Source of the DNA: Bdellovibrionota bacterium
Lineage (GTDB): Bacteria; Bdellovibrionota_C; UBA2361
NCBI GenBank assembly: GCA_044352465.1
Contig: JBILDU010000001.1
Span: 20,211-84,210 of the forward strand
Reading direction: 5' to 3'
DNA: 64,000 nt
Made by a program: the position numbers and the translations under genes. This document shows, one piece after another, positions 1 through 64,000 of this stretch. Position 1 is the first letter of the stretch. The number at the start of each line of letters is the position of its first letter. The notes under the pieces are model-generated. The model did not search any database. It was not told where the DNA came from and was given only the letters and a program-made list of their open reading frames with translations.

Positions 1-210
1 TCCCTCTCTTTTTTCCATCAAATACTTCGGCTCAAAAGGATATTTACTTGAGGCTTCAAAGAGTTACGCTGGGCGAGGATGAATCCCCGCGAAACAAAAG
101 GCTCATATCTCGCATCATTGACGACGACACGGCAACTATAGGACGTTCAAGGGAAAATCGACTCTCACCTCGAGCGGAACGCCGTTCTCTTTCCCGGCTA
201 TCGCGCCCGG

Positions 211-2112
211 ATGGTGGGAGCACCAAGTGAAAACCAATTTCTCTGCGAGTATCTCATCATGGTAGACAAGACCTTCGACCCCCGCACCGCATGGGACAAT
301 TCAACCGAGTACGCCGGGCTTGCCACCCCCGATATCACCGCAGACCTCGACCGTGTCAGCGAGCTGTTAGCGCTGCTGCAGGATCGTAGCGGCGAGCTCG
401 GCGAGGGTCTCCTCCACAGCCCCTCCACGACCGAACGTTGGCGCGCCCTTATTCCGGTGGCACACGATCTCTACCGCTTCGTCGATGAGGCTGACCGACT
501 TCTTTCAAACCTGGCGGTATTCGCTGAATGTGAGGCGAGCCTCGACTCGAAAAATTCGCTCGCTCGCAGTCTCGGCACCGACCTGCAAGCTCGCTCGGCA
601 AAGCTCTCCGAGCTGTCCGCGCCACTCCGACACTTTTCCCTGCGCCTTCCCGAGGAGCTCCTTACCGAGTATCTCGGCGACAGTCAGGTGCGTGAGTCGG
701 AATTTAAAATCCGTTTTGGTCGAGCCCGCGTTGCCGACACCCTTCTGCCGCTTCGCGAGGAGCAGCTACTCGACATTCTCGATGTCAATGGAACCACCGC
801 ATGGGGAAACCTGTATACAAATATCGCGGGCACGGCACGAACGCAGATCGTGCTCAATGGGTCCCCGCGCGAAGCGACGCTGGCGACCCTCAGTGGGCTT
901 CTTCAAAGCCCCGATGCTGAGACCCGCCATGTCGCTTACCGCGGTACGCAGGAGATCTGGGCTCTGCATGAGGAAGCGGCGGCAGCTGGACTCAACGCGC
1001 TGAGCGGCTGGAGGCTCGACGTGTGCAAACGACGCTCACACACCCGCGTGATCGACTTTCTCGATGGCCCACTCGTCGCTAACCGCATCACTCCCAAGAC
1101 TCTCGACGTCCTTCTGGAGGTAACCCGTGAATCGCGTGGAATCGGTCAACAAGCTCTCACCCTTATGGCGCGGAGTCGGGGCGCACTCCATCTGCATCCG
1201 GCCGATCTTTTCGCTCCGCCGCCGGAGCGAATTCTCCACGGTGAGGGCGAATCGATTACCTTCGACCGGGCCCTCTCGATCATCACCGCAGCTTTTGATT
1301 CGGTCGATCGCTCGATGGGGGATTTCGTTCGCACCATGCATACTAAAGGTTGGATTGAGGCGCGCGAGCTCCCACCGAAGCGTCCCGGCGCTTACTGCAC
1401 CGGCTTTGCCAAATCGCGCACCCCTCGAGTCTACATGACGTACATGAACGGCATGCGTGATGCGAAGGTTCTCGCACACGAGCTTGGGCATGCTCTCCAC
1501 GAATGGGTGATGCGCGATCTCCCCCGAGCTCAAACCGATTATCCGATGACCGTTGCTGAAACCGCGAGCAATTTCGCAGAAATGGTCGTGGGCGACTATC
1601 TTGCACGAGAAGCAACGAACCCTCGCGACACCCTGTATGGTGCATGGCAGTCGGTCCAGGACGGCATCGCTTATACGATTAACATTCCGGCTCGGTTTGA
1701 ATTCGAACGTGAGTTTTATCGGCAGCGCGCCGCCCGAACTTTTATGCCGGACCAGCTCTCCACACTCATGGAGGAAACCCTCCGCGCCTGGTACGGCGAT
1801 ACCCTTGCGGAATTCGATAAACGCTTCTGGGCGAGCAAAATGCATTTTCACATCGCTGGGCTTTCGTTCTACAACTTCCCGTATCTCTTTGGATATCTCT
1901 TTAGCCTGGGAGTATACGCTCAACGGGTCGCTCTCGGCACCGACTTCTACCCGGCGTATGTGCGACTACTCCGAGATACCGGGAGACTCTCGATCGAGGA
2001 GCTCGCGCATAAGCATCTTGGTGTCGATCTCGAGGCACCGGGATTTTGGCGGCAAAGCTTTGCAATCTTTCAAAGGCAGGTCGATGCCCTCGAGCGTGCC
2101 ATCGCTGTTTAA
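211..2112 (+). CDS. pepF: Oligoendopeptidase F-like M3-family zinc metallopeptidase
   Basis: 633-aa ORF with an HEXXH zinc motif (VLAHELGHALHEW) and M3B-like length and architecture. The likely true start is the ATG at 259 (MVDKTFDP...). Confidence 0.8.
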   Translation: MVGAPSENQFLCEYLIMVDKTFDPRTAWDNSTEYAGLATPDITADLDRVSELLALLQDRSGELGEGLLHSPSTTERWRALIPVAHDLYRFVDEADRLLSNLAVFAECEASLDSKNSLARSLGTDLQARSAKLSELSAPLRHFSLRLPEELLTEYLGDSQVRESEFKIRFGRARVADTLLPLREEQLLDILDVNGTTAWGNLYTNIAGTARTQIVLNGSPREATLATLSGLLQSPDAETRHVAYRGTQEIWALHEEAAAAGLNALSGWRLDVCKRRSHTRVIDFLDGPLVANRITPKTLDVLLEVTRESRGIGQQALTLMARSRGALHLHPADLFAPPPERILHGEGESITFDRALSIITAAFDSVDRSMGDFVRTMHTKGWIEARELPPKRPGAYCTGFAKSRTPRVYMTYMNGMRDAKVLAHELGHALHEWVMRDLPRAQTDYPMTVAETASNFAEMVVGDYLAREATNPRDTLYGAWQSVQDGIAYTINIPARFEFEREFYRQRAARTFMPDQLSTLMEETLRAWYGDTLAEFDKRFWASKMHFHIAGLSFYNFPYLFGYLFSLGVYAQRVALGTDFYPAYVRLLRDTGRLSIEELAHKHLGVDLEAPGFWRQSFAIFQRQVDALERAIAV

Positions 2113-2346
2113 CCGGTGAGGCTACTGCTCAGGAAGGCACGGAAGGTCGTCGTCCGATGCCGTTGCAGCGCACCCTCCCACGCACTATTTGCACGGCACA
2201 CGGCATAAGCCGTCCTCGAATGACGCCTCCAAAGCAGCTTTACGTCAGACCTAAGAAAAACGTCGGTTAGCTCAGGTTTCCCGGGGATTACGCGGCATTA
2301 TCTCGCTCGGAAAGTCCCCCGAATAAGCGATCGGGTCGAGCTCAGT

Positions 2347-2931
2347 TTGGCGGTTCACCCACTTTCCCCTTTGGCTCGACTCTTGCCCCTCTGCACGAAG
2401 ACAACACCACCGGGAATAATGGAGAAAACCCACATGAGAAGAACCGTCGCTCAGCTCTTCCTCACCCTGCTCACCATCCTTGGAGTCACGCTGGTTACAC
2501 CGCTTGTCACGCTGGCCCAGGAGGATTTCATATGCTCAGCCGACCAGATCGAGTCAGCTCTCGATGACCTCGAGTGCATCGCCGACGGTGCTTTTATCTC
2601 TACTGAGAGCGCGGTTACTGCGATTGTCGAGCGGTGCTCCGATCTCCCCACTGAGCGAGCATGCCGCCGCTGTTTTAAGCGCGCCCAATCGAAACTTGTG
2701 CCGGCTCTTAAAACACTGAGCAAGCTTAGCCTCGTTGAGCGAGGTATCGTTGGCGCAATCAAAGCCTCTCTCGGTGACGAAGTAGAGGCCGCTTGCTCTG
2801 AGACCGAAGACGAGCTTCCGCCAGATGGCGATCAAAATAACGACGAGCCGATCGGGATGCCTACGGGGAATAGAGAGGACCTTGGTTTCCCTCTACCTTT
2901 TCCAGGCGGGCCACAATTTAACAAGCGCTGA
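2347..2931 (+). CDS. Secreted hypothetical protein (signal peptide, Cys-containing, acidic Pro-rich C-terminus)
   Basis: ORF with an internal Met at 2434 preceded by GGAG, followed by a hydrophobic signal-like segment (MRRTVAQLFLTLLTILGVTLVTPLVTLAQ). I recognise no family. Confidence 0.45.
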   Translation: MAVHPLSPLARLLPLCTKTTPPGIMEKTHMRRTVAQLFLTLLTILGVTLVTPLVTLAQEDFICSADQIESALDDLECIADGAFISTESAVTAIVERCSDLPTERACRRCFKRAQSKLVPALKTLSKLSLVERGIVGAIKASLGDEVEAACSETEDELPPDGDQNNDEPIGMPTGNREDLGFPLPFPGGPQFNKR

Positions 2932-2986
2932 GCGCGCTACCCCGCCCCTGTCAGCCATCGGGCGAAAAACTGAGGTCTGCGACCGT

Positions 2987-5719
2987 TCATTTCGCAGCTT
3001 TAGATGACTTTTTTTTCGCCGTCGCTGCAGGGGTTTTCTTGGCCCGCTTCGCCGGGGCTTTTTTGCTTTCTTGCTCGACGGGACTTTTCTGTGCTTTCGC
3101 TTTTGCCTTCGTCTTGGGCGCCGCGCGGCGACGCTTGCCGCCGCCACCGGCAGCGATCTTAGCGGCACGCGCCTCGAGTAATCCGACCGCATCGCCGACG
3201 GAGAGCGTCGCCGGATCCGCGCCCTGAGGCAACGATGCGTTAATCTCGCCATCGGTCACGTAAGGTCCGTAGCGCCCGCTTTTGATAACGATCTTTTTCT
3301 CGGTGACCGGATGAGGACCGACCTCGCGCATCGTCGAAGGCTGGGCCGCGCCTCGGCCGCGCCGACGTGGTTGTTTCAGCAGCTCAATGGCCTGCTCGAG
3401 GGTAAGAGTCAGTGGAGAGAGGGTCTCGAGTGGGATGGTCCGCGTCTCTTCGCCGGACTTAATGTACGGACCGTACCGACCGAGAAATACCTGCACATCG
3501 GCACCGAGGGCTTCATACATCCCGAGATTCCGTGGGAAGCTCAGGAGCTGCATTGCCACCTCGTATGTCACTTGCTCGGGGGTCATCCCTGGCAAGAGCG
3601 ATGCCATCTTTGGCTTTTCATCCTCATCGTTTTGATCGCCGAGCTGAACATAGGGACCGAAACGTCCCTTCTTTAAATAGACCGACTTTCCGGTCAAAGG
3701 ATCGTTTCCGAGCGCAGTCGGCCCTTTCGCTGCATCAGCGAGAATCGCCACCGCCTTTTCAACATTGAGCTCGTCCGGCGCGATCCCATCAGGCAAACTC
3801 GAACGGGACTCTCCATTCGTCAAAAAAGGGCCGAAACGACCGATCCGCACCTCGACGGTGCGCCCCTGGTCGTCGGTCCCAAGCGGCAAGCCACACACCA
3901 CTCGCGGATCGATCGCACTCTCTCCATTTTCAACGAGATTCTTTAGTCCAGCGTGGCCATTCCCGAAGTAAAAGCCCTTCAGGTAAGCCAGCCCATCAGC
4001 TTCGCCGCGAGAGATCGAGTCGAGATCGTCCTCTAACTTCGCCGTAAACTCGTATTCGGTCAGATCGGTAAAATAACGCTCCATCAACCCGATGACTGCC
4101 GTTGCAAGAAACGTTGGCACGAGCGCCGTACCCTTTTTAAAGGCGTAATCACGCGACAGCACAACGTCAACGATGGTTGCCCACGTGCTCGGGCGACCGA
4201 TGCCGAGTCGCTCCAGCTCCTTAATAAGGCTCCCCTCGGTATAGCGGGCTGGGGGTTGAGTCTCGTGCTCAAGCGCTTCCATCCGCTTGGTATCGAGGGA
4301 CTCCTTCACCTGAAGGTGCGGGAGGATCTTCTCCCGGTCAGCGAGATCCGCCTCGGGATCATCAGATCCTTCAACATACGCCCGCAGATAACCGGGGAAA
4401 GCGATCGTCGAGCCAGCTGCGCGAAAGGTCGCTTCATCGACCTGGATCTGCACACTCACGCGTGTCCCGGTAGCGTCCTTCATCTGTGAAGCAATTGTGC
4501 GCTTCCAGATCAGTTCGTATAGGCGAAACGCCTCCTGGCCCAGTCGAGCTTGAACGACGGCTGGTGCAACAAAATCAGCACCGGCTGGACGAATCGCTTC
4601 GTGAGCCTCTTGGGCATTTTTAACCTTCGTCTTGTATATACGGGGCTCTGGGTGGAGATACTCAGCTCCAAAATCGCGCACGATGAGCCCCCGCGCCCCT
4701 TGTAACGCTTCCTCGGAGAGTGTCGTCGAATCCGTACGCATGTAGGTGATAAAGCCGTTCTCGTACAGAACCTGCGCGACCTGCATCGTTCGTCGCGCTG
4801 AGAAGCTCAACTTGCGGCTCGCCTCTTGTTGTAAGGTGCTCGTCGTAAAAGGCGGATAGGGACGAGTCGTGTAAGGCTTCTCCTCAATCGCTCCCACGAC
4901 GGGAGTGGCTTTCAGCAGCCGCTCGCGGAGCTCGCCCGCAGCTTTATCATCGAGGTGAACAACGTCCGCCTTTTCGAGCAACTTTCCACTCGTCGGCTCG
5001 AAGTCTTTTCCGATGGCAACGCGCTTGCCCCCCAGATGGGTCAAGTCAGCTTCAAATTGGGCGGTCGCTTCATCCTGTCCCACTTTACTGAACAAGGCTT
5101 TGAGATCCCAATACACCGCCTTACGAAAAGCGATCCGCTCCCGCTCCCGCGCCACCAGGAGCCGCAGGGCGACACTCTGCACCCGCCCCGCACTCAGACG
5201 CGGTGCCATTTTTTTCCATAAAAGCGGGCTCACCGAATAACCGAAAAGTCGATCGATGATCCGCCGTGTTTCCTGAGCCCGAACGAGATTCTCATCGATA
5301 TCACGGGGCGTGTTCAGCGCTTCCTGAATCGCATCCTTGGTGATTTCATGAAACACCATCCGCTTCACCGGCACTTTGGGCTCAAGAACCTTGAGCAGAT
5401 GCCAACTGATCGATTCCCCTTCGCGGTCTTCGTCGGTTGCGAGAAATAAGGTGTCCGAATCCTTGAGGAGAGCCTTCAACTCCCGCACGTTCTTTTTCTT
5501 ATCTTCAGGGATAATGTAGAGCGGGTCGAAATCGGACTCGACGTTCACGCCTAAGCGGGCCCACTTTTGCTTTTTGATAGCTTCCGGAATCTCAGCGGCG
5601 TTATTCGGGAGATCGCGCACATGCCCGTAGGAGGCGCGCACCTCGAAGTCCTTCCCGAGAAACTTCTCGATGGTTCGAGCCTTGGTGGGCGACTCAACGA
5701 TGACGAGCGATTTACCCAT
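2987..5719 (-). CDS. topA: DNA topoisomerase I with Lys/Ala-rich basic C-terminal tail
   Basis: N-terminus MGKSLVIVESPTKARTIEKFLG...ASYGHVRDLP is the canonical TOPRIM/TopA signature. The 910-aa product has C-terminal zinc-ribbon-like repeats (GRFGPY) and a KAKAKAQK...KKKSSKAAK tail. Confidence 0.95.
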   Translation of the reverse strand: MGKSLVIVESPTKARTIEKFLGKDFEVRASYGHVRDLPNNAAEIPEAIKKQKWARLGVNVESDFDPLYIIPEDKKKNVRELKALLKDSDTLFLATDEDREGESISWHLLKVLEPKVPVKRMVFHEITKDAIQEALNTPRDIDENLVRAQETRRIIDRLFGYSVSPLLWKKMAPRLSAGRVQSVALRLLVARERERIAFRKAVYWDLKALFSKVGQDEATAQFEADLTHLGGKRVAIGKDFEPTSGKLLEKADVVHLDDKAAGELRERLLKATPVVGAIEEKPYTTRPYPPFTTSTLQQEASRKLSFSARRTMQVAQVLYENGFITYMRTDSTTLSEEALQGARGLIVRDFGAEYLHPEPRIYKTKVKNAQEAHEAIRPAGADFVAPAVVQARLGQEAFRLYELIWKRTIASQMKDATGTRVSVQIQVDEATFRAAGSTIAFPGYLRAYVEGSDDPEADLADREKILPHLQVKESLDTKRMEALEHETQPPARYTEGSLIKELERLGIGRPSTWATIVDVVLSRDYAFKKGTALVPTFLATAVIGLMERYFTDLTEYEFTAKLEDDLDSISRGEADGLAYLKGFYFGNGHAGLKNLVENGESAIDPRVVCGLPLGTDDQGRTVEVRIGRFGPFLTNGESRSSLPDGIAPDELNVEKAVAILADAAKGPTALGNDPLTGKSVYLKKGRFGPYVQLGDQNDEDEKPKMASLLPGMTPEQVTYEVAMQLLSFPRNLGMYEALGADVQVFLGRYGPYIKSGEETRTIPLETLSPLTLTLEQAIELLKQPRRRGRGAAQPSTMREVGPHPVTEKKIVIKSGRYGPYVTDGEINASLPQGADPATLSVGDAVGLLEARAAKIAAGGGGKRRRAAPKTKAKAKAQKSPVEQESKKAPAKRAKKTPAATAKKKSSKAAK

Positions 5720-5916
5720 TTGACCTTATATATGTACCATCACCCCACCGCCATTTGATGCCGCGCAGGGGACTGTCAGATTCAAAAACGCCGTTCTGTC
5801 AGATAAACCGATCGGCTCCGTAAGATTACGGATATTTCGAGATCTTGCAAGCATAGCCGAGAATCGAGCGTCCGGCGCTGCGGCAACCCGCATGAAAAAA
5901 CTTACCGGACGGGATA

Positions 5917-7806
5917 CTAGGCTACGTGCGAGCGGGTTCGTTTGAGGTGAATCGCCAATAGAGAGATAGTCGTCGGGGTAATCCCCGGGATTCGCTGCGC
6001 TTGGCCGATCGAATAAGGCTGTAACTTCTTAAGCTTCTCCCGAGCTTCGATGCGAAGACTCGGCACGTCGTCGTACTGAAAATCCGGCGGAATTATCTCG
6101 TCCTCGAGCTTCCGCAGCTTCTGCACCTCGATCTCTTGGCGCTCAAGATAGCCACTGAATTTCATCTCGATCTCAAGCGCCGCAACGATCTCGGCCGAGA
6201 GGGGGCTTTCGCCGAACGGAATACGCCCTAAGATTTGGGAGAGGGTCAGCTCCGGACGCCGTACCAGCGTCGCTAAGGTCAAACTATCTTTAATCTCCGC
6301 GCTACCACACGAACGCAACCATTCGTTCTCAGTCTCAAGCGGCTTGATACGCGTCTGCTCGAGCCACCGACGGGCGCGCCCCAAAAGTTCAGCGCGAGCC
6401 TCATAGCGCTCGCGTTGCTCGACACCGACGAGCCCCTTCTCGATACCCTTCGGGCATAGTCGCGTGGTCGCATTGTCTTCTCGAAGAATGAGGCGATACT
6501 CCGCCCGCGAAGTGAACATTCGATACGGCTCGTCCACTCCGTTCGTCACCAAGTCGTCGATCATAACGCCGAGATATCCCTCACCCCGGGACACGACAAG
6601 CGGTGCCTCCGCTTTGATTTCAAGGGCAGCGTTGGCCCCGGCGATTATTCCCTGACCCGCGGCTTCCTCGTATCCTGAGGTTCCGTTTATCTGTCCCGCG
6701 AAGTAGAGCCCACCAACGATCTTCGTCTCAAGGGTCGGCTTCAAGGCGCGCGGGTCAACGAAGTCATATTCGACGGCGTAACCGGGCTGAAGGATCTCCA
6801 CATTCTCAAGCCCCGGTATCATACGCACGAACTGGGCTTGAACATCGACCGGGAGACTCGTCGAGATGCCGTTCGGATAAACGATGTCAGAGGTATGCCC
6901 CTCTGGCTCAAGAAAGATCGTATGACTGGTCTTATCAGCGAAACGAAAAACTTTGTCTTCGATCGAGGGACAGTATCGTGGCCCCCCTGAGGTGATCTGC
7001 CCATTGAACATCGGGCTACGCTCCTTGTTCGCCCGAATTAGTTCGTGAATCGCCTCGCTCGTCGCGGTTTGCCAACACGAGATCTGGGGTTGGCGAATGA
7101 CATCGGTCATCATCGAAAACGGAGCTGGCGGATCCTCCCCCGGCTGCTCTTTCAGAGCGGAGAAATCTATAGTCGAACGGCGGAGTCGGGGCGGTGTCCC
7201 GGTCTTCAATCGACCAAGCTCAAATCCCAACGCGCGCAAAGAGTCGGATAGTTCGTTCGAGGCAGCATCACCGCACCGTCCACCACATGTCTGAATGGAG
7301 CCGGTATGCATCAGTCCCTTTAGGAACGTTCCGGTGGTGAGCACCACGGCGCCGGCGTCAAACGTCGTCCCGTCTTTCAGGACGACTCCTGCGATCCGAT
7401 GGTTCACTACGCGGAGCGACGCGACCTCACCCTCGCAGATGGTGAGGTTCTCTTGTCGGGCACAGAACGCCTGAACCCACCTCTTATAAAGGTCGCGATC
7501 GGCTTGGGCTCGCGAGGCTCGCACCGCAGGCCCCTTACTGGAATTGAGTGTCCGGAACTGAATCCCTGTCGCATCGATAGCGCGCCCCATGAGCCCGCCC
7601 AGCGCATCCACCTCCTTCACGAGGTGCCCCTTACCAACCCCACCAATCGCGGGATTGCACGACATCTGCCCGATGCCATCTCGCCGAAGCGTTACCAACG
7701 TGGTCGCGACACCGCTGCGGGCAGCCGCAAGCGCCGCCTCGACGCCAGCGTGCCCTCCACCGATGACCACTAATCTTTTCGACACATTACGACCTAAAGA
7801 CACCAA
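5917..7806 (-). CDS. mnmG: tRNA uridine-5-carboxymethylaminomethyl modification enzyme MnmG (GidA)
   Basis: N-terminal FAD-binding motif [18 protein letters not shown], 629 aa, near-origin location typical of gidA. Confidence 0.95.
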
Positions 7807-8031
7807 ATCATGAAGATTTCGATCCGGTTACAGGAACTTATCTCTTTTCAATAAAACATGGGATTTTCTGCGGTAATCAACTGTTTATACGATTTTCAGA
7901 ATCAATTCAAGGTAATGGCAGGATTAGTGATTATCCCTGGTCGAAACGCACCATCGAAAGTGCCCGATTATTGGAGGGAACCGCTGTAATCGGGTAGGGT
8001 GCGGCTGTTTCGACCCTGATTCGGTGAAACA

Positions 8032-8895
8032 TTGATTCGAAGTTTAGACGGTATGCTCTTGAACCACAGCTCTTACCATCCGCGCCGCGCCGCTGGCGCT
8101 TTGTGCGGAGCCCGGGTGTTGAGTTCGCTGCGGGCAAATCGCTCAATCGATGGCGTCACCGTTTTTATCTTTGCGGCCGCTTTTTCCCTTTCGGTCCTTA
8201 TTACCGCTCTCGGTATGGTAGCGCGAAATTGGAGCGCACCTCTTGCAAACGCAAGCAGTCCCGCCGAATTCAACTTCAAAGTCGCGGTGGACGGGCCGCG
8301 GTCAAAAGAGCAGTTTCTCGCTCGAGTTACCTCAGCTGAACGCCGCGAGATGGCCGCCACGGTTCACTATGTAAGCGATCTCATCGCCCGCAAAGCGAAG
8401 CGCCTCAGCCGCGGCGAAGCGCACCGACTCGCCCAACATATCGTCGTCGAGAGCAAACGCCAGAACTTCGACCCACTCTTCGTTGCTGCGGTTATCAAAT
8501 CGGAAAGCACCTTCAACAAACAGGCGGTGTCGAACGTTGGGGCACTCGGGTTGATGCAGATACTTCCCGACACCGGGAAATATATCTCACGCAAAAACTC
8601 CATCGACTGGCTCGGCGAGACGAACCTTACCGATCCGAGCTACAACATTCGCCTCGGTATCGCTTATCTCAAATATCTCGAGGGATACTTCGGCCAAAAT
8701 CGCGAGCATATCCTGGTAGCCTACAACTGGGGGCCGGGGAATATGTTATCCGCTCTTAAAAAACAATCGAACCTGCCCAGCGGTCCGAAGAATTATGCGC
8801 ATACGATCATGCGCGATCACTCGAAGTGGCAACGCGAATATGTCGATAGAGCCCAAGAATTTCAGTTCCTTGAAGCTGGCTCGCTCCTCGGTTAA
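8032..8895 (+). CDS. Lytic transglycosylase (Slt/MltE-like) domain protein, membrane anchored
   Basis: SLT-domain motifs ESTFNKQAVSNVGALGLMQI and AYNWGPGN, with an N-terminal hydrophobic anchor. Confidence 0.8.
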   Translation: MIRSLDGMLLNHSSYHPRRAAGALCGARVLSSLRANRSIDGVTVFIFAAAFSLSVLITALGMVARNWSAPLANASSPAEFNFKVAVDGPRSKEQFLARVTSAERREMAATVHYVSDLIARKAKRLSRGEAHRLAQHIVVESKRQNFDPLFVAAVIKSESTFNKQAVSNVGALGLMQILPDTGKYISRKNSIDWLGETNLTDPSYNIRLGIAYLKYLEGYFGQNREHILVAYNWGPGNMLSALKKQSNLPSGPKNYAHTIMRDHSKWQREYVDRAQEFQFLEAGSLLG

Positions 8896-8993
8896 TCTTT
8901 GAGCGTTAAAGACTGCGCGGCTGCGTCAGGATCGTCGTCATTTTTTGAAGAGACCTGAACAGGAGTCGGTGCACTCTTACGAGGGATGCCCCA

Positions 8994-9209
8994 GTGACAA
9001 CCGAACCGATCGATAGAGATCGCCAGAAGTGGGAACAGCTCCACGCTGAGGCGTGCGCGCGCGGCGACTTTACCTACCGGGATCCCCGCACCGGTTACAC
9101 CGTCTTTACCCGCTTAAAGCTCTTAGACCGTGGCTATTGCTGCAAATCCGGTTGTCGCCATTGCCCTTACGGGTTCATCCCTCCGAGCGGGAGCGATCAA
9201 TCCGGCTAG
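8994..9209 (+). CDS. Small Cys-rich protein, DUF5522-like (CC..GCRHCPYG motif)
   Basis: 71-aa ORF with motif FTYRDPRTGYTVFT...RGYCCKSGCRHCPYGF, recalled as the DUF5522 signature. Confidence 0.55.
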   Translation: MTTEPIDRDRQKWEQLHAEACARGDFTYRDPRTGYTVFTRLKLLDRGYCCKSGCRHCPYGFIPPSGSDQSG

Positions 9210-9399
9210 TCCTTCGACCAATACGTTTTTTCATCCTGGAGCCAGCCCAGACCTCGCCCGCAGGCTCCGCCTGGCAAGCTGACTCTCGGCTCAACACCGT
9301 ACCCACCCGCACATCGCATCAACGCCCCTAAGTCACCGCTCTCATATTCCCCCTCATAACCTCTCATGTCAGCCTCATTTCCGTTTAAAAGGGTCTGCG

Positions 9400-10488
9400 A
9401 TGCGTCGGTATCTCCTAAGCCTCCCATTATTAACCCTTCTCTTTGGCGCGGCCGCCCCTGGCTACGCCGGACCGATATTTATCGAGAACAAGGTAGCCTC
9501 GCCGACACGACCAGCTACCATCTCGCTCGCCCCGCTAGCTTCAAAGCCAGCCGCCCAAAGGAAGATCGTCCTGACCCTCTCGAACTCGCGCCCGGAGCGT
9601 CAGACGATCGAATTCGAGGTCGACGGCCCCGCGGGCACCACGCTCTCTTTTTACTCCGCGATGGCGACGCCCCGAACCTCCCTTGATCTTAACCCGAAAC
9701 GAAAAAAAGTCTCACCGGGACTCCTGTATCGCATCGCCGACTCAGGGAGTAAGAAGATCACTCTCGGGGCATCGAACTCCGGCGACGGATCGGGTGGAGG
9801 AGGAAACAACAACTATGTTTGCGGATGTCTCTCGGCAGCGGATATTCAGGAGATCATCGCTTCGTTCCGGCAGGTAGGAATTAATTACACGACCGAGCAG
9901 GTATGCAGTCAGTTCGCCAGCATTCCCACTCCCGGATGCAATCTCGACACACCGTATCTGAATAACGGTTCACCTTTCGGGAACACCGCTGCTATCTCTG
10001 CATTTATCCAACGTGACGCATGCATCGATGGGGGCAAGCGACCGGGCAAAGCGGTAATTGAATTTAATCTGTCGAAGGTTCCCGCCAACCTTCTGACAGG
10101 AGGTAAAATCACCGTGAAACCCACCTTCTCCGCCTATTCTGGAAATAGGCAGGTAAAGCTAAAAAAAGCTGGGGACGCCAAGGGCAAATTCGCGGGGATA
10201 CCGCTCTTACTTGCATCCCCAGCCGGGGCGGTCTCTTTCACCGGCTCAACCGGCGCTGTCTACCTCACGCAGTATTCAAACAATGCGCTGGTATCAAGCA
10301 AGCAGGTGAAGGTCGCTGACAACGTCTTCTATCGAAATATGGTCCTCTGGCGTACCCCACTCAGCGGAGTGCTGACGGGCGGACAAGGCACCTTCGAAAT
10401 CCGGGGCAATCAGGCCGGCTACTCCATCTGCGCAAAACTGGTGCGGAAGGATCAGTTTTTTAACGGCTATCCCCGCAACAGCGAGTAG
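9400..10488 (+). CDS. Secreted hypothetical protein (signal peptide, Gly-rich linker)
   Basis: N-terminus MRRYLLSLPLLTLLFGAAAPGYA is signal-peptide-like, followed by a GDGSGGGGNNNY linker. No recognisable catalytic motif. Confidence 0.5.
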   Translation: MRRYLLSLPLLTLLFGAAAPGYAGPIFIENKVASPTRPATISLAPLASKPAAQRKIVLTLSNSRPERQTIEFEVDGPAGTTLSFYSAMATPRTSLDLNPKRKKVSPGLLYRIADSGSKKITLGASNSGDGSGGGGNNNYVCGCLSAADIQEIIASFRQVGINYTTEQVCSQFASIPTPGCNLDTPYLNNGSPFGNTAAISAFIQRDACIDGGKRPGKAVIEFNLSKVPANLLTGGKITVKPTFSAYSGNRQVKLKKAGDAKGKFAGIPLLLASPAGAVSFTGSTGAVYLTQYSNNALVSSKQVKVADNVFYRNMVLWRTPLSGVLTGGQGTFEIRGNQAGYSICAKLVRKDQFFNGYPRNSE

Positions 10489-10542
10489 TGACACCCGCGC
10501 GGTTTCGGACTGCGGACCTCCTCCAGTCGATCCCGCTGACGC

Positions 10543-11385
10543 TCAGGAGATTCCTCCGAGCGCCCGATGAACGTAGGGTGCTGCGCGGACGAGCATGGTG
10601 CCGTTATAGATCCGAATGTTTCCTCCCGAGCCTCCGCGCTCAACCCACTGCGCCGATTCGATCGTGTCGAGGAGAAGTTCCCGCATTTTCTCAAGCTCAT
10701 CACCCTTCGAGGAACGACGGGTCTCTCCCGCTTGGGACTCCCCGATAATCGAACCACCGTTACCGCGGGCCTGCTCGAGCGCCCCATTGAAATTAAAATT
10801 AGGCGCACCGAGGAACTGGGGTGTCTCGCCAGCGACGTCACGGAGATCGTAGCTTCGCAGCTCTTGATATCGGTCAAGCCGCGCCTTCGTTCCGAATTGA
10901 AGTCGACCATCGCTCAACACTTGCCACGTCGTGGGCTCGCCCGAGCTTGCACTTTCGAGACGCTCGGCGAGTTTATCGAGCGCCGCCCGAACGGTCACGT
11001 TCGTGAGTGTCATCGCAAGCTCTTGATCTCGCACCAGCCCACTATCGCCCCCAACACCCGACCACAACCCCTCGATCTTTACTCCGCTCAGGGTCGCTAT
11101 CGCATCGAGTATGCTCTCGAGCGAACTTCCGGCCGTTTGAAGGCTCACCCGCTTCTCCATTAGTTTCAACGTTTGGCCCCGCGGGTCGAGCTCCTTCTCC
11201 ACATGCGGCGTCGGTGGAGTCGGTCCATGCGCTTCTAACGAGCTTCCCCCGGCCGCCACCGCGATAAATCCAAGGGCTATTGCTCGCGCAGTCCCGGCGA
11301 AACTGATATCGGCCGGTCGCGCCTCTTGTTCGGGGGTAGGGGCTTGCCGGACTAAAGCGCGGGGAGTTTGATCAATCGAGCTCAT
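10543..11385 (-). CDS. Membrane-anchored hypothetical protein with secretin-N/STN-like segment
   Basis: Start re-derived to the ATG at 11385, which has GGAGG 6 bp upstream; the longer track ORF overlaps the next gene. One TM segment (IALGFIAVAAGG) precedes a periplasmic domain with VSLQTAGSSLESILDAIATLSGVKI, a secretin-N-like pattern. Confidence 0.5.
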   Translation of the reverse strand: MSSIDQTPRALVRQAPTPEQEARPADISFAGTARAIALGFIAVAAGGSSLEAHGPTPPTPHVEKELDPRGQTLKLMEKRVSLQTAGSSLESILDAIATLSGVKIEGLWSGVGGDSGLVRDQELAMTLTNVTVRAALDKLAERLESASSGEPTTWQVLSDGRLQFGTKARLDRYQELRSYDLRDVAGETPQFLGAPNFNFNGALEQARGNGGSIIGESQAGETRRSSKGDELEKMRELLLDTIESAQWVERGGSGGNIRIYNGTMLVRAAPYVHRALGGIS

Positions 11386-11477
11386 CGGTGCCTCCGTTAT
11401 GTCCGTTCGTTCGCGCTCACTATTCCACAGGTGGAGCACCGTAAGCACGCCGAATCGGCTCGCAGCCGACGGGACTC

Positions 11478-12353
11478 CTACTCCCGTAAGCGATATCGTC
11501 CCCTCGAACAGGTGATAAACCCCTCTCGGCACAGGTCGTTGAGGACCTCGCGTAACAATTCGCGTGGGCACCGAACGGCGTTTTTGATCTCCGCGCGGGT
11601 GCAGCCTTGCGGAGCTCCAGCCAAGCGAACGACCGCCCCCCGGATCTCACGCCGCGACCCTCGAAACGGTGACTGCCTCACGTAATGGGCACTTCGGCGA
11701 GTAATCAAAGGATCGCGCCGCTTTAACATGACGCCGTAATCCATCAACGCATAGTACCACTCGCGCACCCGACGACGGGGCAACGTTGCGGCGATGAAAG
11801 GCTCCAGCTCGATATCACGAACAGTTTGAGTCCCTGGAAAGAAGAAGTGGATAAACACCGCTCTGATATTCGTCTCGATGAAAACTCCGGCCCGATCGAA
11901 GGCGAACAACGCGATCGCCCCAGCGGTATACGGCCCGATCCCTGGAAGCCTCTTCAGCGCGAGCGGATCCTGCGGAAGCTCCCCCTCGAAGCGCTCAACG
12001 ACTTCGATCGCACACCGCTGCAAAGCGAGCGCCCGTCGATTGTATCCAAGCCCCTGCCAGGCAGCGATGACGTGGGGCCGCGGTGCTCGCGCCAAACTCT
12101 CAAAATCAGGGAAACGACGGAGAAACTCGCGATACTTCGGGGCAACGCGATCGGTCTGAGTTTGCTGCAGCATTACCTCTGAGACCAGAATGGCGTAAGG
12201 ATCGCGGGTCTCCCGCCACGGGAAGGCGCGGCCATGCACACGGTAGTAACGCCAAATCGCTCGACGAAACGAACGCCCGTGATCGGTCCTCAGACGGCGG
12301 GCTCCCTTTCCTCGAACCATTCGTTTGGAGGCTAAAGGTCTGCTCGTGTCCAC
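11478..12353 (-). CDS. HhH-GPD superfamily DNA glycosylase (MutY/Nth-like), non-canonical Cys4 C-terminus
   Basis: HhH motif LKRLPGIGPYTAGAIALFAFDRAG and ETNIRAVFIHFF (compare MutY DGNVKRVL). The C-terminal 60 aa carry 4 Cys with spacing C-x11-C-x13-C-x6-C rather than the EndoIII C-x6-C-x2-C-x5-C. Confidence 0.7.
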   Translation of the reverse strand: MDTSRPLASKRMVRGKGARRLRTDHGRSFRRAIWRYYRVHGRAFPWRETRDPYAILVSEVMLQQTQTDRVAPKYREFLRRFPDFESLARAPRPHVIAAWQGLGYNRRALALQRCAIEVVERFEGELPQDPLALKRLPGIGPYTAGAIALFAFDRAGVFIETNIRAVFIHFFFPGTQTVRDIELEPFIAATLPRRRVREWYYALMDYGVMLKRRDPLITRRSAHYVRQSPFRGSRREIRGAVVRLAGAPQGCTRAEIKNAVRCPRELLREVLNDLCREGFITCSRGRYRLRE

Positions 12354-12826
12354 GCGCTCGCCAGGGAATCCGCGTACTCATTCCATAGCCAACCGTTGTG
12401 CGCTTTAATCCACTGAAGCTTCGCTAATGGCCGCTCTTTCGATAACGCAAATAGGGCCTGCACTAAATCGAGGTTCTTTATCGGACCATCCTTACGTTTC
12501 CAGCCCCGCTTTTCCCAAGCTACCGCCCACTTCGTCACGGTATTCACACACAGCTCGCTATCGCTGAACACATCGATAGCTTCATCCGGCGGAAGGAGCT
12601 TAAACGCCTCGATAAGGGCGGTGAGCTCCATTCGATTGTTGGTGGTGTCTGGAGCACGACCATGGAGCTGCGCCACGATGGAGCCGTTTTTAACATAGAC
12701 CACACCCCAACCGCCCGGCCCAGGATTCGGTCGCGCCCCCCCGTCGGTAAAGACACCCGAGCTCGGCCCGGCTGAGTATTTTTGCAGCACCTCACGTAAA
12801 GGCAAACTCTCCCCAACGAACGCCAT
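12332..12826 (-). CDS. rnhA: Ribonuclease HI
   Basis: RNase H fold motifs FTDGGARPNPGPGGWGVV, NNRMELTALIEA and WIKAHNGWLWNEYAD. Start re-derived to the ATG at 12826 with GGAGGGG 5 bp upstream; the track's N-terminal extension is not protein-like. Confidence 0.85.
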   Translation of the reverse strand: MAFVGESLPLREVLQKYSAGPSSGVFTDGGARPNPGPGGWGVVYVKNGSIVAQLHGRAPDTTNNRMELTALIEAFKLLPPDEAIDVFSDSELCVNTVTKWAVAWEKRGWKRKDGPIKNLDLVQALFALSKERPLAKLQWIKAHNGWLWNEYADSLASAWTRADL

Positions 12827-12940
12827 AAGACCCCTCCGAGCAAATTCGTTGGCATGGTAGAATAATCTCGGCGTCGAGCAAAGACACCGTGCGAGTCGCC
12901 CTTTGTCTCCCCACCCTAAAAGGGGTAACATAGAGGAATC

Positions 12941-13549
12941 ATGGCGAGCGTTGTCGACCTCTTCGGAGCCGGTTTTTTTGCAGCTTTCTCGGGCTGTGTC
13001 GTCTATTTCATCGTGCGCGCGCTTCTCCTCGGGTTTTCATCCGATCCACTCGCCTGGCTCGAAGCGCAGCGCGTCCGGAAACGTTCCCAACTTTTAGGTC
13101 GGGCGGATGAAGCGATGAAACTCAATAAAGTAGGAGAGGCACTCGCTCTTCTCCGTGCTGCTTTCTACTTCGAACACCCCGTTCGATACGCGGCGACGGT
13201 GGAGGCGATTCACACTCATCACATGAGCATTCTCTCGCGGGTCATCGGAATATCAAAGAGCCACGCGCGCCACCTCGAGAATCTCCCCATCATCGAGGAC
13301 CTCCTGGCCTCACGAGAGAGTTTGCTGAATGCCCACATTGAGCATCTGGCTGCCCGAGTGAACCTCCAACACCGCCGCCGCCGCGATCGAAAAGAGACTC
13401 CGGCGTGGGCAATCGCCGAATTTACCCGAAAAATCGACGAGATCGGCGATAAGCTGTCGACGAATCGTCATAGCCTCGAATCACAGCTTGCGCGGATGTT
13501 TGAAGAGCTACACCGCTTACCTGAGAACGAAGGTGTTACGTATCACTAA
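12941..13549 (+). CDS. Hypothetical membrane-anchored coiled-coil protein
   Basis: N-terminal TM segment (LFGAGFFAAFSGCVVYFIVRALLLGF) followed by a helical charged region. No family recognised. Confidence 0.45.
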   Translation: MASVVDLFGAGFFAAFSGCVVYFIVRALLLGFSSDPLAWLEAQRVRKRSQLLGRADEAMKLNKVGEALALLRAAFYFEHPVRYAATVEAIHTHHMSILSRVIGISKSHARHLENLPIIEDLLASRESLLNAHIEHLAARVNLQHRRRRDRKETPAWAIAEFTRKIDEIGDKLSTNRHSLESQLARMFEELHRLPENEGVTYH

Positions 13550-13596
13550 TACTCCGACCAAAAAAATCGTGCTCCGCCCCCCGGCGCGGCTCTCCG

Positions 13597-14370
13597 GTGG
13601 ACGGACTTCTTCGACGGAGCGTTAATCCCGTGCCCGCAATAATGCGATCGGTCACTTTGTTCGAAGACGACGCGCTTTTCATTCTTCATAAACCAGCCAA
13701 CGCGCATTCGGTTGCACATAGCGAAGGGGAAGGGGAGCCTTCAGTCGCGGCCGATCTTTTGGCAGCATCGCCGCAACTACGCGAGGTTGCCGATCGCCCC
13801 GGCGATGCCGGCCTCGTTAATCGACTCGATTTCGGAACCTCAGGGATCTTAATCGGGGCCAAGAGCCGCGCAGTTTGGGAGGCTCTCCGCAGCGATATTC
13901 AGTCAGGGGAGATAAAGAAAAGGTACCTCGCCGTTCTTGAGGGAATCGCGCCATTATCTCGAACCATAGAGAATTTCATCGGCTCACCCTACCGACGGGC
14001 GCAAAAAGTCCGCGTCTACGACGATCTACCCCGGGATGGGCGCGCGCTCCCGGCAATCTCCATTTTTCGCCTACGTGAGCCTCACGCTGCCCAAAATATT
14101 TCGCTCGTTGAGGTAGAGGCACCGACGGCCCGTCGCCATCAGATCAGGGTTCACGCTCGCTCGATCGGCCACCCCCTCGTGGGTGATACCCTCTACGGTG
14201 CCACCCGCTCCCTCGGGGATATTTTTACTGAACAGGCGAACGGCTTTTGTCTCCATGCGTATAGCGTGGAACTTACCCACCCACTTCACCGACGCACTCT
14301 ATCGATCGTCGATCCAGCCCCGGAGTATCTCTCCGCGGTCTTTAGCGAAAAAGCTCTGCGGGTGGGATGA
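13597..14370 (+). CDS. RluA-family pseudouridine synthase
   Basis: Motifs FILHKPANAHSV and VNRLDFGTSGILIGAKS (catalytic Asp region). The start may instead be the ATG at 13642. Confidence 0.8.
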   Translation: MDGLLRRSVNPVPAIMRSVTLFEDDALFILHKPANAHSVAHSEGEGEPSVAADLLAASPQLREVADRPGDAGLVNRLDFGTSGILIGAKSRAVWEALRSDIQSGEIKKRYLAVLEGIAPLSRTIENFIGSPYRRAQKVRVYDDLPRDGRALPAISIFRLREPHAAQNISLVEVEAPTARRHQIRVHARSIGHPLVGDTLYGATRSLGDIFTEQANGFCLHAYSVELTHPLHRRTLSIVDPAPEYLSAVFSEKALRVG

Positions 14371-15982
14371 CCTCTAAGACTTCACTCTCTAGGGCGCGAA
14401 GCACCGCCCTGAGACCGTTTGAGGCCCGACAAAACTGCGGAGCAACGCTCGCACCCTCTGCATTCATCGGCCGAGCCTCGAATACCCCACCGCCTCGATG
14501 GGTGATCTCGATAATGTATGAATGATGAAATTGCTTGGAGCGGTACCGAAAATATTCGACTACCTCAGCCCCCTCGACGGGCTCGCGGTGCAGCGGGTCG
14601 CGCAGCTCGCTCGCGCGAACCGCTCGCAGCGCCGCTGGAGAAAAGGTGCGCTCGACAAACCCGATATCGAATCCTCCCGCGCGAAAAGCCGGTTCCCGCA
14701 AAAGCCAGCGATGAAAATCAAGCGTCGAGGCAAGCCCCTCGATCGCATACTCACGTAGAGCCTCGAGACCACGATCGATAGCCTCACGTCGAGTTTCACC
14801 GAATACGATGAGCTTACTGATCATCGCGTCGTAATGCGGGGAGATCTCATCGCCCGCTTCGCAGCCGAAATCCTCGCGAATATACGAAGCAACCGGTCTT
14901 TTGAGCGCTGTGATTCGACCGATAGCTGGCGCAAAATTTTTAGCCGGGTCTTCGGCGTAGATCCGAAACTCGATGGCGTGACCGGTCGTTGATATATCAC
15001 CCTGCTCGAATGGAATCGCCTCACCTTGCGCCACTTTCAGTTGGAGCTCAACCAGATCAACCCCCGTTACCAGCTCGGTGACAGGATGTTCGACCTGGAT
15101 TCGGGTGTTCATTTCGAGGAAATAAAAATCGTTGCCGCACACCAAGAACTCGGCGGTGCCCGCATTCTTATAGCCCACACTGCGGGCAGCTTGAACGGCC
15201 GCCGCCTCAACACCTTGGCGTACTGCGGGAGCGAGAAGGGGGGCGGGAGCCTCTTCGATAAGTTTTTGATGGCGCCGCTGGGCTGAACAGTCGCGGGTAC
15301 CAAAGTGAACCACCTTCCCATGAGCGTCACCGAATATCTGCACCTCCACGTGGCGGGGGTTGGCGATGTACTTCTCAGCGTAGACCGCCTGGTTCGAAAA
15401 GTTCTTGAGCGCCTCGCCCCGCGCACGAGGCAGCACTTGAGACATCTCCTCAGCCGAGTGGACGACTCGCATACCCCGCCCCCCACCGCCAGCGACGGCC
15501 TTGATGATGACAGGGAATCCTATCGCGCTCGCGGCTTCAACGAGCGCCCCGTCGTCCAGGTCGCCCGGGGTCCCGGGGGTACACGGCACCCCGAACTTCA
15601 TTACCTGAGCCCGCGCCTTCGTCTTACTCCCCAGTGTCTCGATACTCGCTGGGTCCGGTCCAACGAAGATCAAACCAGCATCGATAACTGCGCGGGCAAA
15701 ATCACTGTTCTCTGAAAGAAAGCCGTAGCCCGGGTGAACCGCATCGCACCCCCGTTCGACCGCAACTTGCACGATCTTGGCGATATTAAGGTAAGAGTCC
15801 TTCGCCGGGGGGGGGCCGATAATGACGAGTTCCTCGGCTTGGCGAGCAAAATAGCTCTTGGCATCAGCCTCCGAGGCTATGGAAACCGAGGCGATTCCGA
15901 GCTTCCGGCAGGCGCGTTGAATCCGCGCCGCGATCTCGCCTCTATTTGCAATCAGGACCTTTTTAATTTTATGATCGCCCAT
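14342..15982 (-). CDS. accC: Biotin carboxylase (AccC/PycA-like) with ~100-aa C-terminal extension
   Basis: N-terminus KVLIANRGEIAARI and an ATP-grasp core align with AccC over the first ~445 aa. The product is 546 aa and the tail lacks the biotinyl AMKM motif. Confidence 0.9.
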   Translation of the reverse strand: MGDHKIKKVLIANRGEIAARIQRACRKLGIASVSIASEADAKSYFARQAEELVIIGPPPAKDSYLNIAKIVQVAVERGCDAVHPGYGFLSENSDFARAVIDAGLIFVGPDPASIETLGSKTKARAQVMKFGVPCTPGTPGDLDDGALVEAASAIGFPVIIKAVAGGGGRGMRVVHSAEEMSQVLPRARGEALKNFSNQAVYAEKYIANPRHVEVQIFGDAHGKVVHFGTRDCSAQRRHQKLIEEAPAPLLAPAVRQGVEAAAVQAARSVGYKNAGTAEFLVCGNDFYFLEMNTRIQVEHPVTELVTGVDLVELQLKVAQGEAIPFEQGDISTTGHAIEFRIYAEDPAKNFAPAIGRITALKRPVASYIREDFGCEAGDEISPHYDAMISKLIVFGETRREAIDRGLEALREYAIEGLASTLDFHRWLLREPAFRAGGFDIGFVERTFSPAALRAVRASELRDPLHREPVEGAEVVEYFRYRSKQFHHSYIIEITHRGGGVFEARPMNAEGASVAPQFCRASNGLRAVLRALESEVLEVIPPAELFR

Positions 15983-16016
15983 AAATTTTGCGGCTTTTTA
16001 GACGGGAAACCACACC

Positions 16017-16961
16017 ATGACTACCAATGAACATCATAAAGTCGTCATCTTAGGGTCCGGTCCCGCGGGCTTAACTGCGGCCATATATACCTCGCGAGCA
16101 AACTTATCTCCAGTTTTGATCCACGGCCCCCTCCCGGGTGGCCAGCTCACCACGACAACCGAGGTCGAGAACTTCCCCGGATTTCCCGAGGGGGTAATGG
16201 GCCCCGACCTGATGCAGCTTATGGAGAAACAGGCGATCAGGTTCGGCACAAAGATTATGGTAAACCAGGTCGTGAAAACGGAGCTCCAGGGACGTCCATT
16301 CCGACTCACCCTCTCGAACGAGTCCACCGTAACGTGCGAGGTCCTTATTATTGCAACCGGCGCTGCACCTCGATTGCTCGGCCTGGAGGAGGAAAAGACC
16401 CTCATGGGATACGGTGTCTCAACGTGCGCTACGTGCGACGGCGCTTTTTTCCGAAATAAGGTGATCATGGTAGCCGGTGGAGGAGACTCGGCGTGCGAGG
16501 AGGCGGTATTCCTTACTCGATTCGGTAGCAAGGTTATCCTTGTCCATCGTCGAGACCAGCTCCGGGCTTCGAAGATAATGCAAGATCGGGTGCTTAATCA
16601 TCCGAAGATCGAGGTTCTGTGGAATCGTCAGATCAAAGCGATCCACGGCTCGAAAGCAAACGGCGTTACCGGCGTCACCGCCCTTCATAGCGCCACCAAC
16701 GAGGCGGAGGAGATTCCATGCGACGCCCTCTTTGTTGCGATCGGTCATATTCCGAACTCCTACCTATTTAAGGGGCAGCTCGATATGGATGATAACGGAT
16801 ACTTAACTCCCGTCGCTGGCTCGGCGCGGATGAATATCCCCGGCGTATTCGCCTGCGGCGATGTTCAGGATCACGTATGGCGACAAGCGATTACCGCAGC
16901 GGGTACCGGGTGTATGGCTGCGATTGAGGCGGAGCGCTACCTGGAGGCGCTGCATCAGTAG
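16017..16961 (+). CDS. trxB: Thioredoxin-disulfide reductase
   Basis: VVILGSGPAGLTAAIY (FAD), redox-active CATCDG, and the NADPH motif GGGDSACEEA. 314 aa. Confidence 0.95.
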   Translation: MTTNEHHKVVILGSGPAGLTAAIYTSRANLSPVLIHGPLPGGQLTTTTEVENFPGFPEGVMGPDLMQLMEKQAIRFGTKIMVNQVVKTELQGRPFRLTLSNESTVTCEVLIIATGAAPRLLGLEEEKTLMGYGVSTCATCDGAFFRNKVIMVAGGGDSACEEAVFLTRFGSKVILVHRRDQLRASKIMQDRVLNHPKIEVLWNRQIKAIHGSKANGVTGVTALHSATNEAEEIPCDALFVAIGHIPNSYLFKGQLDMDDNGYLTPVAGSARMNIPGVFACGDVQDHVWRQAITAAGTGCMAAIEAERYLEALHQ

Positions 16962-17041
16962 CGCGAAGAAATGAGGTTTTCTTGTCGATGAGGCTAGAGA
17001 CCTCTGCGGAACCACGGCGGCTAAAAATATCCAAATAAAAA

Positions 17042-17080
17042 CCCCCTGGGATGCCGCGAGGACACCCCAGGGGGTTTTTT
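17042..17080. terminator. Bidirectional rho-independent terminator shared by convergent trxB and atpE
   Basis: CCCCCTGGG(17042-17050) ... CCCAGGGGG(17066-17074) forms a 9-bp GC stem, followed by T6 (17075-80) and preceded by A4, so it reads as a terminator on both strands. Confidence 0.7.
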
Positions 17081-17097
17081 GAGCTTGTCGCCCTCTC

Positions 17098-17412
17098 TTA
17101 CCCGCCGATTTGGCTGTAGAGGAGGTAGGCGATAACGAAAGCCAAGATGACGAGCGACTCAACCAACGCGAGGCCGAGAAGCATCGGGGTGAGGAGCTTG
17201 CCAGCAGCCGCAGGGTTACGGCCGATCGAGTCGAGGCTCGCGCTAATCGCCTTGCCTTGACCGAGAGCTCCGCCGACGACGGCCAGTCCGATCGCCAATC
17301 CCGCTGCAATCGCGATAATTCCGCTTTGGCCCGACATAGCAGCTCCCTCAGCGAGGGCAGCAGCCGGAGCGGCAAGCACCGCCAGGGCGAGTAAAGATAC
17401 GTAACGTGTCAT
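17098..17412 (-). CDS. atpE: F0F1 ATP synthase subunit c, with signal-like N-terminal extension
   Basis: GLAIGLAVVGGALGQGKA...ESLVILAFVIAYLL is the c-ring hairpin with the conserved carboxylate. There is an alternative start at 17337 (GAGGGAG RBS); the 17412 start has AAGGAG. Confidence 0.9.
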   Translation of the reverse strand: MTRYVSLLALAVLAAPAAALAEGAAMSGQSGIIAIAAGLAIGLAVVGGALGQGKAISASLDSIGRNPAAAGKLLTPMLLGLALVESLVILAFVIAYLLYSQIGG

Positions 17413-17459
17413 GGTCTCTCCTTATTAAGGGTTAACGTAAAAATCCTCGAACTTTCAAT

Positions 17460-18173
17460 TCAGTGATGACCCTCTTCCTCGTGCTGGGTCGCCAAGAGGA
17501 TATACACCATCGTCAGCGTGGTAAAGATAAACGCCTGCATAAAGCAGACGAACGTACCGAGCGCCAAGAACAGAATCGGTGCCACCGGCCCGAGCATATT
17601 GGTGAATATCTCGAGCACCATGTGATCGGCGGTGATGTTCCAATAAAGACGGAGGTTGAGCGTTAATATACGGAGGCAGGTACTAAATATCTCGAGCGGA
17701 AAGAAGAACCACGCCAAAGCCGCTATCGGGCCGGCGAAATGCTTCAGATAACCCCACAGGCCGTTCTCCTTTACCCCCCAAGCGTTGAAGTAAAAGAAAA
17801 CCACGAAAGCCATACCGACGTTAATCCAAACGGTCGTCGTGATAGCTGGCATTCCCGGCACGAGGCCAAGGAAATTAGAGAGGAGAAGGAAAAAAAACAC
17901 GCTCGCCGTAAATGGAACGTGCTGACGCTTGTCCTTTCCGAGAACCGAGTCGTGATACTTCACGAAGGCCTCCACGATAAAGTCGACCGCCCCAAAGAAG
18001 GAGAGCTTTTTATCGGGCACGATCGCACTTTCTACCCCGTGCGGTGTACTCAATCGCGCGGTCAGCGCTTTTCCGAGAACAACCAACCCTCCTCCCAGGA
18101 GCAGGGCTGCCCCAAACTTTTGGAGGTTTGGATCAGAGGTAAGGTGGGTGAAGTAGTTATAGCCTGAAGCCAT
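17460..18173 (-). CDS. atpB: F0F1 ATP synthase subunit a
   Basis: 237 aa, multi-TM, with the conserved C-terminal LRLYWNITADHM (stator Arg region, as LRLFGN). Confidence 0.9.
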   Translation of the reverse strand: MASGYNYFTHLTSDPNLQKFGAALLLGGGLVVLGKALTARLSTPHGVESAIVPDKKLSFFGAVDFIVEAFVKYHDSVLGKDKRQHVPFTASVFFFLLLSNFLGLVPGMPAITTTVWINVGMAFVVFFYFNAWGVKENGLWGYLKHFAGPIAALAWFFFPLEIFSTCLRILTLNLRLYWNITADHMVLEIFTNMLGPVAPILFLALGTFVCFMQAFIFTTLTMVYILLATQHEEEGHH

Positions 18174-18280
18174 CTGCCGCTCGGTTAACTTTGACGGTCA
18201 AAGTTGTATATAATTCCAGGCTGGAAAGCAAACCCCGAGAGGCGATTTAGATCGGTATTTTCTCGAATGTCCTCACGGGG

Positions 18281-18730
18281 CTAACGATCTTCTGCCGGGG
18301 AGGACGACGGCCCCGGGGAGGGGTTGCCCCCAGACCGTTCCGGCACCTCTCCAGCATCATCCACCGGGAGACTCTTTTGCCCCTCCCGGACCGCGTATTG
18401 AAAGCCCGCCGGCAAGAAGGCGAAGAGCCCAAGCAGGGCGGCCAGGATCTCTCCGCTCGTCGCGCGCCCCATCAGCCACAGAGCGCTGAGGATCGCCACA
18501 AATTTTACGGGGAACCAAACAGCGAATCGGCGCACTCCGCCCACAGATCCAAAAAGGGCGCTGACTGCGATGGTGTAAAACTTCACCCCGATGACCGCGT
18601 AAACCACACCGCAGGCGACTGCGAGAGGTTCGACTGTCCCACCAGCGTAGCGAGCTATCGCGGCCACTCCAATGAACGAGAGCCCCCACCACAACGTGCC
18701 CCGTATGATCTCGATCGGTTCGTGTATCAT
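18281..18730 (-). CDS. atpI: ATP synthase protein I-like small membrane protein
   Basis: 149 aa, 4 predicted TM segments, immediately upstream of atpB in the same orientation. Assignment is by position; sequence similarity is weak. Confidence 0.5.
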   Translation of the reverse strand: MIHEPIEIIRGTLWWGLSFIGVAAIARYAGGTVEPLAVACGVVYAVIGVKFYTIAVSALFGSVGGVRRFAVWFPVKFVAILSALWLMGRATSGEILAALLGLFAFLPAGFQYAVREGQKSLPVDDAGEVPERSGGNPSPGPSSSPAEDR

Positions 18731-19288
18731 AAAAATTCACGTTGATAATTTAGGTGGTTAGGCCCCTCACGGTTAGCGATCCGTTCCAGAACCGTTGCCC
18801 CGAAAAATTTTTTGTTTAACTGATTTATACTTCGAAAGAAAATTTCGCGCGAAAGAATTGATTTCATTTATGATCACGCCGCCGATTTTTTTTTTCCAAA
18901 ATGCGCTTGTAAAAAGATCGTACGCCGCTATAAATCTCAAACTCCGCTGACGACGATCATGTGGGTTTGCGTTTCGTGTTACTCGTTGCTCTTAAAAATC
19001 TGAACAAAAGTAGCGCGCCCAAAAAATCCGATCAGATCAGTGGAACTAGGTGGCGCCATACCTTCTTAGCAGTATCGAAGGTTCGGTCGCAGTCGATAAG
19101 ACGGTTTTTTTCTCTCGGTGGTTTTTTTACCTCGATCGTTTCATGCCTCACCGCAGCGTTCCGTACCCGAAAGGTCAACCCGGGTGCACCGCTCAAAACG
19201 GCCGACAGCGTCTCCTCGAGGTCTTTAGGTGAACGGCTCACCCTTTTAACTGCCGCTTCTTTGATTTAACTGTTTTGGTTGCGTTGTT

Positions 19289-20710
19289 ATGCGTGATATC
19301 CGCGCCGATTCTGCTGTTGTGCCGTTGAGCGACTCTTGGAGAAACAGTCTCTCGGCTCTTAAAGCGGAACTCGACCCCCAGGTATTCGCTGCCTATATCA
19401 AGCCATTGGAATTACAAGGGTTTGATCGGGAAACTGGCGAATTCTCGGTGAGCGCCCCCTCCCGGTTGGTGTGTAATCACGTTGACCAGAATTTCAAAAC
19501 ACAGCTCTGCTCAGCCTTGGCGCAAGAACTCGGAATGAGCAGCACTACCTTGAAGCTCGCGGTGCGCTCCGCGGTTGAGCCAACCTCATCGATCGATCGG
19601 GAATCGCGCAACGTGGTGGTTCGTAAGGTGAAGCCCCGTCTCCGTCCTCGCCATGACAGCGCCGCGCTCCCCCGAGTTGCGGGAGGCTTTTTTCAGCCGA
19701 ACCCCAAGTACACGTTCGCTTCTTTCGTGGTTGGTAATAGCAATCAATTCTGCCACGCTGCTGCTTTGCGTGTGGCCGAGAATCCTGGTCAAAGCTACAA
19801 CCCACTCTTCATCTACGGTGGGGTCGGTCTCGGGAAGACTCACCTGCTTCATGCGATCGGAAACGCCGTCTTAGAGAAGAATCCGCACGCCCGCGTCCTC
19901 TACATGTCGTCCGAGACGTTCACCAACGAACTGATTCAAGCCCTCCGTCATGCGAAGATGGATGAGTTCAAAAACAAAATGCGCAGTATCGAGGTGCTCC
20001 TCATCGATGATATTCAGTTTATGTGCGGCAAAGAGCGGACCCAAGAGGAGTTCTTTCACACCTTCAACGCTCTCTATAGCGCCAAACATCAAATCGTCAT
20101 CACCTCGGATAAGATTCCCCAAGACATCCCGGGGATCGAAGAACGGTTACAAACTCGTTTCTCTTGGGGTCTCACCGCCGATATTCAAGCCCCTGATTTC
20201 GAAACGCGGGTCGCGATACTCAACCGCAAAGCGAACCTCGAGTCGTTCGCTGTGCCCGAAACCGTTTCGCACTATATCGCCGAGAACATCTCTTCGAACG
20301 TTCGCGAGCTTGAGGGCGCGCTGACTCGAGTTCATGCGATGAGCAGCTTACAAAGCAAACCGATTACCCTCGAACTCACCCAGACAGCTCTGAGGCCGCT
20401 TTTTCAACCAAAAACGGTGGCTCTCTCAGTTGATGATATTAAGCGTGCGGTAGCGGATCACTTTGGCATCAAGGTCAGTGAGATGGTCTCGAAGCGGCGC
20501 ACCAAGAATCTTTCATTCCCCCGCCACATCGCCATGTATTTATGTCGTAAGCATACCACCTACTCTTATCCGGAGATCGGGGCACATTTCGGCGGACGTG
20601 ATCATTCGAGCGTTATCCACGCTGCAAACGTCGTGTCGACCAAAGTAGGCAGTGATCAACAAGTCAAAGCGCTCGTCGCTGAAATAGAGCGGCGCTTACT
20701 GTCGCACTAA
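19289..20710 (+). CDS. dnaA: Chromosomal replication initiator DnaA
   Basis: AAA+ Walker A GGVGLGKTHLLHAIGN, sensor motifs, and a C-terminal DNA-binding domain (HTTYSYPEIGAHFGGRDHSSVIHA). Confidence 0.97.
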   Translation: MRDIRADSAVVPLSDSWRNSLSALKAELDPQVFAAYIKPLELQGFDRETGEFSVSAPSRLVCNHVDQNFKTQLCSALAQELGMSSTTLKLAVRSAVEPTSSIDRESRNVVVRKVKPRLRPRHDSAALPRVAGGFFQPNPKYTFASFVVGNSNQFCHAAALRVAENPGQSYNPLFIYGGVGLGKTHLLHAIGNAVLEKNPHARVLYMSSETFTNELIQALRHAKMDEFKNKMRSIEVLLIDDIQFMCGKERTQEEFFHTFNALYSAKHQIVITSDKIPQDIPGIEERLQTRFSWGLTADIQAPDFETRVAILNRKANLESFAVPETVSHYIAENISSNVRELEGALTRVHAMSSLQSKPITLELTQTALRPLFQPKTVALSVDDIKRAVADHFGIKVSEMVSKRRTKNLSFPRHIAMYLCRKHTTYSYPEIGAHFGGRDHSSVIHAANVVSTKVGSDQQVKALVAEIERRLLSH

Positions 20711-21092
20711 TCTCGCTCCGACCAGCGGGGGACCGGCCCCTGCACCTAGTTTTGTGCAAAGCGTCGATAAGTCATTAATCATACAGGTAAATTTCCGGCA
20801 AAACCTGTGAATATCTTCTGGTTATCCTGACAGAGATCATAGCGGCGAGTAGGCCATTTTTAGAGGTGTGGAAACTATCCCGAACGACCAACGATTTGCT
20901 GACAAATTATCCACACCACTTGTGGTGAAACACAAAGAGGTTAGCGGTGTTTTTCACTGCTCAGACGTTGCCCTACTATTACTACTAATTTAATTCTATT
21001 TATTTGTAGATAAATTATCCGACCTTGTTAGAATCGTTAGCCCACATCGTGATGATGAGATGATGGGCGGTGCATTGGTGGTGAGGAAAACT
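20711..21092. promoter_or_regulatory. Candidate oriC: DnaA-box cluster plus AT-rich DNA unwinding element between dnaA and dnaN
   Basis: Perfect TTATCCACA at 20907-20915, and TGTGAATAT at 20806-20814 with 1 mismatch on the reverse strand. Further 2-mismatch boxes are TTATCCTGA, TGTGGAAAC, TGTGGTGAA and TTATCCGAC. An AT-rich tract lies at 20975-21015 (ctactattactactaatttaattctatttatttgtagataaatt). Confidence 0.75.
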
Positions 21093-22220
21093 ATGGACAT
21101 TACGATATCAAAAGCTGAGCTCAATCGAGCGCTGTACCTTACGCAGAGCATCGTTGAGAGAAAAACAACGATGCCGATCTTGGTGAACGTCCTCATCTCA
21201 GCGTCGGATAGAAAACTTAAAATCGCCGCAACCGATCTCGAGATTACCGCGATGGCAACAGCGGCCGCCGAGGTGCGCTCTCCGGGCAGCACCACTGTAA
21301 ATGCAAAAGTATTTGCGGATATCGTACGTGAACTTCCCGATGGTGAAGTAACCGTGAAGTTGGGTGAAGGGGAACGGGTCGAGATCACCGCTAAGAACTC
21401 AAAGCTTAAGATGATCGGTGTGACGGCTGAGGAGTATCCCAGTCTTTCCGGTCTGGCGTTTACCCCCAAAAGTAAACTCCCAGCCCCCCAATTATTGGAA
21501 ATGATTGAGAAGACCCTGTATGCCGTCTCATTTGATGAGACTCGCTACAACCTTAACGGTGTCTGCTTCGAGCTTACGGGTGGAAAGGGGAAGAAAGATC
21601 CGCAGAGTCTCCGGATGGTCGCCACCGACGGTCACCGCTTGGCGCTCGTTACCCGTCCGGTGAGTGGGATGTCGTTTACCGAAAGGGTCATTGTGCCCCG
21701 CAAAGGCCTCACAGAGGTCAAAAAGATAGTTGAGGGTGCGGGTGATAAGGATATCGGTTTTGATATCGTGGACGGCTTCCTGGTGGTCGAATCAGGCGAT
21801 GCTAAAATAGCTATGCGACTCATCGACGGAGAGTTTCCGGATTACAACCAGGTTCTACCCAAGGATAAGGGCACGGTCGCAACGCTTAACGCTGGCGAGT
21901 TCGCCCAGGCGCTTCGGCGGGTAGTCCTCATGGTGAGTGACAAGAACAAGTGCGTCAAACTTGATTTCGCTAAATCGAGCCTCCGCATTTCAAGCTCCTC
22001 CCCGGAACTTGGTGAGGCGAGCGAGGAGCTTGCGGTGAGCTACGACGGCAAGCCGTTAAGCGTTGGTTTCAATGCGAAGTACCTCCTTGATATCGCACTA
22101 TCGATACAAGAGTCCCAAAACCTCGCGATGGAGCTGCATGGTGAACTTGGACCGGGGCGTTGTTACGCCGAGGGGGATGAGGCGTACGAGGCGATCGTCA
22201 TGCCGATGCGGCTAGCCTAA
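21093..22220 (+). CDS. dnaN: DNA polymerase III beta sliding clamp
   Basis: MDITISKAELNRALYLTQSIVERKTTMPILVNVLI is typical of the DnaN N-terminus. Start at 21093 has GAGGAAAA upstream. Product ~375 aa. Confidence 0.95.
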   Translation: MDITISKAELNRALYLTQSIVERKTTMPILVNVLISASDRKLKIAATDLEITAMATAAAEVRSPGSTTVNAKVFADIVRELPDGEVTVKLGEGERVEITAKNSKLKMIGVTAEEYPSLSGLAFTPKSKLPAPQLLEMIEKTLYAVSFDETRYNLNGVCFELTGGKGKKDPQSLRMVATDGHRLALVTRPVSGMSFTERVIVPRKGLTEVKKIVEGAGDKDIGFDIVDGFLVVESGDAKIAMRLIDGEFPDYNQVLPKDKGTVATLNAGEFAQALRRVVLMVSDKNKCVKLDFAKSSLRISSSSPELGEASEELAVSYDGKPLSVGFNAKYLLDIALSIQESQNLAMELHGELGPGRCYAEGDEAYEAIVMPMRLA

Positions 22221-22264
22221 AAATGGCGCGATTCAAGTGGTAGTGAGGAGGTAGCGGAGAAGAC

Positions 22265-23365
22265 GTGTACATCGAATGGCTCAAGCTCTTTCATTTTAGA
22301 AATCTTGAGAACTCAACCCGACACTTTTCTCCGGGCCTCAACATCATCTGTGGTCAAAACGGGCAGGGAAAGACGAACCTTATCGAGGCGATAAACCTCC
22401 TTTGCACCGGCCGTTCATTTCGAACCCAAACGGTAGCGGACCTGGTGCGATGGGGCGAAACGGGCGCGTCAGCATTTGCACTTATCAAAGGTGCATTAAC
22501 CGATGAGGAGCTTGGAGTTTCGATTGAACAGGGAACTCGCAGCGCCTTTGTGAACGGCAACAAGGTGCGCTCCTTGACCGAATTTGTGGGGCGGCTTTTA
22601 TGCGTCACCTTTTCACCGATCGACCTTGCGATCGTTAAAGGCAGCCCTCAGGTGCGGCGTAAATTCCTCGATCGCCACATCGTTGATTTCGAGCCTGCTC
22701 TTATGGGGGCGATCCTTGATTATCATCGCGCCCTTAAAAGTAAGGCGGCCTTACTCAAGGGTGGGGACGCCGACACATCGGCGCTTGAGCCGTGGAATCA
22801 GCTCATGGCGACCGCCGCAGCTTCGATACTCCGATCCCGCCGAGCGTTACTCCGGGGGCTGGAGGAAGCCGCAAATGAGTATTACCGCACGCTAGCTCAC
22901 CACGATGGTCAGGTGAGCTTAAAACTTGAGAGCGATATCGAGGGCGAATCTCCATCGGCTGAGGATATTTTTACCCAACTGATGGACGTTCAGGGGCGTG
23001 AGCGCCGCTACAAGTCACCGGTCCGTGGCCCCCACCGGGATGACGTGCTTATCTCCCTTGATGGGCACGACGCTCGGGCATTCGCCTCACAGGGACAGGC
23101 TCGCAGCATCGTTCTGGCTTTAAAACTTGGCGTGATTGCGCTCTTGGAGTCACATCGAAAAGAGGCGCCGATAGTGCTTCTTGATGATGTCGATTCCGAA
23201 CTCGATCAATCGCGGTGCGACGCGTTGTTTGAACTTATCTATCACACGAAACGACAGGTCTTTGTGACCGGGACAGATCGTGACCGCGCGGCGCGGCGTC
23301 GTCCCGGGGAATGCTCCGAGTGGGAGATTCGGGGTGGGGGTATCAACGTCGCTAGCGATCCCTAA
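22265..23365 (+). CDS. recF: DNA replication and repair protein RecF
   Basis: LKLFHFRNLE...NIICGQNGQGKTNLIEAI (Walker A) and C-terminal signature and Walker B motifs. GTG start. Confidence 0.95.
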   Translation: MYIEWLKLFHFRNLENSTRHFSPGLNIICGQNGQGKTNLIEAINLLCTGRSFRTQTVADLVRWGETGASAFALIKGALTDEELGVSIEQGTRSAFVNGNKVRSLTEFVGRLLCVTFSPIDLAIVKGSPQVRRKFLDRHIVDFEPALMGAILDYHRALKSKAALLKGGDADTSALEPWNQLMATAAASILRSRRALLRGLEEAANEYYRTLAHHDGQVSLKLESDIEGESPSAEDIFTQLMDVQGRERRYKSPVRGPHRDDVLISLDGHDARAFASQGQARSIVLALKLGVIALLESHRKEAPIVLLDDVDSELDQSRCDALFELIYHTKRQVFVTGTDRDRAARRRPGECSEWEIRGGGINVASDP

Positions 23366-23566
23366 AAGCCGATTTTAAACGTTTTTAGACCACCGAAACG
23401 CTTTTTCACCGGGCGATCCGATTAAACATAATTAAACACTCGAATTTGTTCATTAAAATAACACGAAAACACGCATTTCGTAGCTTTACCTAAATAAGCT
23501 AACAGTCCTATACTACAAGGAATTCATATTTTTTCAGGGGCCACTAAGGTGGCTAGTTAAAAATAG

Positions 23567-26143
<2,577 letters not shown>

Positions 26144-26663
26144 TTTTTCGAAGTGATTCTTGCAGACGTTTTCCCCTGTACCGGGGCAACTTTTTGCAGG
26201 GGGCAGAGCGAGGAGCGATCCATCCTCCCACTCTAAATAAATACCTCCATCTGCATCGAGTAGCCCCGGTGCAGAGAACAGGTGCAGAGAACAACGCGAA
26301 TTCTTTGGCACGAGAGTGTGCTGCGATTAACGTTGCGTCTGTCGGATTCTCCACTTGCACATATTTCTTGAATAAGTCCGGAAAAACCGCGCGAGCCTCG
26401 TTTGTCAGGTGCAACAAACCAGAAGCAGGGAAGGGGTTTGGCCCCTCCGCTAAAAGATACAGCGTCGCGCGCTCTGGGGCTCCGCGTATCGATACCCACC
26501 GACGAGCTTTCCGGCAATCCCCGATGGGGGCAACCACCAAGGTTACCGGTTCCCGATAGCGAGCCGCGTTCGCCGATCCGCTACCGATACTGCCTCACAA
26601 ATAGGTGTATCAGTATGTTACGGGGCTTGTCCCTCACGGTAAAATTGTGAGGCGGCATCTAAT

Positions 26664-29591
26664 TTGCTCCCCTCTAGAATCTTAATAGCGATGGAGCGAC
26701 GAACTCGTACGATTGTTACCGCCTTCAGCGCCCTTTTGCTCGGGGTTATGCCGCTCTGTGCGGTGAGGGGCGAAACGACAGTGACCGTAGAAAGAAGCCG
26801 CTTCGCCGATACTACCTTCTACGAATCCGGGGCACCCGCGACAACTTTGGACGGGAGCCTCGAGAACCTAGCTTTTGCGATGGGTCGGGAACATTTCCGA
26901 CTCGATCCGCTCACCATTCTCCTTGGCTCACTCATCACGACTCAGCACAATTCGGCGCTCAATCGGCAGGCCATCGACGCGTTCTTAAATACGAGCGATC
27001 CGAAGTACTACAACGGCGTGGCCGGATTCAAACTCCCCGTCCACCGAGTAGACGCCGATGGCACGATCGAAGCACCTCTCGATGGCCCGACAACCCTCGA
27101 AGGAATCTCGAACATGCTGCGCTGGTTCGGTGTGGACGCTTGGGCGCAGGATAATCTGAATACGCTCGCCCCCCAAAACAAACGGATCATCACCCGGTGG
27201 ATCGAGGGGGCGCAAGCAGCAGCCCGAGAACTCGAGGAGGATTTTTACAGCCGCAATCCGAGTCTCCGTAGCACCAACATCGTCAAATACTTTTGCAACC
27301 TCCAACTCCACGATGTGCTGCGGGGCTATGCTTGGATTAGCCAGAGCTACGATTTCGGCGGAATTACCGGGATGCTCAAGAGCATCCCGACATGGCTTCG
27401 ATCGGAAAATCTCGGGGCTCCGCTCTCCGTGGGGATGAAGACGGGCGACGCACTCGGGGTGCCCCCTGAGTTTCCTACTTTCACTCAACCGGAGCACCTC
27501 GCGCAGGGTGCATCAAACGGCGCCGCTTTTACGTTTATGCCGACCGATCGTCCCGGTGCTCGGGAGTGCGTCGTGGCCGGCGAGCCGCACCAACCCTCGA
27601 CGTGGGGCACACCCGGTGGCCCCCTCACCCAGGTGAAGGTCTTTCGCGCCTACGCCAGACGGAGCAAGGATCAGCTTATCCCCTTCGTCGTCGCGGCATA
27701 CCCAACCCTCGCCGGTTTCATCGGGTTACAATTTACTCCGCACAGCGCCACGAGCGGCACCGCAGATCCGATCGGTGGGGGGATCTTATTTTTTGCGGAG
27801 ACGAATGGCGCGGATTATTTTTACGATGGGGCATGGCGGCCGCTGAGGCGATCGCCCCTAACGCTTACCCGAAACGGCGCTCCGGTGACCATAGACCGCT
27901 TTGAGGTGCCCGGATTCGGCAAAGTCTTCGCTCTCGTGCAGGAGCCGAGTACGGGTAGGACTTACGTCCTTTCCTGGCGTCAGAAATCCCCATCAAATTT
28001 CCTCAACGGCTTTTGGTCGCGGCTTCGCGCCGGGCTTGCAAATGATGGCGCAGCCTTTATAGCAGCGGTCGAAGACGGGCTACCCTTTTACGGAGAAGCG
28101 GGTTGCGCTCCGCGTCGTCCGAGCGATACCGTCGCGGCTCCGCGGACCGCGTACTACGCCATGAACCAGGGCAAAATCGACCGCATCAACGAACCGAACA
28201 CCATCAACCCGCTCACGGTAAACGCCGTCCAGCCGGGCGCAGCCAAAGTAGGACTCGATCCATCCACGGTCTGTAGTGGACAGCTGTGGACAAGCTCCGA
28301 TAACGGAAACTTTAAGTCGGGTTGCCCGGGACGACCAGAGCGCCCCTACTATCAAGATCCTGGCCTGCAGACCGACCGGCAGTTCGCCGTGCGGCGTTTT
28401 GTTACCGAGCACCTTCAATCGCCGATCTCCCGAGCTGAGGTGTTTCGCTTCGCCACGAGCACCGATTCTGTTGGGCTCGCCCGCTTTATCGATGTGCTCG
28501 TCGCCGCGGTCGATGGGTATGCGGAGAGTCGCCTTACGCCGGATCAATTCGCCTTCGTCTCGGCGGTGGCCAACGTTCTTCGGCTTAACACCACCGGTGC
28601 TATCTTTGATACCCCCGAGCAGCTCCTGGTGATGTACCTCGCTGATGAGCTATTCAATCCGATCGTCGCTGGTGCTATCGCCATGCCCGCTCCGATTCGA
28701 GAGTATCTCTTCAAACCGGAGACGACGCGTGCGGAGATGATCGCCGGGTTCGATGACACAGCCGCCACGTTCCTTATCGATGCGATCATCGCCGGGACAA
28801 ACTTTGTCGCGGAGCGGTGTTTAGGCGAAGGAAATATGTCGTACCATCCAGCGATGTCGCTGACGATCTCCGGCACGCAGGTCGCAGCTCAGTTTGGCGG
28901 ACCGGGATTTGGGGGAAGAAGCTCCGGCATTGTGCGTTTTGGGCGCGATCTCGGAGGGAACAAAACGTGCAAGATCGAGCTTGTGGCATCCTCACCGTTT
29001 AAGTTCGTTGCGACCGAGGAGTCGTTGCGTTACCTCACGTTCGGACCACCGGTAAGCCCTTTGACGTTCGAGGATGGACTTTATCAGACAGCGAACGCTG
29101 CGTGGGGCGGTCTGTGGGCACATCACAACAGCCGTGGGGATGGTTCGGGGGGCATCGAATCGTATCGGGAGTTCCGCCTCGCTCCGGTAAGCCGGCCGCC
29201 GAGCGACCCCGATACGCTGCGAACGTGGAAGATCTCTGTGCCCTCGCAGAGGGCGCTCGTTCTCACTGGGAGGAGCATACGCTCAACGGTCTACTCAATT
29301 CGCTCGGCCGTTCGCCGGCTCAGGGCACCTCATGCGGTAAATAACGAGCGGGAGCGGCGCGCTCAGGCCAAAGCGCGTAAGACGATCACGACCAAACGAT
29401 TCGTCCTCGTCAAGCTCGGAGCGAACTACTCCAAAATCGCTACTCCGACCACCGCATCTGCGGCGCTACGCTCCCAGCTACAATCGTTAAACCGCCTCTT
29501 GCGAGGCCTCGGCGACGAGCCGAACGCCGCGACGGTGAAACGCCGCAAAGGGGCGTTGAAGCTCTGCGACGCTCTCCTAAAGAGATTGTAG
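26664..29591 (+). CDS. Large secreted hypothetical protein (975 aa), basic C-terminal tail
   Basis: The N-terminus has a signal-like hydrophobic segment (TIVTAFSALLLGVMPLCAVRG). I recognise no catalytic motifs. The C-terminus is KR-rich. Confidence 0.6.
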   Translation: MLPSRILIAMERRTRTIVTAFSALLLGVMPLCAVRGETTVTVERSRFADTTFYESGAPATTLDGSLENLAFAMGREHFRLDPLTILLGSLITTQHNSALNRQAIDAFLNTSDPKYYNGVAGFKLPVHRVDADGTIEAPLDGPTTLEGISNMLRWFGVDAWAQDNLNTLAPQNKRIITRWIEGAQAAARELEEDFYSRNPSLRSTNIVKYFCNLQLHDVLRGYAWISQSYDFGGITGMLKSIPTWLRSENLGAPLSVGMKTGDALGVPPEFPTFTQPEHLAQGASNGAAFTFMPTDRPGARECVVAGEPHQPSTWGTPGGPLTQVKVFRAYARRSKDQLIPFVVAAYPTLAGFIGLQFTPHSATSGTADPIGGGILFFAETNGADYFYDGAWRPLRRSPLTLTRNGAPVTIDRFEVPGFGKVFALVQEPSTGRTYVLSWRQKSPSNFLNGFWSRLRAGLANDGAAFIAAVEDGLPFYGEAGCAPRRPSDTVAAPRTAYYAMNQGKIDRINEPNTINPLTVNAVQPGAAKVGLDPSTVCSGQLWTSSDNGNFKSGCPGRPERPYYQDPGLQTDRQFAVRRFVTEHLQSPISRAEVFRFATSTDSVGLARFIDVLVAAVDGYAESRLTPDQFAFVSAVANVLRLNTTGAIFDTPEQLLVMYLADELFNPIVAGAIAMPAPIREYLFKPETTRAEMIAGFDDTAATFLIDAIIAGTNFVAERCLGEGNMSYHPAMSLTISGTQVAAQFGGPGFGGRSSGIVRFGRDLGGNKTCKIELVASSPFKFVATEESLRYLTFGPPVSPLTFEDGLYQTANAAWGGLWAHHNSRGDGSGGIESYREFRLAPVSRPPSDPDTLRTWKISVPSQRALVLTGRSIRSTVYSIRSAVRRLRAPHAVNNERERRAQAKARKTITTKRFVLVKLGANYSKIATPTTASAALRSQLQSLNRLLRGLGDEPNAATVKRRKGALKLCDALLKRL

Positions 29592-29600
29592 GTTTTGTGT

Positions 29601-30007
29601 CGAATCACCCCCAGCGACCTATGGAGGGCTCGACTCTGTCGAGCCGTGTTTGAATCACCGGTGGTACTACAGCCGGACAGAGTCCGGCCCTCCAGTCCTT
29701 GCTCGAATCACCTGTGGTACCCTGGCCGGATGGAATCCGACCCTCCAGAATCGAATCACTCGCAGAGACCTGTGGAGGGCTCGACTCTGTCGAGCCGCGC
29801 TTGAATCACCGGTGGTACTACAGCCGGACAGAGTTCGGCCCTCCAGTCCTTGCTCGAATCACCTGTGGTGCCCTGGCCGGATGGAATCCGACCCTCCAGA
29901 ATCGAATCACTCGCAGAGACCTGTGGAGGGCTCGACTCTGTCGAGCCTTGGTCGTGTCACCTCAGGCGCTTCGGCCGGATAGAATCCAGCCCTCCAGACA
30001 AGAATCG
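29601..30007. repeat. Higher-order tandem repeat: 151-bp unit (x2.7) made of three ~50-bp palindrome-containing modules
   Basis: Module starts (C/T)GAATCAC fall at 29601, 29651, 29704, 29752, 29802, 29855 and 29903, giving a 151-bp period. Each module carries a 7-8 bp-arm, 3-nt-loop palindrome: GGCTCGACtctGTCGAGCC, GCCGGACagaGTCCGGC, CCGGATggaATCCGA. Most also carry CCCTCCAG. A degenerate final module spans 29951-30007. Confidence 0.85.
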
Positions 30008-30634
30008 CTAGTTTTCGATCCTGACCGGCTGAGTACCGGAGCAGTTGATCGGCTCGATGAGTGTGTAGGTCGTTTCGCAGCTGCAGCCCGGAATACTTGC
30101 GCTACCGCTCAGCGCTCCCGGCTCATCGCAACTTGCGTTAGGTGGAAAAACCGTCACAGAGGCTGCGGTCTGCATGCAGAGCTCCTTTATTCCTTCGCAC
30201 GAAGGTTCAACAGCAGGCTCGTTGAACGTGCAGATCTTGACTGCGAGAGCGCGCCAGTCACACCCATACGCACTTGCGGTGATCGTTCGAAGCCCAGCCT
30301 GCTTGAGCCATAACTTTTTCGACTCTCGATAAAATGCGTTAAGCTCCCCTTGAATGATGTCCGCGGAGCTCTCACACAGCCCGAAGAAACTCCCGATATC
30401 CGCCACTGGAAGTAGATGGGTGGGTAGTTGAGCCATAAGTGCGGCGCAGATCTGCTCGGTAGAGGCGGTCCCGCCCGCAGGTGGTAGGCCGATTACGTCG
30501 TCGGTTCGAAAGCTATCGAAGCAGGTTGTCGGTTGATTGAGCCGCAGGTGTTTGTGGTGAGTACGGGGGCATTCGCGGTTTTCGGAAACTCGGTTGAGGA
30601 TGCGATAGTGGTCGGGCGCCACGAGGGAATTCAT
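30008..30634 (-). CDS. Cys-rich hypothetical protein (12 Cys, no signal peptide)
   Basis: 208-aa ORF; the minus-strand reading frame has GC-rich third positions. Its C-terminus abuts the repeat array. No family recognised. Confidence 0.4.
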   Translation of the reverse strand: MNSLVAPDHYRILNRVSENRECPRTHHKHLRLNQPTTCFDSFRTDDVIGLPPAGGTASTEQICAALMAQLPTHLLPVADIGSFFGLCESSADIIQGELNAFYRESKKLWLKQAGLRTITASAYGCDWRALAVKICTFNEPAVEPSCEGIKELCMQTAASVTVFPPNASCDEPGALSGSASIPGCSCETTYTLIEPINCSGTQPVRIEN

Positions 30635-31057
30635 CTGGCTGACGTAGCGCTTAACTTTCCCTCAAGAGCGCCAGAGGTGATCGAGCTCATGAAAGATATT
30701 CAACGCGCCTCTCCTCAATTTTTCGAGGTCGTAAATGAGAGTTCGTGGACGTCGGCGAAATCTGGAGGCCAGTCGCGCGATAGTAGCGCCGAGTTCTTTG
30801 CCTCGACCCTCCATGCGCTTCTCGATGATAGGGGTATCGCGGAGTTGAGGAGTTACAACGCTGAGCTTCTTCGGCGGTGCGCGGAAACGTTTTTAGGGGT
30901 GTTAGCGAGCCCACCCCACGCCCTGCCGCCAACGGCACCGGTCATCGCGGCGCTCAGGGGCTTGGCAGAGGGGGAAGGGCGGTAAGGGCGTATATTTGAC
31001 CGAGTGGTGAAGTTCAGGTACGTTACGGGGCTCTACGGCTTAGATTAAAGGTGTTTT

Positions 31058-31177
31058 ATGGCTTCTCCAACCAAAGTGACCGAGACCCGTCGCGCTCATA
31101 AGCGCTCGAAATTGCTTAAGAAGCGCAACAAAGAAGCGCGCCTTCGTTTAGCCAAAGAAGGCAAGGCGAAGAAGTAG
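31058..31177 (+). CDS. Small basic protein (39 aa), ribosomal-protein-like composition
   Basis: ATG at 31058 with AGGTG 7 bp upstream; product MASPTKVTETRRAHKRSKLLKKRNKEARLRLAKEGKAKK. A strong terminator lies 69 bp downstream. Below the ORF-track cutoff. Confidence 0.45.
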   Translation: MASPTKVTETRRAHKRSKLLKKRNKEARLRLAKEGKAKK

Positions 31178-31245
31178 TCTTGCACCCTACAGGCGAACCG
31201 CAGAGCTGCCTTGAGTTGCTCTTCGGTCCGGCTGGGTGGCAGATA

Positions 31246-31275
31246 ATGGCTCCCTTAGCGGAGCCATTTTTTTTG
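31246..31275 (+). terminator. Rho-independent terminator
   Basis: ATGGCTCC(31246-53), loop cttagc, GGAGCCAT(31260-67), then T8 (31268-75). Confidence 0.65.
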
Positions 31276-31315
31276 CCCCCGCGGGCGCTGAGAGAGCCCT
31301 AGCAAGGAGTAGAGA

Positions 31316-32695
31316 ATGGCGGGCGGCCCATCGACTGACCAAAAAGTGGTTGGAGCCCAGGAAGGGCTCGTCGAGTCGGCCAGCCATGAGCGAGCCCCGA
31401 ATGGGCGAGTAGAAGTGGTAACCCAGCGCGAGCTGTTTTGGGCGTGGCTTCCGCTCTGGGTAAGCTGGTTCGCGATGGCGCTTGAGGTGCCGGTCATTAC
31501 GAGCGCCATTTCGCGCTTACCCGATCCCGCGGTGAACCTCGCCGCTTTGGGGGGAATTCTCATCCCGGTAAGCTTCATCATCGAGGCGCCGATCTTGATG
31601 CTTCTCTCCGCCGCCACCGCGCTCTGTAGAGACAGGTTGGCGTATCGGTTTCTCTTCCGCGTGATGATGGTGCTGGGGAGCGTGCTTTCCGTTGTGCATC
31701 TTCTTATCGCGCTGACCCCGCTCTATGACACGATAACTCGGGATATCCTTGGGTGTCCCGAGGAGGTACGCGAGGCGGCTCGAGTAGGATTTCTCGTCAT
31801 GACACCGTGGACGTGGTCGATCGCCTACCGACGATTTCTCCAAGGCGTCGTTATTCGACTCGGACGATCGCGAGTTGTCGGGTTCGGCACCGTCGTTCGA
31901 CTGGCTACCAATATCGTGACAGTACTGGTGTGTTTCTACGGGATTGAGGCGGGTGGGGCCCTGACCGGAGCAGCTGCGCTCACCGCGGGGGTAATGGCCG
32001 AAGCGTTATTTATCGGGGTTGCGGCGCGAGTGGTCGTTCGTGAGCGGTTACGCGAAGCCGACCCCGTGGTAGAGCCATTAACGCTTCCCCGGTTCTTCTA
32101 TTTCTATGCGCCGCTTGCGCTAACGGCGCTACTTGATTTCTTGATCCAACCTCTCTCCAGTGGTGCGCTGAGCCGTATGCCTGAGCCGGTAACTGGCCTC
32201 GCGTTGTTACCAGTTGTGGGTGGCTTGATGTTCTTGCTGCGCGGTCCAGGGTTTGCGTTCAACGAGGTCGTCATATCGAAGCATGGCCGAGAGGGCGCGG
32301 CTCTGGAGCTTGCGCGATTTGCGAGACGTCTCACTCTGCTGAGTGGGGCGGTCGGACTTTTATTTATGGCAACCCCTCTTGGCGCCGTTTGGTTTAGCGG
32401 GATCGTGAAGCTGCCACCGGAGATGGTGGTGCTTGCTCGGCAAGCTCTTTGGCTTGCACTCCCCACACTCCTTGCCGCCACGGTAAAGAGTCTCTATGGG
32501 GGCACCCTCGTCTCTCTGCACCGCACTCGCGCGATATCAGAGGGGACGATTTTGTATGTTCTGACGTTCGGTTTCGTTGTGAGTGTCGGGATAGTGGGAC
32601 AGTCTTCCGCAGGGATCTTCGTCGTGATCGGAGCGATGTCGACTGCGGCGGTCGTTCAGGTGCTGTGGCTTCGGAAGCGGTCGCTCGAGAGGTAA
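31316..32695 (+). CDS. Polytopic inner-membrane protein (12+ TM), possible MOP/flippase-like transporter
   Basis: 459 aa with many hydrophobic helices throughout. No diagnostic motif, so the family is unassigned. Confidence 0.6.
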   Translation: MAGGPSTDQKVVGAQEGLVESASHERAPNGRVEVVTQRELFWAWLPLWVSWFAMALEVPVITSAISRLPDPAVNLAALGGILIPVSFIIEAPILMLLSAATALCRDRLAYRFLFRVMMVLGSVLSVVHLLIALTPLYDTITRDILGCPEEVREAARVGFLVMTPWTWSIAYRRFLQGVVIRLGRSRVVGFGTVVRLATNIVTVLVCFYGIEAGGALTGAAALTAGVMAEALFIGVAARVVVRERLREADPVVEPLTLPRFFYFYAPLALTALLDFLIQPLSSGALSRMPEPVTGLALLPVVGGLMFLLRGPGFAFNEVVISKHGREGAALELARFARRLTLLSGAVGLLFMATPLGAVWFSGIVKLPPEMVVLARQALWLALPTLLAATVKSLYGGTLVSLHRTRAISEGTILYVLTFGFVVSVGIVGQSSAGIFVVIGAMSTAAVVQVLWLRKRSLER

Positions 32696-32710
32696 GGGGA
32701 GGGGCTCCTT

Positions 32711-34237
32711 TTACCCCTTTTTAGCCGCGCCTTCTCGTTTTCGCTTCGACCACCCTGCTTTCGCAACTTGGGGCGCGCGGGTGACGGCAAGGCTGTCTCT
32801 TTCCACGCTTTTGGTGATGACGGAGCCCGCGCCGACGGTAGCGCCATCCTCAATCGTTACCGGTGCGACGAGCGCTGAGTTGCTGCCGATGAAGACCCCC
32901 CGGCCAATCGTCGTCTGGAACTTCTCATAGCCGTCGTAGTTACAGGTGATGGTTCCCGCTCCGATATTGGTCTCCGCGCCGACGGTGCAATCGCCCAGGT
33001 AGGAGAGGTGCGATGCCTTGGCCCCATCGGCAAGTACCGCTTTCTTCGTTTCGACGAAGTTCCCAATTTTGACGTGTTCCCCGAGGACGGTCCCGCCACG
33101 TAAGTGAGCGAAGGGGCCCACGGCGGCGTGTGAGCCGATAGCCGCGTCTTCCGCAACGACAGAAAACTTAATCGTCGCGCTTGCTCCGATGGTGCAGTTG
33201 CGGAGCACGGCGCTTCCTTCCACCACGACATGAGCTCCGATCGCCGTAGTGCCCCGAAGCTGCACATTTGGGCCGATGCGAGCGCCGGCTGCTACCGTGA
33301 CACCATCATCGACATAGACGGTCTTCGGATCCTCGATAATAACGCCGCTCTCGATGAGTGCAGCGATCTTTTGATTGTGAAGTTGGGCATTGATCATGGC
33401 GAGCTCCGCTAAAGTATTTACCCCGAAGAGTTCAGTCGCGCTCGTAGCAAGGATCGCTTCGACCCGCTGACCTTCGGTGACCGCTCGTTCGACGATATCG
33501 GTCAGATAAAACTCTTTTTGCACGTTGTCGTTTTTCAGCTCCGCGACTGCGGGGGCGAGGAACGCTGAGTCAACCGCATATACCCCCGAATTCATTTCGG
33601 TAATGCGGTGCTCTTCCGCAGAACAATCTTTCGCCTCACGGATTCCGCGAATTTGACCGCTCGTTTTGTCACGAAGAATTCGGCCATACGGGACGCTCGG
33701 CTCGACTTCGATTGAGATAAGCGCCAGAGTGGAATTCGTCTCGTGATGGGTGCGTAAGAGTTCCGTTATCGTTTTTGCCGAGACAAGGGGCGAGTCCCCG
33801 TAGAGGATTACCACCGTACCGACAAATCCATCGAGCGCCGGAAGGGCGCACCGGACCGCGTCGCCGGTGCCTCGTTGCTCCGGTTGATGGGCGAAGGTTA
33901 TCCCCGAATCCACCCCGAAATCCTTTTCGACGCTCGCATGGACGAGCTCCCGTTTATGGCCCGTGACGACGACGATACGTTGGGGATTGAGGCTCTTAAC
34001 CGTGTGGAGCACGTGGTGCAGGAGCGGCATTCGACGGGTTGAAACAAGTACTTTCGGGGTGTCGAGCCCCATCCGTTTCCCAAGCCCCGCGGCGAGAACG
34101 ACGACGGCAACAGGCTCGGAGTGCGGGGGCGTAGCAGGGGTGAGGGCGGAAGTCATCGGCATCAAATACTCGGTATTTTTTGGGTCAGCCACCATATGTA
34201 AGGCTTCGCGAATATACTTTAAAAAGCGCATCGTCAC
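32711..34237 (-). CDS. glmU: Bifunctional GlcNAc-1-P uridyltransferase / GlcN-1-P acetyltransferase
   Basis: N-terminal NTP-transferase motif VVVLAAGLGKRMG and C-terminal left-handed beta-helix hexapeptide repeats. The true start is probably the internal Met at 34162 or 34156. Confidence 0.9.
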   Translation of the reverse strand: MTMRFLKYIREALHMVADPKNTEYLMPMTSALTPATPPHSEPVAVVVLAAGLGKRMGLDTPKVLVSTRRMPLLHHVLHTVKSLNPQRIVVVTGHKRELVHASVEKDFGVDSGITFAHQPEQRGTGDAVRCALPALDGFVGTVVILYGDSPLVSAKTITELLRTHHETNSTLALISIEVEPSVPYGRILRDKTSGQIRGIREAKDCSAEEHRITEMNSGVYAVDSAFLAPAVAELKNDNVQKEFYLTDIVERAVTEGQRVEAILATSATELFGVNTLAELAMINAQLHNQKIAALIESGVIIEDPKTVYVDDGVTVAAGARIGPNVQLRGTTAIGAHVVVEGSAVLRNCTIGASATIKFSVVAEDAAIGSHAAVGPFAHLRGGTVLGEHVKIGNFVETKKAVLADGAKASHLSYLGDCTVGAETNIGAGTITCNYDGYEKFQTTIGRGVFIGSNSALVAPVTIEDGATVGAGSVITKSVERDSLAVTRAPQVAKAGWSKRKREGAAKKG

Positions 34238-34428
34238 CAGGCTTCAGGGACGTACTCGCCTCCCGGTGAAAGGGTGACCGAAGCTACGCCGAGTCTCGGG
34301 GGAGGAAATATGATCGATATCGAGGGACTGGGGGTCAGCCACTGAGTTCTCTTGAAAAAAGTGGGTAATCTTGGGAGATTATAGCAGGTCTGCGCCCCCT
34401 GTCGGGGGCCTTTTGGCGCGAGGTTTCT

Positions 34429-35655
34429 ATGCAAAAGATTAAGGTCAAGAATCCGGTTGTTGAGCTTGATGGTGATGAGATGACGCGGATCATCTGGCGA
34501 ATGATTCGTGAGGATCTGATCTTACCGTTTCTCGACATCGACCTTAAATATTTCGATCTCTCGATTGAGCATCGCGACGCGACCGAGGATCGCGTTACCG
34601 TTGAGGCGGCCCACGCTATCAAGACTTTCGGGGTCGGAGTTAAATGCGCGACGATCACCCCGGACGAGGACCGGGTCAAAGAGTTCAAACTGAAGAAGAT
34701 GTGGAAGTCTCCGAACGGCACGATTCGGAACATCCTCGACGGAACGGTCTTCCGTGAGGCGATCTTATGTAACAACATCCCTCGTTTAGTGCCGGGTTGG
34801 ACGAAGCCGATCATTATCGGTCGACACGGTTTCGGCGATCAGTATCGCGCTACCGATTTCGTCGTTCCTGGAAAGGGAACCCTCACGATGCGCTTTACCC
34901 CCGAAGGCGGCGGAGCACCGTTGGAGTACGAGATCTTTAAATTTCCGGGTAGCGGCATTGCAATGGGGATGTACAACGTCGATGCCTCGATTAAGAGCTT
35001 TGCCCGAAGCTGCATGAACTACGCGCTAACCAAGAAGATGGCGCTTTATCTGTCGACGAAGAACACGATTTTGAAAGCCTACGATGGGCGGTTCCGCGAC
35101 ATATTCCGGGATGTCTATGAGTCTGAATTCAAGGAGCGGTACGCTGCGGCTGGGATCTCGTACGAACACCGGCTGATCGACGATATGGTCGCTTTTTCGA
35201 TGAAGTCGAGCGGTGGTTTCGTCTGGGCGTGTAAAAACTACGACGGCGATGTTCAGTCCGACTCTATCGCTCAGGGATACGGCTCGCTCGGTCTGATGAC
35301 TTCGGTTCTCCTTACTGAGGATGGGAAGACGGTGGAGGCGGAGGCGGCTCACGGAACGGTGACCCGCCACTATCGTCAACACCAGCAAGGTAAGGAGACC
35401 TCGACGAATCCGGTGGCCTCGATATTCGCGTGGACTCGCGGGTTGTTTTATCGCGGGACGTTCGATGGTCAGCCGGAGGTGGTAAAGTTCGCGGAGACTC
35501 TTGAGAAGGTCTGCACCGATGTGATCGAGGCAGGCAAGATGACGAAAGATCTAGCTGTCTGTATTCACGGGTCGAATGTCCCGAGCGGCTCGTACCTCTC
35601 AACGGAGAAATTCATGGGTGAGATAGCCGCAGAGCTTCGCCGAAGAGTAGGCTAG
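34429..35655 (+). CDS. icd: NADP-dependent isocitrate dehydrogenase (eukaryote-like subfamily II)
   Basis: [23 protein letters not shown]... is the subfamily-II IDH N-terminus. 408 aa. Confidence 0.95.
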
Positions 35656-35804
35656 TACTTCGTCTTAAGGGTTTTTTCACCAGAGAGCATCTCCGGGGGG
35701 CGGACTATCCGGCTTTTTGTCTCGTTCGCCCTCGGACTCGTCCTCCTCTGGGGGGCCTCAGGACTCGATGTGTGGCGCCGAACGATACGAATAAATCGTA
35801 GAAC

Positions 35805-37406
35805 TTGTTGGAGATTTCACCATTTTGGGGGAGTCCCCCCTCAAGTTCGGGAAAAGACTCTCATTCCTTACCAAATCGACCGATATACCTCGAAGCCTAC
35901 GCAAAGTTGGTGAAGGGTTTCGGGATGGTGTCAAACGCAGAACGTACTCAACGGCGAGATCTGTCCGAGCGTCGTTTAGGAGAGGCGTTTAAATACGTCG
36001 CCCGTGGGTGGATGCCGGTGCAAGCGCCGGTGCTCAAAGATGTCCAACGTAAGCTGGCCGGAAAGCTCTACGAGGGCCGACCGAACGATCTGATCGCGGA
36101 CCTGCGAAACGACTTTTCACTCTTCACCTACTGTTTTCGTCAGCTCGGCCAAAAAGTCGCTGGCGAAGACCGCCTGAGAAGCCCGCTCGATCTCCTGCGC
36201 TCACGTTCACATCGGGAGCTCACCGAAATATTCGGTGTCGGCGGTAATGAGGTTAGCAGTCACGACTTCATCGGGATGAAAGAAGTCCAGCTCCTTCGGC
36301 TCAAACACCAACTGGTGAGTTGCGCAACCGTTGAGTTAATCGCGGAGAAGCAAGGTATCGACGTTGATATCGCCGTGATGGCCGCACTTTTTCGTCAGCT
36401 CGGAGTGGCGCTTGTTGCCTGGAATTATCCGAGTACGTGCGCGAAAGCGCTCAGTACTTACGGAGGAGGGCCCGCCGATGCTCCGCTTCACTTCGACGAT
36501 GAAATCTCAACTATCGTTGGCTTCGATCCGCACCGGTTAGGGAAGGAGTTTCTCCTTAGTTGGAACGCCGACCCCGTTATGCGTCTTGCTTTAGCGAGAG
36601 GCGATGCGGGAGAAGAAGACGAGGAGATCGACGATTCAACCCGTGAGCTTGGCGATGGTGTGCGGCGAATGTGTCAGGTGGGTGAGGCCCTCGCCCGCAC
36701 GAACGACCCCAACTTCTATCCCCGGGCGGTGCAGCGGTGGCGTGAAGTTGAGGGCGAGGTTATCTATTTTCTCGGTCAAGATGGCCTGGAACGGATTCGT
36801 GAGCACTTAGTGGAGCGGTACGCTCACTATGTTGGCTTCGCCCCCAAGCTTTTGGGGGCAGCGCTGTCTCCGCAGCGTCAGGTGGATGTTGTCAATAAAC
36901 ACTACGCGGAGAAGCGCTACGCCGCGAACGAGCACGCGCAGCGTTGTCCTGAGCCGGTGAAAGTCGCCTTTAAAGGGGTTTACGACTCGATCACACAGAA
37001 CCGGATCTCCACCGTGGCATTGAACGGTCTCGTCGGCGAGGTGGTACCGAAGACGGGCTTTCTGCGTGGGTGTGTCTATATTCTCGATCCGAAGCGGATG
37101 GTTTTGGTTCCGCGGTTGCGGCTCGGCGAGACGCGCGAATATCGCCCGGTGAGTTGTGCGTGTGGCGGTGAACGGTCACATCCCGTCTCGGAGGCGTTTC
37201 ACTGTTCGATGCCGATAGTCGAAGAGAACGTTTTTCTGAACGGAGACTTTGTCTCTCACGTTACCGGGAAGTTCGGTAACATCGATAAGGTGGGGATACT
37301 CTACCTGGAGATGACCGAAGCGCTCCGCGAGGTTGATCGGGAAAATCGTCTGCTCTACTTTAAAGCGATTCGACAGTGCCTGAACGACTGTCTTAATCTC
37401 CACTAG
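35805..37406 (+). CDS. Hypothetical cytoplasmic protein (possible HDOD-like signalling domain)
   Basis: The likely start is the Met at 35925. The N-terminal region (APVLKDVQRKLAG...LIADLRNDFSLFTYCFRQLG...) loosely resembles the HDOD pattern. 533 aa. Confidence 0.45.
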   Translation: MLEISPFWGSPPSSSGKDSHSLPNRPIYLEAYAKLVKGFGMVSNAERTQRRDLSERRLGEAFKYVARGWMPVQAPVLKDVQRKLAGKLYEGRPNDLIADLRNDFSLFTYCFRQLGQKVAGEDRLRSPLDLLRSRSHRELTEIFGVGGNEVSSHDFIGMKEVQLLRLKHQLVSCATVELIAEKQGIDVDIAVMAALFRQLGVALVAWNYPSTCAKALSTYGGGPADAPLHFDDEISTIVGFDPHRLGKEFLLSWNADPVMRLALARGDAGEEDEEIDDSTRELGDGVRRMCQVGEALARTNDPNFYPRAVQRWREVEGEVIYFLGQDGLERIREHLVERYAHYVGFAPKLLGAALSPQRQVDVVNKHYAEKRYAANEHAQRCPEPVKVAFKGVYDSITQNRISTVALNGLVGEVVPKTGFLRGCVYILDPKRMVLVPRLRLGETREYRPVSCACGGERSHPVSEAFHCSMPIVEENVFLNGDFVSHVTGKFGNIDKVGILYLEMTEALREVDRENRLLYFKAIRQCLNDCLNLH

Positions 37407-37643
37407 TACTCCGACAGCAAAGTTCACTCGAAAGTAGGTCCGCGTGGCGGAATCGTTGCTGGTGCGTCTTGTTAGCGTTTGGGCTCGGGCGACTGAGCTT
37501 GCCGTAGATACGCCCGAAGCCAGATACCAGCGCATTGTTCTGGTATCTGCGCGGCCGTGCTGGTCGCGCTCGTATATCGCCTCGGGAGACCTCTCGGCAG
37601 GTGAAAAAGCTATCGAGAGGCGCGAGGAGAAAGTCCCTTTCGA

Positions 37644-38168
37644 TTAACGAATGCTCTGGCGCAATCGCTCGATCGCCGTGGTGCTTCCCCAGTAGCGGGG
37701 ACTTGTTACTGCTGCGACCTTTTCGCCGGACTCCGGATCCAAGAGGGTCATCCGAGCGCCGGATTGATCGAGGAGGACCGTGTGAGGAAGGCTCCGAATG
37801 TCGAAGCGGGCGCGTGCAGTGCCCCCGTCAAGCACGACCGTATAGGGTAGTTCTGCGGCCTCGATGAATTCCGCCACAGCGACAGGGTCGTCTTCGACTG
37901 CAATGGCTATCACCCGAAGGTCAGGTAAGTCTCGAGCTACCCGCCCGAGCGATGACATCTCTTCGCGGCACGTCACACACCAGGTGGCCCAAAAGTGGAG
38001 GAGTGTCACTTCTCCGAGGTAATCGCCAAGACGCCGAGTCTCTCCGTTTGTGGTGAGAACCGGAATATTATGGCAGGCAGCTCCTGGTGAGCCACTGCCT
38101 GCACGGGGCGGGAGCACTTTGGTGCACGCGATCAGATTGACGAAGAGAAGGATGACGATAAAACGCAT
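37644..38168 (-). CDS. TlpA/ResA-like thiol:disulfide oxidoreductase lipoprotein (thioredoxin fold)
   Basis: Lipobox LIAC after a signal peptide, and the redox motif HFWATWCVTCREE (CxxC). Confidence 0.8.
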   Translation of the reverse strand: MRFIVILLFVNLIACTKVLPPRAGSGSPGAACHNIPVLTTNGETRRLGDYLGEVTLLHFWATWCVTCREEMSSLGRVARDLPDLRVIAIAVEDDPVAVAEFIEAAELPYTVVLDGGTARARFDIRSLPHTVLLDQSGARMTLLDPESGEKVAAVTSPRYWGSTTAIERLRQSIR

Positions 38169-38186
38169 GCGTCTATCTCCGCATGT

Positions 38187-39236
38187 TCATCGGACGAGTG
38201 TCAACGGAGCTCCACCGATACGTTGCCGTGTGATTCGGCCGTGGACATCGGCTAGTTCAACAACGATGGGTGCCTCGGAAAATGAGTCGCTCGGAAGGGG
38301 ATGGTACTCGCCGATATACCCACCGGGGGTCCGCTCAATCATTGGGATCGAGCGTACGAGCGTTCCAACCGAAAACGTTGCGGTGAGCTTCTCGGTCCCA
38401 GCCATCACCACCGTCAGATATCCCCGCTCAGAGAGCGTTCCACCGATACCGTCGTGCGCCGAGCTAAAGATCGCGGGAGGGGGGGATTCAAGAAATTCGG
38501 GGCGTCGGTCGACCCGAAGCGGTTCGACTGCTTCTGCTACCACACGGCGGGCGAGGTCGGTGACAAGTTTGTTGTCGAGTCCCTTGAGCGGCTCAATCAG
38601 GAGATCGGAGAAGCCGGTCGGGCCTTTGGTGAGCCCGCGACTATCCGAATCGACGCTCGTGGACCGAAAAAGTACCGCGCCATCGGTAGCGGAGATAAGC
38701 TCTAGATCCACCCCAACCGTCGTCACCGATTCGATGCCGTAATAACGACGATCCCAGCGGGTTATGCGGCCGTAGAGGATAGCATCGCAGCTCAGATGAT
38801 GAATACAGATCTCCTTTGTCGGAGTGGCGAACAGCTTTCTTCGGTCAAGGGAGAGATCGGGGGTAGCGAAGCCGTGATGCAGAAGCTCACCTTGGACTAC
38901 CGCCGGTGAGATGAGGTCGAGGGCGGAGCTCTCTTTCAGCGAACTTCGTACCACCCGCTGGACGAACTGTGTCGGCATTAGCGGGGAGCGCGAGGAGATG
39001 AGAGCAACATCGTCGATGAGGAGGTCGGGATTCTCCTCGATGATCTCGCGCGCAGCATTGACTTGAACAAACGGTAGGATGGCCACCCGGATGGGCGCCG
39101 CAGGGTTGAAATTGAGCTCGTGTTTGAGGCTCGTGGTACAACCGCTCAAAAGGAGAGCAAGTAAAAAGACCATTACGCCACGGTAACGTTCGACGGCGTG
39201 AGAACGTGACTGAGCCCGGAGAACCTTGGTGCTCAT
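38187..39236 (-). CDS. Lipoprotein with CsgG/LpoB/DUF799-like N-terminal module
   Basis: Lipobox LLSGC, then IRVAILPFVQVNAAREI (the VA[IV]LPF motif of periplasmic lipoprotein families). 4-bp overlap with the upstream gene. Confidence 0.55.
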   Translation of the reverse strand: MSTKVLRAQSRSHAVERYRGVMVFLLALLLSGCTTSLKHELNFNPAAPIRVAILPFVQVNAAREIIEENPDLLIDDVALISSRSPLMPTQFVQRVVRSSLKESSALDLISPAVVQGELLHHGFATPDLSLDRRKLFATPTKEICIHHLSCDAILYGRITRWDRRYYGIESVTTVGVDLELISATDGAVLFRSTSVDSDSRGLTKGPTGFSDLLIEPLKGLDNKLVTDLARRVVAEAVEPLRVDRRPEFLESPPPAIFSSAHDGIGGTLSERGYLTVVMAGTEKLTATFSVGTLVRSIPMIERTPGGYIGEYHPLPSDSFSEAPIVVELADVHGRITRQRIGGAPLTLVR

Positions 39237-40378
39237 GCTCCCCCTTTCGACTCGATAGTATAAAGGCGGGGCTCAGAGAGGAGCCCGTTTCGGTCGACGG
39301 CGATAAGCGCAAGGGTGGGGTATCCGCGGAACTTGGCGGTCGGTCCTCGCCACGACGGCCCTCTGCGTTCAGCGATCTTCTCGAAAGGCCCAGCAGGAGT
39401 AGGGGCGCGGTATATAAGAACCTTGACGGTGGCGCTTGGACACGGGGAGGTGAGTGTTACCGCACCGGGAGCAGCAGTGGCAACGAGCTCTCCCCGGCAA
39501 CTGTCGCTCGACTGAGGAGGAAGAGCTCCGAGGGCAAACCGGGTGGCGGTGCCGAAGACGTCCCGAAGTTCGGCTTCCGCGCCGACAAATTGCTCCGGAT
39601 CGACGACAAGATAGTTACTGCAATAGCGGCCCGGGGAGACCTCGCGCAGGTTAGTTTTAGTTTTATTCCTTAGTACCACGACTCCCTGTGCGTTGGGCGA
39701 ACCGAAGAGGCATACCTCATAAACCGCCGCTCTTTTGGGGACGATCGAGGCACGCTCAATATTCGGTGGGGTCACCGCACCAGGGGCGTCACTCTCGGGG
39801 GGGCGAGGGATACTCGTCACCACGGTTTGGGCATACTTCGCTGCAAGCGTTGCGAACGCGGCGTCGTCGCTATTTCGGATCTGCGAGATGAGCCCCTGAA
39901 ATATCTGGCCGGAGTTAAAGAGGAGGCCACCCCGCTCGCTCTCGGTGTGCTTGATAGCGAGAAGCTCGTTTCCCTCGACGTCGGTGAGGGTGAGTCGCCC
40001 GGAGATAGAGTTGTAATAGCCAGCAAGAAAATTATTCCGTGAGGCTTTATCGATGGTAAGGGTTGCAAAGGCGTCGATAGGATACCTGGCGATGAGCTTG
40101 TCCCGCTCTCGGCAGGTTGAATCGGTGCAGATACTATCGATAATCGCCCGGTCAATCGTGCTCAAACCGTGATTGGTGACCTCGTTCTCGAGCGCGGTGC
40201 GCAACGTCGCGACCCGCTCACGCGGGATCGTGGCGGTTGAGCTCGGCGGTAGTATCGCTACGGTGTGAAGTCTCTGATTTAAGAAAAGGGGAGACTGGTT
40301 GACTTTGGGCATCCCGCAACCGCTGCAGGTGGCCACGATAAAGAGAGAGAGGAGGAGGAGCCGTCTTACCGAGTGCAT
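39233..40378 (-). CDS. Lipoprotein paralogous in architecture to 38187-39236
   Basis: Lipobox CSGC, then HTVAILPPSST... Similar layout to the downstream lipoprotein. 381 aa. Confidence 0.55.
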   Translation of the reverse strand: MHSVRRLLLLSLFIVATCSGCGMPKVNQSPLFLNQRLHTVAILPPSSTATIPRERVATLRTALENEVTNHGLSTIDRAIIDSICTDSTCRERDKLIARYPIDAFATLTIDKASRNNFLAGYYNSISGRLTLTDVEGNELLAIKHTESERGGLLFNSGQIFQGLISQIRNSDDAAFATLAAKYAQTVVTSIPRPPESDAPGAVTPPNIERASIVPKRAAVYEVCLFGSPNAQGVVVLRNKTKTNLREVSPGRYCSNYLVVDPEQFVGAEAELRDVFGTATRFALGALPPQSSDSCRGELVATAAPGAVTLTSPCPSATVKVLIYRAPTPAGPFEKIAERRGPSWRGPTAKFRGYPTLALIAVDRNGLLSEPRLYTIESKGGA

Positions 40379-40395
40379 CGCTTAGCCTGTAACTC

Positions 40396-40857
40396 CTATT
40401 CCACAATAATGGTGCCGGAAGCTGCGGTACGAGGGGCTGGAAGACCGTGAACGGTGACGGTGTACGTTCCGCGATCGGGAAAGCACGCCGAGGTAAAAGT
40501 GCGCGGACCGAAAGGTCGAGTCGAGCGGATCTTCCCATCGTTATCGAGCTTCAGCGAGCCGCTCGCGCAATGCATTCGCTTCTCCCCGTAGTCTATCTCT
40601 ATGGTGGTAAGTGAGTCGGTGGTTGAGTTTAGGAAAAATACGATCGAATCGCTTTTTTTTGTTCGAAGGGTCAGCGGATCAAGCCCCCGATCGGTGAGGG
40701 TAACGATCTGGTTGCGCGAATCCGGTGCAATGCTGACGTTCTTTTCAGTTGGGGGCGGCTCCGCACTACGGAGAGGGGGCGGATAGGCTAGTACCCCTGC
40801 GCAGACTCCCCAAACGAGACATCTGATGAACCGAGTGAACATCTGGGTGGTCTCCAC
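40396..40857 (-). CDS. Small secreted beta-rich (cupredoxin-like) protein
   Basis: Signal-like N-terminus. The C-terminus, CFPDRGTYTVTVHGLPAP...SGTIIVE, resembles cupredoxin beta-strand motifs, but a complete Cu site is not evident. Confidence 0.45.
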   Translation of the reverse strand: METTQMFTRFIRCLVWGVCAGVLAYPPPLRSAEPPPTEKNVSIAPDSRNQIVTLTDRGLDPLTLRTKKSDSIVFFLNSTTDSLTTIEIDYGEKRMHCASGSLKLDNDGKIRSTRPFGPRTFTSACFPDRGTYTVTVHGLPAPRTAASGTIIVE

Positions 40858-40971
40858 CTGTTTCCCGTAAGGAGAGTAGCAGGGGCGCGATAACGACTCA
40901 ATGATGTTCTCCGGTCGCTCGTATCCAAGGACGTAAGTTTTTTACCTGCCGGAGCTTTGTTGGGCTAACCA

Positions 40972-41946
40972 CTAACTTCGCTTGGGACCCTTCCCTCCTC
41001 CACCGCGGGGATGCCATCCCCAAAGGGTGTCGTGGGGGGCGAGGTCAGCGGATACCGGCGTTGAGATCGCTGCTAACCGGCCGTAGTGCTCGCTCGACAG
41101 GTGCCAGTCCAAAGCCCCGAGGTTCTCCTCGAGTTGGGTAAGGTTACTTGAACCAACGATCGTTGCACTGACCCCGGGGGTATCGAGGAGCCAGCGGAGC
41201 GCTACCTGACTTAAGGTTCGATCGAGCTCGGCCGCGATGGTGCGGAGTTCGCCCAGAACCGCCGCAACGCGGGGGAAGAGACTTGGACCCAAGAGCCTAT
41301 TCTTAGCACGAAAATCGGTCGGGACATTGTCGGGGGTGATCGTCCCGGCGAGGATTCCTTGAGCAAGGGGTGAATAGGCGATGATGCCGATCCCGTGGCG
41401 ACGCATGAGCGGCAATACCTCCCGCTCGACGGAGCGCCATAGAAGGCTGTAGCACGGCTGTAGGGAGTCGATTCGGCTCGGTTCGGCGATCTCCTGCCAC
41501 TCGGGCTCCATCCAATTTGAAACACCGATCGCGCGAATGAGCCCCTTTTCGCGGAGGCGCTCGAGCGCCCCGATAGTCTCCTCGAGTGGTGGGTTACGGG
41601 GAGGCCAGTGCTGTTGGTAGAGGTCGATATAGTCGCAACGAAGATTCTTAAGGGACTGCGTCAGCGCTCCTTCGATCTGATCCGGTCGGCTGGTGGTGTG
41701 GTGAAACTTCGTGGCGAGAATAACTTCGTGGCGTCGGGTGCCGATAGCAGCTCCCAGAAGACGCTCCGCATGGCCATCGCCGTACGCAGGAGCTGTATCA
41801 AAGAAGTTAATACCCCGATCGAGCGCCGCATGGACCACCGAGGCAAAAGTAGCATCGTTCGAGGTGGACCAGCCTGCCGCTTGCCACGTTCCGATACATA
41901 AGCGGGAGACAGAGAGAGGGGATCGTCCAAGTGGGCTCATTTCCAT
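40972..41946 (-). CDS. Aldo/keto reductase family oxidoreductase
   Basis: INFFDTAPAYGDGHAE and AKR catalytic tetrad context. 324 aa. Confidence 0.9.
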   Translation of the reverse strand: MEMSPLGRSPLSVSRLCIGTWQAAGWSTSNDATFASVVHAALDRGINFFDTAPAYGDGHAERLLGAAIGTRRHEVILATKFHHTTSRPDQIEGALTQSLKNLRCDYIDLYQQHWPPRNPPLEETIGALERLREKGLIRAIGVSNWMEPEWQEIAEPSRIDSLQPCYSLLWRSVEREVLPLMRRHGIGIIAYSPLAQGILAGTITPDNVPTDFRAKNRLLGPSLFPRVAAVLGELRTIAAELDRTLSQVALRWLLDTPGVSATIVGSSNLTQLEENLGALDWHLSSEHYGRLAAISTPVSADLAPHDTLWGWHPRGGGGKGPKRS

Positions 41947-41968
41947 ATAAATGCTCGGCGAAAGATAA

Positions 41969-44167
41969 CTACTGAGGAGCTACTACCCCGGCATAGCGAT
42001 ACCAGATTCGGGCGTCCGCGGGGATAGAAAAAGAAAGCGCGAGGGGTTCGATCGCGCCGGCCCGGGATGGAAGCGGGAAGCTAAACTCGTTCCATTGGCC
42101 GTTTGCAGTAACGGTAGCTTCGCTCACCGTAAAGTCGGTGCCGTCCGTTCGGACTTTTACGGTAAACGGGATATGCGGCTCGTTGGGGGCGTAAAGCGCC
42201 TTCAACTCGAGGCGTAAGATTCCGTTTGATCGGCTCGGTGCGAGGATAATCGTATCCTCCTTGAGCCGGATCGCTGAGGTGAGCTCGAAAAGGTAACGGC
42301 CACTACCATCGCTCTCGATATATCTGATGTCATCCCCGAAACGAGCCGCTTTTTCCATAACCCCTCCGCCCGAGCGGGGATCGTTCACGATGATATAGCG
42401 GAGTCCAGCGATGGCGGCGAGCTCCCGAATCGCCCGAGCACTGGGAAAGTCGGCGGTATCGTGCGCGAGCTGAGTGAAAAATCGCGGCACTCGCTCCGTC
42501 GTTGGATTGACGAGACGTAACGCGGGAGTAAGAGGGGCGCGATGGACCGTTGCAATCAGAGATGAACTTCGGGTTAAAGGCTCGGCGAAGGGGAGCACGA
42601 TAAGAGCGCTCCCGGGGAGGGCCCTCTCATTGAGTGTGCGTTCGATGTTACCGCTCCTGGGGGTCGGGGTCGTCGGGACCCCGCAACTTGGGTAGCGGTC
42701 CGCGAGAAGCACCGCGCCGAGTAAAGTGACGAGGAAGACCCGTTGTTTCGTGCGTCGGAGCAACCGGGTGAGGCTAAATGCGCCAAGAACGGTGAGCGCA
42801 AGAGAAAATGGGATCATCCCCGCAATGGCGGACGATATCGGGAGGAAAGAGACGAGCGTTCCGATGATCGAGAAAAGTGAGAGGTCTTTGGAAGACGAGG
42901 CTCCGTATGTCGAAGGACCGAGTGCATAGATCAGGAAAAACGAACCGATAAATGCAAAGAGTGCGATAAGATCCCGGTTCGTCACGATCTGAACATTGAG
43001 TTGACGCTCGAGCCCTCCGAGCCGCCGTAGGAGCGCCAGCGGAGAAAAAAAAGCGACCACAAGTAAAATAAATCCGCTTCCGAACCACACCCTTTGTGCG
43101 TGCGCATCAAAAAGAATGAGGCTGAGGACTGCGAGGATCCAGAGAGCGAGAAGGCTGCGTAAATGGCGTGAATCGGTGAGCCGGTATAGGGCGATGAGCG
43201 CACCGATCGATACGATGAAACCGAAAATTCCGGGAAGGAAAGACCCTTCTCCGAGAGTTTGAAAGAGACACCGGGAGTCCCCCAAGGTAACGGTCGGAAG
43301 GAGCTTCTGAACGGTCAGTGTTCGAGCTTCAACTGAGTCTGCGGCAAGTGGTTGAAGAGTCGGAGTGGTCTTCGTGTACATGAAAACCACCAGCAACGTC
43401 GGGAGGAGCCCGAGGGCCATTCCACCCAGAGGGCTGCGAAAACGGGAACACAGGGCTGTCGGGGGGTGCGCGATGGTCAAACCGAGGAATACTAAAAGCG
43501 CGGCCCAGATGCTTATGACGGCGATATCGATGGAGGTCAGCGTTGCGATGACGATGAGGCTACCGAGGACCACGCCGTTTCGAAATGTCGGCGTACCGAT
43601 TATCGCCAGAGACGCCGATATCACCAGTGGGAGGAGAAACGCCGCCTGGAGCGCCGGGTTGAGGTCGAGCATCAGAAACGATGGACCGAGAAGAAATACG
43701 CCTCCCCCCAGAAGGCTTGCTAGCCCGGAACCGGTGAGTTGATAGATCAAGCGGAACGAGCAGTACCCATTTAAGACGGTGGCGCTGAGTAAGAGGATAT
43801 TAAAGAGCGCATCGGAAGAGAGCCCCAACGCTTTGAGTGGAGCGATGATGAGGCTTGGAAAAAGAAGGTTATCCCCCCACCCTAACGAACCGTTCCACGG
43901 ATAAGCGCTGATAGTGGAGAACCATTCGAGGAGGAACGGGGCCCGGATATTTGAATCGAGGGTATAGAGAGCTAGGTGGGCGTAAGCGCCCCCGAGAAGA
44001 GTTGAGCCAACTTCGCCGAGCGAGGGCAAAAAGACGGCGAGCGTGAGAATAAGATAGGTGACAAGAGCGCCCACGCTCAATCGAAAAGAGGGGCGGTAGA
44101 GCGGTAGAAACTCAGCCGGAGCCGGGGTAGTTTTCGAAGCGTCGGTATCGTCGTGTCCCGGAGACAT
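41969..44167 (-). CDS. Large polytopic membrane protein with C-terminal periplasmic domain (possible GT-C-fold glycosyltransferase, YfhO/ArnT-like)
   Basis: 732 aa, more than 12 hydrophobic helices in the first ~480 aa, then a ~250-aa soluble domain. Function is inferred only from this architecture. Confidence 0.6.
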   Translation of the reverse strand: MSPGHDDTDASKTTPAPAEFLPLYRPSFRLSVGALVTYLILTLAVFLPSLGEVGSTLLGGAYAHLALYTLDSNIRAPFLLEWFSTISAYPWNGSLGWGDNLLFPSLIIAPLKALGLSSDALFNILLLSATVLNGYCSFRLIYQLTGSGLASLLGGGVFLLGPSFLMLDLNPALQAAFLLPLVISASLAIIGTPTFRNGVVLGSLIVIATLTSIDIAVISIWAALLVFLGLTIAHPPTALCSRFRSPLGGMALGLLPTLLVVFMYTKTTPTLQPLAADSVEARTLTVQKLLPTVTLGDSRCLFQTLGEGSFLPGIFGFIVSIGALIALYRLTDSRHLRSLLALWILAVLSLILFDAHAQRVWFGSGFILLVVAFFSPLALLRRLGGLERQLNVQIVTNRDLIALFAFIGSFFLIYALGPSTYGASSSKDLSLFSIIGTLVSFLPISSAIAGMIPFSLALTVLGAFSLTRLLRRTKQRVFLVTLLGAVLLADRYPSCGVPTTPTPRSGNIERTLNERALPGSALIVLPFAEPLTRSSSLIATVHRAPLTPALRLVNPTTERVPRFFTQLAHDTADFPSARAIRELAAIAGLRYIIVNDPRSGGGVMEKAARFGDDIRYIESDGSGRYLFELTSAIRLKEDTIILAPSRSNGILRLELKALYAPNEPHIPFTVKVRTDGTDFTVSEATVTANGQWNEFSFPLPSRAGAIEPLALSFSIPADARIWYRYAGVVAPQ

Positions 44168-44529
44168 CTTTGAGCTGCCTATCTATCGTTTAACCGACAT
44201 TGTAGCCCGAGTTCGCCAAGAGAGGGTCGGGCCTTCGGAGGGCGCACCCATTGAGTCCGGGCTCCTCAGCCCGAGCCAGAGCCGCCGATTCGGTTCGAGG
44301 TTGAGCGTAACAGTTTAGTATCGCTATTAAAACCACCGTTCGGTCTGGGGCTCAAGTTTTGAGTAGGGATCGCCCCCATGGTACTATCGTGCGAACGGTT
44401 TGGCGTTTGTTTTTCGTTGCGTTACCTCTTCCGCGGCGCATCGATCGAGGTCCGGTTGCTCGTGTGGTGATCGATTTCTGACCCCGACCATGTTTTATCC
44501 CGAGAATATTTTTTTCTTAAGAGCTTCGT

Positions 44530-45159
44530 ATGGGTGTCTCCATAGCTGCAGGCGAGTATCTCGACTCCGATACCGGAACTTTTGTGACCCGTCGTGGGCG
44601 GCGCGAAACCCTTGAATTCAAGGGACTCTGGAGCGGGACAGCGACAAATATCGTGATGTATCGTAGCCCGCTCAGCCAAGCAGGACTCAGCCTTGCCCTG
44701 ATAACACTTATCGCCTTGGCGGTGGTTTTTTCGGCGGTCTTTCAAGAGACCATCGTGACGATACCGTTTGTCTTTCACGGTCGCCCGCTCGAGGCGGTGA
44801 TTCCGCTGCTCGGCCTTATCCCTTTGTGCGCTTTCGTGGTCTTAGCACGTCGCTTACTTAACTACCGGTATATTCTGACCGCTGATTCCGTCAGTGAGGT
44901 AAAAGGTTTAGTAGGCGTGCGGCTCGTCTGGTCGCAGCTTGATTATAAGGAGATCCGCGAGGTCGTGGTCTATCAAGATCCGGTACAACAATTCTTTGAT
45001 ATTGGGGATATCCAGCTCGGAAGCGACGTCAATGAGGAGGAGATCGTACTCCGCGGCATACACAATCCTCTCCGGATAAAGCTCATCATCCGCGAGCGGA
45101 TGAACGCTCGAAGACCGGCACGCGAAGAGCCGCAGCGCAAAGCGGCGAATACCTGGTAG
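44530..45159 (+). CDS. Bacterial PH-domain (bPH_2 / YdbS-YdbT-like) membrane protein
   Basis: Two TM helices followed by a DUF304-like segment (ILTADSVSEVKGLVGVRLVWSQLDYKEIREVVVYQDPVQQFFDIGDIQL). An alternative start is at about 44656. Confidence 0.6.
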   Translation: MGVSIAAGEYLDSDTGTFVTRRGRRETLEFKGLWSGTATNIVMYRSPLSQAGLSLALITLIALAVVFSAVFQETIVTIPFVFHGRPLEAVIPLLGLIPLCAFVVLARRLLNYRYILTADSVSEVKGLVGVRLVWSQLDYKEIREVVVYQDPVQQFFDIGDIQLGSDVNEEEIVLRGIHNPLRIKLIIRERMNARRPAREEPQRKAANTW

Positions 45160-45256
45160 GGGCAGTATTTGCGGAACTCGGAGCCCCGAGGGGTCTGTTC
45201 AGACGCTTCGAACAACGCTGGCCCCCTTTCGCACGGCTTCCCACGCATTCAGTGAG

Positions 45257-48200
45257 CTACTTCGAGCCCGCTGAAGTGGTGCCGCGCGGTCGCTGAGGGG
45301 CGCGTTTTCTCATTGCCGTGGCGCGCTTGCTCGGCGCTGCGGGACTACCGGCCTTCTCCCCTCGTAAAAGGGTTCCCCACGGGGTCGCCGCGAGAGCGAG
45401 TTCGAGCGGTGAGCCTGAAAAGACGACCTGACCGCCGTGTGCGCCCGCACCGGGACCAAATTCGATGATGTGATCAGCCGCGCGAATCATATCCGCATCG
45501 TGTTCGATGACGAGCACGGTATGGCCACGCTCAACCAAGGCACGGAGGGTTCGAACGAGCTTTTCCACGTCGGCTTTGTGGAGTCCGGTCGTCGGTTCGT
45601 CGAGTATATAAATGGTGTGGCCCCGTCGCTCGGCACTTAACTCTGCAACGAGCTTGAGTCGCTGGCTCTCCCCTCCGGAGAGGGTGGGAGAGCTCTGGCC
45701 CAGCGTCAGATAGCCCAGCCCGAGCTCCACCGCTTGGCGGATCGGCTCGATAATCTTGCGGTGGTGAGTAAACTTTGCTCGCGCTTCCTCAAAGGTGAGT
45801 GCGAGTACGTCGCTGATGGTAAGGTCAGCGAACCGAACCGTCTCAGCTTCGTCGTTAAAGCGGCGACCGCGGCACGCTTCGCATTCAACCCACGCATCGG
45901 CGAGGAAGTTCATCTCGACCTTGAGTTGGCCCTGACCTTTACATTCCGTGCACCGACCTTTTCCCGTATTATAGGAGAAGAAACCGGTCCCCCAGCCGCG
46001 TGCCTTGGCTTCGATAGTCCCCGCGAAGACCGAGCGAATCGTATCCCAGATGCCCAGATATGAGGCTGGAGTCGAACGCGAATTGATGCCGATCGGTTTT
46101 TGGTCGACCTGCAGAATCCGGGCGATTTCGAGAGAGGAGGTGATGACGGTATCTCCTCGAGTCCAGCGGCTTTTCTCCTCATCTCCAAGGGTGAGAGTGT
46201 CCGCAATAATACCGTGGACGAAGGAGCTTTTCCCCGCCCCCGAGACTCCGGCAACAACAACGAGCTGTTGGAGGGGCAGAGAGAGCGCGAGGTTCGCGAT
46301 GTTGTGCTTCGATCCCCCATGAATTTGAAGCGCGGCCCCGCTTCGTGTGCTCTCCCGTGGTGCCGGGGTATTGCCCTCAGAGCGAAGTGCTTGCGCTGTC
46401 ACGCTGGCGTCGCTCAGAAGAAAACCGTCCCGTGGTCCTGCAAAGACGATCTCGCCACCGTTCTTTCCACCACCTGGCCCGACATCGATAACGTAATCCG
46501 CCGACCGTATGGCATCCCCGTCGTGTTCGATCATGATGACCGCGTTTCCGCGGTCGCGCAGGGCGCGGAGGCGGCTGAGCACTTTGACATTATCGAGTGG
46601 ATGCAGTCCCACACTCGGCTCATCGAATATGTAAATCACACCCGTCAAAGGGGAGCCCATCGCGGTTCCGAGGCGTAGCCGTTGAAGCTCTCCGCCCGAG
46701 AGCGTCGTACACTCTCGCTCGAGCGTAATCTCTCCGAGCCCTAGCGCCTCGAGGGTCTCAATCTTTGAATCAAGCTCGCTGATAATGGGGAGGGCGATCG
46801 TTCTTTCGCGCGGGGAAAAGTCGAGCGCCTCAAGGAAGCTCCGGAGGCCGTTCGGAGTAAGCTGGGACGCTGCATAGATATTACGCCCGCAAAGTTGCAA
46901 GTGTCGCCCGAGGGTCTGAATGCGCGCCCCGCCGCATTCGGTGCAGACGGCGTCACCCCGCCCCTTGCCCGTGCCCTCACACCGCGGACACCGCCCGCGG
47001 GGCGAATTGAATGAGAGATCTTCCGGATCCGGCTTGAAAAAACCCCGTTGGCACACGGGGCAGGTTCGCTCAGTGCTGTAGACCGAATCCGCGCCGTCAG
47101 CTGACACGATGAGGGTTCCGCTGCCGAGACTGAGCGCCTGTTCGACCCCGGCGACGATGAAATCGGGGGTGACCTGATTCGGATTAAACTGCGCCACGAG
47201 GTATTCAATCGTGTGAGGCTTGCTCTTCTCGAGCCCCGCACCGATGTTCAGACTTGAAGTCTTAAAAAGGACACCATCAACGCGGACATGCGATATCTCG
47301 GCATCGATTGCACGCTGGAGTACCGCCTTGTGATTTCCCTTTTTGCCTTTAATTATCGGGGCGAATATTCGTACCGACTTCGCCACGATCTTCTTGAGGA
47401 GGTGCGATATCTCGAGGGGAGCGAGCGCGGCGATCCGTTCAGTCGGGTGATCGGGACAGTATTGGGTTGCGGTCTTGGCGTAGAGAAGGCGGAGGAAGTT
47501 ATAGATCTCCGACATCGTCGCCACCGTTGACAGACGGGACGGTTGAAATGTGTGCTGATAGACGCAGATTGTGGGAGCGATGTTGGTGAGGCTATCGATC
47601 TCCGGTCGTTTTAACTCTTTGATGTATTGTCGAGCATACGGTGAGAGGCAGTCGAGATAGCGGCGCTGTCCCTCCGCGTAGATGATATCCTTGGCGATAC
47701 TCGACTTCCCTGAGCCAGAGACCCCGGTAAAGACGACTACTTGGTCGAGTGGGATATCGAGCGAAACGTTTTTGAGGTTGTGCTCCCGAGCTCCCCGAAT
47801 AGAGAGATGGGACGGTGATGGTACCGCCGGACGGGGTGTTTGTGGTTGAGCGGTACGCTTCGACGTGGCGAGAAACTCACGCAAGGCTCGAGCCGTGTAT
47901 GAGGTCCGGCTTGCCGCCGCAGTCTGAAAATCTGCCGGGGGGCCGGCGAGCAGGACCGCGCCACCTCCTGCTCCCCCCTCGGGACCTAGGTCGATAATCC
48001 AGTCAGCGGCACCGATGAGGAGGAGGTTGTGTTCGATACACAGTACCGCATGCCCCGCCGTGCGGAGAAAGTGAAAGAGCTCAATCAGGCGCTCGACATC
48101 GCGAACGTGGAGACCGGTGGTGGGCTCATCGAAGATGAACAGATTGCGGCCCCGCCGACCGTGTTCGAGATACGGGACGATCTTGAGCCGCTGGGCCTCG

Positions 48201-50749
48201 CCACCCGAGAGCTCGCTGAGCGAGTGCCCGAGGGTGAGATGACCAAGGCCCAGCCGCGAGAGATTATGGGCGGCTCGGGCAACGGTGCTGTCTTCAGGGA
48301 AAAATCGGTGGCACTCATCGACCGACATGCCGAGAAAGTCGTCGGCGTTCTTCCCCCGATAGGTGACCTCAAGAACCGGAAGCTGGAAGCGTTTGCCCTG
48401 GCAAACCTCGCAAACGATGTATACGTCGCTCAGAAACTGCATGTCCTCGCGAATATGCCCTGCTCCCTTACACGCCGCACACCGCCCGGCATCAACGTTG
48501 AAGGAGAACGTACTTTTCGTAAATGCCCGCATCGTCGCCCCGTCGCTGGCGGCGAGGAGTTCGCGGATCGTATCCCAAATGCCGGTATAAGTGGCGATAT
48601 TCGCGCGCGGGCTCTTCGTCAGCGGCGATTGATCGACGAGAAGGATCTCGTCGAGATGCTCGAACCCAGAGACCGCATTCTCGCCTTCGGCAGACGGTTC
48701 GCCCCTTTGAAATCGTTCGTACGCTGCCATGACGACTTCGTGGACGAGGGTGCTCTTTCCGCTTCCCGAGACCCCGGTGAGGCAGACAAATGCATCGAGG
48801 GGGACCGTTACCGAGATGTTCTTCAGATTTCGGACAGTAGCTCGCGCTATCGTCAAAGCTCGGTCGGTAGCCATGAAGGGGGCGGGGCGGGGTAACTTCC
48901 AGGAGATCCCCGGCCACAACGCCGCGCTCCCGTTAAAGGTAACCTCTCCGCCCTGCTGCCCGGCCGCTGGTCCCATCTCAATGATGTGGTCAGCTGACTC
49001 GATACAGTCAAGGTCGTGTTCAACGACGAGAAGGCTGTTGCCCCTTCGTTGAAGGCGAATCATCGCCTCGATCAGGCGCTCGGTGTCGCGGGCGTGGAGT
49101 CCAACCGAAGGCTCATCAAGAACAAAGTGTGTCGAGATGAGGTCGCTTCCCAAAGCCGTGGTGAGGTTCACCCGTTGGGTTTCACCACCGGAGAGGGTGC
49201 GCGATTGACGATCCAGAGTGATATAGGGAAGACCGAGGCTCACGAGGTAGTCGAGTCGTGCTATCACTGCAGCCAGAACATCGCGCACCTCGTTCGGGTA
49301 CCTCCGTCGACGTCGTAGCGTCTCTTCAAGATCGCGCATCCACGTCAGGAGCTCACCGACCGGCATACGCCAGATATCGGGCAATGTCCTGCCGTTGATT
49401 CGGTAGGTGAGTCCCTCGCGCTTCAATCGAGTTCCCGCACATTCCGGGCAGAGAAATTGGCCACGGTATTTAGCGAGGAATACCCGGACATGCATTTTGT
49501 AGGCCTTGCGCTCAAGTCGCTTGAACCAAGGTTCAACCCCCCGGTACTCCCGTGAGGTATGGGTGAAGATTTGGTCGTGCTGCTCGGGTGTGAGCGTGCG
49601 CCATGGACGATCGATGGGAATCCCGTGGGTGCGACAGAATCCTAATAGTCGGCGTCTTTCGACTCGACCTGCCTTCCCCGCCCAACAGTCGAGGGCATCC
49701 TCCTCGATTGAGAGGAGTGGGTTTGGGACGCAGCGCTTACGATCCACCCTCAGGACGTGGCCGAAACCCTTGCACTCAGCGCACGCCCCAAGAGGGTGAT
49801 TGAAGGAGAAAAGAGAGGGCTTCGGCGTTCCAATGGCGACGTGTCCCCCGGGGCAGACGAATGAACTATGGTAATCGGCGTGAAAGTGTCGCTCGCCCGG
49901 CGTTCGGGTGGGGGGACCAAAAGTACTGCCTCGAATAAACGGTCGGAACCCTCGGGGGGTCACATCGATGACGGTGCAACTCCCCCCGCTCAACGTAAAG
50001 CATTGCTCGACCGATTCGCGGAGTCGCTTTGAGTTTAAGCTTCCGCTCTTCATACGATCGACGATGATGACGAGCTCGGAGATATGGCGAAGTCGCTCGG
50101 GTGGCGTCTCCTCGAGAAGCTCAATTGCTCCCGTCGTATCGTCGAAGTATCGCCCAAACCCCAGAGTCTTGAGCCGCTCGATCTCGAGTTCCCGCGTTTT
50201 CGGAGTAAAGCTTACCCGTGCCCCGATAAGGAGTGTGGGGCTCTGGCGGAGCTTTTGCAGTTCGAGGACATGTTCGGTGAGTCGGGTGGGAGTCCAACGC
50301 GTGAAGGCGATTTCGCAGTTCGGGCACACCGGTTCGGCGACCGCGCCCCACAGGATCTTGAGGTAGTCGTTGATATTGGTCATCGATCCTACGGTTGAGC
50401 GAGAGCTCAATACGCGTGTGCGCTGCTCGATGGCGATCGCTGGGCGAACGTTATCGATACGCTCGACGGCCGGTCGTTTGACCTTATCAAAGAATTGGCG
50501 GGTGTAAGGGGAGAAAGTTTCAATATAGCGGCGTTGGCCCTCAGCATACACCGTATCGAAAGCCAGCGACGATTTTCCCGATCCGGAAATGCCGGTCACT
50601 ACCGTGAAGGCGTCGTGAGGGATGTCGAGAGAAACCCCCTTAAGGTTGTGCTCGGTGGCCTGAATGATATGGAGAGATTTATGTTTCACCGGGCGCGTGG
50701 GCGGTTGGTAATGGCTAAAAGCATAGCTGTTCACCCGCATCAGAAGCAA
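45257..50749 (-). CDS. uvrA: Tandem-duplicated UvrA-like ABC ATPase (two complete UvrA modules in one 1830-aa polypeptide)
   Basis: Four Walker A motifs ([36 protein letters not shown]) and four LSGGE(T/A/L/S)QR signatures. Each half has UvrA-type CxxC zinc modules (e.g. CAACKGAGH...CEVCQGKRF and CTECKGQGQ...CEACRGRRF). Confidence 0.9.
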
Positions 50750-50795
50750 GAAAACGCTCGGTTATTGATAGCGGAAGGCCCTCCGTGACTGTAGT

Positions 50796-52046
50796 ATGAG
50801 TGCAACAAGGCGAGCTCGGTTCGATATGTTGATAAAGATATTTTCCCGATTACTTCTCGGATGGGTCGCGCTCCTGCCCAACTACCCAGCCGCCTTTGCT
50901 CAGGCGGGTAGTCCGGGTTGTAGCCTCGTCACCGAGGGATTGGCGGTAGCCGAAACGATCCGGGGGCTTAAAGCGAAGCGGCCGGTGCCGTGTCGTCTTC
51001 ATCAGAAAGCGGAAGTGAAGGCTCACCTCATCGATTTGATTGAATCTGAGATCCCCGCTGAGAAGCTTGCGTCAGAAGAGCTTGTTCTTAAAGGCATCGG
51101 CCTGCTGCCCCCAGAGTTTCGGTACAAAGAGGGACTGATCGATCTCTATGTCAGTCAGCTTGGCGGTTATTACGATCCGGCACGGAAGCATTTCGTCATG
51201 GCGGCCTGGATGCCCGACTTCGTGCAACGCCCCATCGTCGTGCACGAATTGACCCACGCGCTTCAAGATCAGTATTTCGATCTGCAGCGCTTCATACCGA
51301 ATCGTACGGCGACAAGCGACGCCCTCCTCGCCCGATCGGCGGTCGCCGAGGGGGACGCGACGGCGGTGATGGTTGATCACGGCCGACAACAAGCTGGGCA
51401 GGGGCCACTTTCGAAAGCTGAGGGAGTGGAGTTTATCATTGCTCAGAACGTCATTGGCATGGCGATGATGCCGGGGCTTGAAGAGGTGCCCGAAGCGCTC
51501 AAGGCGATGCTTATTTTTCCCTACACCAGCGGACTTCGCTTCGGTCATTCGCTGTTAAAAAAGGGGGGCTATCGCGCTATCGATGAGGCTTTCCGCTCAC
51601 CCCCCCGTTCAACTGAGGAGATCCTTCACCCGGAGCTTTACGGGAGGGACAAACCTGATTTCCTGACGCTGAACGACCTCGATGCGTTGCCATTCGGCCC
51701 TTCGGGAGGGGTGGTCGAATATGGAGATACTATCGGGCAGTTTCTAATCGCGGCGACGCTCGGAGCGCTTTCTGGTGATAAGGCGCTGGCGACCACAGCC
51801 GCCGCAGGGTGGGGGGGGGATCGTGTGACGCTGGTGCGCCATCCAACCACCGCTGCTCGAACTCTCGTCTGGAGGACGAACTGGGATTCTCCTGAGGATG
51901 CGGTCGAGTTTCTTAGACTCTATCGGACGATCCTCGAATCAAAGGGTTGGCGCGAAGCCAATATTCACGCTGGAGCCTCTCCTCGTGAGGTGGTGTTCGT
52001 GCGGTTGATTAAAGAAGGCGGCGGTAAGCGAGGTTCAGTTCGATGA
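50796..52046 (+). CDS. Secreted putative zinc metallopeptidase (HExxH)
   Basis: Signal peptide (LLLGWVALLPNYPAAFAQAG) and IVVHELTHALQDQY (HExxH) with a downstream EGDATA. 416 aa. Confidence 0.55.
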   Translation: MSATRRARFDMLIKIFSRLLLGWVALLPNYPAAFAQAGSPGCSLVTEGLAVAETIRGLKAKRPVPCRLHQKAEVKAHLIDLIESEIPAEKLASEELVLKGIGLLPPEFRYKEGLIDLYVSQLGGYYDPARKHFVMAAWMPDFVQRPIVVHELTHALQDQYFDLQRFIPNRTATSDALLARSAVAEGDATAVMVDHGRQQAGQGPLSKAEGVEFIIAQNVIGMAMMPGLEEVPEALKAMLIFPYTSGLRFGHSLLKKGGYRAIDEAFRSPPRSTEEILHPELYGRDKPDFLTLNDLDALPFGPSGGVVEYGDTIGQFLIAATLGALSGDKALATTAAAGWGGDRVTLVRHPTTAARTLVWRTNWDSPEDAVEFLRLYRTILESKGWREANIHAGASPREVVFVRLIKEGGGKRGSVR

Positions 52047-52317
52047 CGACGGCTATTTCGAGCGAGTCAGAGAGCGCAGGGGAATGTTCTCCTTGCACGT
52101 AGGCTGGGCTCGGCCTTACGGATTCCCGTTCAGAGTCGTCAGAGGGGCAATACAGGAGAGTGCTGCGACCGCCGGACCGGCTTTCAGGACGAGAGACTTT
52201 CCGCTTGGAGCACTCCTCATCGGAGGAGGGCGGTAAGGTGCATCATCTCTTGTGGGGGTGTTCACAGGTGCGCAAGAATTTTTTTATCTTCGATGCCGAG
52301 TGTGATACTCTTATAAA

Positions 52318-52539
52318 GTGAAATCAGACAAGAATCACCGCGAATTTATTGAAGCGTGGCGAAAAGCCGCTCGTGTATTGCACGAGGTGCGGGCGCGGGA
52401 ATTGCCGGAGATCGACACCGTCGCGGGCCTTCAAAGTTTGTTGCCAGCTTTTGCGGCGAGCGTGCGTCAAACTGAGCTGCGCCCCTCCTCGGGTCTTCTG
52501 GAGCAGCAGAGGATTTTTGCCCGACGGATAAGTCGATGA
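52318..52539 (+). CDS. Small hypothetical protein, translationally coupled to downstream nucleotidyltransferase (candidate antitoxin/partner)
   Basis: 73-aa ORF whose TGA overlaps the downstream ATG (ATGA at 52536-52539). No family recognised. Confidence 0.3.
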   Translation: MKSDKNHREFIEAWRKAARVLHEVRARELPEIDTVAGLQSLLPAFAASVRQTELRPSSGLLEQQRIFARRISR

Positions 52540-53102
52540 AAAATATCTTCGAAGAGGCCTTTGCTCTCCAAGCATTCTTGCTGGAAAAGTCACTGCGGTT
52601 TTGTTTTATTGGGGGCTTAGCGCTCCAACGATGGGGAGAGCTTCGAACAACAAACGATATTGACCTCACCATTCTGACCGGCTTTTCGGGCGAAGGAAAG
52701 GTCGTTGACCTCCTTCTCGCGAGGTACCGAGGACGGATTGCGAATGCACGCGAGACAGCTCTCGCCGCGCGAGTACTTCTTCTAAAGTCAGATGCTGGAG
52801 TGGGTATCGATATCGCCTTGGGAGGAATGCCGTTCGAAGAATCAACGATTCAGCGAGCATCGGAAGGTGAGTACCTACCGGGAATTAGTTTAAGAACCTG
52901 TTCGGCTGAAGACCTCATCGTGCATAAAGCGTTTGCCGCTCGCCCAAAGGACTGGCTCGATATCGAGGGCATAGTTTTGCGACAGGCGGTCCTTGACTGG
53001 CATTACATTGAAGCCCAACTGGTGCCTCTCCTCGATTTAAAAGAGGAGCCAGAGCACTGGGACGCTCTCATCAAGCTGCGTCGACGACTTCGAGGGGAGT
53101 AG
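52536..53102 (+). CDS. Nucleotidyltransferase-fold protein, AbiEii/minimal-NTase-like
   Basis: FIGGLALQRWGELRTTNDIDLTI fits the G[GS]x9-13DxD polymerase-beta NTase motif as seen in AbiEii-like toxins. A C-terminal DLIVHKAFAARPKDWLDIEGIV segment follows. 188 aa. Confidence 0.55.
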   Translation: MKNIFEEAFALQAFLLEKSLRFCFIGGLALQRWGELRTTNDIDLTILTGFSGEGKVVDLLLARYRGRIANARETALAARVLLLKSDAGVGIDIALGGMPFEESTIQRASEGEYLPGISLRTCSAEDLIVHKAFAARPKDWLDIEGIVLRQAVLDWHYIEAQLVPLLDLKEEPEHWDALIKLRRRLRGE

Positions 53103-53185
53103 CGAGTGGCGTCAGGTCTTTCGAGTAAAAAGGCAATGGATCCCACTCGAGGACCGGGCTGAAAAAGCCGTCCGGAGGAGACTTC

Positions 53186-53830
53186 TTAAAACCGTGGCAT
53201 CGTTACGCCGAGCGCATCGAAGACGAATTCGAGTCCGTGGAATAGCGCGTAAAAGATGAGGCAAAAATAGGCGATCGTCACGATTGTGAGGCCGATCGAG
53301 ACGAGGACGAAGAGACCATCATCTTCGAGTTCGGCGATGCAAGCGGCGATGATCGCCAAAGCCGGTAAGGTGTTGTTAAAAGGGATTCCGAAAAATGGAA
53401 TCGCCATGAGGAGTCCCGCGATAATGATCAGAGCCCCGATGAGCTTATCGCCCCGTTCTCCGGCGAGAAGGTACTGTTGCCGCGGACGGGTAAAGCGCCC
53501 GCAGATAGAGACGACTTTACGACACACCCATAAGAGGCGTTGCCATGTTTTCTGGCCGGGCGCGATCGAACGAATCCGTTCCGGTAGCCACGGAGCTGTG
53601 CGACCATTCGCCAGTTGCCATCCCAGTGCGGCGAACGTGAGCCCGCCGATGGTTGCCAGGGGCCCGAGCGAGATCGGCTGCAGAAAAGGCAAACAGAGAA
53701 TGATGCAGATAAGGCTAAAGGTTGACTCTTTGAGGTTGTCGAACGCTTGCCCGAGCGTTAGCTCTTCTCGTTGCGCGCGGTCCTCACATTCAGAGAGCGT
53801 CTTGATAAGTTCTTCGTAGGTTACCGACAC
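53186..53830 (-). CDS. exoD: ExoD-family exopolysaccharide synthesis membrane protein
   Basis: The ~214-aa, 4-5 TM layout with the cytoplasmic N-terminus MSVTYEELIKTLSECEDRAQREELTLGQAFDNL... matches the ExoD family. Confidence 0.75.
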   Translation of the reverse strand: MSVTYEELIKTLSECEDRAQREELTLGQAFDNLKESTFSLICIILCLPFLQPISLGPLATIGGLTFAALGWQLANGRTAPWLPERIRSIAPGQKTWQRLLWVCRKVVSICGRFTRPRQQYLLAGERGDKLIGALIIIAGLLMAIPFFGIPFNNTLPALAIIAACIAELEDDGLFVLVSIGLTIVTIAYFCLIFYALFHGLEFVFDALGVTMPRF

Positions 53831-54495
53831 AAGCCTCCTTGGTTATCGAAGAGTTATGCCAAAAGACGGCGTGGGGGACAATCACCCGCGCCGGGAAAGC
53901 TCACGTACTAGAGTTCCGACCCGATGCGTCTTGACCGATGCAGCGCGAAAGTGCCGTTATCGCAGGTGGTTAGGCGGACGCTGCAAGATGTGAGCGCCTC
54001 CGCGACGCAGTACTCGTCCTAAAGCGGGTGAAAGTGGGGGGCCGAGAGGAGTCTCCCAGAGGGGAGTTTCTCAAGCCCTCCAAAGAAGCTCTTGATCTGA
54101 GGGAAAATCGCGCTAGACTGGCCGGCCCTGCCTCAATCGGTAGACCTTGCATTTTCGTCGCTCGAAGATAACGCGGCAAAAGCGTCAAGGAGTTGTTCCT
54201 TCTCTCCACCCAGTCGTCGCGTAGTTGTTCAATCGGTACGGTCGTTGACGCCCCGCGAAGGAAACCGTTCCTTCGCAGGGCTCGATCGTGCGTTTTCGGT
54301 ATGCACCTCGGTCACGGCGTCGCTCTGAGCGATGTGCATACACGGATCTGAAGGTTTTTCCCGATATCTCGCGGGCCTGTTTCCCAACGGCATAGCCGTG
54401 ATCGTTCGATCGCCGAGCGATCGCGGCTGTGTCGATTTGGGAGTCCGGGCCCAAAGCGATATCTGTTTTTTCATTCCCGGTGAAGGAGATTTCCG

Positions 54496-54990
54496 ATGAG
54501 GAAGGATTCTCGTAAGGCGACCCCTAAAGTCGCCGATCTCTTGACCCCGTTGGTCAACGAGATTCTCGAACGCACCAGCAAGTGTGTTCGAATCTGGCAC
54601 GAGAACGACATCGCGGTGGTTGGAACCGATAACCGCGATGTCACCGAGGTGGAGGCGACGATCACGGGGCTGTTGCGTGTGGTTCCGCGGGCGGAAGCTG
54701 AGGCTCGCCTGCGTGGACTGTGCAACTGCGCCGTGAAGCGCCCCAAGCTGCTCGACAAGCTGAAGCTCGTCGCCGCAGCGCTCGAAGGGGAACACCCGCG
54801 GGCTCGTCTCAAGGGGAAGCGCCACAAGCACGATGTTCGGCTGCTCACGGATGAACTCCGGGGTGGCCTTCTCGTGACGGTGCAGACCTTGTTCGAGCGT
54901 ACTGGTGCCCCGCAGCACAAGGTGACCCCGCTTGCTTCGGCTCGCGGTGTCGTTCCGTCGCAGGGCAGTCAGACCAGCGCAAGGAGGTGA
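54496..54990 (+). CDS. Hypothetical cytoplasmic protein
   Basis: ATG with AAGGAG 7 bp upstream. 164 aa with a protein-like composition; the overlapping minus-strand 318-aa ORF is low-complexity junk. Confidence 0.45.
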   Translation: MRKDSRKATPKVADLLTPLVNEILERTSKCVRIWHENDIAVVGTDNRDVTEVEATITGLLRVVPRAEAEARLRGLCNCAVKRPKLLDKLKLVAAALEGEHPRARLKGKRHKHDVRLLTDELRGGLLVTVQTLFERTGAPQHKVTPLASARGVVPSQGSQTSARR

Positions 54991-55117
54991 CCAGCACGGG
55001 TGAGTTTCCCCCGACCGGTTTGGGCCCCCCGGGTTTCGATCAGCTCGATCGTTACCCGGGGGGTTCTGTGGTTTCAAATTATTCGTGTATGCACGTCCTT
55101 TGACGTCGCGGCGGCGA

Positions 55118-55507
55118 TTAGAAAGCTCCGGTGCGGAGCATAACCAGCGTGCACGCTTCGAGAACAGCGATACCGTTTTCCGCAAGCTGTTGTTGGAGTG
55201 CCGTGTTTTCTGCGCCAGGATTAAAAATAACTCGATGTGGGCTCAGCTCAATGAGTCCTTGTGCGAGTCGAGTTGAGATCGTTGGACCTACATACAGCGT
55301 CACCGTGTGGATTGGGGTGTTTTTCGCGGCAAGAATTGAAATATCCGAGTATACCGGTCGCCCCGCAATTGAGGTGAGGCGCGGCGACATGAGATGCACC
55401 GTATGGCCGTAGTCTTCGAGCATCTGCATCGCCATGTAGGCATAGCGAGCAGGATTATCGGAGGCTCCTATGAGCGCGACCGACAGGGCGGTTGAAGCGA
55501 AATTCAT
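55118..55507 (-). CDS. CoA-binding domain protein (YccU/YneT-like)
   Basis: ALIGASDNPARYAYMAMQMLEDYGHTV is the CoA_binding_2 signature. Probable start at the Met at 55507. Confidence 0.75.
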   Translation of the reverse strand: MNFASTALSVALIGASDNPARYAYMAMQMLEDYGHTVHLMSPRLTSIAGRPVYSDISILAAKNTPIHTVTLYVGPTISTRLAQGLIELSPHRVIFNPGAENTALQQQLAENGIAVLEACTLVMLRTGAF

Positions 55508-55776
55508 CGACTGAATATCGCACATATTTCCGCACGGGCGAAACCGGAGGTGGAGTGTCGGTGGTGTGCTTCATTTTTGTGTAGGTGCTGTAGTCAGCTG
55601 AAAAAACTATACTTTTAGCCCCGTTTGGAGGCGGGTGCGCGTTAGACTAGCTCCCCGAATTCCCGTAAAATGAGGTGTTGGTATGCGGCGACGTCTCATC
55701 GTGAAGCGTCTGGTCGCAATACGAGCGGGGGACCTGGGGTTAAACACCGACAGGTTATCAAATTCAAAGAGATCGC

Positions 55777-57432
55777 GTGCGCTACACGGGAGTCGACACT
55801 CATCGTTCCTTCGATCCGGAGCATCCCGGTGCCGTTGGGCACTCCTTGCGAAGAATTATCTTCGACCAGAGCCGGTCGGAGTTCCAAAGAGCTGTCGACC
55901 TACTGGCTCTTTCGAAGCAGTGTCCCGCCCGCTCTCTCACTCCACAGAATCTCGCGCAGATATTTCTGGCCCTTGGAAATCTCGCCGAGCACGAACCGAC
56001 CGTGGCGCACTTTCTTGCTGACGGTGAGCCTCGCAAAGAACTGAGTCGCCTGATATCGATCGGCCAACGTCAACGCGATGGATTCGAGCCCCGCAACATC
56101 GCCGAGACTCTCCGTGGGCTTGCTTTTTTGGGGCGGGGTGACGAAACGTTTACCCATGCGCTGTTAGCTCGGGCAACCGGACTCGTGGATGATTTTGAGC
56201 CGGCTGATCTTGTGACGACCCTCGGCGCAGTGCGCATTATCCCACTCGACCGGGTGCATTTTCTTGAGGCCGCAAATCGTGTCCTGAGAGTGGCGGACCC
56301 GGATACTCAGTTCAACGAACTCGAGGTAGTGCTTGGAGCGTTGTATCTCACGGATCTACAGCAGGTCGACTCCGCTCATCTCTTTGTGGACTCGGCGATG
56401 CGTCGCCTCGATACCTTGGAGAGTCGACATATTGGAATCCTCGGAGCGGCGTTGACAAAGCTGCCTGAGGCATCAGACTACTATGCTCTCTCGGTAGCTG
56501 ATGAACTTGAGCGACGAATGGCTTGCGAGCCGGAGGCGGTTCCCGCTCGAGAGGTGGTTCAGGTGGTGGAGCTTCTTGGTCGGCGTGGCGCCTACCACAA
56601 AGGTTTTCTCGAAGCCTTTTGTCGGGAGTACGCCAACCGGCTGCATCAACTTTCGGACGACGAGTTGTGTGAGACGGCGCGTGGGCTCGCTCTTCTCGGC
56701 GAAGCTCAACCATCCTTTTTCCGGCGCCTTGCCGACGAGGCGCTCCTTCGCCTTGAGGGGCTCGATCCGGCGCACATCGCCGTTATTGCCTGGTCTTTTG
56801 CTAGTTTGGGTATTCGCAACGACACCATGTTTAATCGCTTGGCGGGAGCGATGCAGGGTCGGTATGGGGAATTTTCGCAAGCCGCCGCGGTCAACTTTGC
56901 GTGGTCGTTCGCGCCGCTCGACAACGTGGTTGCCCGGAGCGTGATCAGTCAAGCGGCGCGGCGATTTCGAAGCGATGAGACCGAGGTATTACTTGCTCGG
57001 CAGCTTCATATCGCCGAAATCGCTGTAGGAATAGTGAAGCCGGGGCAGTGCTCCGCTGAGATAATTGATCAAGCGCAAGCGGAAATCGGTGCGGGCGTGA
57101 TGAATGGGTTCGAGCAAGGGGTCCTGGAGAGCCTCCAGCGACTGAAAGTTCTGGGCGTCGCTGTCACGCCGTTTCAGGTGGTCGAGGGGCTCGTACCTGA
57201 TTTCGTTGTTTCACACGGTGGTCGGAAGATCGTGGTCGAATGTGATGGTACGAAGTTTCATCTGAATTCCGTCGGCGATCTGCGCGGCAACGATAAGATC
57301 CAAGACCAAGTCTTTCGCCGGTGTGGATACGAGGTTGTTCATATCCGCAGCGACGAGTGGTTAGGCCTCTCGCTCGCTGAGCGGGAGCCCTATCTTGCGG
57401 CCCGGCTCAATTTGCCGATCGGGCGGCTCTAA
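55777..57432 (+). CDS. Helical-repeat (OPR/HPR/FASTK-like) protein with C-terminal DUF559/RAP-like PD-(D/E)xK nuclease domain
   Basis: About nine ~36-aa repeats of pattern P..(I/L)A..L.(A/G)LA.LG...D..F..L. C-terminus VVSHGGRKIVVECDGTKFHL...GYEVVHIRSDEW matches the Vsr-like DUF559/RAP motif (E-x-D-G...H). Confidence 0.65.
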   Translation: MRYTGVDTHRSFDPEHPGAVGHSLRRIIFDQSRSEFQRAVDLLALSKQCPARSLTPQNLAQIFLALGNLAEHEPTVAHFLADGEPRKELSRLISIGQRQRDGFEPRNIAETLRGLAFLGRGDETFTHALLARATGLVDDFEPADLVTTLGAVRIIPLDRVHFLEAANRVLRVADPDTQFNELEVVLGALYLTDLQQVDSAHLFVDSAMRRLDTLESRHIGILGAALTKLPEASDYYALSVADELERRMACEPEAVPAREVVQVVELLGRRGAYHKGFLEAFCREYANRLHQLSDDELCETARGLALLGEAQPSFFRRLADEALLRLEGLDPAHIAVIAWSFASLGIRNDTMFNRLAGAMQGRYGEFSQAAAVNFAWSFAPLDNVVARSVISQAARRFRSDETEVLLARQLHIAEIAVGIVKPGQCSAEIIDQAQAEIGAGVMNGFEQGVLESLQRLKVLGVAVTPFQVVEGLVPDFVVSHGGRKIVVECDGTKFHLNSVGDLRGNDKIQDQVFRRCGYEVVHIRSDEWLGLSLAEREPYLAARLNLPIGRL

Positions 57433-57519
57433 ACCCACTTGGTGACTCTTCCCCTTGAGCGAGAGTAGATGGAGTTCCTCCCGCCACAAGAGCGTAGCCC
57501 GAGTGGCCGCTGAGCATGT

Positions 57520-58911
57520 TCAGCGTCTGCCGAGAAGATGTCGTAATGCTCCCTCAAGGTCCGGGAAAAGGAACCTATAACCGCTATCGGTGAGCTTTCG
57601 AGGTGTTACCTGAATGCTGGAGAGAAGCGCCTCTTCGGCTAGCTCACCCAGCGCAAGTTTTAGCATCGTGACCGGAACGGGCAATAGAGCGGGGCGTCGC
57701 AGAACCCGCGCAAGCGTTGCGGTAAATTCCTTATTGGTGCAAGGCTGAGGTGATACCGTATTAATGGCGCCGTTGAGCCGTTCGTCTAGGAGCGTCGCAT
57801 AGATCGCCCCGACCGCATCGTCGAGCGCTATCCAGCTCATGACCCCGCGGCCATCGCCAAGTGGACCACCAAGGCCGAGCTGAAACGGCGGCAACATTTT
57901 TTGAAGCGCGCCTCCGCGAGCGCTCAGAATAATCCCGAATCGCATGTGGGCGACACGCATACCGTGCTGGCTCGCTTGTCGGGCGCTGTCCTCCCACTCT
58001 TTGGCCAGGTCGGCGAGAAAACCCTGGCCAAGAGAGGCCCGCTCGTCGAGAGCCTCCTCCCGGCGGCTTCCGTAGATGCCGATGGCGCTCGCTGAGATGA
58101 ATGTCGTTGGGGGTGCTTTCGTTGCAGTGAGCGATTCCAGGAGAAAGTTCGTGGTGTCGATCCGACTTGAGCGGAGCGCCGCTTTGCGAGCACTCGTCCA
58201 TCGCCCACCGGCAATATTTTCTCCCGCGAGGTTGACGACGGCGTCGAAGCCCCCGAGTTTTGAATGCTCAATCGAGCGAGCGATCGGGTCCCAGGAGATC
58301 TCGTTTTCGTTTCGAGCAGGACGCCGCACCAGGTGGCTAACGGAGTGACCGAGAACGGAAAGTAGCCCACTGAGCTCTGAGCCAACAAGTCCGCTCGCTC
58401 CTGAAATCAGAACTTTTAAACCGCGAGCTGCCGGATATGCCTTTGAGAGCGCGATATCGTTTCGGGTAATCGTGTGTCGGTAGCGAAAGAGTGTGGTGAG
58501 TTTTTGTCGCACAAGCCATCCCCCCAGCGCTTGGCCGAGAGCTCCAAATGGGAGCGCGTACTCGATGGTGTCATCAAGGATCGCCCCACCCCGTTCTCCG
58601 GGAAGGATCGAGTGGGTGTGTCGCCACGCTCGAAAAGGCCCGGCTATCTGTACGTCGCAAAATCTCTGCCCCGCGATGTAATCACGGTGTTCCAGCCGCC
58701 ACGGAATCTGAATGTGCCGTAAGGGTCCGGGTCCGATCGGTATCCCCAGTTCGACGCGCGCCCCGTCACGTATGCCCCCTGTCGCAGAGCGCACCGTTAC
58801 CGGTTCAAACGGAGGGTTCAGTCGTTGGAAAGCGCCGGGACGCTCGTGCCATTGAAAGAGCTCCGCGGGCGAGCAGTCGACCTCAATCCGTTGGCGAAAT
58901 GTTTCGGTCAT
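57520..58911 (-). CDS. SRPBCC (polyketide cyclase-like) domain fused to TIGR01777/SDR39U1 epimerase-family NAD-binding protein
   Basis: An N-terminal ~150-aa SRPBCC-like region, then KVLISGASGLVGSELSGLL (Rossmann GxxGxxG) and a YfcH-like C-terminal DUF1731-type segment. Confidence 0.75.
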   Translation of the reverse strand: MTETFRQRIEVDCSPAELFQWHERPGAFQRLNPPFEPVTVRSATGGIRDGARVELGIPIGPGPLRHIQIPWRLEHRDYIAGQRFCDVQIAGPFRAWRHTHSILPGERGGAILDDTIEYALPFGALGQALGGWLVRQKLTTLFRYRHTITRNDIALSKAYPAARGLKVLISGASGLVGSELSGLLSVLGHSVSHLVRRPARNENEISWDPIARSIEHSKLGGFDAVVNLAGENIAGGRWTSARKAALRSSRIDTTNFLLESLTATKAPPTTFISASAIGIYGSRREEALDERASLGQGFLADLAKEWEDSARQASQHGMRVAHMRFGIILSARGGALQKMLPPFQLGLGGPLGDGRGVMSWIALDDAVGAIYATLLDERLNGAINTVSPQPCTNKEFTATLARVLRRPALLPVPVTMLKLALGELAEEALLSSIQVTPRKLTDSGYRFLFPDLEGALRHLLGRR

Positions 58912-58936
58912 CGAACTCCTCGCGGTTGGGCTATCG

Positions 58937-59407
58937 TCACGCGAACATCTTTTTGACGAGGTCGCTGGCGACCTTGCCGTCGTATTGGCCCGCGTATTTC
59001 TCTTTCAGCACTTTCATCACCCCACCCATATTCAGTGCGGGGTCGGTGGCGCGTAGTTGGGTGACGATGGCTCCAATCTCCTCGCCAGAGAGTTGTTTCG
59101 GGAGGAAAGCCTCGATCGTTTGTATGTCGGTGTTCAGAGTCGCCACAAGCTCAAGACGGCTCGCCTTTTCAGCGTACTCGATCTCTTCGCGGCGTTTTTT
59201 GATCTCCCGCTGTAAAACCTCAAGAATATTCGCATCGGGTAGGGGCTCAATTTTTTTGTCCATCTCCTCGTACTGAATCGCCGCCAGGATTCCGCGAATC
59301 GTATCGAGTTTTGGCTTGTCTTTGGCGCGCATCGCGTCTTTCATCGCCGCTTGAAGTTGGGCTTTCATCAGTTTCTCTCCATGGTGAGGTAGTTTAACTT
59401 GGAGCAC
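58937..59407 (-). CDS. GatB/YqeY domain protein
   Basis: KAQLQAAMKDAMRAKDK...LEVLQREIKKRREEIE is YqeY-like. Probable start at the Met at 59368. Confidence 0.8.
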   Translation of the reverse strand: MLQVKLPHHGEKLMKAQLQAAMKDAMRAKDKPKLDTIRGILAAIQYEEMDKKIEPLPDANILEVLQREIKKRREEIEYAEKASRLELVATLNTDIQTIEAFLPKQLSGEEIGAIVTQLRATDPALNMGGVMKVLKEKYAGQYDGKVASDLVKKMFA

Positions 59408-59513
59408 GTCACCAAGTGACGCTTCCTACGCTTGTCGATTCTGGGCCTGCGCCTGCGCTGAACTGCGCAGGTGAATCCTCGAGGCAGTCCCCGCTACGTC
59501 TCCGGCTCTCCCG

Positions 59514-59930
59514 CTAGCTCTTTTGCTCGTCGCGGTAGTCGCGCATAAATCGCTCGAGTTTCCGCGCGGTCTCTGCACTAATGAGGTGCTCCGTTTTGCA
59601 GGCGTCGATCTCAGCCTGTTCGGCGCTCACCTTCAACACGTCGATCAGGAATCGCTCAAAGATATGCTTTCGCGCGATGACACCCTTGGCCAGGTTTTCG
59701 CCGGTTTCGCTGAGAGTCAAAAAGCGATTCTCATCCTCAACGATGAGCCCCTTCGACTTTAAGCTTTTGAGGTTCGTAGAGGCGCTTCCGGTGGTGATAT
59801 TGAGGTGCTTTGCGACGTCGGTGACCCGGGCGTACCCCCGCTTCTCCTTTAATTCCAATATCGCCAGGAGGTGGTGGGCGGCGCTATGAGTAATGTTGTT
59901 TTCTTCAAACTGCTTCCAGACGTCGTGCAT
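59514..59930 (-). CDS. DtxR/MntR-family metal-dependent transcriptional repressor
   Basis: HTH ITHSAAHHLLAILELKEKRGYARVTDVAKHLNITTGSASTNLKSLKSKGLI and a metal-binding helical domain. 138 aa. Confidence 0.85.
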   Translation of the reverse strand: MHDVWKQFEENNITHSAAHHLLAILELKEKRGYARVTDVAKHLNITTGSASTNLKSLKSKGLIVEDENRFLTLSETGENLAKGVIARKHIFERFLIDVLKVSAEQAEIDACKTEHLISAETARKLERFMRDYRDEQKS

Positions 59931-59983
59931 CGTGGGCTCGTGTTTATTGGGTTGTTGAGTTTTTTAATCATATTTGCAGGTGC

Positions 59984-59999
59984 TTGCTATGTCAAGCAA
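59984..59999. promoter_or_regulatory. Candidate operator palindrome in the divergent regulator / SCO1 promoter region
   Basis: TTGCTatgtcaAGCAA inverted repeat (5-bp arms) in an AT-rich spacer between the DtxR-like gene and SCO1. Confidence 0.3.
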
Positions 60000-60134
60000 A
60001 TGCCGCAATGGTTATACTCAACTATCTCTATTTATTTTAGAAAGTTAGAGACGCACCCCGCGGCCTTGGGCGACCGCTTTGACCTTTAGAGACCCGGTTG
60101 GTAACGTCAGCGCATCTTTACCTTCGATGGCGGT

Positions 60135-60956
60135 ATGGGAGCGTTCATAGGCCGTTTTCTGTTGATAATTCTTGGGGTGCTTGCGGCTTCTATCGCCCCA
60201 TTGAAGCCTGCTTTGGCCCTCGAGAAGCCCGCCGAGGAGCTCGTTGAAGCTGGGCTTGCGCTTAAGCAGGGGGATAAGGTCAACCTGGACCTTGTTTTCA
60301 CCGATTCGAATGGGCAGCGGGTCCGGCTCGGCGACCTCTTTGCTCCCCGTCGCCCCGTCGTTCTCATTCCGGCCTATTATCACTGTCCCCGACTGTGCGG
60401 ACTCGTTCTCGATGGGGCGGTAAAGCTATTAAACGAGCTAGAGTTTACCCTCGGGGAGCATTATCAGGTTGTCACCCTCAGTTTTGACTCAACCGAGAAG
60501 CCCGAATTAGCCGACAAGTTCGCCGGGAAGTATCGGGGTAAGTTTAAAACACCGGTAGACGCTGAGAGAGGGTGGCATTTCCTCGTTGGCGAGCCGGGGC
60601 CGATTCGGGAGCTAATGGAGAGCGTCGGATTCCGATATCGGGAAGATAAAGGTGAGTTTGCCCATTCCGCAGCACTCATCTTATTGACACCTAAGGGGGA
60701 AATTTCACAATATTTCACTGGCGTCTCTTACTCCCCCAGTGATTTTAGGTTGGCGCTTGTGGACGCCTCGAACGGAGCTATCGGGTCGATACTCGACCAG
60801 GTATTTCTCTTCTGTTTTAGATACGACCACCTCCAAGGAAAGTATACGTGGGCCGTCTTTAACGTCGTTCGGGCGGTGGGTTTTGCCACGTTGCTATCGA
60901 TGGTGATTCTTTTCTTCCGCTTACGGCGACGAGAGAAGGGTGTCGCGGCGAGATGA
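60135..60956 (+). CDS. SCO1/SenC copper chaperone (thioredoxin-like), membrane anchored
   Basis: IPAYYHCPRLCG is the CxxxC copper-binding motif; a conserved His region and a C-terminal TM follow. Confidence 0.85.
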   Translation: MGAFIGRFLLIILGVLAASIAPLKPALALEKPAEELVEAGLALKQGDKVNLDLVFTDSNGQRVRLGDLFAPRRPVVLIPAYYHCPRLCGLVLDGAVKLLNELEFTLGEHYQVVTLSFDSTEKPELADKFAGKYRGKFKTPVDAERGWHFLVGEPGPIRELMESVGFRYREDKGEFAHSAALILLTPKGEISQYFTGVSYSPSDFRLALVDASNGAIGSILDQVFLFCFRYDHLQGKYTWAVFNVVRAVGFATLLSMVILFFRLRRREKGVAAR

Positions 60957-61025
60957 TTTTAGGTTTCTCGGCGGTTTTTCTACCGATGAACCACCGAGAT
61001 GAGCAGTTAAAAGGAAACTTACCGA

Positions 61026-62321
61026 ATGTTTCGTTACCTACCTGAACAGGCCTCTGAGTTCGCACCGAATGCGGACTGGTTACATAACCTTATCACCGAC
61101 ATCTCGGTGTTCTTCACGGTAGCGATCGTCGGCGCGATGATCTACTTCGCCATTCGGTACCGCCAAAAAGACGGCGTCGACCACGAGACCCCACAGATCA
61201 AGGGGAGCCATTTCCTCGAGATTGTTTGGACCGTTGTTCCCACGATTATCTGTATCTTCGTCGCCTATTATGGGGTCGTCTACTACCGCGATATGCGCGT
61301 AGTGCCGAAGGATGCTTTGACGATCAACGTCTGGGCGCAGAAGTGGTACTGGACCTTCGAATACGAGAACGGCAAAACCACCAAAGGCGAGCTTGTTGTT
61401 CCGGTCGGTAAGCCGATTAAGCTCGTCATGAAGTCGCGCGACGTCCTGCACAGCTTCTTTGTGCCGGCGATGCGTATCAAGCGCGACGCTATTCCCGGCG
61501 CTTATACCTATATCCCTTTTGTTCCGGTGAAGACCGGGGTCTATCAGTCCTATTGCACCGAGTATTGCGGCAAAGATCACTCCGCAATGTTGGCAACGAC
61601 CCGGGTCGTGTCCCAAGAGGAGTTCGACCAATGGGTTAACGACCGCAGCGAAGAGCTCGCCCTCATGGCCCTCAAGCCTGAGGACCAGGGTAGGAAGTTA
61701 TACGTTGCCAAGGGGTGTAATGCTTGTCACAGCCTCGATGGCTCTCGGGTTGTCGGCCCTTCCTTCCTCAAACTTTGGGGACGCAAGGAGAAGACCGCGG
61801 ATGGTGTCGAGTACGAGGCTGATGAGAACTATCTGGCCGAGTCGATCCTAAACCCGAATGCAAAGATAGTTGCAGGGTATCCGCCCAACGTGATGCCGAG
61901 CTATGCCGGGCAGTTGAGCGACGACCACATCAATCAACTTATCGCCTTCATTAAAACCCTCGATGGCTCAAAGCCGGTAGCTGCTGCTCCGGCGGTGACG
62001 GCCGCGGCGGCACCCGATCCAGCACTCGCTGCGATGTCGCCAGTTGAGCGGGGCAAAAAATGGTACAACGAAAAGTTGTGCGTCACCTGCCATTCGCTCG
62101 ATGGTACGAAGCTGGTAGGCCCGACTTTCCTTGGCATCTATGGCCGTCAGCAGAAGATGGTCGATGGAACCGTGGTGACAACCGACGACGCGTATCTCAA
62201 GAGCTCGATCTTGAACCCGATGGCGCAGGTCGTCGAGGGATATCCGCCGGCGATGCCGGGAGGCCTCCTCACCGAGGAGCAGATCCCGGATCTGATCGAA
62301 TTTCTTAAGACCGTTAAGTAA
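61026..62321 (+). CDS. coxB: Cytochrome c oxidase subunit II with C-terminal di-haem cytochrome c domains (caa3-type)
   Basis: CuA motif H...CTEYCGKDHSAM, then two CxxCH sites (CNACHSLDG and CVTCHSLDG). Confidence 0.9.
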   Translation: MFRYLPEQASEFAPNADWLHNLITDISVFFTVAIVGAMIYFAIRYRQKDGVDHETPQIKGSHFLEIVWTVVPTIICIFVAYYGVVYYRDMRVVPKDALTINVWAQKWYWTFEYENGKTTKGELVVPVGKPIKLVMKSRDVLHSFFVPAMRIKRDAIPGAYTYIPFVPVKTGVYQSYCTEYCGKDHSAMLATTRVVSQEEFDQWVNDRSEELALMALKPEDQGRKLYVAKGCNACHSLDGSRVVGPSFLKLWGRKEKTADGVEYEADENYLAESILNPNAKIVAGYPPNVMPSYAGQLSDDHINQLIAFIKTLDGSKPVAAAPAVTAAAAPDPALAAMSPVERGKKWYNEKLCVTCHSLDGTKLVGPTFLGIYGRQQKMVDGTVVTTDDAYLKSSILNPMAQVVEGYPPAMPGGLLTEEQIPDLIEFLKTVK

Positions 62322-62339
62322 GGTAAAGAGGAGCGCGCT

Positions 62340-63980
62340 ATGAGTGGTACGACCGCAAAAGCTCTCGAGATAAACGCTTACCCGAGCACCGGGAAGAATT
62401 ATTTAAATGAAAAGACCGGCCTCTGGTCGTGGCTCACGACCGTGGACCACAAACGGATCGGGTTGATGTACCTCTTTACCATCACCCTCTTCTTCTTCGT
62501 CGCGGGAGTCGCGGCGCTTATTATGCGGACCGAGCTGGCTCGTTCGGGGCCCGATATTATTACGCCGGAGCAGTACAACGTACTCTTCACGTTGCACGGC
62601 GCAATCATGATCTTCCTATTTATCGTTCCCGGTATCCCGGCCACGATGGGGAACTTTCTTCTCCCACTCATGATCGGAGCAAAGGACGTCGTGTTTCCAC
62701 GGCTCAACCTTCTCAGCTATTACGTCTATGTTGTCGGTGCAGTGATGGCGCTTATCGCCCTCATGAGCCCGGTTGATACCGGCTGGACGTTCTATGCGCC
62801 GTATAGCTTGGAGTCGGGGACGGCGGTTATCTGGATGACCGGCGCGGCTTTCGTGCTTGGATTTTCTTCGATCCTCACCGGACTTAACTTTGTGGTCACG
62901 ATCCACAAGCTCCGCGCTCCGGGGATGACGTGGGATCGCCTCCCTGTTTTCGTCTGGGCGACCTACGCGACCGCCGTTATTCAAACCTTGGCGACCCCGG
63001 TTGTCGGTATCACCCTCCTCATGTTGATCATGGAGCGAGTGATGGGAGTCGGCGTTTTCGATCCAAAGCTCGGCGGCGATCCGGTACTTTTCGAGCACCT
63101 TTTCTGGTTCTACTCGCACCCGGTGGTGTACATCATGGTGCTCCCGGCCTTCGGAGTCGTCGGAGAGATTATCCCTGTTTTTTCGCGGAAACCGATCTTC
63201 GGCTACAAGGCGGTGTGTTACGCCTCGCTCGCGATCGCTCTGGTGGGCTTCTTTGTGTGGGCCCATCACATGCTGGTGGCGGGTATCTCCGATGATTCGG
63301 CGGTGATGTTCTCAATCATCACCTTCGGTGTGGCGATCCCGACCGCGGTCAAGGTGTTCAACTGGGTGAGCACGATGTACAAGGGCTCGATTCGGTTTGA
63401 CACCCCGATGCTCTACGCGATGGGCTTCGTGTTTCTCTTTATGGTGGCGGGGACCACCGGTATCTATCTCGCCACCTTGGCGGTCGATATCTTCTATCAC
63501 GACACCTACTTCGTGGTGGCTCACTTCCACTACACCATTCAAGGTGGCGCGGTGATCGGGCTTATGGCGGCGTTGCACTTCTGGTTCCCCAAGATGACCG
63601 GGAAGATGTACAACGAGGTCACAGCAAAGATCGCCTGGGTGCTCGTCTTTATCGGATTCAATGCGACGTTCCTTCCCCAGTTCGTGCTTGGAATGCAGGG
63701 TATGCCGCGGCGGTATTTCGATTACCTCCCGATGTTCGAGTCGTTACACTACGCGTCAACGTTGGGCTCCTACATAAATGCGTTCGGATACAGCGCTGCG
63801 CTCTTTAACCTTCTCTGGGCAGCTTTCTTTAGCAAGGTGAAGGCTCCGTCGAATCCGTATCGTTCTCTCTCCCTTGAGTGGCAGACCCAGTCGCCTCCAG
63901 TGACCGAGAATTTCGAGGAAACCCCGGTCGTGACCGACTGGACCTACGGGTACGGTACGCCAGTGAAGGGTGCCCACTAA
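62340..63980 (+). CDS. ctaD: Cytochrome c oxidase subunit I
   Basis: WLTTVDHKRIGLMYLFT, the haem and CuB His ligands context (WAHHMLVAG, HFHYT), and 12 TM helices. 546 aa. Confidence 0.95.
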   Translation: MSGTTAKALEINAYPSTGKNYLNEKTGLWSWLTTVDHKRIGLMYLFTITLFFFVAGVAALIMRTELARSGPDIITPEQYNVLFTLHGAIMIFLFIVPGIPATMGNFLLPLMIGAKDVVFPRLNLLSYYVYVVGAVMALIALMSPVDTGWTFYAPYSLESGTAVIWMTGAAFVLGFSSILTGLNFVVTIHKLRAPGMTWDRLPVFVWATYATAVIQTLATPVVGITLLMLIMERVMGVGVFDPKLGGDPVLFEHLFWFYSHPVVYIMVLPAFGVVGEIIPVFSRKPIFGYKAVCYASLAIALVGFFVWAHHMLVAGISDDSAVMFSIITFGVAIPTAVKVFNWVSTMYKGSIRFDTPMLYAMGFVFLFMVAGTTGIYLATLAVDIFYHDTYFVVAHFHYTIQGGAVIGLMAALHFWFPKMTGKMYNEVTAKIAWVLVFIGFNATFLPQFVLGMQGMPRRYFDYLPMFESLHYASTLGSYINAFGYSAALFNLLWAAFFSKVKAPSNPYRSLSLEWQTQSPPVTENFEETPVVTDWTYGYGTPVKGAH

Positions 63981-64000
63981 GAGATTGATTTCAGGAGATC

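Follow-up and report, generated by a model that had tools for sequence, protein, structure and literature searches.

A convergent intergenic gap about 9 kb from dnaA is filled almost entirely by an array of eight small hairpins, each abutting the same 7-nt tag and organized into a 151-bp tandem repeat. We consider it likely that this array is a REP-like cluster, an analogue of the BIMEs of E. coli or of the 'grouped REPs' described in published surveys, that has been amplified by tandem duplication. The family itself appears to be undescribed, though it is an ordinary kind of bacterial 'junk/regulatory' repeat. In what follows, the window is the whole stretch of DNA that was analyzed, 64,000 nt in length.

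Identifying the array explains a conspicuous repeat, allows two spurious ORFs (29650-29982 and 29699-30313) to be removed from the annotation, and accounts for the breaks or the collapse of this organism's short-read assemblies at the locus. It would also extend REP/BIME-type elements to an Oligoflexia/Bdellovibrionota-like lineage, in which none seem to be described (a literature search found no REP report for that lineage). The array does not open any new kind of biology.

Anatomy of the array

The array spans 29600..29997, with no strand assigned, as delimited by Tandem Repeats Finder, a repeat search, a unit pattern, a covariance model and base composition (the GC content is 61%). Tandem Repeats Finder reports a 151-bp period with 2.3 copies over 29600-29947 (95% matches, score 640), and the repeat search places the starts of the 151-bp copies at 29600, 29751 and 29902. 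Copy 1 (29600..29750, modules 1-3) and copy 2 (29751..29901, modules 4-6) are identical at 143 of 151 positions, and the duplication is recent. The partial copy 3 (29902..29997, modules 7-8) matches copy 2 exactly for 46 nt before it diverges into a different dimer subtype, with 79/96 identities overall. The unit pattern, TGGAGGGYNSGAYTCYRTCSRGC, which does not include the dimer spacer, matches eight times in the window when 0.00 matches are expected from 100 shuffles. The covariance model also finds eight matches, all within the array and with 32-46 bits; the next best match in the 64 kb has 11.5 bits.

The array takes up 398 of the 416 intergenic bases, 96% of the convergent gap. It starts 8-9 nt past the stop of the upstream ORF, which ends at 29591, and it ends 10 nt short of the stop of the convergent ORF (30008-30010). 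The upstream gene (26664..29591, plus strand) encodes a hypothetical protein of 975 aa, or 966 aa from Met10 at 26691, and the downstream gene (30008..30634, minus strand) encodes a hypothetical protein of 208 aa. Pfam reports no domain in either protein. In relatives, homologues of the 975-aa protein are found in other genomic contexts.

The unit that is repeated consists of an unpaired 7-nt tag, TGGAGGG, directly abutting a G+C-rich hairpin with an 8-bp stem and a 3-nt loop, and the tag is present in 8/8 window units and in every family member found. A ~50-bp module holds one unit and a semi-conserved linker (..GTGTTTGAATCACCGGTGG..). Unit starts are 48-53 bp apart, and the conserved linkers include YGAATCAC and CACCGGTGG.

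The core of module 1 (29619..29649, plus strand, 45.5 bits in the covariance model) has a GGCTCGAC-TCT-GTCGAGCC hairpin, with a predicted ssDNA fold of -9.0 kcal/mol. That of module 2 (29667..29697, minus strand, 42.3 bits) has GCCGGAC-TCT-GTCCGGC, with -8.2 kcal/mol, and the two modules form an inverted dimer with the 27-nt spacer CGTGTTTGAATCACCGGTGGTACTACA between them. Module 3 (core 29720..29750, minus strand, 38.9 bits) is oriented as module 2 and is thus a head-to-tail singleton; its hairpin, GGTCGGAT-TCC-ATCCGGCC, includes a G.T wobble and folds with -6.0 kcal/mol. The second copy repeats this series: module 4 (29770..29800, plus strand, 45.1 bits) is like module 1; module 5 (29818..29848, minus strand, 32.4 bits) is like module 2, but has a stem mutation at 29835 and a weaker hairpin (-3.5 kcal/mol, minus strand); and module 6 (29871..29901, minus strand, 38.9 bits) is like module 3. 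Module 7 (29921..29951, plus strand, 45.6 bits) is like modules 1 and 4, and its inverted partner, module 8 (29969..29999, minus strand, 43.3 bits), has a GGCTGGAT-TCT-ATCCGGCC hairpin with -6.3 kcal/mol. All of these cores are supported by both the covariance model and the fold.

The order of orientations is therefore + - - + - - + - (F R R F R R F R), with modules 1, 4 and 7 on the plus strand and modules 2, 3, 5, 6 and 8 on the minus strand. Because units occur in both orientations, the array is a series of tag-outside inverted dimers interleaved with head-to-tail singletons, and each 151-bp copy is a heterodimer (M1-M2 in copy 1) plus a singleton (M3).

The first-pass annotation had described a 151-bp higher-order repeat of eight ~50-bp modules in a convergent gap, and Tandem Repeats Finder, the unit pattern and the covariance model all confirm it. 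Its coordinates are off by one base (29601 instead of 29600 for the start), which is immaterial. The module start (C/T)GAATCAC that it proposed is present in seven of the eight modules, and module 8 has CGTGTCAC. The palindromes that it called perfect are so for GGCTCGAC/GTCGAGCC and for the first GCCGGAC/GTCCGGC; the CCGGAT..ATCCGA hairpin and that of module 8 each include a pair that is C.A on the plus strand and a G.T wobble when read on the minus strand, and module 5 has its mutation. The annotation missed the inverted orientation of units, on which the whole architecture hinges. As for the flanking genes, the count of Cys residues confirms a Cys-rich 208-aa ORF (12 Cys), and the 975-aa protein that it called secreted has a signal-peptide-like N-terminus provided that the start is Met10.

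The proposal that single modules fold is borne out, since ssDNA folds of -6 to -9 kcal/mol are predicted for 7/8 window units. A 79-nt dimer folds with -19.5 kcal/mol (z -4.3), and the whole array folds better than shuffled sequences whichever strand is taken (z -4.2 for one and -5.5 for the other). The hairpins covary. Stem cells are paired in 99.3% of cases over 35 distinct units, and three stem pairs show double-sided changes (31 cells), a result matched by 0/500 shuffles; slid controls pair in 14-47%. Among the 12 distinct cores of the metagenome-assembled genome (MAG) JBJOHD01, at the four stem pairs that are free of the search pattern, 8 are fully Watson-Crick, 2 include a G.U and 2 contain a single mismatch. 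The 6 distinct chance matches in a NuoL-like coding motif are all mismatched at those same four pairs. The occurrence of G.U rather than C.A mismatches as a sign of strand preference is suggestive only, being partly forced by the search pattern.

The family in other genomes

A scan with the unit pattern of 185,579 species genomes, in which we estimate that ~9 matches would occur by chance, reports 52 loci. Exact units concentrate in JBJOHD01, which is Oligoflexia/Bdellovibrionota-like and has 31 of them, and in the Bdellovibrionota MAG JBBALZ01, which has 16, including a tandem array of 7 x 109 bp. With the covariance model on the fetched loci, the number of units is 58 in JBJOHD01, 16 in JBBALZ01 and 15 in the Ga0247727 contigs; the loci of the latter two are variants that have the TGGAGGG tag in common. 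Both for the window organism and for JBJOHD01, the best named matches are Oligoflexia/Bdellovibrionota MAGs. No unit matches were found in viral contigs, and most matches of a metagenome scan were the NuoL-like coding motif (..MEGPTPVSA..) or repeated coding sequence, which we discarded.

The 58 units of JBJOHD01 fall in ~26 clusters and follow the grammar of the window, with the same TCGAATCAC-N-GACCTG-TGGAGGG and the same CGTGTTTG.ATCACCGGTGG spacer. The M7-M8 dimer is identical to the JBJOHD01 dimer L027 at 66/73 positions (90%), and at 24/27 (89%) within the spacer, where shuffled spacers reach a mean identity of 47% and a maximum of 60%. The M1-M2 dimer is identical to L015 at 64/73 positions. 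The ~50-bp spacing of units is also seen in L019, L015 and L007, and there are singletons, head-to-tail pairs (three units in tandem in L007) and variable orders.

In JBJOHD01, 24 of 25 clusters lie outside GC3-supported ORFs, and their neighbours include the genes for AspRS, DnaE, Kup, EF-P and ApaG. Two JBJOHD01 gaps of 379 and 240 bp hold 5 and 3 units, respectively, and the equivalent gaps in a relative with the same gene order (AspRS 84% identical) are 166 and 72 bp long and hold zero units; the orthologous intergenic DNA at these empty sites is too diverged to map the ends of the elements or any target-site duplications. The family thus behaves as non-autonomous, insertion-prone DNA, present between housekeeping genes in JBJOHD01 and absent at the orthologous sites of its relative. 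By crude ORF calls, the settings of JBJOHD01 clusters are 4 convergent, 6 tandem and 3 divergent, with no clear bias.

Three motif searches, a structure-aware scan, the unfiltered covariance model and a window-wide repeat search find no further units elsewhere in the window, nor does the window show a second family of dispersed repeats. With 10 kb added on each side, taken from an identical contig of 619,777 bp, the source sequence covered comes to ~84 kb, and the array is the only cluster in it. The search for further copies that had been suggested succeeds in JBJOHD01, JBBALZ01 and Ga0247727, and gives none more in these 84 kb. Relatives of this organism have no units (GyrB identity 88% and 76%; orthologues of the 975-aa protein 72-45% identical), and in the interval from gyrB to a glmU-like gene, the relatives with 88% and 76% GyrB identity lack the 975-aa gene, the array and the 208-aa gene altogether.

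Three k141 assemblies carry 5-unit forms of the array, in two different hybrid versions. Because they match the window with 100% identity in their flanks and a long JGI contig carries 8 units, these forms are probably the result of assembler collapse, and hence we do not use them as evidence on copy number.

Origin of the array and competing explanations

In the array, two units with unlike stems (of the CTCGA type and the CCGGA type) face each other, tags outward, as a 73-nt heterodimer. Two folds are open to this heterodimer, a pair of small hairpins or a single long one. With the unit that follows it head-to-tail, it makes up the dimer-plus-singleton trimer of 151 bp. This trimer was then duplicated in tandem beside a dimer of another subtype (modules 7-8) that already existed, and the mechanism was most likely unequal recombination or replication slippage.

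By analogy, we infer that the units would be mobilized by a protein that reads the tag and the hairpin on single-stranded DNA in the manner of a RAYT, and if a cognate enzyme exists, tag and hairpin together offer a ready substrate definition for a sequence-specific ssDNA nuclease or transposase. A RAYT is a single-copy Y1 HUH transposase (Pfam Y1_Tnp), usually flanked by its own REPs. The search for a cognate RAYT that had been recommended covered a small sample (the window, its extensions and ~0.6 Mb of related loci from fragmented MAGs), in which phmmer with the E. coli RayT on 6,103 six-frame ORFs found none, nor did Pfam find any RAYT or Y1 transposase among the cluster-flanking ORFs and the window ORFs.

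A competing explanation is an element of the MITE type: 73 nt bounded by imperfect terminal inverted repeats of ~26 nt (TGGAGGGC...GCCCTCCA) would be mobilized by a classical DDE transposase, with the array resulting from nested or tandem insertions. The arms of the dimer are indeed inverted (26 nt, 81% complementary, 21 nt apart), the dimer folds as a single long hairpin, and the elements are scattered over sites that are empty in relatives. We find this explanation unlikely all the same. Each arm keeps its self-complementarity by compensatory changes (CTCGA vs. CCGGA) that lower the arm-to-arm pairing, and therefore selection acts on the small hairpins. Moreover, singletons, head-to-tail pairs and variable orders are REP-like and do not correspond to a fixed element bounded by terminal inverted repeats, isolated JBJOHD01 dimers are adjoined by no consistent target-site duplication, and no IS or transposase is found in any of the cluster flanks. 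That the array is instead a set of protein-binding sites specific to this locus (iterons, a centromere-like partition site, gyrase or nucleoid-protein sites) is suggested by its location, as the window is an origin region (dnaA-dnaN-recF-gyrB, with the minimum of the cumulative GC skew at 18-22 kb), and by its 8 regularly spaced repeats with a conserved linker that includes a CACCGGTG palindrome. But units occur in JBJOHD01 in ~26 intergenic locations whose neighbours are unrelated housekeeping genes, and the whole segment is missing in the relatives with 88% and 76% GyrB identity. In the window there is no parS match above chance, the only perfect DnaA box is at 20907, and neither kind of site has a link to the array; the AT-rich stretch lies upstream of dnaA. 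E. coli REPs bind gyrase and IHF, so binding of that kind would belong to the REP reading and not rival it. We give this explanation very little credence.

A tandemly reiterated structured RNA, either a small RNA or a cis-regulatory element expressed from the gap, would account for a fold that exceeds shuffles on both strands and for the G.U pairs in the stems. It is nevertheless quite improbable: Rfam has no family for the array even at E<=10, tRNA-like ones included (miRNA-model noise with E 0.6-1.3 is all that is reported, and the whole window at the gathering threshold gives only noise), neither the array nor its borders show a sigma-70-like promoter, no intrinsic terminator or U-tract site is present within 29592-30007, and the mixed orientations leave neither strand with all units in one sense. 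The array is also not conserved in close relatives. The first-pass annotation had deemed an iteron or centromere and a reiterated small RNA 'equally' likely as the REP reading, and neither is supported. Nor does its suggestion of terminators, as the array has no site with a U-tract. There remains the thought of a one-off local duplication with coincidental similarity elsewhere, or of degenerate coding sequence, in keeping with the finding of a single cluster in the 84 kb covered and with the long ORFs that cross the array (29650-29982, 29699-30313). However, a JBJOHD01 dimer is 90% identical, its spacer included, although the search pattern did not extend to the spacer, and one MAG alone has 31 exact matches, when ~9 are expected in the whole collection. 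The crossing ORFs are a translation of the repeat and nothing else, their only 'homologues' are other repeat clusters, and the gene callers of five assemblies place no gene in the array. We regard this as very improbable, and the coding alternative raised earlier is likewise unsupported. The REP/BIME-like mosaic that had been proposed holds at the level of the family, given the dispersal in JBJOHD01, the covariation, the stability of the hairpins, and the distance of <20 bp from both stops.

For a REP-like cluster at this locus, both convergent transcripts would end in a run of stable stem-loops. REPs of E. coli buffer 3'-to-5' mRNA decay and damp read-through, and by analogy the stem-loops here would buffer such decay of both transcripts and limit read-through between the two genes.

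Relation to known repeat systems

Two kinds of intergenic feature can be set aside. The array is not a CRISPR, as the 'spacers' are themselves repeated (with 95% identity between copies) and units of either orientation occur; a weak match to a CRISPR direct repeat (E 0.34) lies outside the array. It is also not an intrinsic terminator, having no terminator-like site within 29592-30007. The BOX elements of Streptococcus pneumoniae and other modular small repeats likewise have a ~45-50-bp module that is variably reiterated in intergenic DNA. Our array resembles them in its modular intergenic build and in the reiterated module of that length, but it is not known to be related to them in sequence, and BOX modules always follow one another as A-B(n)-C with the orientation also fixed.

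The closest likeness is to the REP clusters and BIMEs of Enterobacteria and Pseudomonas (PMC3733652, PMC2817692): these are short, G+C-rich palindromes located outside genes, in which a conserved tag at one end stays unpaired and the stems vary in a compensatory way, as they do in the window family. REPs form tag-outside dimers with conserved spacers, heterodimers, dimer-plus-singleton trimers and clusters reiterated in tandem, and in convergent gaps they lie <20 bp from both stops (PMC3733652). The array has all of these traits, including tag-outside (HH) heterodimers (the conserved spacers of REPs are 20-100 bp). The regular ~50-bp spacing and the conserved linker motifs are as in a BIME, while the F R R order departs from the strict alternation of BIMEs. 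REPs number >100 copies per genome (Nunvar 2010, PMC2817692), or 20-100 or fewer in many families (Di Nocera 2013, PMC3733652). Such multiplicity is a defining property of REPs; the ~84 kb covered of the source genome contain one 8-unit cluster, and the fetched JBJOHD01 loci contain 58 units.

In the REPIN-RAYT system (Bertels & Rainey 2011, PMC3116915), two inverted units and their spacer form a long hairpin, as the window dimer can (-19.5 kcal/mol), and dispersed extragenic elements differ in presence and absence between related genomes, as in the family described here. In contrast, the arms of the window dimer carry different stems, which favors two small hairpins over the long one, and no RAYT is found in the window, its extensions or the ~0.6 Mb of related loci.

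Most REPs are said to be covered by two superfamilies, with GTAG and CGTC tags (Di Nocera 2013, PMC3733652). The 7-mer TGGAGGG departs from both, and it is absent from the text and supplements of Di Nocera et al. 2013 (PMC3733652). It is conceivable, if doubtful, that TGGAGGG hairpins constitute a third REP-like 'tag' superfamily beside these two, spread across several uncultured lineages (the two Oligoflexia/Bdellovibrionota-like genomes, the MAG JBBALZ01 and the source of the Ga0247727 contigs) and mobilized either by a RAYT that recognizes a new 7-nt tag or by some enzyme that is not a classical RAYT. The strong tendency to higher-order tandem amplification, seen as 151 bp x 2.3 in the window and 109 bp x 7 in JBBALZ01, might then be a property of the mechanism.

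The comparison with CGTC-tagged REPs goes further than the tag. Their stems start with A/T pairs and their loops have 4-5 nt (PMC3733652), whereas window stems start with G/C and have a 3-nt loop, and CGTC is not conserved in window units, although some JBJOHD01 units have a CGTC beside the untagged side of the hairpin. Yet like the dRS3 elements of Neisseria and the RPE-4/6 elements of Rickettsia (PMC3733652), which have no associated transposase and which have 8-9-bp stems, the window units combine a stem of that size (8 bp) and a short loop with a short unpaired tail ending in CCA (..CCCTCCA in the window), and they occur mostly as HH dimers.

Tagged hairpins in a tandem array

The gap between the convergent genes for a 975-aa protein (plus strand) and a 208-aa protein (minus strand) holds a higher-order tandem repeat at 29600-29997, reported by Tandem Repeats Finder with period 151, 2.3 copies, 95% matches and a score of 640. 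Between the end of the 975-aa ORF at 29591 and the stop of the 208-aa ORF at 30008-30010 are 416 intergenic bases, of which the array fills 398. A repeat search places the starts of the 151-bp copies at 29600, 29751 and 29902. The first two copies are identical at 143/151 positions, and the third equals the second over 46 nt and diverges thereafter, which confirms the tandem array in a convergent gap described in the first-pass annotation. Three k141 short-read assemblies have 5-unit versions with identical flanks and two different hybrids; these may be real variants or the result of assembler collapse.

Each of the eight modules of about 50 bp carries a 7-nt tag, TGGAGGG, followed immediately by a hairpin (8-bp stem, 3-nt loop). 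The degenerate pattern TGGAGGGYNSGAYTCYRTCSRGC fits 8/8 modules with at most one mismatch, and none in shuffled sequences. Tag and hairpin are on the plus strand in modules 1, 4 and 7, and on the minus strand in modules 2, 3, 5, 6 and 8. Because of these mixed orientations, the 151-bp unit is an inverted heterodimer with the tags outside plus a head-to-tail singleton. The heterodimer joins two units, one with a CTCGA stem and one with a CCGGA stem, across a 27-nt spacer, CGTGTTTGAATCACCGGTGGTACTACA, and the final dimer (modules 7-8) is of a different subtype. This 151-bp trimer was recently duplicated in tandem. Folded as single-stranded DNA, 7/8 hairpins take the expected form, at -6 to -9 kcal/mol, while a mutation lies in the stem of module 5. 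An alternative dimer fold is a single long hairpin (-19.5 kcal/mol, z -4.3).

A dispersed family with covarying stems

The tagged hairpins are a dispersed family. Inside the window no further units were found by motif search, by a covariance model with filters off (the next best score outside the array is 11.5 bits) or by a general repeat search, and there are none in the 10 kb past each window end. Among 185,579 species genomes, a collection that does not include the source genome, the unit pattern matched 52 loci. About 20 contigs of the metagenome-assembled genome (MAG) JBJOHD01 carry 31 exact units between them; this MAG is labelled Pseudomonadota, and its AspRS points to an Oligoflexia/Bdellovibrionota-like group like that of the source organism. 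The Bdellovibrionota MAG JBBALZ01 has 16 exact units, including 7 x 109 bp in tandem. This doublet array, of at least 7 copies (L034 5264-6001, JBBALZ010000080.1; tagged hairpin CTGGAC-TCT-GTCCAG), is broken by a stretch of N, and its doublet is scattered over at least 9 further contigs of that MAG. The covariance model finds 58 units in JBJOHD01, 16 in JBBALZ01 and 15 in a third organism (metagenome Ga0247727).

The module grammar of the window beyond the searched core is fully present in JBJOHD01. The M7-M8 dimer is identical to one JBJOHD01 dimer at 66/73 positions (spacer 24/27) and M1-M2 to another at 64/73, against a mean identity of 47% for shuffled spacers.

The unit pattern leaves four stem pairs unconstrained. 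For 12 distinct JBJOHD01 cores, these pairs are fully Watson-Crick in 8/12, include G.U in 2/12 and have one mismatch in 2/12. Across 35 distinct units, standard pairs occupy 99.3% of pair cells, and three pairs show double-sided switches (CG/UA, GC/CG, UA/CG; 31 cells). This level of covariation is reached by 0/500 shuffles, and slid controls pair at 14-47%. The hairpin structure of the family is under selection.

The remaining single pattern matches are chance, many of them within a coding motif, ..LPRAMEGPTPVSA.., conserved in a NuoL-like proton-pumping subunit (L002, L005, L017, L024, L025, L040, L041, L044 and many metagenome loci). These served as the negative control for stem pairing, and 6/6 distinct coding-motif matches are mismatched at the free pairs.

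Two other repeats were seen in metagenomes. In Ga0247727 there is another REP-like family of TGGAGGG-tagged inverted pairs, TGGAGGGCCCGACTCTGTCGGGCCGA..TTCGGCCCCGCAGAGCGGGGCCCTCCA (L070, L074, L075, L081, L082, L086, L087, L089, L101). Ga0307513 and Ga0307517 share a repeat containing ..CCACTGGAGGGTCGGACTCCATCGAGC.. (L077, L080, L088, L092, L095, L103, L105, L106), about 85-95% alike between contigs, which looks like a multi-copy coding element and not a hairpin repeat.

Empty sites and the origin region

In JBJOHD01, 24/25 clusters lie outside GC3-supported ORFs, adjoining housekeeping genes for AspRS, a LysRS-like protein, DnaE, Kup, arginine decarboxylase, EF-P and ApaG. A relative of JBJOHD01 with the gene order kept (AspRS 84% identical) has no units in gaps of 166 and 72 bp, where the JBJOHD01 gaps are 379 and 240 bp and hold 5 and 3 units. 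Compared in this way, related genomes differ by insertion-type presence or absence of units.

Orthologues of the 975-aa protein (72-45% identity) sit in different contexts without units, and homologues adjoin feoAB in other relatives (L059-L063). In relatives whose GyrB is 88% and 76% identical (L126, L128), the segment with the 975-aa and 208-aa genes and the array between them (26200-31300) is missing between gyrB and a glmU-like gene. Since orthologues lack the units and relatives lack the whole segment, the array is not a conserved regulatory feature; 26200-31300 is a lineage-specific variable segment beside gyrB.

The window is the chromosomal origin region, with topA, mnmG, dnaA, dnaN, recF, gyrB, an 1830-aa UvrA-like gene and cox genes. 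Cumulative GC skew reaches its minimum at 18-22 kb, dnaA (19289-20710), dnaN, recF and gyrB are consecutive, an AT-rich stretch lies upstream of dnaA (about 18740-19130), and the sole perfect DnaA box, TTATCCACA, is at 20907 in the dnaA-dnaN gap. The replication origin is likely at 18170-22300. The best named relatives of GyrB and of the 975-aa protein come from MAGs of Oligoflexia, Bdellovibrionota and 'Deltaproteobacteria'.

The window is 100% identical to about 271,751-335,750 of a 619,777-bp JGI metagenome contig (L114). Several genes at 52500-57500 (gene tables of L113/L114), such as one for a 551-aa protein whose C-terminus carries an MTES_1575 restriction-endonuclease-like domain, are called shorter there than in ENA/Logan assemblies, even though the overlapping DNA is 100% identical; an AbiEii-family toxin-like gene lies in the same stretch. 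The 1830-aa UvrA-like protein (45257-50749, minus strand) has duplicated ABC/UvrA modules, and its gene contains a diverged 51-nt repeat (48080 and 49067). A 27-nt inverted match, TCCGCCCCCCGGCGCGGCTCTCCGGTG and its complement (13573-13599 and 35678-35704, 85% complementary), sits directly downstream of two unrelated ORF ends and may be a shared 3'-end motif.

Rival readings and the likeness to REPs

The first-pass annotation had also considered an iteron or centromere-like array, a reiterated small RNA, a terminator and coding sequence. None of these held up: the array has no Rfam match, the gap has no promoter and no U-tract terminator, and no parS was found. Mechanical ORFs do run through it on the plus strand (29650-29982, 110 aa; 29699-30313, 204 aa), but their tblastn matches are other repeat clusters only, so neither should be called as a gene. 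It is possible to see the dimer as a MITE, but free-standing singletons exist, units also occur in head-to-tail runs, the compensatory stems are specific to each arm, and no target duplications are visible.

We favor a REP-like family, which would spread when a RAYT-like or unknown enzyme recognizes tag and hairpin on single-stranded DNA; the array would have grown by unequal recombination or slippage. Locally, several stable stem-loops would form at the 3' ends of both convergent mRNAs, an effect proposed from what is known of E. coli REPs.

No RAYT was found in the searchable sequence of about 0.6 Mb, and a literature search found no report tying REPs to Bdellovibrionota. The tag differs from the GTAG and CGTC of REPs, and TGGAGGG was not found in the text or supplements of Di Nocera et al. 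(PMC3733652). Classical BIMEs strictly alternate in orientation (PMC2817692), but the units of the array do not. REPs are 20-40-bp palindromes bearing an unpaired tag. They occur mostly as dimers, frequently heterodimers, whose tags face outward on either side of a conserved 20-100-bp spacer; a trimer combines a dimer with a singleton, tandemly reiterated clusters also occur, and REPs in convergent gaps lie <20 bp from both stops (PMC3733652). The array agrees with all of these traits, and the REP/BIME reading of the first-pass annotation is supported at the family level, as dispersed, extragenic, covarying tagged hairpins with the organization described by Di Nocera et al.

Follow-up and report, generated by a model that had tools for sequence, protein, structure and literature searches.

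A real, conserved gene in the window (the whole 64-kb stretch of DNA that was analyzed) encodes, in a single chain, the two protomers that usually pair as the UvrA homodimer. The first half of the protein is a complete class-I-type UvrA module, and the second is a UvrA module without an insertion domain. An earlier note on this DNA had described a head-to-tail fusion of two complete UvrA modules; the fusion was borne out by a single uninterrupted 1830-aa ORF with UvrA in both halves, and the description as complete was found to fit half 1 only. The features of the gene, in window positions, are as follows.

45257..50749, minus strand: double UvrA ORF, 1830 aa plus stop; listed start TTG, with an ATG at codon 4
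47870..50680, minus strand: half 1 (aa 24-960), class-I-like UvrA with two ATPase domains, UvrB-binding domain, insertion domain and three zinc modules
49856..50314, minus strand: half 1 UvrB-binding domain (aa 146-298), Pfam PF17760, 25.3 bits (cut-off 23.3)
49451..49771, minus strand: half 1 insertion domain (aa 327-433, 107 residues), Pfam PF17755, 39 bits
47807..47869, minus strand: inter-module linker (aa 961-981), rich in Pro, Ser, Thr and Gln
45380..47806, minus strand: half 2 (aa 982-1790), two ATPase domains, UvrB-binding-domain fold and three zinc modules, no insertion domain
47063..47446, minus strand: half 2 UvrB-binding-domain fold (aa 1102-1229), Pfam PF17760, 51.6 bits (cut-off 23.3)
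46934..46990, minus strand: position in half 2 where the insertion domain is deleted, zinc-module-2 pairs C1254/C1257 and C1269/C1272 with 11 residues between them
45260..45379, minus strand: C-terminal tail (aa 1791-1830), basic and unconserved

Domain content of the two halves

The reading frame is unbroken through the inter-module linker, and the whole 1830-aa protein was assigned to the UvrA family by both full-length models, with 1696 bits for NCBIfam NF001503 (cut-off 1147) and 1662 bits for TIGR00630 (cut-off 730). Taken alone, each half passes TIGR00630 (842 bits for half 1, 828 bits for half 2) and falls below the NF001503 cut-off (866 and 838 bits, respectively). Sequence matches in the PDB are class I UvrAs, down to E = 1e-200. 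Half 1 was aligned to E. coli UvrA residues 9-940 with 37% identity and half 2 to residues 4-284 and 406-925, the halves being 37-40% identical to E. coli UvrA and 31-37% identical to each other. AlphaFold2 models were made for each half separately; the best structural match of half 1 (pLDDT 85) was B. stearothermophilus UvrA (2r6f, query TM 0.80) and that of half 2 (pLDDT 88, pTM 0.82) was M. tuberculosis UvrA (3zqj, query TM 0.81), and the UvrB-binding region is folded with confidence in both models.

Four full ABC ATPase sets, two per half, were found, in agreement with the four ATPase domains counted earlier: Walker A motifs lie at aa 53, 659, 1009 and 1501 and LSGGE signatures at aa 519, 847, 1350 and 1690, with a Walker B motif and an H-loop in each set. 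The two sets of zinc modules that had been noted are also present, as three modules per half (six in total) with every Cys ligand in place in both halves. The Cys ligands of zinc module 1 are C142, C145 and C299 in half 1 and C1098, C1230 and C1233 in half 2, the fourth ligand presumably being a neighbouring His, as in the C-x-x-H of E. coli UvrA. Both halves also retain the arginines that bind DNA, R712 and R724 in E. coli numbering.

Alignment of the halves to E. coli UvrA, which the earlier note had put forward as a check, located both the insertion domain and the UvrB-binding domain in half 1, and in half 2 the UvrB-binding fold without the insertion domain or the R216 contact. The UvrB interaction surface of E. 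coli UvrA is formed by R216 and E222 (PMC3025350). The half 1 UvrB-binding domain is divergent in sequence and carries a ~20-aa insertion by alignment to E. coli UvrA, and the equivalents of E. coli R206, R216, E219 and E222 are R232, R242, E245 and E248. In half 2 the equivalent of R216 is F1197, with loss of the contact Arg, and the equivalent of E222 is E1203 in this protein and variable across the family. The half 1 insertion domain is bounded by the zinc-module-2 pairs C323/C326 and C434/C437, which stand 111 residues apart, whereas the corresponding CxxC pairs of half 2 (aa 1254-1272) are 15 residues apart; by alignment half 2 is missing the whole ~115-aa insertion domain (E. coli residues about 285-400). 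Pfam PF17755, the UvrA DNA-binding/insertion domain, was matched in half 1 only, with no match in half 2.

The junction between the modules lies at aa about 960-981 (nt 47807-47869) rather than near aa ~875 (nt 48100-48200), where it had been placed before; aa about 875 is the Walker B region of the second ATPase domain of half 1. An apparent stand-alone half 2 (P0182, 882 aa) starts within the end of half 1 and was set aside, since the gene had been called too short and is not split. A promoter and terminator scan of the double-UvrA gene returned nothing exceeding the shuffled expectation.

Conservation and asymmetry in the family

Conservation shows that the fusion is genuine and maintained by selection. 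Three contigs carry the identical protein, the same fusion is seen in at least 120 full-length homologues (1740-1924 aa, 53-74% identity), and it lies in one continuous frame in 73 species-representative genomes; most carriers are MAGs of uncultured Bdellovibrionota or "Deltaproteobacteria". Among 120 homologues the Walker A, Walker B, signature and H-loop residues of the four ATPase sites are ~100% conserved, as are the zinc ligands. The linker is 24-50 aa long with 0.12 identity across the family, and the C-terminal tail has 0.13 identity, 50% gaps and pLDDT below 50.

The halves are asymmetric throughout the family. The insertion domain is missing from half 2 in every homologue (n=120), the zinc-module-2 pairs there having 14-23 aa between them in 120/120 with all four Cys 100% conserved, and in half 1 it is 110-111 residues long in 120/120. 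Conservation within the protein is lowest in the half 1 UvrB-binding domain (0.31 identity, length 131-215), and that of half 2 is near-constant in length (129-135). The UvrB interface was scored at two residues taken from the literature, R216 and E222. At the R216 position half 1 has R in 79 of 120 homologues and half 2 a hydrophobic residue in 115 of 120; at the E222 position half 1 has E or D in 112 of 120, and half 2 is variable.

Double-length UvrAs in other lineages

Such proteins had been called rare, a description that the best 150 matches of a full-library search do not support: nearly all are double-length UvrAs (1550-2343 aa), forming about 140 clusters at 50% identity, and NCBIfam already holds a model for a double UvrA (NF001885). 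Among the named sources are Planctomycetota, Chloroflexota, Ca. Poribacteria, Ca. Kinetoplastibacterium and "bacterium HR30", and outside the Bdellovibrionota-type family identity to other double UvrAs is at most about 46%. Among 126 complete representatives, 45 have a full module followed by an insertion-domain-less one, 37 have two full modules and 27 have two modules that both lack the UvrB-binding domain. The first of these layouts, that of the protein studied here, was also seen on an 816,901-bp contig of Ca. Kinetoplastibacterium crithidii. In the 45 clusters of this layout R216 was kept in 38 first halves vs 9 second halves, and in doubles with two full modules it was kept in 26 of 37 second halves; the difference in R216 retention between layouts has a Fisher p = 6e-6, a statistic that ignores phylogeny.

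Half 1 is most closely related to the first halves of other doubles, and half 2 to their second halves. A neighbour-joining tree of the halves, with E. coli UvrA as the sole canonical UvrA and outgroup, gave a clean half-1/half-2 split near the tips only, fast-evolving sequences being mixed at deeper nodes. A full-text literature search (duplicated, fused or tandem UvrA; chlamydial; paralogues; Kinetoplastibacterium uvrA) returned no description of a double-length UvrA. The fused double UvrA is a catalogued but uncharacterized kind of protein, and the gene described here adds a new member. Many MAG records already label such genes "excinuclease ABC subunit UvrA".

Comparison with named UvrA systems

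Each half has the fold of class I UvrA (E. coli; B. stearothermophilus 2r6f/3uwx; M. tuberculosis 3zqj, 9ga2-9ga5), sharing its pair of ABC ATPase domains, its three zinc modules and its UvrB-binding domain, and class I entries were the best matches of both predicted structures. The insertion domain and R216/E222-type UvrB contacts of class I UvrA are also found in half 1; half 2, unlike class I UvrA, has neither the insertion domain nor the R216-type contact. Class I UvrA is a homodimer of 940-aa chains, whereas the double UvrA carries two modules per chain.

NCBIfam NF001885 / PRK00635 ("excinuclease ABC subunit A", a model of 1809 positions), which we take to represent chlamydial UvrA, likewise describes a protein of ~1800 aa with two tandem UvrA modules. 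The protein scores 1032.5 bits against a cut-off of 3054, and both halves match the first half of the model best; on these grounds it belongs to a different double-UvrA family, and possibly to a separate fusion.

Class II UvrA is defined by a missing UvrB-binding domain, with the insertion domain kept (PMC5128194). Like half 2, class II proteins (D. radiodurans UvrA2 2vf7; Ecm16 7sh1; DrrC) are UvrA-family ATPases with one domain deleted relative to class I, and half 2 is their opposite, having kept the UvrB-binding domain and lost the insertion domain. The UvrB-binding domain is retained in both halves, which places the protein outside class II and does not bear out the analogy to DrrC/UvrA2 drawn earlier, and class II structures are weaker structural matches to the halves than class I. 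The label "class-III-like" could not be anchored, no definition of a class III UvrA being found in the searchable literature. Half 2 also has an engineered counterpart: it is the natural equivalent of E. coli UvrA delta290-400, a related construct being T. maritima UvrA delta117-399 (6n9l). In the delta290-400 homodimer both insertion domains are gone and damage specificity drops (PMC3025350), whereas the double UvrA retains one insertion domain, in half 1.

Genomic context

The gene lies on the chromosome, some 25 kb from dnaA-dnaN-recF-gyrB, and no biosynthetic or resistance cluster was found near it. With E. coli UvrA as query, tblastn found no second uvrA-like sequence in the 64-kb window, as the earlier note had stated of a canonical uvrA, and with the E. 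coli proteins as queries it found neither uvrB nor uvrC there. The flanks of the 73 related loci likewise contain no uvrB, uvrC or second uvrA. Two ORFs of 975 aa and 910 aa were considered as a second uvrA and rejected, one being without a family match and the other a topoisomerase I. The divergent neighbour at 50796-52046 is syntenic in 46 loci and encodes a secreted, Hvo_1808-family, zincin-like protein; given this identity it was judged a case of synteny instead of a functional partner.

Proposed function and alternative explanations

The most probable reading, held with reasonable but not high confidence, is that the protein is a covalent UvrA pseudo-dimer with built-in asymmetry that acts in nucleotide excision repair. 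We infer that the halves would fold back on each other by way of the flexible linker of 24-50 residues, as an intramolecular head-to-head pseudo-dimer, the equivalent of UvrA2. The pseudo-dimer would scan DNA and sense helix distortion through its single insertion domain, and would recruit UvrB mainly or only via half 1, in an A2B1-like manner, before normal excision by UvrB/UvrC; half 2 would have been turned into a specialized ATPase and DNA-clamp partner. In ordinary UvrA2 the insertion domains are already asymmetric, one serving recognition and one support, and a UvrA2UvrB1 intermediate exists (PMC11985968).

An artefact of assembly or frameshift joining two neighbouring uvrA-like genes, which the earlier note had raised, is extremely improbable: no evidence for it was found, and it is refuted by the continuous frame across the linker, the identical protein on three contigs, the same single ORF in the independent assemblies of the homologues and the 73 genomes, and the further double-UvrA clusters, about 140, in other phyla. 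As a further alternative, the chain might not fold back on itself and two chains might associate, their halves pairing between chains; the assembly would then count four UvrA equivalents, up to two insertion domains and two UvrB sites. The halves were modelled singly, their pairing within one chain being deduced, and the M. tuberculosis UvrA crystal contains a higher-order assembly, which its authors judged non-physiological (PMC3167621). The length, Pro/Ser content and lack of conservation of the linker, however, are what a tether for intramolecular pairing would be expected to show, and the complementary losses of half 2 fit constant pairing with half 1, which both arrangements allow and only the intramolecular one guarantees; pairing between chains is accordingly considered improbable.

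The double UvrA is probably the principal UvrA of the cell rather than an accessory paralogue. A housekeeping role is suggested by the chromosomal site close to dnaA-dnaN-recF-gyrB, by the lack of biosynthetic or resistance clusters around the gene, and by the same layout in Ca. Kinetoplastibacterium crithidii, whose reduced genome is unlikely to keep a spare paralogue. The divergence of the halves and the low conservation of the half 1 UvrB-binding domain were counted against the pseudo-dimer reading as a whole. The strongest competing explanation, considered rather unlikely, is an accessory paralogue beside a canonical uvrA outside the window, with a special role (for example tolerance of particular adducts or intercalators, or stress-induced repair) in place of general excision repair. 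It would agree with the divergence of both halves, as judged by their scores below the NF001503 cut-off and their limited identity to E. coli UvrA, and extra UvrA-like genes with unclear roles occur in many bacteria (PMC5128194, PMC9328131); the sequence examined is a 64-kb window of the genome. Known accessory class II proteins, however, are without the UvrB-binding domain that both halves have, and half 1 keeps the R216/E222 contacts; the gene context is free of resistance or biosynthetic genes, the same architecture occurs in a 0.8-Mb endosymbiont genome, and the double gene is conserved in the 73 species-level genomes of the clade.

A bolder extension of the pseudo-dimer reading is offered tentatively, as doubtful: the protein may be an obligately asymmetric damage sensor, each molecule loading exactly one UvrB from one defined side, since the insertion domain and UvrB contacts are kept only in half 1. 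The conserved, re-surfaced "UvrB-binding" domain of half 2 might then serve another partner, e.g. Mfd or UvrC.

Significance

Taken alone the gene is ordinary, a UvrA homologue; what it may offer is a natural UvrA that is asymmetric and made as a single chain, of the layout that is commonest among double UvrAs in the census above. Open questions on UvrA are the stoichiometry of the working complex, UvrA2UvrB2 or UvrA2UvrB1, and how a symmetric dimer chooses between the strands and makes the handover to a single UvrB (PMC11985968, PMC3025350). With one "protomer" lacking the insertion domain and the R216-type contact and the other having both, each role could be mutated separately in the double UvrA, which is impossible in a homodimer.

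Identification and verification of the double UvrA

The double UvrA is encoded by a single unbroken frame of 1830 codons, in which two UvrA units are joined by a short linker:
45257-50749, minus strand, double UvrA ORF (half 1, aa 24-960; half 2, aa 982-1790)
47807-47869, minus strand, inter-module linker (aa 961-981), 21 residues, rich in Pro, Ser, Thr and Gln

A motif scan located four Walker A motifs (aa 53, 659, 1009 and 1501), four LSGGE signatures (aa 519, 847, 1350 and 1690), four Walker B motifs and four H-loops, and in each half the CxxC pairs expected for three zinc modules. The whole protein scored 1696 bits against the NCBIfam UvrA equivalog NF001503 and 1662 bits against TIGR00630, and its closest solved structures were class I (canonical) UvrAs from B. 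stearothermophilus, T. maritima and M. tuberculosis (E near 1e-200). Given the continuous ORF, the motif sets, the family scores and these solved relatives, the core observation of the earlier note, two UvrA units on one polypeptide, is correct. An assembly or frameshift artefact, against which that note had advised a check, was ruled out: the identical protein is recorded on three contigs, homologues of 1740-1924 aa number at least 120, with 53-74% identity over 96-100% of the length, and a search through a single representative genome for each species recovered the same continuous gene at 73 loci (45-77% identity), nearly all of them in uncultured MAGs labelled Bdellovibrionota, Bdellovibrionales, Oligoflexia, "Deltaproteobacteria" or Pseudomonadota. 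With its frame unbroken and the joined form kept throughout these homologues and loci, the fusion is genuine.

Comparison of the two halves

Both halves were aligned with E. coli UvrA from NC_000913.3. Half 1 spans E. coli residues 9-940 at 37% identity and half 2 spans residues 4-284 and 406-925 at 38-40% identity; compared with one another, the halves reach just 31-37%. The insertion domain (PF17755) is wholly absent from half 2 in this alignment and is matched in Pfam by half 1 only, and the zinc-module-2 CxxC pairs that flank it lie 15 residues apart in half 2 versus 111 in half 1; the description of two complete UvrA modules therefore does not hold. The UvrB-binding domain (PF17760) was matched in both halves (25.3 bits in half 1, 51.6 bits in half 2). 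Taken singly, each half clears the TIGR00630 cut-off and falls short of the stricter one of NF001503, so that both are UvrA modules that have diverged. Modelled separately with AlphaFold2, the halves were predicted confidently (pLDDT 85 and pTM 0.78 for half 1; pLDDT 88 and pTM 0.82 for half 2) and gave class I UvrA as top structural matches (query TM 0.80-0.81), with class II structures ranking below. The junction had been placed near aa ~875, which is in fact the Walker B region of the second ATPase domain of half 1.

Conservation was calculated over 120 homologues. The Walker A lysines (K59, K665, K1015 and K1507 in the present protein), Walker B motifs, signatures and H-loop histidines of all four sites, together with every zinc-ligand cysteine, are 98-100% conserved, and the deletion of the half 2 insertion domain is universal, with 14-23 residues separating the zinc-module-2 pairs. 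The linker shows no conservation and varies from 24 to 50 residues. The most variable region is the UvrB-binding domain of half 1 (0.31 identity, 131-215 residues), that of half 2 being better conserved (0.47 identity) and steady in length (129-135 residues).

UvrB- and DNA-contact residues

In E. coli, R216 and E222 form the UvrB interaction surface, as described by Manelyte et al. (PMC3025350), and UvrA delta290-400, from which the insertion domain is deleted, has lower damage specificity (PMC3025350). The half 1 equivalents are R242 (R in 79 and Q in 34 of the 120 homologues) and E248 (E or D in 112/120). At the half 2 counterpart of R216, 115 of the 120 have a hydrophobic residue; the E222 position, E in the present protein, varies among them. 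The DNA-binding arginines R712 and R724 (E. coli numbering) are retained in both halves. Half 1 thus looks like a complete sensor protomer, and half 2 like its partner for ATPase activity and DNA binding, from which two peripheral functions have been lost.

Census of double UvrAs

Residues 631-1830 were used as query against 1.84 billion cluster representatives. The best 150 matches were nearly all proteins of 1550-2343 aa, in ~140 clusters at 50% identity, and a few reached about 2340 aa. Named members came from Planctomycetota, Chloroflexota, Ca. Poribacteria, "bacterium HR30" and Ca. Kinetoplastibacterium crithidii, all carrying a plain UvrA label; the last lies on an 816,901-bp contig of a reduced endosymbiont genome. 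Many contigs of 3-6.7 Mb carry a related family of 1900-2000 aa. Double-length UvrA has its own NCBIfam model as well, NF001885 with 1809 positions, whose cut-off of 3054 bits the present protein misses with 1032 bits, and it thus belongs to a different double-UvrA family. On the strength of the census and this catalogued model, the double form is not rare, contrary to what had been supposed.

The 126 complete double UvrAs were split and each half classed against E. coli UvrA. The layouts were full + insertion-domain-less, as here (45/126), full + full (37/126), both halves without the UvrB-binding domain (27/126) and other (17/126). The 27 clusters of the third layout are two fused class-II-like modules of about 1590-1680 aa. 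R216 was kept in 38/45 first halves versus 9/45 second halves of full + insertion-domain-less clusters, and in 26/37 second halves of full + full doubles (Fisher p = 6e-6, clusters being counted without correction for shared ancestry). Judged by these residue counts, a half that has lost its insertion domain tends to have lost the UvrB contact as well. Cryo-EM of M. tuberculosis UvrA in 2025 described interplay between the insertion and UvrB-binding domains, separate "recognition" and "support" insertion domains, and a UvrA2UvrB1 intermediate (PMC11985968).

Genomic context

The window is chromosomal and close to the replication origin, whose neighbourhood spans 16000-26200. GC skew turns from negative to positive at about 16-22 kb and GC content falls to 0.51 at 20-22 kb. 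The following genes were located, the last four in a row:
3-7.8 kb, topA and mnmG
19289-20710, dnaA
21060-22220, dnaN
22265-23365, recF
23699-26143, gyrB

A second uvrA was searched for in the 64-kb window and not found, as the earlier note had stated for a canonical one; uvrB and uvrC are likewise absent from the window, and none of the three genes flanks any of the 73 related loci. The window contains no tRNA genes, no Rfam families at gathering threshold, and no resistance or biosynthetic cluster around the double uvrA. The neighbours of the gene, among them an aldo-keto reductase, are unrelated to repair:
41969-44167, minus strand, polytopic membrane protein, 732 aa, directly downstream
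50796-52046, plus strand, secreted zincin-like protein, 416 aa, divergent

The 416-aa protein has a signal-peptide-like N-terminus and a HELTH zincin-like motif, scores 138 bits against the Hvo_1808 surface-protein family (under the cut-off of 200) and adjoins the double uvrA in 46/73 related loci. The membrane protein gave no family match; 10 related loci have a weakly conserved counterpart of it (24-31%), and its stretch has an unusually strong strand skew (AT 0.20, GC 0.15). A small patch, 52536-57432, is missing from most related loci; besides the ORFs below it holds one of 318 aa with no family match and one of 551 aa that weakly matches the nuclease domain REase_MTES_1575 (36 bits, cut-off 38):
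52536-53102, AbiEii-like nucleotidyltransferase toxin
53186-53830, ExoD-family protein

Long ORFs of 975, 533, 349 and 381 aa (26664-29591, plus; 35805-37406, plus; 38187-40378, minus) had no Pfam match, and the 975- and 381-aa ORFs had none in an NCBIfam scan either. In 17-19 of the related loci, counterparts of the 381-aa ORF and of the adjoining 153-aa ORF lie downstream of the double uvrA, with 35-47% identity.

Proposed mode of action and origin

The flexible linker would let the chain fold back into an intramolecular pseudo-dimer equivalent to the UvrA2 dimer, with four active ATPase sites, which would detect damage with its single insertion domain, recruit UvrB chiefly via half 1 and then hand over to the normal UvrB/UvrC pathway. 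We consider this route probable. The main rival, in which the double UvrA is an accessory paralogue and the genome has a canonical uvrA at another site, appears unlikely: class II accessory UvrAs (UvrA2/DrrC/Ecm16 type) lack the UvrB-binding domain, whereas here it is kept in both halves, which also defeats the analogy with DrrC-type proteins that had been drawn; the gene context is a housekeeping one; and the same layout occurs in a 0.8-Mb genome.

By core-alignment distance, half 1 is nearest to first halves of other doubles and half 2 to second halves, so the fusion is older than the Bdellovibrionota-type family; deep branching in the neighbour-joining tree of halves is unreliable, its branches being long and E. 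coli its sole canonical outgroup. The literature searched yielded no description of double-UvrA layouts, and as far as it shows the kind is still uncharacterised; nor did it yield a definition of a class III UvrA that would bear out the class-III-like label of the earlier note. The present protein adds a member to this already catalogued kind, and, as a natural single-chain asymmetric UvrA, is useful to probe the division of work between protomers.

Follow-up and report, generated by a model that had tools for sequence, protein, structure and literature searches.

A gene for a repeat-nuclease protein

Within the window, a 64,000-nucleotide stretch of a contig from an uncultured bacterium assigned to Bdellovibrionota, we analyzed an open reading frame that begins with a GTG codon (ORF scan) and encodes a helical repeat array followed by a nuclease-like domain. 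The locus is laid out as follows:

55526..55776, no strand: intergenic region, with a divergent CoA_binding_2 gene (55118-55525, minus strand) on its other side
55777..57432, plus strand: whole open reading frame, HPR/FAST-like repeats and Vsr/RAP-type nuclease, 551 aa, stop included
55777..55935, plus strand: N-terminal cap, aa 1-53, helices at 17-28 and 35-47
55936..57090, plus strand: alpha-solenoid of ten helix-hairpin repeats, aa 54-438 (AlphaFold2 model, helix pairing, profile and fold matches)
57091..57429, plus strand: PD-(D/E)xK nuclease domain of the Vsr / MTES_1575 / RAP type, aa 439-551

The intergenic region contains one weak sigma-70-like site (55643-55671), which is a candidate only, since 0.8 sites are expected from shuffled sequence. 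In the AlphaFold2 model (pLDDT 89.8, pTM 0.78, built on an alignment of only 7 sequences), the protein has 25 helices up to residue 455 and a beta-rich domain beyond, in agreement with the solenoid and restriction-endonuclease-like fold anticipated by the first-pass annotation. Six homologues, 42-94% identical, cover its full length, and an identical protein is found on 5 public contigs, the longest of 177,590 bp. No signal or targeting peptide was detected in the 551 residues. The N-terminal cap is basic (pI 9.3) and its conservation is lost in distant orthologues. The protein as a whole (pI 5.5) and the repeat region (pI 5.1) are acidic, which could be held against nucleic-acid binding; we gave this objection less weight because 44% of canonical RAP-type matches also have a pI below 7. 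A search of NCBIfam yielded no match. The JGI annotation, 'very-short-patch-repair endonuclease', was transferred at the domain level and therefore provides no evidence of function.

The repeats resemble those of HPR/OPR/FASTK proteins

Pairing the helices of the model gave ten units with a modal length of 37 aa:

55936..56082, plus strand: repeat 1, aa 54-102, 49 aa, with an extra short helix; SLTPQNLAQI invariant in close orthologues
56083..56193, plus strand: repeat 2, aa 103-139, 37 aa, F-E-P-R-N-I-A-E-T-L-R-G-L
56194..56310, plus strand: repeat 3, aa 140-178, 39 aa
56311..56415, plus strand: repeat 4, aa 179-213, 35 aa
56416..56538, plus strand: repeat 5, aa 214-254, 41 aa
56539..56649, plus strand: repeat 6, aa 255-291, 37 aa
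56650..56760, plus strand: repeat 7, aa 292-328, 37 aa, pairs with repeat 2 in a profile self-comparison
56761..56871, plus strand: repeat 8, aa 329-365, 37 aa, the most OPR/FAST_1-like, P-x-x-I-A-x-I-A-W-S-F-A-S-L-G
56872..56979, plus strand: repeat 9, aa 366-401, 36 aa, A-W-S-F-A-P-L
56980..57090, plus strand: repeat 10, aa 402-438, 37 aa, R408-Q409-L-H kept down to orthologues of 31% identity

The tandem repeats described in the first-pass annotation are thus real, but they number ten of about 37 aa, instead of about nine of 36. All six peptides that it quoted are present in the protein (aa 56-74, 105-123, 334-350, 370-384, 486-495 and 520-528). A profile of the N-terminal half of the array (aa 54-254) aligns with that of the C-terminal half (aa 255-440) with an hhalign E-value of 2.1e-5; judged by such profiles, the internal repetition is greater than expected by chance.

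The proposed likeness to organellar OPR, HPR and FASTK proteins was borne out by both structure and sequence. The best 41 PDB fold matches (Foldseek), including all 32 at E <= 1e-3, are of the HPR/OPR/FASTK type, among them RESC6 and RESC8, Toxoplasma, Polytomella and Chlamydomonas mitoribosomal proteins, ASA2 and human FASTKD4. The family profile matches RESC6 with an E-value of 9.6e-14, RESC8 with 2.8e-10 and mS140 with 1e-8, and recovers named eukaryotic RAP-domain proteins with E-values down to 1e-58 over 7-13 matched stretches. Precomputed Pfam RESC6/RESC8 matches on the homologues are graded only weak or faint. As for the Pfam families named at first pass, FAST_1, RAP and DUF559 all match, but every Pfam match of the protein itself lies below its gathering threshold, and FAST_2 does not match at all. 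The FAST_1 match (18.7 bits vs. 27.4 for gathering) spans aa 339-383, beginning in repeat 8; the relatives P0011, P0017 and P0018 pass this threshold.

These sub-threshold scores, together with the lack of an NCBIfam match, are what might suggest a chance fusion of generic TPR-like helices to a DUF559 nuclease, with no specific tie to OPR, HPR or FASTK proteins. We consider this effectively refuted: TPR, Sel1, ankyrin, HEAT and PPR give no Pfam match at E <= 10 (nor do the first three in seven homologues), the profile reaches RESC6, RESC8 and the eukaryotic RAP-domain proteins, the fold matches are specific to the HPR/OPR/FASTK group, and many relatives, bacterial as well as eukaryotic, are built from these two parts too. 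The data show homology to the organellar HPR/OPR/FASTK families at both the fold and profile levels.

The C-terminal domain carries a complete nuclease motif set

The nuclease domain contains the following motifs:

57103..57114, plus strand: helix alpha-1 motif N443-x-F445-E446, with the first acidic residue of the PD-(D/E)xK core
57196..57261, plus strand: catalytic core P474-D475-F ... E488-C-D490-G ... H495, invariant in alignments A1, A3 and A4
57292..57306, plus strand: D506-x-x-Q509-D510, invariant in the bacterial subtype; L-K-x-R in canonical RAP
57325..57360, plus strand: G517-Y-E-V-V-H522-I-R-S-D-E-W528, RAP-like terminal strand/helix signature

Ten positions of the domain do not vary among 18 sequences that are 32-95% identical, and seven of these positions are acidic or histidine (D475, E488, D490, H495, D506, D510 and H522); E446 is nearly invariant in the same set. 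The catalytic constellation of Vsr, DUF559 and MTES_1575 enzymes is present (helix-1 Glu, beta-2 Asp, beta-3 ExD and downstream His), and the domain conforms to the PD-(D/E)xK fold of these nucleases. The DUF559/RAP, Vsr-like domain of the first-pass annotation is therefore confirmed as an alpha/beta domain at aa 439-551 with the set D475...E488-x-D490...H495, which is kept in all 18 diverged relatives. From motif position and published work on FASTKD4 (PMC11879112), D475 and H495 would correspond to D51 and H69 of Vsr.

The Pfam RAP family (PF08373) matches aa 487-540 with 21.1 bits, vs. 24.2 for gathering. It is matched by 7 of 7 close homologues at E <= 1 (best 1.1e-4), and its threshold is passed by the distant relatives P0008 (31.5), P0010 (33.2) and P0014 (26.1). 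MTES_1575 scores 36.2 vs. 38.2, with P0012 passing at 41.7, and DUF559 15.5 vs. 20.6. Parts of the canonical RAP domain are recognizable (E-C-D-G-x-x-F-H, G-Y-x-V-x-H-I-x-x-x-E-W and the trailing L...YL helix). The canonical pattern EVDGPxH ... LKxRxL ... GWxV..IPYxEW is, however, departed from at two sites, with QD in place of LKxR and H-I in place of I-P. On these sequence features the QD/H-I nuclease is a distinct RAP subtype, comprising about 30 non-redundant retrieved proteins (42 with near-identical cluster members). The bacterial and canonical types match each other with HMM-to-sequence E-values of 2e-14 to 1e-8, and the subtype has more in common with bacterial DUF559/MTES_1575 than with canonical RAP, the latter being equated with eukaryotes on three named proteins only.

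Conservation of fold does not by itself mean conservation of activity. The pocket of the FASTKD4 domain is Vsr-like, yet mutagenesis points to a site that is inactive (PMC11879112), and the mitoribosomal RAP/HPR proteins and ASA2, which are among the top structural matches, are structural components; the fold therefore guarantees neither catalysis nor RNA binding. By analogy with these proteins, the bacterial protein could be a non-catalytic scaffold or RNA chaperone in which the nuclease fold serves as a binding module. We think this decidedly unlikely, given that the seven acidic or histidine positions are invariant in 18 sequences while the rest of the protein diverges quickly. Furthermore, FASTKD4 has an Asn at the position of Vsr His69, whereas the bacterial nuclease keeps the D...ExD...H plus QD/H set, including an invariant H495 (a correspondence drawn from motif position). 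With its full acidic/His motif set retained, the predicted nuclease is apparently intact.

The gene is a long-standing resident of the bacterial chromosome

The gene has dnaA-dnaN-recF-gyrB, topA and cox genes as its neighbours in a bacterial chromosome. It is single-copy, non-mobile and native in codon usage and composition. Neighbourhood conservation, a point raised at first pass, holds in part: the syntenic slot is kept in orthologues down to 31% identity, but neighbourhoods differ between lineages and no conserved operon partner was found. Recent horizontal transfer is rejected on the grounds of native composition and codon usage and of this deep synteny, and the data show that the gene is a bacterial resident with a long vertical history in the chromosome.

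A GTDB genome scan that covered 185,579 species found one locus only. Carriers of the gene include GCA_041445565.1, JBJOHD01 and GCA_009926305.1, on contigs of 178-620 kb. At least 6 other bacterial contexts, of 34-60% GC, contain relatives; a word-indexed search for homologues that started from the wider alignment A2 added at least 1 new protein, and a metagenome scan with A4 recovered the contig of P0006 and one nuclease-only match. Viral contigs contained nuclease-only relatives, and a phage origin of the architecture was therefore rejected. The protein does not belong to a known anti-phage defence system: PADLOC returned only a weak, domain-level match (E = 4e-4, 15.6 bits), which involves the nuclease end of Hhe, and the neighbours are housekeeping genes. 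An Rfam scan of the whole window found no RNA family and hence no candidate RNA partner; in all, no nucleic-acid ligand or RNA partner was identified.

The gene evolves faster than any other in its syntenic block and much faster than its neighbours, as arms-race genes do. This raises the question of whether the protein is a secreted effector that would be injected into a eukaryotic host or a prey cell and there bind or cleave RNAs of the cytosol or of organelles, as has been suggested for repeat proteins of eukaryotic type in intracellular bacteria. By far most of the superfamily is eukaryotic, earlier bacterial look-alikes come from host-associated bacteria (the Orientia tsutsugamushi RAP protein and Ralstonia RipS/SKWP, PMC7729196; likewise the Rickettsiella RAP protein), and by its GyrB the organism falls near Oligoflexia/Bdellovibrionota, some members of which are predators. 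Nevertheless, we give this explanation only a slim chance: the native composition and the slot held to 31% identity do not fit a recent acquisition, signal peptide and SKWP motif are lacking, no secretion-system genes lie within the window, the nuclease subtype is nearer to bacterial DUF559/MTES_1575 than to canonical RAP, and the metagenomes sampled come from fresh water or from an environment that is not specified.

Comparison with known proteins

The human FASTK family (FASTKD1-5), with its FAST_1-FAST_2-RAP organization, is among the closest known systems, especially FASTKD5, reported to be metal-independent, and FASTKD4. The bacterial protein differs in having no mitochondrial targeting, no Pfam FAST_2 match and Pfam scores below gathering; its ten clean repeats in 551 aa also make it more compact and more regular. 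The T. gondii mitoribosomal RAP/HPR proteins, the Chlamydomonas and Polytomella OPR proteins mL115 and mL123, and ASA2 are nucleus-encoded, organelle-targeted members of expanded paralogue families, and such alveolate and algal proteins are often structural parts of ribosomes, whereas the bacterial gene is present in one copy per genome region. The RAP subtypes also differ (ECDG / QD / GYxVxH vs. EVDGPxH / LKxR / GWxV..IPYxEW), and PPPEW is absent from the bacterial protein. The strongest sequence-level similarity is to RESC6 and RESC8 (PF26188, PF26172) of the trypanosome RNA-editing substrate-binding complex, RESC6 itself being annotated as a RAP-domain protein. In kinetoplastid mitochondria the RESC proteins work as parts of a multiprotein complex that binds gRNA and mRNA; genes for partners of this kind are absent from the vicinity of the bacterial gene.

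The architecture is not entirely new to bacteria. RAP proteins with OPR/PPR-like helical repeats have already been noted in Orientia tsutsugamushi (KJV97331.1) and Candidatus Rickettsiella isopodorum, and the SKWP effectors of Ralstonia, Xanthomonas and Mesorhizobium (RipS, XopAD) share such repeats. According to their descriptions, by which we set them apart, these look-alikes belong to obligate intracellular or plant-associated bacteria and are read as effectors or horizontal acquisitions, whereas the present gene is environmental, syntenic and chromosomal. The SKWP effectors combine SKPW repeats of about 42 aa with RdRP-like or kinase modules, in contrast to the 37-aa period and C-terminal nuclease found here, and the 551-aa protein contains no SKW or SKPW motif. 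Nothing was found in the literature on DUF1601. Protein-only RNase P (PRORP), in which PPR repeats are joined to a NYN metallonuclease that cleaves at a defined site, is a functional analogue only: helical-repeat RNA recognition is likewise coupled to a metallonuclease, but the PPR and NYN domains are unrelated to those described here.

The nearest bacterial relatives of the nuclease, Vsr, DUF559 (NGO0050, 3hrl), the MTES_1575 REase and I-Bth0305I, act on DNA, as short stand-alone enzymes or as domains of helicase/HEPN conflict proteins, Vsr proper by nicking at T:G mismatches. An HPR/OPR solenoid is absent from all of them, and the C-terminal 'H-I-x-x-x-E-W..L' tail of the present protein is RAP-like. 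They nonetheless raise the possibility of a DNA-targeting nuclease, whose solenoid would read DNA in the manner of mTERF or TALE-like arrays, or recruit the enzyme to a DNA-bound partner, and whose Vsr-like domain would serve repair, restriction-like defence or domesticated homing by nicking or cutting DNA. We consider this unlikely. The best 50 fold matches, mostly HPR/OPR/FASTK, include no mTERF, TALE or AlkD-like solenoid; no methyltransferase, helicase or other defence partner lies nearby; a single-copy, non-mobile gene has kept a stable housekeeping slot across deep divergence; and the helical insertions with which Vsr clamps its duplex are missing from FASTK-type domains, according to a review of the FASTK family.

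A putative bacterial RNA endonuclease of the FASTK type

The most likely function of the protein is that of a site-specific endonuclease, probably acting on RNA. In the model that we propose, the solenoid would bind a nucleic acid strand in extended form, most probably RNA that is single-stranded, with specificity for its sequence or structure. One defined phosphodiester bond would thereby be positioned for cleavage by the attached nuclease, and the protein would act, in analogy to FASTKD5, as an endoribonuclease that is site-specific or as an RNA-maturation factor. Sequence-specific RNA binding by the repeats is suggested by analogy with their relatives. A cellular target conserved within the lineage would be expected because polar residues opening several of the repeats are invariant among orthologues. 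Taken as a whole, this explanation, in which the protein is a single polypeptide of the bacterial cytoplasm, homologous to the organellar HPR/OPR(FAST)-RAP proteins of eukaryotes and functioning as an HPR-repeat RNA endonuclease or RNA-maturation factor with a nuclease domain intermediate between bacterial MTES_1575/DUF559 and eukaryotic RAP domains, has in our estimate a probability of about one half.

In mitochondria and plastids, HPR/OPR/FASTK-RAP proteins have a major part in regulating RNA; by what code they recognize it, whether the RAP domain is catalytic and how the family arose are questions still being worked out (PMC12687428, PMC12691811). The architecture is known mainly from RNA-processing proteins of mitochondria and chloroplasts, and reviews state that bacteria lack it; in the literature these proteins are for the most part regarded as eukaryotic, and the few recorded bacterial RAP proteins, from intracellular pathogens, are read as horizontal acquisitions. 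A more tentative proposal, possible rather than probable, is that this compact HPR-nuclease with a predicted intact site represents a prokaryotic, perhaps ancestral, form of the eukaryotic FASTK/HPR/OPR-RAP proteins, a naturally modular endoribonuclease that reads sequence and acts on a housekeeping RNA in free-living bacteria, whose nuclease domain would bridge bacterial DUF559/MTES_1575 enzymes and eukaryotic RAP. If true, the view that bacteria lack FASTK-type genes would be overturned and a simple bacterial model for the HPR/OPR RNA-recognition code would be at hand. Being small, regular and confidently modelled, with a complete motif set and a history of vertical inheritance in environmental bacteria, the protein would offer a tractable system for the biochemistry and structure of the repeat-RNA interface and of RAP catalysis, a possible scaffold for designer RNA endonucleases, and evidence bearing on whether fusions of repeats and nuclease in bacteria gave rise to the eukaryotic family. 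Should it prove to cut DNA or to be an effector instead, it would still add to the uses known for this class of repeats.

Architecture of the repeat protein

The repeat-nuclease protein is encoded by a single open reading frame with a GTG start:

55777-57432, + strand: 551-aa helical-repeat protein with a C-terminal nuclease domain

All six peptides quoted from it in the first-pass annotation were found in its product (aa 56-74, 105-123, 334-350, 370-384, 486-495 and 520-528). The AlphaFold2 model, computed from an alignment of the protein with six close homologues, was confident (mean pLDDT 89.8, pTM 0.78) and showed 25 helices as far as residue 455 and a strand-rich domain beyond. Paired up, the helices gave ten hairpin units starting at aa 54, 103, 140, 179, 214, 255, 292, 329, 366 and 402 (49, 37, 39, 35, 41, 37, 37, 37, 36 and 37 aa long, respectively). 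The tandem repeats noticed earlier are therefore real, but number ten of about 37 aa by helix pairing, rather than the proposed nine or so of about 36 aa. This repetition is statistically detectable: profiles of aa 54-254 and aa 255-440 aligned with an hhalign E-value of 2.1e-5, with repeat 2 matched to repeat 7.

The repeats belong to the HPR/OPR/FAST_1 class

The repeats had been proposed to be of OPR/HPR/FASTK type, as opposed to a generic TPR, Sel1 or ankyrin family. At E <= 10, the protein matched only MTES_1575 (6.3e-9), RAP (3.2e-4), FAST_1 (1.6e-3) and DUF559 (0.016) in Pfam, all under the curated thresholds, with zero matches to TPR, Sel1, ankyrin, PPR or HEAT. In PADLOC the only match was a weak one, at domain level, with the nuclease end of Hhe; NCBIfam gave none. 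A PDB search with the single sequence matched Trypanosoma brucei RESC6 (1.2e-6; labelled 'RAP domain-containing protein') and RESC8 (1.8e-6); with a seven-sequence profile these improved to 9.6e-14 and 2.8e-10, and T. gondii mS140 (1e-8), RESC4, mL162/mL157, Chlamydomonas mL115, Polytomella mL123 and ASA2 were also matched. In a Foldseek comparison of the full model with the PDB, the best 41 matches, including all 32 at E <= 1e-3, were of the HPR/OPR/FASTK group, among them ASA2 and Tetrahymena mL104, RESC6/8/4, a large number of T. gondii RAP/HPR proteins of the mitoribosome, OPR proteins from Polytomella and Chlamydomonas and the crystal structure of human FASTKD4 (FAST1-FAST2-RAP). When 1.84 billion representatives were searched exhaustively with an HMM, 3,831 proteins matched at E <= 1e-3, 113 of them at E <= 1e-30, and many did so in 5-13 separate stretches. 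The three long multi-repeat matches with an organism name were all eukaryotic: P0016 (Polarella glacialis) and P0015 (Chrysophaeum taylorii), both annotated 'RAP domain-containing protein', and P0019, an unnamed partial Polarella product. The profile, structure and HMM matches together therefore establish that the repeats are homologous to the HPR/OPR/FAST_1 class, beyond mere likeness of shape. A chance fusion unrelated to OPR/FASTK proteins is effectively excluded.

The nuclease domain retains its motif residues

The C-terminal domain, predicted to be of DUF559/RAP type, indeed matched RAP domains at a TM-score of 0.70-0.74 (Foldseek). In an alignment of 18 relatives (32-95% identity), F445, D475, E488, D490, G491, H495, D506, D510, G517 and H522 were invariant and N443, E446, C489, G504 and Q509 nearly so; the anticipated E-x-D...H constellation (E488, D490, H495) is thus intact. 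The Vsr active site is the D51/H69 pair, according to the FASTKD4 structure paper, and by motif position D475 (P-D-F) and H495 (E-C-D-G-x-x-F-H) would be its counterparts.

The 86 retrieved C-terminal domains fell into two subtypes. That of our protein (N-x-F-E / (T/P)-D-F / E-C-D-G-x-x-(Y/F)-H / G-x-D-x-x-Q-D / G-Y-x-V-x-H-(I/V)) resembles DUF559/MTES_1575 more closely; MTES_1575 was itself introduced as a 'novel Vsr-family REase' (PMC3710099). The canonical RAP subtype (E-V-D-G-P-x-H / L-K-x-R-x-L / G-W-x-V..I-P-Y-x-E-W) is still picked up by a profile of the first, at 2e-14 to 1e-8.

The gene lies in a conserved block near the replication origin

The window comes from a bacterial chromosome: dnaA (19289-20710), dnaN, recF and gyrB follow in a row (19.3-26.1 kb), and the sign of the GC skew switches at about 16-22 kb (region 16000-26143); it therefore spans the replication origin. 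It also encodes topA, gidA and a cox operon. The closest named GyrB relatives share only about 70% identity and come from MAGs labelled Oligoflexia, Bdellovibrionota or Deltaproteobacteria; GTDB holds one genome with an orthologue, labelled 'Pseudomonadota bacterium'.

The repeat-nuclease gene lies about 35 kb from dnaA, co-oriented with replication, flanked by a divergently transcribed CoA_binding_2 gene and an epimerase/DUF1731 gene that converges on it; beyond these lie yqeY, an iron-dependent repressor, SCO1 and cox genes. This order is kept in L001, GCA_041445565.1, L002 and L006/L007 (loci carrying orthologues), the last despite only 31% identity of its orthologue, P0007. Neighbouring genes are 54-92% identical to those of L006 and 61-94% to those of L001 and L002, vs. 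31% and 52-56%, respectively, for the repeat-nuclease gene, which is therefore the fastest-evolving of an otherwise well-conserved block. Its divergence lies mostly in the repeats (invariant positions: 8%, vs. 18% for the nuclease domain), and its nuclease motif residues do not vary; at such distances dS is saturated.

Other features of the window are:

45257-50749, - strand: 1,830-aa duplicated UvrA-like ABC ATPase; matched strongly by PADLOC's mad3 (candidate MADS defence system; 7e-129); 74%-identical orthologue at the syntenic L001 position
52536-53102, + strand: AbiEii-like nucleotidyltransferase
53186-53830, - strand: ExoD-family gene
54496-54990, + strand: 164-aa ORF just upstream of the CoA_binding_2 gene, without Pfam or PADLOC match; conserved in L001 (62%) and L002 (70%), and apparently a real gene
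26664-29591, 41969-44167, 35805-37406, 31316-32695, 38187-40378: large ORFs without Pfam match at E <= 1e-5 (975, 732, 533, 459, 349, 381 aa)

No homologue of the AbiEii-like and ExoD genes was detected in L001, whose sequence spans the region. They are missing from L002 as well, though its contig starts only about 370 bp upstream of the 164-aa ORF, short of the region. The pair looks like a lineage-specific insertion.

The gene has genome-typical composition (GC 0.579, GC3 0.609) and codon usage, no paralogue in the window, and a product with no signal peptide or hydrophobic segment; it is single-copy and vertically inherited, and the protein cytoplasmic. Bacterial look-alikes recorded earlier are all host-associated (a Rickettsiella RAP protein; the Orientia RAP protein and RipS/SKWP effectors, PMC7729196), as would suit a secreted effector. 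We consider this distinctly improbable, given the deep synteny, the native composition, the DUF559-like nuclease subtype and the lack of an SKWP motif.

Wider family and origin

Only six close homologues emerged from word-indexed searches; the family is wider than this but thinly sampled. More distant proteins of this nuclease subtype occur in gene-dense bacterial contexts unlike that of the window (34% to 60% GC): beside pth, rplY and prs (L003/L004, GCA_009926305.1), tyrS (L005), mutS, rpsA, pnp, rpsO and lpxA (L009), ilvA and kdsB (L010), and in further differing contexts (L011, L008). No partner gene was shared across the contexts compared. Pfam's own thresholds were exceeded by P0008, P0010 and P0014 (RAP), P0011, P0017 and P0018 (FAST_1) and P0012 (MTES_1575).

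L010 carries two tandem paralogues (1802-3727 and 3751-5523), the second with a far weaker nuclease score (31 vs. 93 bits), suggesting one active and one degenerate copy. P0010 (L005:8001-11714; 1,237 aa) is fused N-terminally to a complete transketolase (Transketolase_N + Pyr + C), P0012 and P0014 (898-910 aa) have a degenerate Transketolase_N-like extension, and L005 has a separate split transketolase at 1872-3617. Viral contigs yielded nuclease-domain relatives only: those of L012-L018 (IMG/VR) cover aa ~436-530 at 27-41% identity and are of DUF559/MTES_1575 type without the repeat array.

The eukaryotic HPR/OPR/FASTK families are already well known. The HPR paper reported none in bacteria, from a sample of three genomes, and a 2025 FASTK review gives fastk genes as absent from bacteria. 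Databases already record faint RESC6, RESC8 and MTES_1575 matches on these proteins, and JGI labels them 'very-short-patch-repair endonuclease'. We found no paper that reports, for environmental bacteria, an HPR-nuclease family that is inherited vertically, is catalytically intact and has a nuclease subtype of its own. The retained DUF559-type motifs and deep synteny speak against a eukaryote-to-bacterium transfer in recent times, without proving an origin in bacteria.

A possible RNA-directed nuclease

In this protein a Vsr/RAP nuclease with strongly constrained motif residues is covalently attached to a solenoid whose class binds RNA in RESC complexes and in mitoribosomes. Two precedents favour action on RNA: HPR proteins bind RNA, not DNA, and recombinant FASTKD5 by itself cleaves its RNA substrates. 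We give about even odds (0.5) to a site-specific endoribonuclease or RNA-maturation factor. Against this, no ligand or partner has been identified, and the pI is acidic (5.5), weak counter-evidence because 44% of canonical RAP-type hits are acidic too. The nearest bacterial nucleases are DNA cutters; a DNA-directed nuclease is an alternative that we consider unlikely. The fold can also be non-catalytic, as FASTKD4 and ASA2 show; a non-catalytic scaffold seems quite unlikely.

As a site-specific endoribonuclease or maturation factor, the protein would hold an extended strand, most likely of RNA, with its repeat array and present a defined site to the attached nuclease. At the start of helix A, polar residues vary among the repeats (QN, RN, AD, LE, RH, RE, DE, AH...), and Q57-N58 and R106-N107 are invariant among close orthologues, R408-Q409 even in those of 31-33% identity. 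Such a pattern would be expected of specificity-determining positions that read a conserved target.
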